A stretch of 24,000 nt of DNA from Kutzneria kofuensis (GCF_014203355.1 NZ_JACHIR010000001.1:1280038-1304037); one strand, 5' to 3'; counted from the stretch's first letter, positions 1 through 24,000 are shown. Program-made: numbers and translations. The notes: generated from the letters alone by a model not told the origin.

Positions 1-732
1 ATGCTCAGGTGCTACCGTCGCCGCATGCCGGAAATGAAATTGGACACCGGAACATCATTGGACGCGCCGGGCGGGACCGACGCCGGATACCGCTCGGCCC
101 GGAGAAAGTCGTTGTTTTCCCTCGTTTTCGGCATCGGCCTCCCGATCGTCGTCTACTACGGGCTGACGGCGTTGGGGCTCGGGGACGGGCCGGCGCTGGG
201 GGTGGCGGCGGGCGCGGTGGCGGTCAGCCTGCTGCCGAAGGCGGTGCGGGAGCGGCGGCTGGACGGCCTGGGCATGGTGGTCCTGGCGACCTGCCTGATC
301 AGCCTCGCGCTGGCCCTGCTCAGCGGCAACGAGCGCATCATCCTGGCCAAGGACCCGGCGACGAGCGGGCTGGCGGGGCTGGCCTTCCTGGCCACGTGCG
401 TGGTCGGCAGGCCGGCGACCTTCCACTTCTCCCGCCGGCTGCGGGCGTTCACGCCGGAGCAGCGAGCCCACTGGGACCGGCTGTGGGCGACCGAGGCGCA
501 CTTCCGGAGCCTGCACCGGACCTCGTCGGCGGTGTGGGGCGCGGTGCTGTTCGGCGAGTCGGTGCTGCGGATGGTCCTGGTCTTCACGCTGCCGCCGTCG
601 GTGATGGTCGGCCTGTCCACGGTGATCGAACTGGTCGCGGTGGCGCTGGCGATCGCCTGGACGCTGTGGCACCGGCGCCGGCACGGCGGGGCGCAGCTGG
701 AAACCAGAATGGCGCGCCCGGCGCAGGCATAA
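1..732 (+). CDS. Integral membrane protein, family not recognised. The start is uncertain: in-frame ATGs at 1, 25 and 34, or upstream of the window.
   Basis: ORF from the track with high third-position GC. Several hydrophobic helices are visible (LFSLVFGIGLPIVVYYGL, MVVLATCLISLALALL, GLAGLAFLATCVV, VLRMVLVFTL, VIELVAVALAIAW). Stop TAA at 730-732. Confidence 0.6.
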   Translation: MLRCYRRRMPEMKLDTGTSLDAPGGTDAGYRSARRKSLFSLVFGIGLPIVVYYGLTALGLGDGPALGVAAGAVAVSLLPKAVRERRLDGLGMVVLATCLISLALALLSGNERIILAKDPATSGLAGLAFLATCVVGRPATFHFSRRLRAFTPEQRAHWDRLWATEAHFRSLHRTSSAVWGAVLFGESVLRMVLVFTLPPSVMVGLSTVIELVAVALAIAWTLWHRRRHGGAQLETRMARPAQA

Positions 733-780
733 GGGGAGACAGGGGTATCCAACGAGACGTGAATCGGTCATCCATCGATT

Positions 781-814
781 AACGCCGTCGAAGCCGAATG
801 GCTTCGACGGCGTT
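781..814. terminator. Bidirectional intrinsic terminator hairpin between the convergent membrane-protein gene and the PKS gene
   Basis: Perfect 15-bp stem: AACGCCGTCGAAGCC (781-795), loop GAAT (796-799), GGCTTCGACGGCGTT (800-814). It lies 49 nt after the + strand stop and 7 nt after the PKS stop (822-824). Confidence 0.75.
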
Positions 815-821
815 TCAGCTG

Positions 822-3800
822 TCAGGAAAGCCAGGCGCTGACGGCGGCCGCGGTGGTCGGGGCGTGGGCGTCCATCATCGAGAAATGGTCGCCGGGAACG
901 TCGACGGTGTCGTGCGGCCGGGCCCAGCAGGACTGCCAGTCCGACCGCTCGGTCCACGCCGGCAGCGGCTCGGACGCCCGCACGAGCAGGGTCGGCGCCG
1001 CGACGGGCTCGGGGCGGTGGTCGGCGAACAGCCGGAAGTACGCGGCCATGGCGGTCAGCCGAGCGTCTTCCGGGACGCCGGCTTCGGCCAACCGGGGCCG
1101 GATGCCGTCGAGCGCATGCCGGTCCTGCGGGTAGACGTCGATGAGCACGAGCGCCCGCAGCGCGGCGCCGTCGCGTTCCAGCCGGGCCGCCAGCGCGTTG
1201 GCCAGCGGGCCGCCGGAGGAATGCGCGACCAGCACGATCGGGCCGTCGATCCGGGACAGCGCGGCGACCTGGGCGGACAGGAGGGCGTCGAGGTCCTCGG
1301 GCAGCCGCTCCCCCGGCCCGAACCCGGGCACTGGCACGGCGTGCACGTCCCGGACGTCGCGGAACGCCGAGGCGAACCGGGCGTACTCGTACGGGCCGGA
1401 CATGGCCAGCAGGGACGGGACGCACACCAGCGCGGTTCCGGCCGGGCCGGAAGCCAGCCGGACCAGGTCGACTCCATCGGGATCGGACGGCCCGAACGTG
1501 GGCCGGAACCGGGCGGCTTCGGCGGTCACCGCGAGGAAGCCGTCGAGCTCGTCGAGTTCGACGGCACGCCGGAACATGGTGCCGAACATGCCCGGCGGTT
1601 CGGGCGACGCCGGCCGGGGGTCGGCCAGGTCGCCCGCGATCCGGGCGGCCAGCGCGGCCGGCGTGGGGTGCTCGAAGACCAGCGTCGGCGGCAGGCGCAG
1701 CCCGGTCGCGGCGGCGAGGTGGTTGCGCAGCTCGACGGCGGTCAGGGAGTCGAATCCGAGGTCCAGCAGGACGTCCTCCGGGTCGACGGCGTCGGCGCTG
1801 TCATGGCCGAGCACCGCAGCCACCTGGCTGCGGACCAGATCCAGCACCGCGGCCTCACGCTCGGGGCCGGTCAGCCGCGCGAGCCGCCGAGTGGCATCTC
1901 CGGGCGCGGCCCGGCGGGTCCGCACGCGCACGAGCCGGCTGAGCAGCGGCGGCACGGCGCCCGCGCGCACGGCGGCGAGGTCGAGCCGCATCGGCAGCGT
2001 GAGCGGAAGACCGCTGCCGAGTGCGACGTCCAGGAGGGCCAATCCCTCCTCTGTGGACAGTCCGAGAACGCCGGCGCGGGCAAGGCGTTCGACGTCGGCT
2101 TCGCCGGTCATCGCGCTGGTCGTGGCCCACAGGCCCCAGGCGATCGACGCGCCGGGCTTCCCGGCCGCGCGGCGTTGTGCCACCAGCGCATCCACATAGG
2201 CGTTCGCCGCCGCATAGGCGCCTTGTCCGGGGTTGCCGAACACGCCGGCGGCCGACGAGAACACCACGAACTTCTCGACGTCGGCCAGTTCGTGCAGCCG
2301 GACCGCGATGTCGGCCTTGGACTTGAGGACGGCGTCGATCCGTTCCGGTGTCAGGCTTTCGATCACGCCGTCATCGAGGATGCCGGCGGCATGGACGACG
2401 GCCGTCACCGGATGGGCGGCCAGCACGTCGGCCAGCTGTTCCGAATCGGCCGCATCGCAGGCCACAACGGCGGCCTCGGCGCCGAGCGCGGTCAGTTCGT
2501 CGGCGAGGTCACGCGCCCCGGGCGCGTCGGGGCCGGAGCGGCTGAGCAACACCAGCCCGCGGACGCCGTGCACCGTGGCCAGGTGCCGGGCGACGGCGCC
2601 GCCGAGAAGGCCGGTGCCGCCGACGATGAGGACGACGTCTTCGGGCTTCCAGTCGGGCTTGCCCGCAGCGGCGGTCCGCACCAGCCGTGGCACCAACGCT
2701 TGTCCGCTGTGGACGACGCCTTCGGGTTCGCCGATAGCCAGCCCGATTCGAGCCGCCTCGACAGGGTCCGCGTCCGTGTCGACGAGGACGAACCGGCCGG
2801 GGTGCTCGGATTGCGCGGAGCGCACGAGTCCCCAGACGGCGGCCAGTGCGGGGTTCGGAGATTCGACGGCGACCGCACCGCTGGTCACGATCACCAGCGG
2901 CAGCTCGGACGGTTCCGCAAGCCACGATTGAATCCGGCTCAGTGCGCGGTCGAGGACGTCACGGACATCCCCGGGCTCGCATATCCACAGCGGAGCGTCG
3001 GTCGCACCGTCACCGCTGGGCGCGGGCGTCCACTCGATGTGGAACAACGACTCGTGGTGGCCGGCCGATCCGGGCCGCAGCACGACGCCGGCGACCGAGG
3101 CCACTGGCTGTCCAGTGGGGTCGGCGAGGTCGATCGCGATGCCGTCGTTCGCGGGGGAAAGCCGGGCCCGCAGGGCGGTCGCGCCCCGCGAGAACAGCGA
3201 AACGCCCGACCAGGCGAACGGCAGGTGCACGCCGTCGCCGTCGATGAACTCGCCGAGGGCGACACCGTGGAGAACGGCGTCGAGCAACGCGGGGTGCAGG
3301 CCGCACGCGGTCGCGTCAGCATGGCGGTCCTCGGGCAGGTCGACCTCGACGAACACCTCGGGCCCGCGACGCCAGGCGGTGTGCAGGCCCTGGAACACCG
3401 GCCCGTACTCCAGCCCGGCGTCCGTTAGCACGTCGTAGAGGCCGTCGACCGCGACCGGCTCGGCGCCGGCCGGCGGCCAGGCCGTGAGATCGGCCGGAGT
3501 CCCGATGTCGGGGACGAGCAGCCCGTGGGCGTGCCGGGTCCACGGCCCGTCATCGGCCCGGGAATACACGGTGACATCACGGCTACCGCCGTCGGCGACA
3601 CCGCCGAGTTCCACGTACACCTGTCTGGCACCATCGAGGACGAGGGGTGCCTCCAACGTGAGGTCGCCCAGGGTGTGGCAGCCGACCTGCGCCCCCGCTT
3701 CGAGGGTCAGTTCGGCAAAAGCGGCGCCGGGTAACAGAACTGCTCCGCCGACCGCGTGATCGGCCAGCCAGGGATGGGTGTCGAGCGAGATCCGCCCGGT

Positions 3801-6593
3801 GCAGAGCAGGCCGTCGGTGCTGGGCACGGGCGCTGCGGTGCCGAGGAGCGGGTGCGCCAGGACGGACTGCCCCAGCGCGGCGGCGTCGACCTGGGTGGGT
3901 CCGCTTTCGAGCCAGAACCGCTTGCGTTGAAAGGCGTACGGGGGCAGGTCGACGCGCCGGGCGCCGGGGAACAGCGTGGTCCAGTCGGGGCTGAGGCCGT
4001 GGACGTGCGCCTCGGCGACCGAGGTGAGGAACCGCTGCGCACCGCCCTCGTCGCGGCGGAGACTGCCCAGGGCGACGGCCTGGATCTCGACCGCCTCGAT
4101 CCGTTCGGCGATGCCGGCGGTCAGCACGGGGTGGGCGCTGCACTCGATGAAGTACCGGAACCCGTCGGCCAACAGCCTTTGCACCGCCGGGTCGAAGCGG
4201 ACGGTGCCACGGAGATTCCGGAACCAATACTCAGCGTCGAGCTTCGCGGAGTCGCCCGGCACCGTGGAGTAGAACGGGATCTCCGGCTCGCGGGGTTCGA
4301 TCCCGGCCAGCGCGGTGAGGATGTCCCGCTCGATCACGTCCACATGGGACGAATGCGACGCATAGTCCACCGGCAGCCGCCGCGCCCGCACGCCCGCCGC
4401 CGCACACCGCGCCGCCACCTGGTCCAGCCCGGCCGGATCGCCGGAAACCACCACGGACGACGGCCCGTTCACCGCCGCCACCGACACGCCGTCGACCAGG
4501 AACTCCTGAACCTCCGGCGCGGCGACCGACATCATCCCGCCCCGTCCGGACAACGCCAGAATCGCCCGACTCCGCAGGCACACCACCCGGGCCGCGTCCG
4601 CCAGGCTCAACGCGCCCGACACGCACGCGGCCGCGATCTCACCCTGACTGTGCCCCACGACCGCCGCCGGTTCGATCCCGATCGCCCGCCACAACCGGGC
4701 CAGGGACACCATCACCGCGAACAGCACCGGCTGCACGACGTCCACGCGCTCCAAGGCGGCAGCATCCCCCAGCACCTCGGACAGCTTCCAGTCCACATGC
4801 GACAGGAAGGCCCGTTCGCAGTCAGCCATGGCCTCGGCGAACACCGACGACGAACTCCACAGCTCCGCCGCCATCCCGACCCACTGCGAACCCTGGCCGG
4901 GGAACACGAAGACGGCCTTGCCACCCGACAGGGCGCGGCCGGTCACCGTCAGCGGCGACGGCTCGCCCGCCGCGAGGGCGGCCAGCGCAGCTCGAAAGTC
5001 GTCCGGTACGGCGCCTACGACGGCGGCTCGATGCCCGAACGCAACCCTGGTCGTCGCCAGTGAGAATCCGATATCGGCAGGGTCACCCGTGACCGTGGCC
5101 AAACGCGCGGCCTGCCCCGGCAGCGCCTCCGGCGTCTTCGCCGACAGCACCCACGGCACCGGGCCGATCACCACGTCGGCGGGCGGCTCGACATTCTCCG
5201 TGGCAGGCGCCTGCTCCAGGATGATGTGCGCGTTCGTCCCGCTGATCCCGAACGACGACACCCCGGCCCGCCGCGGGCGATCCACCGCCGGCCACGCTCG
5301 CGTCTCCGTCAACAACGACACCGCGCCGGCCGACCAGTCCACATGGGACGATGGCGCGTCCACGCCCAACGTCCGGGGCAACACACCACGACGCATCGCC
5401 TCGACCATCTTGATGATCGACGCCACCCCGGCCGCCGCCTGCGTGTGGCCCAGGTTCGACTTCACCGAACCCAACCACAGCGGCTCCGCCCGATCCTGCC
5501 CGTACGTCGCCAGCAACGCCTGCGCCTCGATCGGATCACCCAGCGTCGTCCCGGTCCCGTGCGCCTCGACAACGTCCACATCGGACGTGGAGAGCCGGGC
5601 GTCGGCCAGCGCGGCGCGAATCACCCGCTGCTGCGACGGGCCGTTCGGCGCGGTCAGCCCGTTCGAAGCGCCGTCCTGGTTCACTGCCGTGCCCCGCACC
5701 ACTGCCAGAACCCGATGCCCCAGCCGCTCCGCGTCGGAAAGCCGCTCCACCAGCACCATCCCGACGCCCTCGGCCCACGCCGTGCCGTCGGCCGCCTCCG
5801 CGAACGCCTTGATCCGCCCGTCCGGGGCCAACCCGCGCTGCCGGCTGAACTCGACGAACGAGCCGGGGCTGGCCATCACCGTCACTCCCCCGGCCAGCGC
5901 CATCGTGCACTCGCCGCGCCGCAGCGACTGCACGGCGAGGTGCAGGGCCACCAGGGACGACGAGCAGGCGGTGTCGATGGTGACCGCCGGACCCTCCAGC
6001 CCGAACGTGTAGGACACGCGGCCGGAGGCGACGCTGCCGGAGTTCCCGGTGCTCAGGTGCCCACCGACCTCGTCCGGAATGGACTCGAGCCCGGACACGT
6101 AGTCGTGGTACATCAGTCCGGCGAACACACCGGTCCGGCTGCCGCGCAGGGATTCCGGGTCGAGCCCGGCGGACTCGAACGCCTCCCACGACGCCTCCAG
6201 CAGCAGCCGGTGCTGCGGGTCCATGGCCAGCGCTTCCCGCGGCGAGATCCCGAAGAACGCCGGATCGAAGTCGGCGACGTCGTGCAGGAATCCGCCGTGG
6301 CGCACGTAGCTGGCGCCAGCACGGTCCGGATCCGGGTCGTGCAGCGCTTCGAGGTCCCAGCCGCGGTCGGCCGGGAAGCCCGAGATCCCGTCCCGCTCCT
6401 CGACGAGCATCCGCCACAGGTCGTCCGGCGTGCGGACGCCGCCCGGATACCGGCAGGCCATGCCGACGATCGCGATCGGCTCGGTCGCGGCGGCGCGCAC
6501 GTCCCGCAGCCGGCCCCTGGTCTCGTGCAGTTCGGCGGTGACCTGCTTGAGGAAGTGCCGCAGCTTGTCCTCGGTGCCGGACCGGTCGTTCAT
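822..6593 (-). CDS. Type I modular polyketide synthase, single module KS-AT-DH-KR-ACP-TE (1923 aa)
   Basis: I chose the ATG at 6593-6591 ([11 protein letters not shown]...) because the KS begins 37 aa later and this ATG overlaps the GT stop (ATGA). Stop TGA at 824-822. Motifs read in the translation: KS DTACSSS (Cys210, nt 5964-5966), EAHGTGT, KSNLGHT. AT GHSQGE (Ser649, nt 4647-4649), RVDVVQ, YASH (nt 4353-4364). DH HPLL and [11 protein letters not shown] (His946, nt 3756-3758). [10 protein letters not shown] (nt 2598-2621), LDD (nt 2370-2378), YAAAN. ACP LGFDSL (Ser1616, nt 1746-1748). TE AHSSG (Ser1792, nt 1218-1220) and GDHF (His, nt 885-887). Confidence 0.95.
825..1589 (-). other. PKS C-terminal type I thioesterase (TE) domain, aa ~1669-1923
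   Basis: Alpha/beta-hydrolase pattern: LVCVPS, GxSxG variant [15 protein letters not shown], and a terminal GDHFSMM histidine. Confidence 0.85.
1635..1862 (-). other. PKS acyl carrier protein (ACP) domain, aa ~1578-1653
   Basis: [13 protein letters not shown], with the phosphopantetheine-attachment Ser at nt 1746-1748. Confidence 0.9.
2124..3044 (-). other. PKS ketoreductase (KR) domain, structural plus catalytic subdomains, aa ~1184-1490, B-type
   Basis: NADPH-binding loop [12 protein letters not shown] motif in HAAGILDDG, catalytic region [19 protein letters not shown]. Ends near AWGLWA. Confidence 0.85.
3072..3857 (-). other. PKS dehydratase (DH) domain, aa ~913-1174
   Basis: Contains HPLLG, the HxxxGxxxxP motif ([11 protein letters not shown]), [10 protein letters not shown] and [11 protein letters not shown]. 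Boundaries are approximate. Confidence 0.85.
4029..4916 (-). other. PKS acyltransferase (AT) domain, aa ~560-855, with methylmalonyl-CoA-type motifs
   Basis: Contains [27 protein letters not shown] and SAHPVL. The C-terminal boundary is approximate. Confidence 0.85.
5211..6482 (-). other. PKS ketosynthase (KS) domain, aa ~38-461
   Basis: Runs from [15 protein letters not shown] to [10 protein letters not shown]. The Cys-His-His triad is present (TACSSS, EAHGTGT, NLGHT), so this is a condensing KS, not a KSQ loading type. Confidence 0.9.
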
Positions 6594-7768
6594 GCGGCCA
6601 CCACGGCCTCCAGATGGGCGACGGCGGCCTCGATCCCCGGCAGCGCGAGCACGGCGCGCTTGGCCCGGCGGACCTGGGCGGCGATCCTGGTGTCGGACAG
6701 CACATCGCGGCAGGTCTCGAACACCGCGTCGGCCGTGGTCTCGGGGATCCGCGCGCCCAGGCCGAACTCCGCGAGCCGGTCGGCGTTGTGCGGCTGGTCG
6801 CCGAACTGCGGCAACGCCGCCATCGGCACGCCGGCCCGCACCGACTCGCGGATGCTGTTGTAGCCGGCGTGGGTCAGGAACAGCTGCGCGCATTCCAGCA
6901 GCGCCGGCTGCGGCATCCGATCGACCACGTGCACGTTCGCCCCGACCTGGATGTCCCCGACCGGGAACCCGGCCGTGGCCACCACGGCTTGACAGTCCAC
7001 ACGCGACAGTCCGTGGACGATGGCCCGCAGCGTGACGTCGGGGTTCTCCATGTCCTCGGGCGGGTCGATGCCGAGCTCCTTGAACGCGCCCATCATCGGC
7101 AGCGCCGTCCCGACGGACGCGATCACCAGCGGCCGATCGGCCGGCAGCGCGGCGATGTCCGCGGGCAGCACCTCGTTGCTCGCCACCGAACCGGGCTGGC
7201 GGTAGGTGAACGGTGTGGGCAGGTCGAACGCGGCGAACGAGTACTCGGCGGGCAGGCAGTCCAGCCGCCCGTGGCGGTGGATCGACGCCGCCGTCGTCTC
7301 CCCGGCGAGGCCGAGCTCCCGCCGCCGCTCGTTCAGCGGCTCGACCAGGCCCACCGGGTCGATCAGGTTGCCGGCCCCGGACGGGGCCGACAGGCACGGG
7401 ACGCCGAGCTGCTCGGCCACCAGCACCGCGGCCAGCTCCGCGCCGTCGCGCAGCACCAGATCCGGGGCGAACTCCTTGGCCAGCGGCATGATCGCCTGGT
7501 ATGCGGCCGTCACGTGCGGGCCCGCCGCCGTGGCCAGCAGCTGTTCGCGGACGTCCCGCCGCTGCTCCGCGCGGACCATCCGGCTGATCGACTCGACCAC
7601 GCCGGGCAGCACCGGGGCCACGCGCGGCAGGTCCGGCTCGAACACTCCGGCCAGCTCCGGCGGAACCGTCACCAGCACCTCGTGTCCGGCCGCGGCGACG
7701 GCCCGGGCCAGTGGCAGCATCGCGCGCGCGTGTCCCTGGGAGCCGGTCACGCTGCACAGAACTCGCAC
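6590..7768 (-). CDS. GT1-family (GT-B fold, UGT/MGT-like) glycosyltransferase, 392 aa
   Basis: GTG start at 7768 with an AGAGGA Shine-Dalgarno about 8 nt upstream. Stop TGA at 6592-6590 overlaps the PKS ATG. The N-terminus ([31 protein letters not shown]) and the C-terminal nucleotide-sugar motif ([31 protein letters not shown]) are typical of UDP-glycosyltransferases. Confidence 0.9.
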
Positions 7769-8104
7769 AATGGTTTCCTCTCGCTCGGCGACCGCAGGCA
7801 GGACTGAAGGCCACCCACGAAATCGTGCGCAGCGTCGGTGGAGCGCCGGTCCGGCCGGCCCTGTCGACGCTAGGACCCCTTTCCCGGCACCGATAACCCC
7901 TAGCCGCCCCTACGGGCCGAGTTGTCCACTATGGACTGCCAGTTGCCGCTGGCCGTCCGGTGGTCACGCCTGCCCTGTCAGCCTGTCGGCGTAGAGCGCC
8001 GGCCACGTCCGAGCGAGTGATTCACCGCCGGGACACGTATCGATCGCGTGCCGGCGGCCGAAGTCCCTGACGTCGAACACTGCCGTTCACACTGGAGCCA
8101 GTTG

Positions 8105-8614
8105 ATGACGAGTTCGGTCCGCGCCACCGCGCAGAACACCGTGACCATCACCTACGACCTCACCCTGCCCGACAAGACCGAGATCTCCGGCACGGAGACA
8201 TGCACCACCGGCCAGAACACCGGCGCGCCCAGGTACTACCGCCGCCGGGCCGACGGTCGGGACCGCCGGGGGAGGTTGCAGTACTTCCACATGTGGGACC
8301 CCGACGCCCAGCTGTTCGACTGGCTGGCGAACGAGGTGTTCGAGTACTACGAGGCCGACCCCGACGCCTACTTCGACGGCGCCGCCGGGGCGACGGGCAC
8401 GATCACCGTCGTCGACGACCAGGGCCCGTGCCACTCCTGCCGGTCGGTGATCGCCCAGTTCAAGCGGGAGTTCCCGAAGGTCGCGATCACCGTCAAGTAC
8501 GCGACCGGCGACACCAACCGGGCCACCCGGGCCGCCGGCGTCGGCAAGGGGATCTACGGCTACGACAAGGGCGCCGTGCACGACGGCCTCGGTTGGTGGA
8601 CCAAGACGTTGTGA
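8105..8614 (+). CDS. Hypothetical cytoplasmic protein (169 aa) with a deaminase-fold-like PCxxC signature; function unknown
   Basis: ATG at 8105 preceded by GGAG (8094-8097) with a 7-nt spacer; the track start at 8048 lacks an RBS. Third-position GC is very high throughout. Motif ITVVDDQGPCHSCRSVIAQFKREFPKVAITVKY has Cys109 and Cys112 at nt 8429-8440. No signal peptide or TM helix is visible. Stop TGA at 8612-8614. Confidence 0.7.
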   Translation: MTSSVRATAQNTVTITYDLTLPDKTEISGTETCTTGQNTGAPRYYRRRADGRDRRGRLQYFHMWDPDAQLFDWLANEVFEYYEADPDAYFDGAAGATGTITVVDDQGPCHSCRSVIAQFKREFPKVAITVKYATGDTNRATRAAGVGKGIYGYDKGAVHDGLGWWTKTL

Positions 8615-8620
8615 GTCACA

Positions 8621-8645
8621 GGGGGTGCGGGCCACCCGCACCCCC
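8621..8645. terminator. Bidirectional terminator hairpin between the convergent orphan gene and the DUF4232-like gene
   Basis: Perfect 11-bp GC-rich stem: GGGGGTGCGGG (8621-8631), loop CCA, CCCGCACCCCC (8635-8645). It sits between the stops at 8614 and 8658. Confidence 0.7.
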
Positions 8646-8657
8646 GTGCCCGACCGG

Positions 8658-9155
8658 TCAGCTGGTGCCTTCGCCCTGGCCCAGGCCGAGACCGGTCCGC
8701 CAGGCGCTGACCAGGACGCCGTCCTTCTGGATGTCGAACGCGCCCGGCGTGCCGAAGTACGTGCCCCGGAACGACTTGTCCGGCATGGCCAGCCGCAGGG
8801 TGCTGACCGGAACGGCGTTCTCGGGCAGGTCGGGGCGGTGGTAGGCGATCTGGGCGTGCAGCGGGCTGTCCGGGCGCAGGACGAGGGTGCCGCCACGGCC
8901 GTCGACGTGCACGGGAATGTCGGCGCCGGGGCCGGAGACGGTGACCAGCGGCGTGTCGGGGAGGGTGCAGGCGACGCCGTCGTGGGCCAGCAGCGTCAGG
9001 TCGAAGGTGCCGAGGCTGAGGTTCTGGCTGAAACCGCCGAAGTAGAACGACACGATGTCGGCGCCGCACGGCACGGGCGGGGCCGTGACGGCCGCCGCCG
9101 GCGCGGCCGAGAGGGCGGCCCCGGCCACCAGGGCGAGGAGGGCGAGCTTCTTCAT
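8658..9155 (-). CDS. Secreted protein, DUF4232-like (165 aa)
   Basis: ATG at 9155 (MKKLALLALVAGAALSAAPAAA, a Sec-type signal peptide) with GGGAGA 8 nt upstream. Two spaced Cys residues in a beta-rich sequence (PVPCGAD...DGVACTLPDTPLV) resemble DUF4232; that family call is from memory only. The upstream part of the 294-aa track ORF overlaps the peptidase gene in another frame. Confidence 0.7.
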   Translation of the reverse strand: MKKLALLALVAGAALSAAPAAAVTAPPVPCGADIVSFYFGGFSQNLSLGTFDLTLLAHDGVACTLPDTPLVTVSGPGADIPVHVDGRGGTLVLRPDSPLHAQIAYHRPDLPENAVPVSTLRLAMPDKSFRGTYFGTPGAFDIQKDGVLVSAWRTGLGLGQGEGTS

Positions 9156-9172
9156 CGTAGGAATCTCCCGGG

Positions 9173-10477
9173 TCAGAAGGCGGCGAGCCCGTGCGGGGAG
9201 CCGAGGCCGGTGGGGCCGTCCCAGCCGGGGCCGGCGTTGCAGACCGCCGAGCCGGAGCCGGGGAAGTCGGCGCAGTGGTGGAAGATCTCGTTGTTGCCGC
9301 TGGTCACGTCGTTGAAGGCGGAGGCCTTGGCGGCATACAGGGTGTTGGGACCGTCCACAGCGGACAGGTGGCCGGCGCGGGCGTAGAGGCCGGCGATGTA
9401 CGGGGACGAGGCGCTGGTGCCGCCGATGACCAGCCAGTTGTTGGGCTCGTCGCCGGTCGGCGCGTAGGTGTCGTAGACGGCGACGCCGGTCGAGGGGTCG
9501 GCGTCGGCGGACACATCGGCGGCGGCGCGGTGCCCGTTGCACGCGGCGGTGACGGCCTTGGGTTGCCCGTTGGCCTTGGCGAAGGCGGTCTCGCAGCCGC
9601 TGCCGGCGAGGGACCAGGCGGTTTCCTTGCCGGCAGCGGGCAACGTCGTGCCACCGACGGCGACCACGCCGGGCAGGTTGGACGGCCAGCTCTGGTGGAC
9701 GCCGCCGTTGAAGCCTTCGTCCCCGGTGGATGCCGTGATGGCGACTCCCTTGTGGGACAAGGCCGCCAACGTGTCGCCATGGGTGTTGGTGACGTCGGCG
9801 GTGTAGCCGTAGCTGATGCTCACCGCGGACGCGCCGGCCTTGATCGCCGTCCGGACGGCCGCCGCGAAGTCACCGGTTGACACGTCGTTGTCGTCGATGG
9901 CGTCCTGCCACGGCACCGACACGTACATCAGCCGGCAGGACGGGCAGGCGGCCGACGCCATGTCGACGTCGAGCGAGGTCTCGGCGGCCACTTCCTCCTC
10001 GATCGCCGCCCCCTGACCGCTCTGCTGCGGCGCCACCTGCGGACCGCCGGTGTAGTCCAGCAGGCGCAGGCAGCCGCTCTGCTCGGTGCACGCCGGCAGC
10101 CCGAACGTCGCACGGTAGGTCGCCAGATCGGCCGCCAGGTTGCCGTCGACACCGGCGCCGATGACGGCAATCGTTGCCGTGCTACGGGAATTCGCCGGCA
10201 ACGAGTACGCCGTGGCCAGCTCGCTGGGCGAGTAGCCGGCCGGTTCCGTGGTGCGCAACGGGGTCGCGCCGCCCGGCTTCGCGGTGACCACCAGGGCATC
10301 ACATTGCCGGCAAACCGGTCGCACGCCGTGGTTCTGCAGCAGTGTCGCCGCATGCACCTGCTGGTGCAGCTGCGTCGCCGACGGAGTTGGTCGGCCCGCG
10401 ACGGCAATCGGGCTGCCGACGATTCCCACCAGAACCGTGACGGCGACGGCCGTCACGGTTGATCGCGCCCAAGACAT
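9173..10477 (-). CDS. Secreted S53-family (sedolisin/kumamolisin-like) serine peptidase
   Basis: Motifs AETSLDVDMASAACP (Glu/Asp), ASTGDEG and GGTSASSPYIAGL (Ser nucleophile). Signal peptide MSWARSTVTAVAVTVLVGIVGSPIAVAG. Start is either the ATG at 10477 or an in-frame TTG at 10504. Stop TGA at 9175-9173, 17 nt upstream of the next gene's start. Confidence 0.85.
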   Translation of the reverse strand: MSWARSTVTAVAVTVLVGIVGSPIAVAGRPTPSATQLHQQVHAATLLQNHGVRPVCRQCDALVVTAKPGGATPLRTTEPAGYSPSELATAYSLPANSRSTATIAVIGAGVDGNLAADLATYRATFGLPACTEQSGCLRLLDYTGGPQVAPQQSGQGAAIEEEVAAETSLDVDMASAACPSCRLMYVSVPWQDAIDDNDVSTGDFAAAVRTAIKAGASAVSISYGYTADVTNTHGDTLAALSHKGVAITASTGDEGFNGGVHQSWPSNLPGVVAVGGTTLPAAGKETAWSLAGSGCETAFAKANGQPKAVTAACNGHRAAADVSADADPSTGVAVYDTYAPTGDEPNNWLVIGGTSASSPYIAGLYARAGHLSAVDGPNTLYAAKASAFNDVTSGNNEIFHHCADFPGSGSAVCNAGPGWDGPTGLGSPHGLAAF

Positions 10478-10621
10478 GGCGGACACTATGGCACCGCTGA
10501 ACAACGATCATCGGAATACGTGAACTATCCTTCACCGGCGCAACCCAGCTGCCGGATCATGCGTCTTGGTTCTCTTGGCGCACACCGGTTCCCGGTGAAA
10601 CGGGCAGACTTCGGACGGCCT

Positions 10622-11212
10622 TCAGCCCCGGGGCCCGAGCAGGGCGATGGAGGCCTGGACGGCCGTCTCGGTGATGTCGGTGGCCTCGCCGCCGTCCTCC
10701 ACGTTGCTGGCGATCAGCTCCCGCAGGCCGCCGAGCAGCACGATGGCCATCTGACGGGACACCCGGCCGATGCCCATGGCCCGCAGGCTCTCGGTGTCGG
10801 TGAGGGACTGGACCATGTCGATGAACTTCTCCATCAGGTCCCGCTGCAGGTCGCGGCCGAGGACGCCGAGCGCGGGGATGTCCCGGATCCAGCTGTGGGT
10901 GACGGCGCGCTGGGCGTCGCTGCAGGCCAGCCACTCCTCGACGGCCTGCCGGACCTGGGTCGGCCATGAGGCCGTGGGGTCGACGGCGGCGGAAATGCGC
11001 CGGATCATCTCGTCGTTGGTCTCGGTGATCAGGGCGACGAAGCAGGTTTCCTTGCTGGTGAAGTGCTCGTAGAAGGTCCGCCGGGAGGTCCTGGCCAGGC
11101 GCACGATGTCGGCGACGGTGGTGTCGCGGTAGCCGATGTCGGCGATGGCCGCCGCCAGCCCGTCGAGCAGCCGCCGCCGGAAGTCGGTCTGGACGCTCGT
11201 CACCATGGTCAC
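10622..11212 (-). CDS. TetR-family transcriptional regulator
   Basis: N-terminal HTH (GYRDTTVADIVRLARTSRRTFYEHFTSKETCF). GTG at 11212 has GGAGG 6 nt upstream; the alternative ATG at 11206 lies 12 nt from it. The remainder of the 819-aa track ORF is antisense to the P450 and SDR genes. Confidence 0.9.
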   Translation of the reverse strand: MTMVTSVQTDFRRRLLDGLAAAIADIGYRDTTVADIVRLARTSRRTFYEHFTSKETCFVALITETNDEMIRRISAAVDPTASWPTQVRQAVEEWLACSDAQRAVTHSWIRDIPALGVLGRDLQRDLMEKFIDMVQSLTDTESLRAMGIGRVSRQMAIVLLGGLRELIASNVEDGGEATDITETAVQASIALLGPRG

Positions 11213-11251
11213 GGTATACCTCCCCGTTCGGCGTCGACGCCTTGAGCTCGC

Positions 11252-11269
11252 TGGTACGTGAGCGTACCA
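11252..11269. promoter_or_regulatory. Candidate TetR operator 1 (7-4-7 palindrome)
   Basis: TGGTACG-TGAG-CGTACCA with perfect 7-bp inverted arms, in the 96-102 bp (depending on the TetR start) TetR/P450 divergent intergenic region. Confidence 0.6.
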
Positions 11270-11275
11270 TCGGCC

Positions 11276-11293
11276 TGGTACGTTGGCGTACCA
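11276..11293. promoter_or_regulatory. Candidate TetR operator 2 (7-4-7 palindrome)
   Basis: TGGTACG-TTGG-CGTACCA, with arms identical to operator 1. Centres are 24 bp apart. It ends 15 nt before the P450 ATG. Confidence 0.6.
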
Positions 11294-11308
11294 CATGGGA
11301 GGCGCATC

Positions 11309-12649
11309 ATGGCGACGCTGCCACCGGGACCGTCCACACCACGGCTGGCGCAGGCGGTGTCCGCGCTGATGAGACCGGGACGCGGCTTCCGCCAGGCGCG
11401 CGCGAGGTACGGCGACGCCTTCACCATCAACTCGCCGCTGTTCGGCCGGGCCCTGGTGATCAGCGACGCCGCCGAGATCAAGCAGCTGTTCCAGGCGGGC
11501 GCCGAGATCGCCGACAACATCGAGCCCAACCTCGGGCGGGTGCTCGGCTCCGGCTCGCTGTTCGCCCTGTCCGGCGACGAGCACCGCCGGCAGCGCAAGC
11601 TGCTGGTGCCGCCGTTCCACGGCCGCCGGCTCGCGGCGTACGAGCAGATCATGGAGGAGGAGACCCTGCGGGAGTTCGCCTCCTGGCCGCGAAACCAGCA
11701 GTTCGCCACGCTGCCGTCGATGATGCGGATCACGCTCAACATCATTCTGCGGGCGGTGTTCGGGGCCGAGGGCGCGGAGTTCGACCGGCTGCGGGACCTG
11801 CTGCCGGCCTTCGTCAAGCTCGGGTCGCTGCTGGCGGTGCTGCCCGTCCCCAAGGTCGACTGGGGCCGGTGGAGCCCGTGGGGCCGGTTCCGCCTGATGC
11901 GCCGGGAGTACGACGAGATCGTCGAGCGGCTGATCGCCAAGGCGGAGCGGGACGGCAGCCTCGACGAGCGCGAGGACATCCTGGCGCTGATGCTGCAGGC
12001 CCGCTACGACGACGGCACGGCGATGAGCCACGGCGACATCGCCGACCAACTGCTGACCCTGCTCACCGCCGGCCACGAGACCACCGCCACCACCCTGGCC
12101 TGGGCGGTGGAGCGGCTGCGCCGCCACCCGGACGTGCTGCGCGACCTGACCGAGGAGACCCGCACCGGCGGGAAGACCCTGCGGGAGGCCACCATCCTGG
12201 AGGTCCAGCGGACCCGGCCGGTGATCGACATGGTCGGCCGCAAGATCAAGGCCGACGGGGCCCGGCTCGGCCGGTGGACGCTGCCCAGGGGACAGACGGT
12301 GCTGGTCGGCATCGCGTTGATCCACGAGGACCCCGACCTGTTCCCGAATCCGCGGGCCTTCGACCCGTACCGGTTCGTCGGCACGAAACCCGATCTGTAC
12401 CAGTGGATCCCGTTCGGCGGCGGCAGCCGGCGGTGTCTCGGCGCGGCGTTCGCGACCATGGAGATGAACGTGGTGCTGCGGGCCCTGCTCCGTGACTTCG
12501 ACCTCATCCCCACGGCCCTGCCGGACGAGCCCTGGCACTCTCGGGGCATCGCGAACGCCCCGGCCAAGGGCGGCCTCGCGGTCGTCCGCCCCCGGACCCT
12601 GATCGACGACCACGTGACGAGGAGTGCCGATGCCCCGACAGCTTCCTAG
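11309..12649 (+). CDS. Cytochrome P450 monooxygenase (446 aa)
   Basis: ATG at 11309 (MATLPPGP) with GGGAGG 7 nt upstream. Motifs AGHETT (I-helix), EVQR (ExxR) and the heme loop FGGGSRRCLG. The track start at 11258 lies inside the operator palindromes. Confidence 0.9.
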   Translation: MATLPPGPSTPRLAQAVSALMRPGRGFRQARARYGDAFTINSPLFGRALVISDAAEIKQLFQAGAEIADNIEPNLGRVLGSGSLFALSGDEHRRQRKLLVPPFHGRRLAAYEQIMEEETLREFASWPRNQQFATLPSMMRITLNIILRAVFGAEGAEFDRLRDLLPAFVKLGSLLAVLPVPKVDWGRWSPWGRFRLMRREYDEIVERLIAKAERDGSLDEREDILALMLQARYDDGTAMSHGDIADQLLTLLTAGHETTATTLAWAVERLRRHPDVLRDLTEETRTGGKTLREATILEVQRTRPVIDMVGRKIKADGARLGRWTLPRGQTVLVGIALIHEDPDLFPNPRAFDPYRFVGTKPDLYQWIPFGGGSRRCLGAAFATMEMNVVLRALLRDFDLIPTALPDEPWHSRGIANAPAKGGLAVVRPRTLIDDHVTRSADAPTAS

Positions 12650-13460
12650 GCTCACCGGCCGGCCGGTGATGATCACCGGCGCCGCCTCCGGCATCGGCCG
12701 CAGCCTCGCGCTGCGGCTGAACCGGCTCGGCTCGCCGGTGGCCGTCGCCGACGTGGACGCCACGGGGCTCAAGCAGACCGCCGCCTCGCTGCGGGGCACG
12801 GTGCTGACCCGCGTCCTGGACGTCAGCGACGCCGCCGACCAGCGGAAATTCGCCGACGAGGTGCGGGACTGGCTGCCCGCGCCGCTGGCCGCGGTGTTCA
12901 ACAACGCCGGCGTCGCGCTGTCGTCCACGGTGCTCGACGCCGATCCCGAGGACGACAACTGGCTGTACGACATCAACTTCCACGGCGTGGTCAACGGCAC
13001 CCGGGCGTTCCTGCCGATCCTGGTCGGGCAGGGCGAGGGCGTCATCGTGAACACGTCCAGCGTGTTCGGGCTGGCCGGCATGCCGTACCAGAGCGCCTAC
13101 TGCGCGGCCAAGTTCGCCGTCCGCGGCTTCACCGACTCGCTGCGCCAGGAGCTGCGCGGCACCGGCGTCAGCGCGGTCACCGTGCACCCCGGCGGCATCA
13201 AGACGAACATCGTCCGAAATGGACGGATGCGGCAGGATCCCGAGGGCCGCGAACGGTCGAAGGAGGAGATGGCGGCCTCGTTCGAGGCGATCGCCATGAC
13301 CACGCCGGACAAGGCGGCGCAGATCATCCACCGCGGCGTGGAGAGCGGCAAGGCCCGCATCCTCGTCGGCCCGGACGCGTACGTGTTCGACGCGCTGATG
13401 CGTATCGCCCCCACCCACTACTTCGACCTGCTCGGCCGGTTCGTCTCCCGCCGCGGTTAA
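12630..13460 (+). CDS. Short-chain dehydrogenase/reductase (SDR)
   Basis: TGAASGIG, NNAG, and Ser...YCAAK catalytic motifs. ATG at 12630 with GAGGAG 5 nt upstream; it overlaps the P450 3' end by 20 nt. Stop TAA at 13458-13460. Confidence 0.9.
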   Translation: MPRQLPRLTGRPVMITGAASGIGRSLALRLNRLGSPVAVADVDATGLKQTAASLRGTVLTRVLDVSDAADQRKFADEVRDWLPAPLAAVFNNAGVALSSTVLDADPEDDNWLYDINFHGVVNGTRAFLPILVGQGEGVIVNTSSVFGLAGMPYQSAYCAAKFAVRGFTDSLRQELRGTGVSAVTVHPGGIKTNIVRNGRMRQDPEGRERSKEEMAASFEAIAMTTPDKAAQIIHRGVESGKARILVGPDAYVFDALMRIAPTHYFDLLGRFVSRRG

Positions 13461-13469
13461 GGAGCCCTT

Positions 13470-14945
13470 GTGCCCAGCGAACATCTGGACGTCCTGATCG
13501 TCGGCGCCGGCCTGTCCGGCGTCGGCGCGGCGCACCACATCCACACCGCCTTCCCGCGCCGGACGTACGCGATCCTGGAGGCCCGCGAGGCCAGCGGCGG
13601 CACCTGGGACCTGTTCCGGTACCCGGGCGTGCGCTCCGACTCGGACATGCAGACCCTCGGCTACCGGTTCCGGCCGTGGACGCAGGCCAAGGCCATCGCC
13701 GACGGGCCGGCCATCCTCGACTACATCCGGGAGACCGCCGCCGAGGCCGGCATCGACCGGCACATCCGTTACGGCCACAAGGTTGTCGCCGCCTCATGGT
13801 CCACAGAGGACTCGCGATGGACGGTCGAGGTCCAGCGTGACGGCGAAACCGTGCAGTTGACGGCGAACTTCCTCTACCTGTGCACCGGCTACTACCACTA
13901 CGACGGCGGCTACGCGCCGGCCTTCCCGGACGTCGAGCGGTTCGCCGGGCCGGTGATCCACCCGCAGCAGTGGCCGGAAGACCTGGACTACGCGGGCAAG
14001 AAGGTCGTCGTCATCGGCAGCGGCGCCACCGCGGTCACCCTCGTGCCGGCCATGACCGACAAGGCCGAGCACGTGACCATGCTGCAGCGCTCCCCCACGT
14101 ACATCCTGGCCCGGCCGGGCGAGGACAAGCTGGCCAACCGGCTGCGGAGGCTGCTCGGCGACCCCCTGGGCTACATGGTGACGCGGTGGAAGAACGTCGC
14201 CATGGCCACGCTGATCTACCGGCTCAGCCGGCGCCGGCCCGGGATGATCCGGTCGTTCATCCGCAACGAGACCGTGAAGCTGCTGCCGCCCGGCTACGAC
14301 GTGGACACGCACTTCAAGCCCCGGTACGACCCGTGGGACCAGCGGCTGTGCCTGGTGCCGGACGGCGACCTGTTCCGGGCCATCCGCCACGGCCGCGCGT
14401 CGGTGGTCACCGACGAGATCGCCGGCTTCACCGAGACCGGGATCCGGCTGCGGTCCGGCGCCGACCTGCCCGCGGACGTCGTCGTCACGGCGACCGGGCT
14501 GCGGTTGCTGGCGTTCGGCGGCATCCGGCTGGCGGTGGACGGCAAGGAGATCAAGCTGCCGGAAACCCTGGCGTACAAGGGAATGATGCTCAGCGGCCTG
14601 CCGAACTTCGTGTTCACCATCGGCTACACCAACGCGTCGTGGACGCTGAAGGCCGACCTGGTCGCCGAGTACACGGTCCGCCTGCTGCGGCACATGGACG
14701 AGCACGGCTACACCCAGTGCGTGCCGGTCAACGACGGTCCCGAGATCACCGAACGGCCGCTGCTGGACTTCGCCGCCGGCTACGTCCAGCGGTCCGTGCA
14801 CGAGTTCCCCCGGGCCGGGTCGCGCCGGCCGTGGCAGCTGGGCATGAGCTACGCCAACGACGTGCTGCTGCTGCGCCACGGCCGGATCGACGACGGAACC
14901 CTGCGCTTCCGGGCAGCCGAGCGGCGGCCGGTCAGGAGCCGCTGA
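13470..14945 (+). CDS. Flavin-dependent Baeyer-Villiger monooxygenase, EthA-like
   Basis: GTG at 13470 with AAGGAG 5 nt upstream. FAD motif GAGLSG, NADPH motif GSGATA, and the type I BVMO fingerprint FAGPVIHPQQWP (FxGxxxHxxxWP). Confidence 0.9.
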   Translation: MPSEHLDVLIVGAGLSGVGAAHHIHTAFPRRTYAILEAREASGGTWDLFRYPGVRSDSDMQTLGYRFRPWTQAKAIADGPAILDYIRETAAEAGIDRHIRYGHKVVAASWSTEDSRWTVEVQRDGETVQLTANFLYLCTGYYHYDGGYAPAFPDVERFAGPVIHPQQWPEDLDYAGKKVVVIGSGATAVTLVPAMTDKAEHVTMLQRSPTYILARPGEDKLANRLRRLLGDPLGYMVTRWKNVAMATLIYRLSRRRPGMIRSFIRNETVKLLPPGYDVDTHFKPRYDPWDQRLCLVPDGDLFRAIRHGRASVVTDEIAGFTETGIRLRSGADLPADVVVTATGLRLLAFGGIRLAVDGKEIKLPETLAYKGMMLSGLPNFVFTIGYTNASWTLKADLVAEYTVRLLRHMDEHGYTQCVPVNDGPEITERPLLDFAAGYVQRSVHEFPRAGSRRPWQLGMSYANDVLLLRHGRIDDGTLRFRAAERRPVRSR

Positions 14946-16347
14946 CCAGCAGGTCCGCGATAGCGGCGATACCGGCCTCGATGGCGCGTCGAGGCGTGTC
15001 GCCGAAGCCGAGGACCAGCCGCGGTTCGGTCGGCGGCGTGTGGCACATCCGGGCCAGGCCGTGCAGCCCGACGCCGCGCCGCCGGGCCTGCTCGATCACG
15101 TGGTCCTCGTCGGCGCCGGCGGGCAGGTGCAGGACGGCGTGGAAGCCGGCGGCGAGGCCGGTGACGCGGAGGCCGGGGGCGTGCGTCGCGAGGGCGGCGA
15201 CGAGCGTCTCCCGGCGCGCGGCGTACTCGGCGCGGGCCCGGCGCAGGTGCCGGTCGTAGCGGCCGGACTCGACCAGCAGGGCCAGCGCGAGCTGGTCGAG
15301 GCTGGGGCTGCCGCGGTCGGCGACGTGCTTGCCGTGGGCCAGCGCGCCGAGCAACCGGTCGGGGGCGACGACCCAGCCCAGGCGCAGGGCCGGCGCGAGG
15401 GACTTGCTGACCGTGCCGAGCGAGACGACGCAGTCGGGGCCGAGGCCCTGGACCGAGCCGACGGGATCCCGGTCGTAGCGGAACTCGGCGTCGTAGTCGT
15501 CCTCGATGATCACGCCGTTGTGCCGGCGGGCCCACGCGATCAGCTCCTGCCGGCGGTGCCCGGCGAGCACCACGCCGGTGGGCCACTGGTGGGCCGGCGT
15601 CACGAGCACGGCCCGCGCTCCACTGCGTTCGAGCGCGGCGACGTCCAGGCCGTCCTCGTCGACCGGGACGGGCAAGACCGTCAGGCCGGCGGCGTGCGCC
15701 TGCTCGGTCGTCGACCCGATGGCGCCGGGATCCTCGACGGCGAGCGCGTCGACGCCGTCGGCGGCCAACGCCCGCAGCACCAGGCCGAGCGCCTGGGCCA
15801 TGCCGTTGCAGACGACGACCTGGTCGGCAGCGGCGGCGACTGCCCGAACCCGTCGCAGGTACGCGGCGAGCACCTCCCGCAGCCGACGTTCGCCGGTTGG
15901 ATCGCCGTAGTCGAAGGCCGTGTTCGGGGCCGTACGGCAGACCTCGCGGACCGCCCATGCCCAGTCCTCACGCGGGGCGAGGCGCAGATCCGGGACGCCG
16001 TGCCGGAAGTCCGCGATGGCGTGCCGCGGCGGTACAGGCGGGGTCTCTGGCGTTGACGCGACCGGCCGGGCGGCCGCGCCGGCAGCGACCCGTGTCGCGG
16101 AGCCGGGGCGGCTGGTCAGGTAGCCCTCGGCCTGCAGCTGGACGTAGCAGTCCTGCACGAGACCCCGGGACAGGCCCAACGCCCGGGCGAGTTCACGGGA
16201 GGAGGGCAGCCGTTCCTCGGCGGCCAGCCGGCCTTCGCGAACGGCCTCGCGCAGCTGGTCCTCCAGCTGGGAACGGAGCCCGGCGCCGCCCTCCCGGTCG
16301 ATCGCGATCAGCAGCTCCGGCCCCGAACCGGCCCACTCCACAGCCAT
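14932..16347 (-). CDS. MocR/PdxR-type regulator (GntR HTH fused to a PLP aminotransferase-like domain)
   Basis: N-terminal LPSSRELARALGLSRGLVQDCYVQLQAEGYL (GntR wHTH). C-terminal fold-type-I aminotransferase region with the lysine motif LGTVSKSLAPALRLGW. Confidence 0.9.
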   Translation of the reverse strand: MAVEWAGSGPELLIAIDREGGAGLRSQLEDQLREAVREGRLAAEERLPSSRELARALGLSRGLVQDCYVQLQAEGYLTSRPGSATRVAAGAAARPVASTPETPPVPPRHAIADFRHGVPDLRLAPREDWAWAVREVCRTAPNTAFDYGDPTGERRLREVLAAYLRRVRAVAAAADQVVVCNGMAQALGLVLRALAADGVDALAVEDPGAIGSTTEQAHAAGLTVLPVPVDEDGLDVAALERSGARAVLVTPAHQWPTGVVLAGHRRQELIAWARRHNGVIIEDDYDAEFRYDRDPVGSVQGLGPDCVVSLGTVSKSLAPALRLGWVVAPDRLLGALAHGKHVADRGSPSLDQLALALLVESGRYDRHLRRARAEYAARRETLVAALATHAPGLRVTGLAAGFHAVLHLPAGADEDHVIEQARRRGVGLHGLARMCHTPPTEPRLVLGFGDTPRRAIEAGIAAIADLLVSGS

Positions 16348-16394
16348 GAAACCGGACCTTACCGGTGGACCGGTTCGCTCGTAGCGTTTCCGCC

Positions 16395-17549
16395 ATGACC
16401 ACTGACCTGCGCCTCCGCCCCAGCCTCGTCTCCCGCGCGCTGCTGCTGCGCTTCGTGTCGATCGTGGGCTCCTCGATCGGCTTCTACCTGCCGCTCTCGG
16501 TCGTGCCCCTGTACGCGAAGCAGGCCGGCTCGGACGGCGGCGCCGGGCTGGCGACGGTCGCCCTGCTGCTCGCCACCGTCGCCTGCGAGCTGGTGACGCC
16601 GCGATTGGTCCAACTGGTCGGCTACCGCTGGGCGCTGGCCCTCGGGCTGACTCTGCTCGGCGCGCCGACCCTCCTGCTGACCGTCAGCGACCGGACCTGG
16701 GTGATCGTCGCCGTCAGCGTGGTGCGGGGCGCGGGGTTCGCGATCGCCGTCGTCGCCGGCGGCGCCATCACGGCCACGCTCATCCCCACCGAACGCCGCG
16801 GCGAGGGTCTCGCCCTCGTCGGGATCGTCGGCGGAATCCCGGGCACGCTGGCGTTACCCGCCGGTGTCTGGGCCGCCGCACAGTGGGGCTACGAGTCGGT
16901 TTTCGTCACGACGGCGGTCGTCACCCTGCTCGCCCTGCTGTCGCTGCCCGGCCTGCCCCGCACCGCACCGGCGATCACCGGCGAGGGCCATCAGAGCGTG
17001 CTGGCCGGCCTGCGCAACGCCGTTCTCGTGCGGCCGGCGACGATCTTCGCCGCATCGGCCGGGGCCGCCGGGGTGCTCGTCACCTTCCTCCCGCTCGCCA
17101 CCACCGACCGCCCGGCCTGGGTTGCCGCCGCCGCTCTGCTGGCCCAGCCCGCCGCGTCCACTGTGGCCCGCTGGGCCGCCGGCCGTCTCGGCGATCGCTA
17201 CGGCTCAGGCCGCCTGCTCGTGCCCGGTCTCGTCCTGGCCGCCGCCGGCATGGCCGCCATCGCCTTCACCGGCACGCCCTCGCTGGTCATCGGCGGCGCG
17301 CTCGTCTTCGGCGCCGGGTTCGGCGTGCTGCAGAACGCCACCCTCGCGCTGATGTACGCCCGCGTGCCCGCCGGCGGCGAAGGTCCCGTGAGCGCCATCT
17401 GGAACGCCGCCTACGACCTCGGTATGGCCGCCGGCGCGCTGTGCGCCGGGCTGGTCGTCACCTCGATCGGCTACCCCGGGACCTTCCTGCTCGCCGCCGT
17501 CGTCATCCTCCCCGCGCTCGCCCTCGTGCGCCGCGACCGCCGTCCCTGA
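16395..17549 (+). CDS. MFS transporter
   Basis: About 12 hydrophobic helices across roughly 384 aa, in a divergent arrangement with the MocR regulator. Start is the ATG at 16395 (MTTDLRL) or the GTG at 16365; neither has a clear RBS. Stop TGA at 17547-17549. Confidence 0.85.
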   Translation: MTTDLRLRPSLVSRALLLRFVSIVGSSIGFYLPLSVVPLYAKQAGSDGGAGLATVALLLATVACELVTPRLVQLVGYRWALALGLTLLGAPTLLLTVSDRTWVIVAVSVVRGAGFAIAVVAGGAITATLIPTERRGEGLALVGIVGGIPGTLALPAGVWAAAQWGYESVFVTTAVVTLLALLSLPGLPRTAPAITGEGHQSVLAGLRNAVLVRPATIFAASAGAAGVLVTFLPLATTDRPAWVAAAALLAQPAASTVARWAAGRLGDRYGSGRLLVPGLVLAAAGMAAIAFTGTPSLVIGGALVFGAGFGVLQNATLALMYARVPAGGEGPVSAIWNAAYDLGMAAGALCAGLVVTSIGYPGTFLLAAVVILPALALVRRDRRP

Positions 17550-17584
17550 CGGTCGGCAACGTCATCTGTCCGGCTGACGTACGC

Positions 17585-17619
17585 GAAGGCCTGACCGCTG
17601 GACGAGCGGTCAGGCCTTC
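17585..17619. terminator. Bidirectional terminator hairpin between the convergent MFS and GH35 genes
   Basis: Perfect 15-bp stem: GAAGGCCTGACCGCT (17585-17599), loop GGACG, AGCGGTCAGGCCTTC (17605-17619). Confidence 0.8.
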
Positions 17620-17627
17620 GGGTCTCG

Positions 17628-20600
17628 TCAGGCGCAGGTGAGGGTCGGCAGCGCCCAGTCGGAATGGTCGGAGCCGTTGCCGTCACCGCCGTCGCCCACG
17701 ATCAGGTCGAGGATCTGGCCGCCGGTCACCGGAACGTCGATGGACGCGGCGGGTTGGCCGCCCCGCATCACCGGTGTGGTGACGAGGTTCGTGCCGTCGA
17801 GGGCGACGGTGAAGGTGACGGAGCCGCTGGTGCCGACCTCGCCGTCGACGCCGACGGAAGCGGTGAACCGGCTGCACTTGCCGGCGAGATACACCTGGAC
17901 GTCGCCGACGGCGTGCACGCCGAGCCCCTTGGCGTAGGCCGTGCCGGCAATGGTCATCGGCTTGCCGTCACCGGCGGCGTCCTCGCCGTTGCTGGTGTCC
18001 CGCTCGACCGGCCCCCACCCGTTGGTGGCGGAGAGGAACGGCAGGCCGCTCACCGCCACCTGACCGGCCGGTGGCGAGGCCGGCACGGTGCCGATGATCC
18101 GTTCGTCGTGCACGGTCTCGCGGCCGACACGGGCGGTTGCCTTGAGCGCGGCGGGGGTCAGGGCGCCGGTCGGGGCGGTCACCGGCCACGAGAAGGTGTT
18201 GCCGTCACGCGTGACGGCGCCGACGGTCCAGCCCTCGGGCGCGGTCAACGTGACGTCCCGAGCGTACGGACGAACCGTTGCGGTGGCGGTGAACTGCTGG
18301 CCGCTGGACACCGTGTTCGGCACGGACAGGGTCACCGAGCCACGCGGGGCCGCCGGCTGCGCGTACTTGTGCGCATCGTAGCCGGGCGAGTAGTTCGGCC
18401 GGACGGCCAGCGGCGAGGCGTAGCTGCCGTAGTTGGTCAACGAGACCGACCCGAGGCCGCCTGTGCTGCCGTCGAGGTTCCACACGGCGATGGCGATCGT
18501 GTTGTCCCCGTTGGGGTTCAGCACGCCGTTGGGAATCGGGAAGCTGTGCTGCGGCCCGAGGTAGTTGACGTACTGCCCCATCTGCCAGCCGTTCACGAAG
18601 ATCAACGCCCGGTACTGGCGGGACGGGTCGTCGCTGATCGTGACGCCGACGGAGGTGTCCTGGCCGCGCGGCAGGTCGAGGCGGACGTTGGTGCGGTACC
18701 AGGAGACGCCGGGCGTGGAGTCCTTGGCCGGCAACGACGTCTGCGACCAGGACCGGTCCGGGTAGCCGGGCAGCGACATGCCGGTGCGCTCCCCGTACAG
18801 GCCGCCGGTGTTCAGCGGGCCGCGCACCTTGTCCAGACCGTTGGCCCCCTGCAGCCGCCAGGTGACGGAGGTCAGCGGCGAGCCGGTGAGCCGGGCGGCG
18901 ACCAGGCCGCGGGCGGCCTTGTTGCCGTTGGAGGCGTTGTAGTCCTCCTCGTGCCCCATGTTGACGGTCAGCACCGACAGCTCGTTGTCGCCCGTGCGCA
19001 GCGTGCCGGCCGGGAAGGCGAAGGTGTGCTGCGCAGTGGTGGAGCTGCCGAGGAAGGTCCCGTTGAGCCACACCGACATCGCGCCGGCCGGACCGCCGCT
19101 CTGGGACGACAGGCTGATGCCGGTCTGCTTGCCGTCGCCGACGAACTTGCCTCGGTACCAGGTGTTTCCGGTGTGGAAGCCGTAGTCGTCGGCGAACAGC
19201 ACCGGCAGCGTGCCGGGGGCGGTGCTGCTGTTGGTGGTCATCTTGTCGGCCACCGGCCAGGTCGAGTCGTCGAAGCCGGGCTGGCTCTCCGGCGACTCCT
19301 GCTGGTGCTTCCAGTTCGTCAGCGCGGGCAGCGTGACGGGCTTGGCCACCGGCAGGGTCCCGGTCCGGCTGCCGCTGCCGGTGGATTGCGTCCGCACATC
19401 GCGGCCGTTCCAGGTGATCCGGTCGGCGGCGCTGAACACCTCGACGGAGCCGTCGGTGTCGGTGTCGCCGGTCAGCGCCAGCGTGTGGCCGGAGTAGTTG
19501 GCGGTGCGCAGCAGGTGGGTGCCACGGACCAGCACCGGCCCGGTGGCGGTGTCCTGACGCCAGAACGTCTCCGCGGTCGCCTTGTCGCCGAGCAGGAGCA
19601 GCAGCGGCCGGGAACCCGGTTCGCTCACCAGAACACGAGTGAGTCCGTAGTGTACGTAGTTCAGCCGGAGGTCGCCGCGGCTGGCGTCCCAGGTGCTGGT
19701 GGCCGAGCCGTCGAGCACGGTCACCGTGGGCTGCTTGGCGTACCGCAGCACGGTCTCGCCCGGCTGCCCCTTGTCCCCGTACAGGACGGCGACGTCACGG
19801 TTGCCGATGGTCGCGTTGGTCGCGATCTCCGACGTCGAGTACTGCATCCGCGACTGCCCGAGGTCGTAGCCGGCGACGAGGATCTTCGACTCGCGGCCGT
19901 TCAGCGTGATGCCGGTGTCCGGCTGCTGCGGCACCGACGGGTAGTAGTCGCCCGTCGCGGCGGTCAACAGGTCCACGGCGTCCACGACGACGAAGGCGCC
20001 GGTCGCGGACGGGTTCTTCTGGCCGGTGACGACGATCTTCAGCGTGTGCGGGCCGTTGGCCAGGCCCCGCACCTCGTACGCGCTGAACTGGTTCTGCTTG
20101 GACGCCGAGTACAGGTCGACGGTGCTGACCTTGGCGCCGTCCAGGTAGACGTCGGCGATGCCGTGGTTGCCGTCCTTGGACGTGACCCAGCGGATCCCGG
20201 GGCCGGTGAAGGGAATGCTCACGCTGTCGTCGGTGGTGTTCGAGAACGACTCGGTGTGCTGGTAGTCGCCGCCGGTGTAGTTCTGCTCCGGCCCGACATG
20301 GCTCCACGTCCCGGAATACGTCAGCGCCGACGCCGGATCGTCATACGTGTAGCCGGAATGCGCCGCCAGGTCGAGCGCCATGTGCGTCGTGTTGGTGGCG
20401 GTCGAGGTGGAGTCCCCGTGCCGCAGCGTGTGGAACTGCGTGTGCGTGTCGGGGTTGATGCGGGCCGTGTCGGCCAGCGCGGCGTCGGTGAGCGGCGCGG
20501 CGCCGAGGCCGTCGGTCTTGGTCAGCGGCGCCACCGCCTGGGTGAACTCGCCGATCAGCTTGTCCTCGTAGTACTTCGGGTCGAACTGCCGGCTCTCGGT

Positions 20601-21665
20601 GATGGCCGCGCCGTAGTCGTAGGACGTGTAGTTCTGCGGGATCGCGTTCCAGCCCCAGGACGTGCCGCCGTAGAGCATGTAGAAGCTCTGCGCGGTCGCG
20701 CCGACGGCGATGTTCTGCTTGTAGAACACGTTCGCGAACTGGTCGTTGATCAGCTGGGCGCACTTGTCGTAGCCGGGGCCGCCCCACGGGTCGAAGGCGC
20801 CGCCCTGGAACTCCGGCGTGTACAGCGGCTTTCCGGCGGGGTGGTCGTAGCTGATGTCGGGCACGCCGTTCCACTTGGTCGGGTGCGAGCAGTCGAAGCC
20901 CTGCGAGTAGGAGTCCGGGCCGTCCACGTCCAGCGCCGCCGCGCCGGAGTTGAAGGTGCCGTTGTTGTTGCCGGTCAAGGGCACCGTGATGCCGTCGGCG
21001 CGGGCCTTGTCCTCCAGGTGCTGCATGTACGTGCGGCCGGCGGCGCTGCCGTTGTAGTACTCGTTCTCCACCTGGTAGGCGATGATGCTGCCGCCGCCGT
21101 CGGTCAGCTGGTGCCGCTTGAGGATGCCGTCGATCTGCGACTGCCACTCGTCGGAGTAGGCCAGGTACGTCGGGTCGGCCGAGCGGGTGTGGCCCGGGGT
21201 GGTGGACAGCCAGGTCGGGAAGCCGCCGCCGTCGACCTCGGCGTTGATGTACGGCCCGGGCCGGGCGATCACGTACAGGCCGGCCCGCTCGGCCATGTCC
21301 AGGACCTTGTCGATGTCGCGGACGCCGCTGTAGTCGTAGACGCCCTGGGCCGGCGACTGGTAGCCCCAGTCGAAGTACAGGGAGGTGGCGTTGAAGCCGG
21401 CCGCCTTCATCTTCTGGAAGATGTCCAGCCACAGGTCGGGGCTCGGCAACCGGTAGTAGTGGAACTCGCCGGACCACAGGTAGGTGCGGTTGCCGTCGAT
21501 CAGGAACGAGTAGCCGTCGTAGGTGATCTTGTGGCTGGCCCGCGGCGGCGCGGCCGTGGCCGGCGCGGAGGTCGCGGTCAGTCCGGTCAGCGCCAGGGCG
21601 AGGCCGGCGACCAGCGCCAGCAGGGGGCGGGACCAGGGGGCTGATTTGCGGCGGCGTGGACGCAT
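17628..21665 (-). CDS. Secreted GH35 beta-galactosidase with C-terminal NEW3 and NPCBM carbohydrate-binding modules (1345 aa)
   Basis: ATG at 21665 with GGGAGA 5 nt upstream. Signal peptide MRPRRRKSAPWSRPLLALVAGLALALTGLTATSAPATA. GH35 motifs GPYINAEVDGGGFP, QVENEY (acid/base) and PEFQGGAFDPWGG (nucleophile). The C-terminus LSATNGWGPVERDTSNGE...YAKGLGVHA is NPCBM-like. Confidence 0.9.
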   Translation of the reverse strand: MRPRRRKSAPWSRPLLALVAGLALALTGLTATSAPATAAPPRASHKITYDGYSFLIDGNRTYLWSGEFHYYRLPSPDLWLDIFQKMKAAGFNATSLYFDWGYQSPAQGVYDYSGVRDIDKVLDMAERAGLYVIARPGPYINAEVDGGGFPTWLSTTPGHTRSADPTYLAYSDEWQSQIDGILKRHQLTDGGGSIIAYQVENEYYNGSAAGRTYMQHLEDKARADGITVPLTGNNNGTFNSGAAALDVDGPDSYSQGFDCSHPTKWNGVPDISYDHPAGKPLYTPEFQGGAFDPWGGPGYDKCAQLINDQFANVFYKQNIAVGATAQSFYMLYGGTSWGWNAIPQNYTSYDYGAAITESRQFDPKYYEDKLIGEFTQAVAPLTKTDGLGAAPLTDAALADTARINPDTHTQFHTLRHGDSTSTATNTTHMALDLAAHSGYTYDDPASALTYSGTWSHVGPEQNYTGGDYQHTESFSNTTDDSVSIPFTGPGIRWVTSKDGNHGIADVYLDGAKVSTVDLYSASKQNQFSAYEVRGLANGPHTLKIVVTGQKNPSATGAFVVVDAVDLLTAATGDYYPSVPQQPDTGITLNGRESKILVAGYDLGQSRMQYSTSEIATNATIGNRDVAVLYGDKGQPGETVLRYAKQPTVTVLDGSATSTWDASRGDLRLNYVHYGLTRVLVSEPGSRPLLLLLGDKATAETFWRQDTATGPVLVRGTHLLRTANYSGHTLALTGDTDTDGSVEVFSAADRITWNGRDVRTQSTGSGSRTGTLPVAKPVTLPALTNWKHQQESPESQPGFDDSTWPVADKMTTNSSTAPGTLPVLFADDYGFHTGNTWYRGKFVGDGKQTGISLSSQSGGPAGAMSVWLNGTFLGSSTTAQHTFAFPAGTLRTGDNELSVLTVNMGHEEDYNASNGNKAARGLVAARLTGSPLTSVTWRLQGANGLDKVRGPLNTGGLYGERTGMSLPGYPDRSWSQTSLPAKDSTPGVSWYRTNVRLDLPRGQDTSVGVTISDDPSRQYRALIFVNGWQMGQYVNYLGPQHSFPIPNGVLNPNGDNTIAIAVWNLDGSTGGLGSVSLTNYGSYASPLAVRPNYSPGYDAHKYAQPAAPRGSVTLSVPNTVSSGQQFTATATVRPYARDVTLTAPEGWTVGAVTRDGNTFSWPVTAPTGALTPAALKATARVGRETVHDERIIGTVPASPPAGQVAVSGLPFLSATNGWGPVERDTSNGEDAAGDGKPMTIAGTAYAKGLGVHAVGDVQVYLAGKCSRFTASVGVDGEVGTSGSVTFTVALDGTNLVTTPVMRGGQPAASIDVPVTGGQILDLIVGDGGDGNGSDHSDWALPTLTCA

Positions 21666-21682
21666 GCGGGTCTCCCAAGCTC

Positions 21683-21715
21683 GTGCACCGGTGCACCGAA
21701 AGCTGCACGAAAGCT
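21683..21715. promoter_or_regulatory. Candidate operator or 5'-UTR element upstream of the GH35 gene
   Basis: Perfect 14-bp palindrome GTGCACCGGTGCAC (21683-21696), followed by the direct repeat CGAAAGCT at 21697-21704 and 21708-21715. It lies 18-50 nt upstream of the GH35 ATG. Confidence 0.35.
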
Positions 21716-22060
21716 AAGCAATCCAGCAGAGTCGGTCAAGACTCAACAATGCGAAACAGTCGACACCCGCTGCACGGTGTAGGCCGACTGGCGCAACACC
21801 TCCGGCGAATGGTCTCTGACCTGTCCGTTCCGGATGATTGTCCACGTACTGGACGAAAGTCGGGCCGACACATAACCAAACGCATTCGAACATTTCACCA
21901 CTGGAGCCATGCGAAGAGACGCGGTGCAACGGTGCGCCACACCGTCGACCTCACGGCCGTCGTCGGCGCCTGCCGCCACGGGGACGCCGTCGGCAGGATC
22001 GTCGTCGCCGCGGCCCACTGACGGGTGTCGATTCGGGGGCGGCTCGTTCGACGCAGGGGT

Positions 22061-22591
22061 ATGACTGACGCCATGAACGAACCGACCTCGACTCGGAACC
22101 TCGACCAATACGGGAACGCGGAGCTGCCGTGGAGCCGGCCCCGCGACATCCTGGCCACGGACACGCCGACGGAAGACCTGACGTTCTTCGTGGCGACGAT
22201 GCGTCCGGACGGGCGGCCGCACACGGCCGGCGTCGGGGCCGTGTGGGTGGACGACACGTTGTACTTCGTCGGCGGTCCGGGGACGCGCAGGTCGCGCAAC
22301 CTGGCGGCGAACCCGGCGTGCAGCGTGGCGGTGCGCCTGCGCGGCATCGACCTGACGCTGGAGGGCGACGCCCACCGGGTCACCGACGCGGCGACCCTGG
22401 AGCGGCTGGCCGGCGTCTTCCGCAGCGGCGGTTGGCCGGCGACCGTGGCAGGTGATGCGCTCACTGCGCCGTACAACGCGCCCAGCGCGGGGCCGCCGCC
22501 CTGGCATCTCTACCGCCTGACGCTGCACTCCGCGGTCGGTGTGGCCTGCGCGGAGCCGTACGGCGCTACCCGCTGGACCTTCGCCCACTAG
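22061..22591 (+). CDS. Pyridoxamine 5'-phosphate oxidase (PNPOx/FMN- or F420-binding split-barrel) family protein
   Basis: The core FFVATMRPDGRPHTAGVGAVWVDDTLYFVGGPGTRRSRNLAANPACSVAV is typical of the family. The start is uncertain (ATG at 22061 or 22073, or GTG at 22025); none has a well-spaced RBS. Stop TAG at 22589-22591. Confidence 0.75.
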   Translation: MTDAMNEPTSTRNLDQYGNAELPWSRPRDILATDTPTEDLTFFVATMRPDGRPHTAGVGAVWVDDTLYFVGGPGTRRSRNLAANPACSVAVRLRGIDLTLEGDAHRVTDAATLERLAGVFRSGGWPATVAGDALTAPYNAPSAGPPPWHLYRLTLHSAVGVACAEPYGATRWTFAH

Positions 22592-22594
22592 CGG

Positions 22595-22951
22595 TCACAG
22601 CGCCCCCTGCTCGTGGAAGCTGCGCCGCCATGTCCCGTCGTCGAGCACGTAGACGCTGGTGCACGAGAGCAACTCCGGGACGGCCGAGTCGGTCGGGAGA
22701 AGCCGGGCGGTGTAGGTCAGGACGACGGCGGCGTCGGTGAGGTCGACCGTCCGCGTCGACTCCAGCCGGCAGGCCCGCCACCGGGACGGAGCCTCGTAGT
22801 GGTCGAGGACTTCCTTGCGCCGCAGGGCCCGGTCGGCGAACAGGAGCACGGCGCCGTCGGTCATCAGGCGGTCCAGGAACTCCGCGGCCGCGCCGGCGAC
22901 GATGGCGTCCCAGCAGGCCTGTTCCAGTTCCCACGGTCCTGGAATGCGCAT
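22595..22951 (-). CDS. SnoaL/NTF2-like (DUF4440-like) small protein
   Basis: ATG at 22951 (MRIPGPWELEQACWDAIVAG...) and a size of about 118 aa fit the alpha+beta-barrel NTF2-like pattern. The family call is tentative. Stop TGA at 22597-22595, 3 nt from the convergent PNPOx stop. Confidence 0.6.
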   Translation of the reverse strand: MRIPGPWELEQACWDAIVAGAAAEFLDRLMTDGAVLLFADRALRRKEVLDHYEAPSRWRACRLESTRTVDLTDAAVVLTYTARLLPTDSAVPELLSCTSVYVLDDGTWRRSFHEQGAL

Positions 22952-23024
22952 CCGCCCGACGCCCCGTGCTCGACTCGACAACAGTTTCCCGCACAAAGTG
23001 TTGCATAGTGCACGGCAAATCACC

Positions 23025-24000
23025 CTACCCGGTCAATTCACGCAGCTCAGGACGGTGTTGCGGCCAGCACGAGGCCAGCGCCGGGAGCAGGGCGATGGAA
23101 GTGTCAACGGCACGGGCGAAGACAGGCAGGGACAGGCGCTCGTCGGGGGCGTGCATGCGGTTGTCGGGGACGGCGAAGCCGAGCAGCAACACCGGGATGT
23201 CACGGGCGGTGAGGAGGCCGGCGGCGGCGATGCCGCCGCCGGAGGTCCGGAACACGGGCTCGTGGCCGAAGCCGTGCCGGCAGGCGGCGCGGGCGGCGTC
23301 GATGGCCCAGTCGACACGGGGCACCGTGACCGGGGGTCGGGCCATGATCACCTGGACGGATGCGCCTTCGACCGACGCGACCGAGCGCCGAACCGAGCGG
23401 ATCACGGCATCGGGACTCACCCCCGGGGACACGCGGAACTCCAAGCGAGCAAACGCTTGCGAGGCGAGCACGCCGTCGCCACGACCGGCCCGCAGCCGGG
23501 AGATGGTCATCGAGGTGCCGGGAACGTCCAGCGCGGCAATGAGCCGGCTCAACTCCACGCCGGGATCCGGCACGAGACCGCCGTAGGTGCCGGAATGCAG
23601 ATCGGCGCCGGGGCGGCGAACGGTGATCCCCAGCCGCACCACGCCCCGCAGCGAAACCGTCAGCGCCGGCACCGAGGGGCTGTGCATGGCGGTGTCGCTG
23701 ATCACGGCCACGTCCGCCCGGCCGAGGAAATCCGCCAGGTGCGGGCTGCCGATCTCCTCCTCGCCGTCCAAGAGAAACCGCACGTTCACGGGCAGCGTGC
23801 CGGCGCCACGAAGCCAGCTCTCCACGGCCGCCACATGCGCGAGCAGCTGGCCCTTGTCGTCGGAAACCCCGCGCCCGTAGAGCAATCCATTGTGGACAAC
23901 GGGACGGAACGGCGGCGTCCGCCACTGCCGGCGGTCACCGGCGGGGCGGACGTCGTAGTGCCCGTACAGCAGCACGGTCGGCCGGTCGGGACGCGTTCCC
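23025..24000 (-). CDS. M20-family metallopeptidase/dipeptidase (ArgE/DapE/CPG2-like). The N-terminus lies beyond the window end.
   Basis: YGHYDVRPAGDRRQWRTPPF...GRGVSDDKGQ metal-binding and catalytic motifs. The ORF is open to position 24000. Stop TAG at 23027-23025. Confidence 0.85.
   Translation of the reverse strand, partial: GTRPDRPTVLLYGHYDVRPAGDRRQWRTPPFRPVVHNGLLYGRGVSDDKGQLLAHVAAVESWLRGAGTLPVNVRFLLDGEEEIGSPHLADFLGRADVAVISDTAMHSPSVPALTVSLRGVVRLGITVRRPGADLHSGTYGGLVPDPGVELSRLIAALDVPGTSMTISRLRAGRGDGVLASQAFARLEFRVSPGVSPDAVIRSVRRSVASVEGASVQVIMARPPVTVPRVDWAIDAARAACRHGFGHEPVFRTSGGGIAAAGLLTARDIPVLLLGFAVPDNRMHAPDERLSLPVFARAVDTSIALLPALASCWPQHRPELRELTG

Follow-up and report, generated by a model that had tools for sequence, protein, structure and literature searches.

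The operon found at positions 822-7768 of the analysed window (24,000 nucleotides of the Kutzneria kofuensis genome) codes for a glycosyltransferase (GT) and a single-module polyketide synthase (PKS). It is best explained as a co-regulated satellite of a split cluster of the ECO-0501/conkatamycin type, a family that makes linear guanidino-polyketide glucuronides; to this cluster it would contribute the chain-terminating module and a glucuronosyltransferase. This reading, to which we give an even chance, is substantially supported, not proven. Since the operon carries the promoter element of the ECO-0501-type cluster family, it does not appear to be a self-sufficient mini-pathway. A terminal module of a split cluster had been the alternative proposed in the first-pass annotation; it gains support from the presence of a main cluster in the same genome, the lack there of one GT orthologue, and a promoter element shared by the two loci.

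Both genes lie on the minus strand. The GT gene (7768→6590) starts with GTG and encodes 392 residues, and the PKS gene (6593→822) is an uninterrupted 5.8-kb ORF encoding 1,923 residues. An ATGA overlap joins the TGA stop of the former to the ATG of the latter. Past the PKS gene, a perfect hairpin (781-814; 15-bp stem, 4-nt loop; −37.5 kcal/mol, z −4.7) sits between this gene and a convergent gene of the VC0807 family. It is likely a bidirectional intrinsic terminator devoid of a T-tract, which is why the consensus terminator scan missed it. Consensus scans for sigma-70 promoters and T-tract terminators returned no matches, as expected at 72% GC. At the other end, a divergent intergenic region of 336 bp (7769-8104) separates the GT gene from a deaminase-toxin-like gene starting at 8105. 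The two-gene layout, the hairpin, and the divergent region had all been described from a first inspection, and each of them holds, the first through the ORFs and their ATGA overlap. The same is true of the reported lack of a second PKS gene and of discrete ACP, PPTase, FAAL, or CoA-ligase genes: none occurs in the window, in the next 10 kb of the source contig downstream, or in 7.7 kb upstream. PKS pseudogene fragments are likewise absent from the window and these flanks, and no remnants of other cluster genes were found in the ~41 kb around the operon. The operon is thus free of PKS neighbours for at least 10 kb on its downstream and 25 kb on its upstream side. A search for mobile elements yielded no tRNA or meaningful flanking repeats. 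The window and its flanks belong to contig 1 of assembly GCA_042428765.1. The operon sequence is identical across two K. kofuensis assemblies, and in a third one the PKS gene is split, as are several adjoining genes.

The PKS (822-6593, minus strand, as are all its domains) is a type I modular enzyme, scoring 1795 bits with the NCBIfam model PKS_plus_SDR (modular; cut-off 1740). Its KS, AT, DH, KR, ACP, and TE domains each exceed the curated Pfam cut-offs. They are preceded by an N-terminal docking domain (6492-6575, residues 7-34; PF08990, 29.5 bits, cut-off 20.9) that the first-pass annotation did not mention. The KS domain (5361-6482, residues 38-411) matches PF00109 and PF02801, and harbors a triad of the Cys211/His346/His383 type in the motifs DTACSSS, EAHGTGT, and KSNLGHT, which align with those of its relatives. 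The AT domain (3993-4913, residues 561-867) displays GHSQG and YASH, the motif rule for methylmalonyl-type AT domains, and its predicted specificity is for methylmalonyl-CoA. The DH domain (3057-3854, residues 914-1179) possesses HxxxGxxxxP and DAVLH motifs. The KR domain (2124-2633, residues 1321-1490) exhibits GGTGLLG (consensus GGTGxLG), the LDD motif of B-type KRs, and the S/Y/N catalytic residues. The ACP (1638-1838, residues 1586-1652) carries its phosphopantetheine attachment site in GFDSL, and the TE (831-1430, residues 1722-1921) has a Ser/Asp/His triad (AHSSG, D, GDH). Among solved structures, the latter is best matched by the Pik TE (E about 1e-52) and the DEBS TE (about 1e-46). Its AHSSG motif is not a mark of decay, because it is common to the TEs of four relatives (L002, L003, P0373, and P0366). 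Every catalytic motif is preserved, and neither a frameshift, a stop, nor a motif loss is present in 7 kb of coding sequence. The complete KS-AT-DH-KR-ACP-TE module and the condensing KS with a Cys-His-His triad, as originally proposed, are both confirmed.

In all cases, the full-length relatives of this PKS turned out to be the last subunit of a multi-subunit PKS. The same single-module terminal protein is found in Amycolatopsis (L002/L003) and in L015, where it is encoded by the last PKS gene, directly after another PKS gene. The closest relative, P0366 (locus L014), was found by an exhaustive ACP-TE search of representatives, and is 74% identical in the KR domain, 56% in the TE, and 55% overall with gaps. 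The start of its contig cuts into its gene, which adjoins starter-unit genes of an ECO-0501-like cluster. An ACP-TE search of a word-indexed database retrieved only short fragments of at most 51% identity, and a full-length search returned no orthologues, its top ranks being filled by two-module proteins. This last search also revealed a further modular PKS fragment (P0001) in the K. kofuensis genome; a recent exchange with it was discarded, its domain identities (47-75%) being no higher than those of foreign PKSs. The docking domain is 72-83% identical to those of three terminal subunits (L002, L003, and P0373), all of which do have an upstream partner. Because it is of the terminal-subunit type, the idea of a chimeric PKS with an early-module N-terminus was rejected. 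Terminal subunits of the DEBS3/PikAIV type share the same domain order on a polypeptide of their own, as well as a class-1-like N-terminal docking domain; however, their genes come right after those of the partner PKSs, whereas the K. kofuensis PKS has no such neighbour.

These relationships bear on the view, preferred in the first-pass annotation, that the operon is a minimal self-contained unit. The module would be primed by an acyl-CoA or a fatty acyl thioester and would extend it once or iteratively, leading to a short- or medium-chain 2-methyl-2-enoic acid that the GT would glycosylate. The operon's own promoter region and strong hairpin, its intact domains, and the absence of a partner gene nearby speak for such a unit. 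Yet the docking domain is typical of transfer between subunits, the close relatives are all terminal subunits of multimodular lines, and neither a loading domain nor an ACP gene, a FAAL, or a PPTase accompanies the module. Membership of the iterative and lipid clades (Mas/Pks2-like, Pks13, aromatic iPKS, PUFA) was judged by NCBIfam scores and by the nearest homologues. The scores fall far under the cut-offs (Pks2, 911 against 2400 bits; Pks13, 750 against 2100; PfaA, 359 against 1010), and the nearest PKS homologues are all modular. Furthermore, a homologue search found no conserved stand-alone GT-PKS pair elsewhere, hence no two-gene family of this kind, and the relatives of the GT reside in large clusters. 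The self-contained unit is not supported by this evidence, and we consider it improbable. A similarly low probability is assigned to the broader proposal of either an autonomous two-enzyme pathway, in which a KS self-primed from an acyl-CoA or a fatty acyl carrier, and perhaps iterative, would lead to a glycosylated 2-methyl-2-enoic acid, or a free-floating terminal module docking onto more than one assembly line: the docking domain, the contexts of the homologues, and the shared promoter (see below) all argue against full autonomy.

The operon GT (6590-7768, minus strand) belongs to the GT1 family, with matches to PF00201 (53 bits) and PF06722 (46.5 bits; UDPGT/macrolide-GT-like). It carries the GT-B fold signature, with a catalytic His near the N-terminus and a nucleotide-sugar motif in the C-terminal part, and its GSQGH and HAGYNS motifs are invariant among homologues; its PDB matches include YjiC, OleD, and CalG1. 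Assignment to the MGT equivalog was rejected (95.8 bits against 260). Its closest relative is the GT of A. japonica (73% identity; L004), which is encoded in the block UGDH-GT-ligase-ALAS-ligase-PKS, followed by a GT (70%) from metagenome sample 3300012940, the sample that also contains P0366. All its relatives are found within large ECO-0501/conkatamycin-type clusters. A GT scan of the contig collection, made without the source genome, retrieved only two Amycolatopsis loci, and the GT-PKS pair is lineage-specific, since the other Kutzneria genomes hold no GT above 73% identity.

The ECO-0501 cluster of Amycolatopsis orientalis ATCC 43491 comprises an oxidoreductase (ORF13), a GT (ORF14), C5N genes (ORF15-17), PKS genes (ORF18-23), and starter-unit genes (ORF24/25/7) (PMC8037709). 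The order of the A. japonica block matches the published order of ORF13-18 (PMC8037709), and the operon GT is an orthologue of the ORF14-position GT in clusters of this type; it is thereby a probable polyketide glucuronosyltransferase, with a predicted sugar specificity. Conkatamycin (ktm) is a guanidino polyketide with GlcA; its UDP-GlcA comes from a cluster-encoded UDP-glucose dehydrogenase, and Ktm28 is a predicted UDP-glucuronosyltransferase (PMC9448795). Ktm28 is closer to the GT of L002 (62%) and to a GT of the K. kofuensis main cluster (GT402, 56%) than to the operon GT (54-55%).

This main cluster, of the ECO-0501 type, is located on contig 92, ~1,360 genes away from the operon, and in a further K. 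kofuensis assembly both loci belong to a single contig of 8,737,631 bp. Judging by the numbering of the protein accessions (MBB5889968/69 for the operon, MBB5891328-37 for the main cluster) and not by coordinates, they would be roughly 1.5 Mb apart. The main cluster harbors starter-unit genes (an amine oxidase 69% identical to that of L014, a CN-hydrolase, and a VinK-like AT), C5N genes (an ALAS and an ALA-CoA ligase, 76% and 70% identical to those of A. japonica), sugar genes (three GTs, a PIG-L, and two UGDHs, one of them 69% identical to that of A. japonica), an MFS gene, and a PKS starting with a loading ACP. UGDH, arginine-derived starter genes (amine oxidase, amidohydrolase, ligase, and AT), and a multimodular PKS are present at the main cluster, and all are absent from the window and its flanks. 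Conversely, the three main-cluster GTs, at 48-49% identity against 73% for the operon GT, do not include the ORF14 orthologue, which was found only in the operon. The operon GT has diverged from its Amycolatopsis counterpart to the same extent as the genes of the main cluster (69-76%). An orthologue of the ECO-0501 amide synthetase (ORF15) was found at neither of the two loci.

A second link between the two loci is provided by the divergent region of the operon, in which two boxes were detected by k-mer comparison with shuffled controls. Box B (7896-7913, minus strand; GTAGGGGCGGCTAGGGGT) contains TAGGGG twice as a direct repeat, 10 nt apart, and box A (7861-7874, minus strand; CCTAGCGTCGACAG) follows 21 nt downstream, leaving 92 nt to the start of the GT gene. 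The boxes and those of the promoter of the main-cluster AT-PKS operon differ by one mismatch per box, with the same spacing and orientation. The family element, as defined in this analysis and not in the literature, reads TAGGGG-N4-TAGGGGT, about 21 nt, CCTAGSGTCGA. It is exact at 7861-7913, and also occurs upstream of operons in eight other loci (L019, L008, L006, L014, L004, L002, L003, and L016). In A. japonica, too, a TAGGGG box precedes the UGDH-GT and the PKS operons. Box B is found upstream of related-cluster operons of Amycolatopsis, Nocardia, and a metagenome, and the element recurs in related clusters of four organisms besides K. kofuensis. A single match to the box pattern is present in the window, where 0.01 would be expected. 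As the boxes alone are conserved in an otherwise unrelated intergenic region, they appear to be under selection. The element may mark the binding site of a pathway regulator in Amycolatopsis, Nocardia, and Kutzneria, and it connects the operon to the regulon of a large cluster, a further argument against an autonomous unit. A palindrome upstream of the boxes, GTCCAYAGTGGAC, was dropped as evidence because it also occurs in coding DNA. The output of blastn-short between the operon promoter and the main cluster was mostly noise.

A different reading starts from the gene order. In clusters of the ECO-0501 type, the GT is placed after UGDH and ahead of both the C5N genes and the first PKS, whereas in K. 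kofuensis it is coupled to the last PKS, an estimated ~1.5 Mb from the other genes. Metagenome 3300012940 (L006 and L014), which provides the closest terminal module (P0366) and the second-closest GT and has the same promoter boxes, illustrates this difference: unlike in the K. kofuensis operon, the GT heads the cluster (UGDH-GT-ligase-NRPS-MbtH-P450-PKS), and the terminal module is at the opposite end, on another contig, next to the starter-unit genes. In Nocardia (L016), with the order promoter-GT-ligase-PKS-PKS…, the block of PKS genes likewise has the GT at one end and the terminal module at the other. The direct adjacency of the two genes in K. kofuensis, with no other cluster gene or fragment in 41 kb, could therefore mean that the pair is what remains of an ECO-0501-type cluster, collapsed or second: an ancestral operon running promoter-GT-…-PKS genes-terminal PKS would have lost or exported everything but its two end genes. 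Both end genes would then be intact but biosynthetically idle, devoid of an upstream partner. The lineage-specific distribution of the pair and the presence of three GTs in the main cluster are in line with such a collapse. On the other hand, decay is nowhere visible in the coding DNA, the genes are precisely coupled by ATGA, and their ends are native: the C-terminus of the GT aligns to the ends of homologous GTs, and the N-terminus of the PKS is of the terminal-module type. The selective conservation of the promoter boxes points the same way, and the terminal module (about 55% identical to its relatives) is no more diverged than the main-cluster PKS (53-59%). A relic is regarded as possible but less likely.

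In the split-cluster satellite, the PKS would act as the chain-terminating subunit, its docking domain taking over a near-complete polyketide from the subunit that ends the main line. The KS would join this chain to one methylmalonyl unit, the choice of the AT predicted from GHSQG/YASH, and the B-type KR and the DH would, according to their motifs, generate a 2-methyl-2-enoyl end. Release by the TE would follow, probably hydrolytic, as for the linear relatives. The translationally coupled GT would add a sugar, probably glucuronic acid supplied via the UDP-glucose dehydrogenase of the main cluster. The sequence match between the two promoters suggests that both loci are switched on together through the two-box TAGGGG-repeat element, presumably by a regulator binding to it. 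Several points count against the satellite: the main cluster may end in a TE-terminated module of its own, which would make the operon redundant; with three GTs already in the main cluster, one of them Ktm28-like (56%), there is no evident need for a fourth; the ORF15 orthologue is missing from both loci; and conserved promoter boxes would also be compatible with a recent relic, in which they would persist for some time.

If the cluster is indeed split, K. kofuensis would make an ECO-0501-like, anti-Gram-positive polyketide of the glycolipid type, with the genes for its last extension, its release, and one glycosylation lying about 1.5 Mb outside the cluster. Genome mining by cluster would then report a truncated main cluster and a puzzling single-module "T1PKS", both with mispredicted products. 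A comparative study of Kutzneria lists seven T1PKS regions in K. kofuensis, as counts and without annotation of the operon locus. If the operon is instead a relic, it would represent a clean example of the collapse of an assembly-line cluster, with both ends of the operon left intact. The TAGGGG-repeat element offers a practical handle for tying scattered genes to their cluster. Of note, CTAG is ~15-fold depleted in the K. kofuensis genome, and two of the four CTAGs of the window lie within the operon promoter.

With about even probability, the two-gene operon at 822-7768 is a co-regulated satellite of a split ECO-0501-type pathway, pairing a chain-terminating module with an ORF14-type, probably glucuronosyl, transferase. 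This reading builds on the observed domain content, docking domain, orthology pattern, remote main cluster and shared promoter element. The window has a GC content of 72% and is identical in sequence to contig JBHMBX010000001.1 of K. kofuensis assembly GCA_042428765.1. The GT gene (7768→6590, minus strand, 392 aa) and the PKS gene (6593→822, minus strand, 1,923 aa) are joined by an ATGA overlap of GT stop and PKS start. Gene calls and overlap agree with the two-gene operon of the first-pass annotation, and the hairpin (781-814; 15 bp stem, −37.5 kcal/mol, z −4.7) and divergent control region (336 bp, upstream of the GT) that it described are found as well. A mechanically listed 2,330-aa ORF (822-7814) consists of the PKS extended by out-of-frame read-through across the GT. 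In a second K. kofuensis assembly, GCA_039535315.1 (loci L011/L018), the PKS is broken into 583 and 1,361 aa, as are SDR, MFS, GntR, a GT and UGDH genes that are intact in other assemblies (L012/L017); these splits are probably assembly frameshifts, not biology.

The PKS harbors Docking, KS, AT, DH, KR, ACP and TE domains (Pfam). All catalytic motifs are intact: C/H/H in the KS, GHSQG and YASH in the AT, HxxxGxxxxP, YGP and DxxxH in the DH, GGTGxLG, LDD and S/Y/N in the KR, DSL in the ACP, and AHSSG, D and H in the TE. It is the complete reducing module with a condensing KS triad that had been annotated. Established motif rules predict a methylmalonyl-specific AT and a B-type KR, and the module would therefore be expected to yield a 2-methyl-2-enoyl terminus. 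Absent from the first-pass annotation is an N-terminal docking domain of the erythronolide-synthase type (residues 7-34; 29.5 bits vs a cut-off of 20.9), which shares 72-83% identity with the N-termini of the single-module terminal subunits of two Amycolatopsis loci (L002, L003) and of the homologue P0373. The same architecture sits behind another PKS gene in every relative with visible upstream context: a PKS ending in KR-ACP precedes the L002 and L003 subunits, and a 7,158-aa PKS that of locus L015. The closest PKS relative, P0366 of metagenomic locus L014, is a DH-KR-ACP-TE fragment (55% identical with gaps, KR 74%) cut off by the contig start and followed by starter-unit genes. The NCBIfam class of the protein is modular, and Mas/Pks2, Pks13 and PUFA models score far under their cut-offs, which argues against an iterative or lipid-type PKS. 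The AT specificity motif varies among related terminal modules, being YASH here (AT 3993-4913), an unusual AAGH in L002, L003 and P0373, with a CCR gene adjoining in L002, and HAFH in the homologue P0378. The best AT match is another K. kofuensis PKS, P0001 (59%), which hints at AT exchange within this genome.

The GT belongs to the UDPGT/EryCIII-like families (Pfam), is full length and conserves the catalytic His and nucleotide-sugar motif. Its relatives are found in A. japonica (73% identity; UGDH-GT-ligase-ALAS-ligase-PKS), in metagenome 3300012940, the sample of P0366 (70%; UGDH-GT-ligase-NRPS-MbtH-P450-PKS), in Nocardia (57%; PIG-L-UGDH-GT-HisK-...-GT-ligase-PKS-PKS) and in the conkatamycin cluster, where Ktm28 (54%; PMC9448795) is a predicted UDP-glucuronosyltransferase. 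The A. japonica block follows the published ECO-0501 order ORF13 to ORF18 (PMC8037709). Other Kutzneria genomes hold no GT more than 73% identical to that of the window. The latter lacks an 11-residue loop of the acceptor-side N-terminal domain (~residues 68-72, 7550-7570 region), present in 6/6 aligned homologues. Both GT and PKS are new members of well-known families; what is unusual is their genomic separation from the main cluster and the promoter link to it.

Another K. kofuensis GT, P0154, was the starting point from which this main cluster was read along contig 92 (JBHMBX010000092.1, ~17-50 kb; L008/L017/L019). In gene order, it comprises a LAL-type LuxR regulator, an amine oxidase (69% to that of L014), two GTs with a histidine kinase and an ABC transporter, a small GerE-type regulator, a CN-hydrolase, an ALA-CoA ligase and an ALAS (70% and 76% to those of A. 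japonica), a second histidine kinase with a third GT, UGDH415, PIG-L and UGDH446 (the last 69% to the ORF13-position gene of A. japonica), an MFS gene with a VinK-like acyltransferase, and a PKS opening with a loading ACP and extending past the end of the fetched DNA. Judged from these sequences, the locus belongs to the ECO-0501/conkatamycin type. Its three GTs do not include the ORF14 orthologue (48-49% identity to the A. japonica GT); the orthologue is the GT of the window (73%), at a distance from Amycolatopsis comparable to that of main-cluster genes (69-76%). A further K. kofuensis assembly carries operon and main cluster on one contig of 8,737,631 bp; their accessions, MBB5889968/69 and MBB5891328-37, respectively, are ~1,360 CDS apart, which would place them roughly 1.5 Mb from each other. 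Seven T1PKS regions are reported for K. kofuensis (PMC10232511). The main cluster combines parts of two cluster types, ECO-0501-like (UGDH446, ALAS, ligase; 69-76% to A. japonica) and L002/Nocardia-like (UGDH415, 70%; PIG-L, 74%; GT408). Its three GTs and two UGDHs suggest a product more heavily glycosylated than ECO-0501; no ORF15-type amide synthetase is seen in the fetched main-cluster DNA.

The operon promoter carries, in GT sense, box B, GTAGGGGCGGCTAGGGGT (7896-7913), with two TAGGGG repeats 10 nt apart, and 21 nt downstream box A, CCTAGCGTCGACAG (7861-7874). In the main cluster, the AT-PKS operon is preceded at 43 nt by the same two boxes, identically spaced and oriented and each differing at one position. 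Box B, alone or together with box A, also precedes the amine oxidase, UGDH446 and ALAS genes there; copies of the element in this cluster are at L019 7996-8044 and 9827-9841 and at L008 3957-3973 and 6925-6941. In related clusters box B likewise precedes UGDH-GT, PKS, CCR-GT and amine-oxidase operons, with copies in the metagenome (L006 8277-8326 and 17967-17981; L014 10338-10352), A. japonica (L004 766-780 and 8348-8362), Amycolatopsis (L002 8598-8614) and Nocardia (L016 9909-9923). The pattern (TAGGGG-N4-TAGGGGT, about 21 nt, CCTAGSGTCGA) occurs once in the window vs 0.01 expected, and the intergenic regions are unrelated outside the boxes. CTAG is about 15-fold depleted in the window (4 observed vs about 62 expected from base composition; 7870, 7900, 12646, 22588), with two of the four sites in the operon promoter, and the few copies in fetched K. 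kofuensis DNA cluster in cluster promoter regions. No description of this two-box element was found in the cited literature; it probably marks a putative pathway-regulator binding site, and the shared boxes offer the strongest evidence for the operon's likely membership of the main cluster's regulon. The TAGGGG boxes are preceded, at a distance of 11 nt, by an upstream palindrome, GTCCACTATGGAC (7924-7936). Palindromes resembling it stand before the boxes of the main cluster's amine-oxidase and ALAS genes, and copies of the motif are found in coding DNA too. Regulators of the GerE/LuxR type and HisKA_3 kinases are recurrent in these clusters.

The docking domain, the position of relatives behind upstream PKS genes and the shared promoter argue against the minimal self-contained unit first proposed; autonomous function of the two genes has no positive support and is very improbable. 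The split cluster, then offered as the alternative, is favoured by the remote ECO-0501-type cluster, an ORF14 orthologue only at the operon, and the shared boxes. In relatives, the PKS block lies between GT and terminal module, and loss of this interior could have brought the two together here. Such a relic is the chief rival reading, less probable than the satellite; 7 kb of intact coding sequence, native gene ends and selectively conserved promoter boxes speak against it. As a satellite, the operon would be co-regulated with the main cluster; its PKS would dock onto a main-cluster PKS subunit, extend the chain with methylmalonyl and release it hydrolytically, and its GT would transfer GlcA.

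The remainder of the window contains no polyketide-assembly-related gene. On the source contig, another 10 kb downstream and 7.7 kb upstream are likewise free of genes for a PKS, ACP, PPTase or acyl-AMP ligase, and no pseudogene fragments turn up in tblastn searches with proteins of the PKS and cluster; the reported isolation of the operon therefore stands. Neither tRNAs nor flanking repeats were found. Divergent from the GT is a deaminase-toxin-like protein (8105-8614, plus strand, 169 aa; BURPS668_1122-type toxin-deaminase domain, 34 bits), followed on the minus strand by two proteins with signal-peptide-like N-termini, one without a family match (8658-9155, 165 aa) and one weakly similar to mycosin/PatA-type serine protease models (9173-10477, 434 aa); these genes (8105-10477) could form a polymorphic-toxin locus. 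A TetR regulator gene divergent from a P450-SDR-flavin (Baeyer-Villiger-type) monooxygenase operon (10622-14945) resembles a cassette for catabolism or oxidative tailoring and has no evident PKS link. The rest comprises a MocR-type GntR/aminotransferase regulator gene divergent from an MFS transporter gene (14932-17549), a secreted GH35 β-galactosidase with an NPCBM domain (17628-21665; 1,345 aa), and VC0807-family, PNPOx, DUF4440 and M20 peptidase genes.
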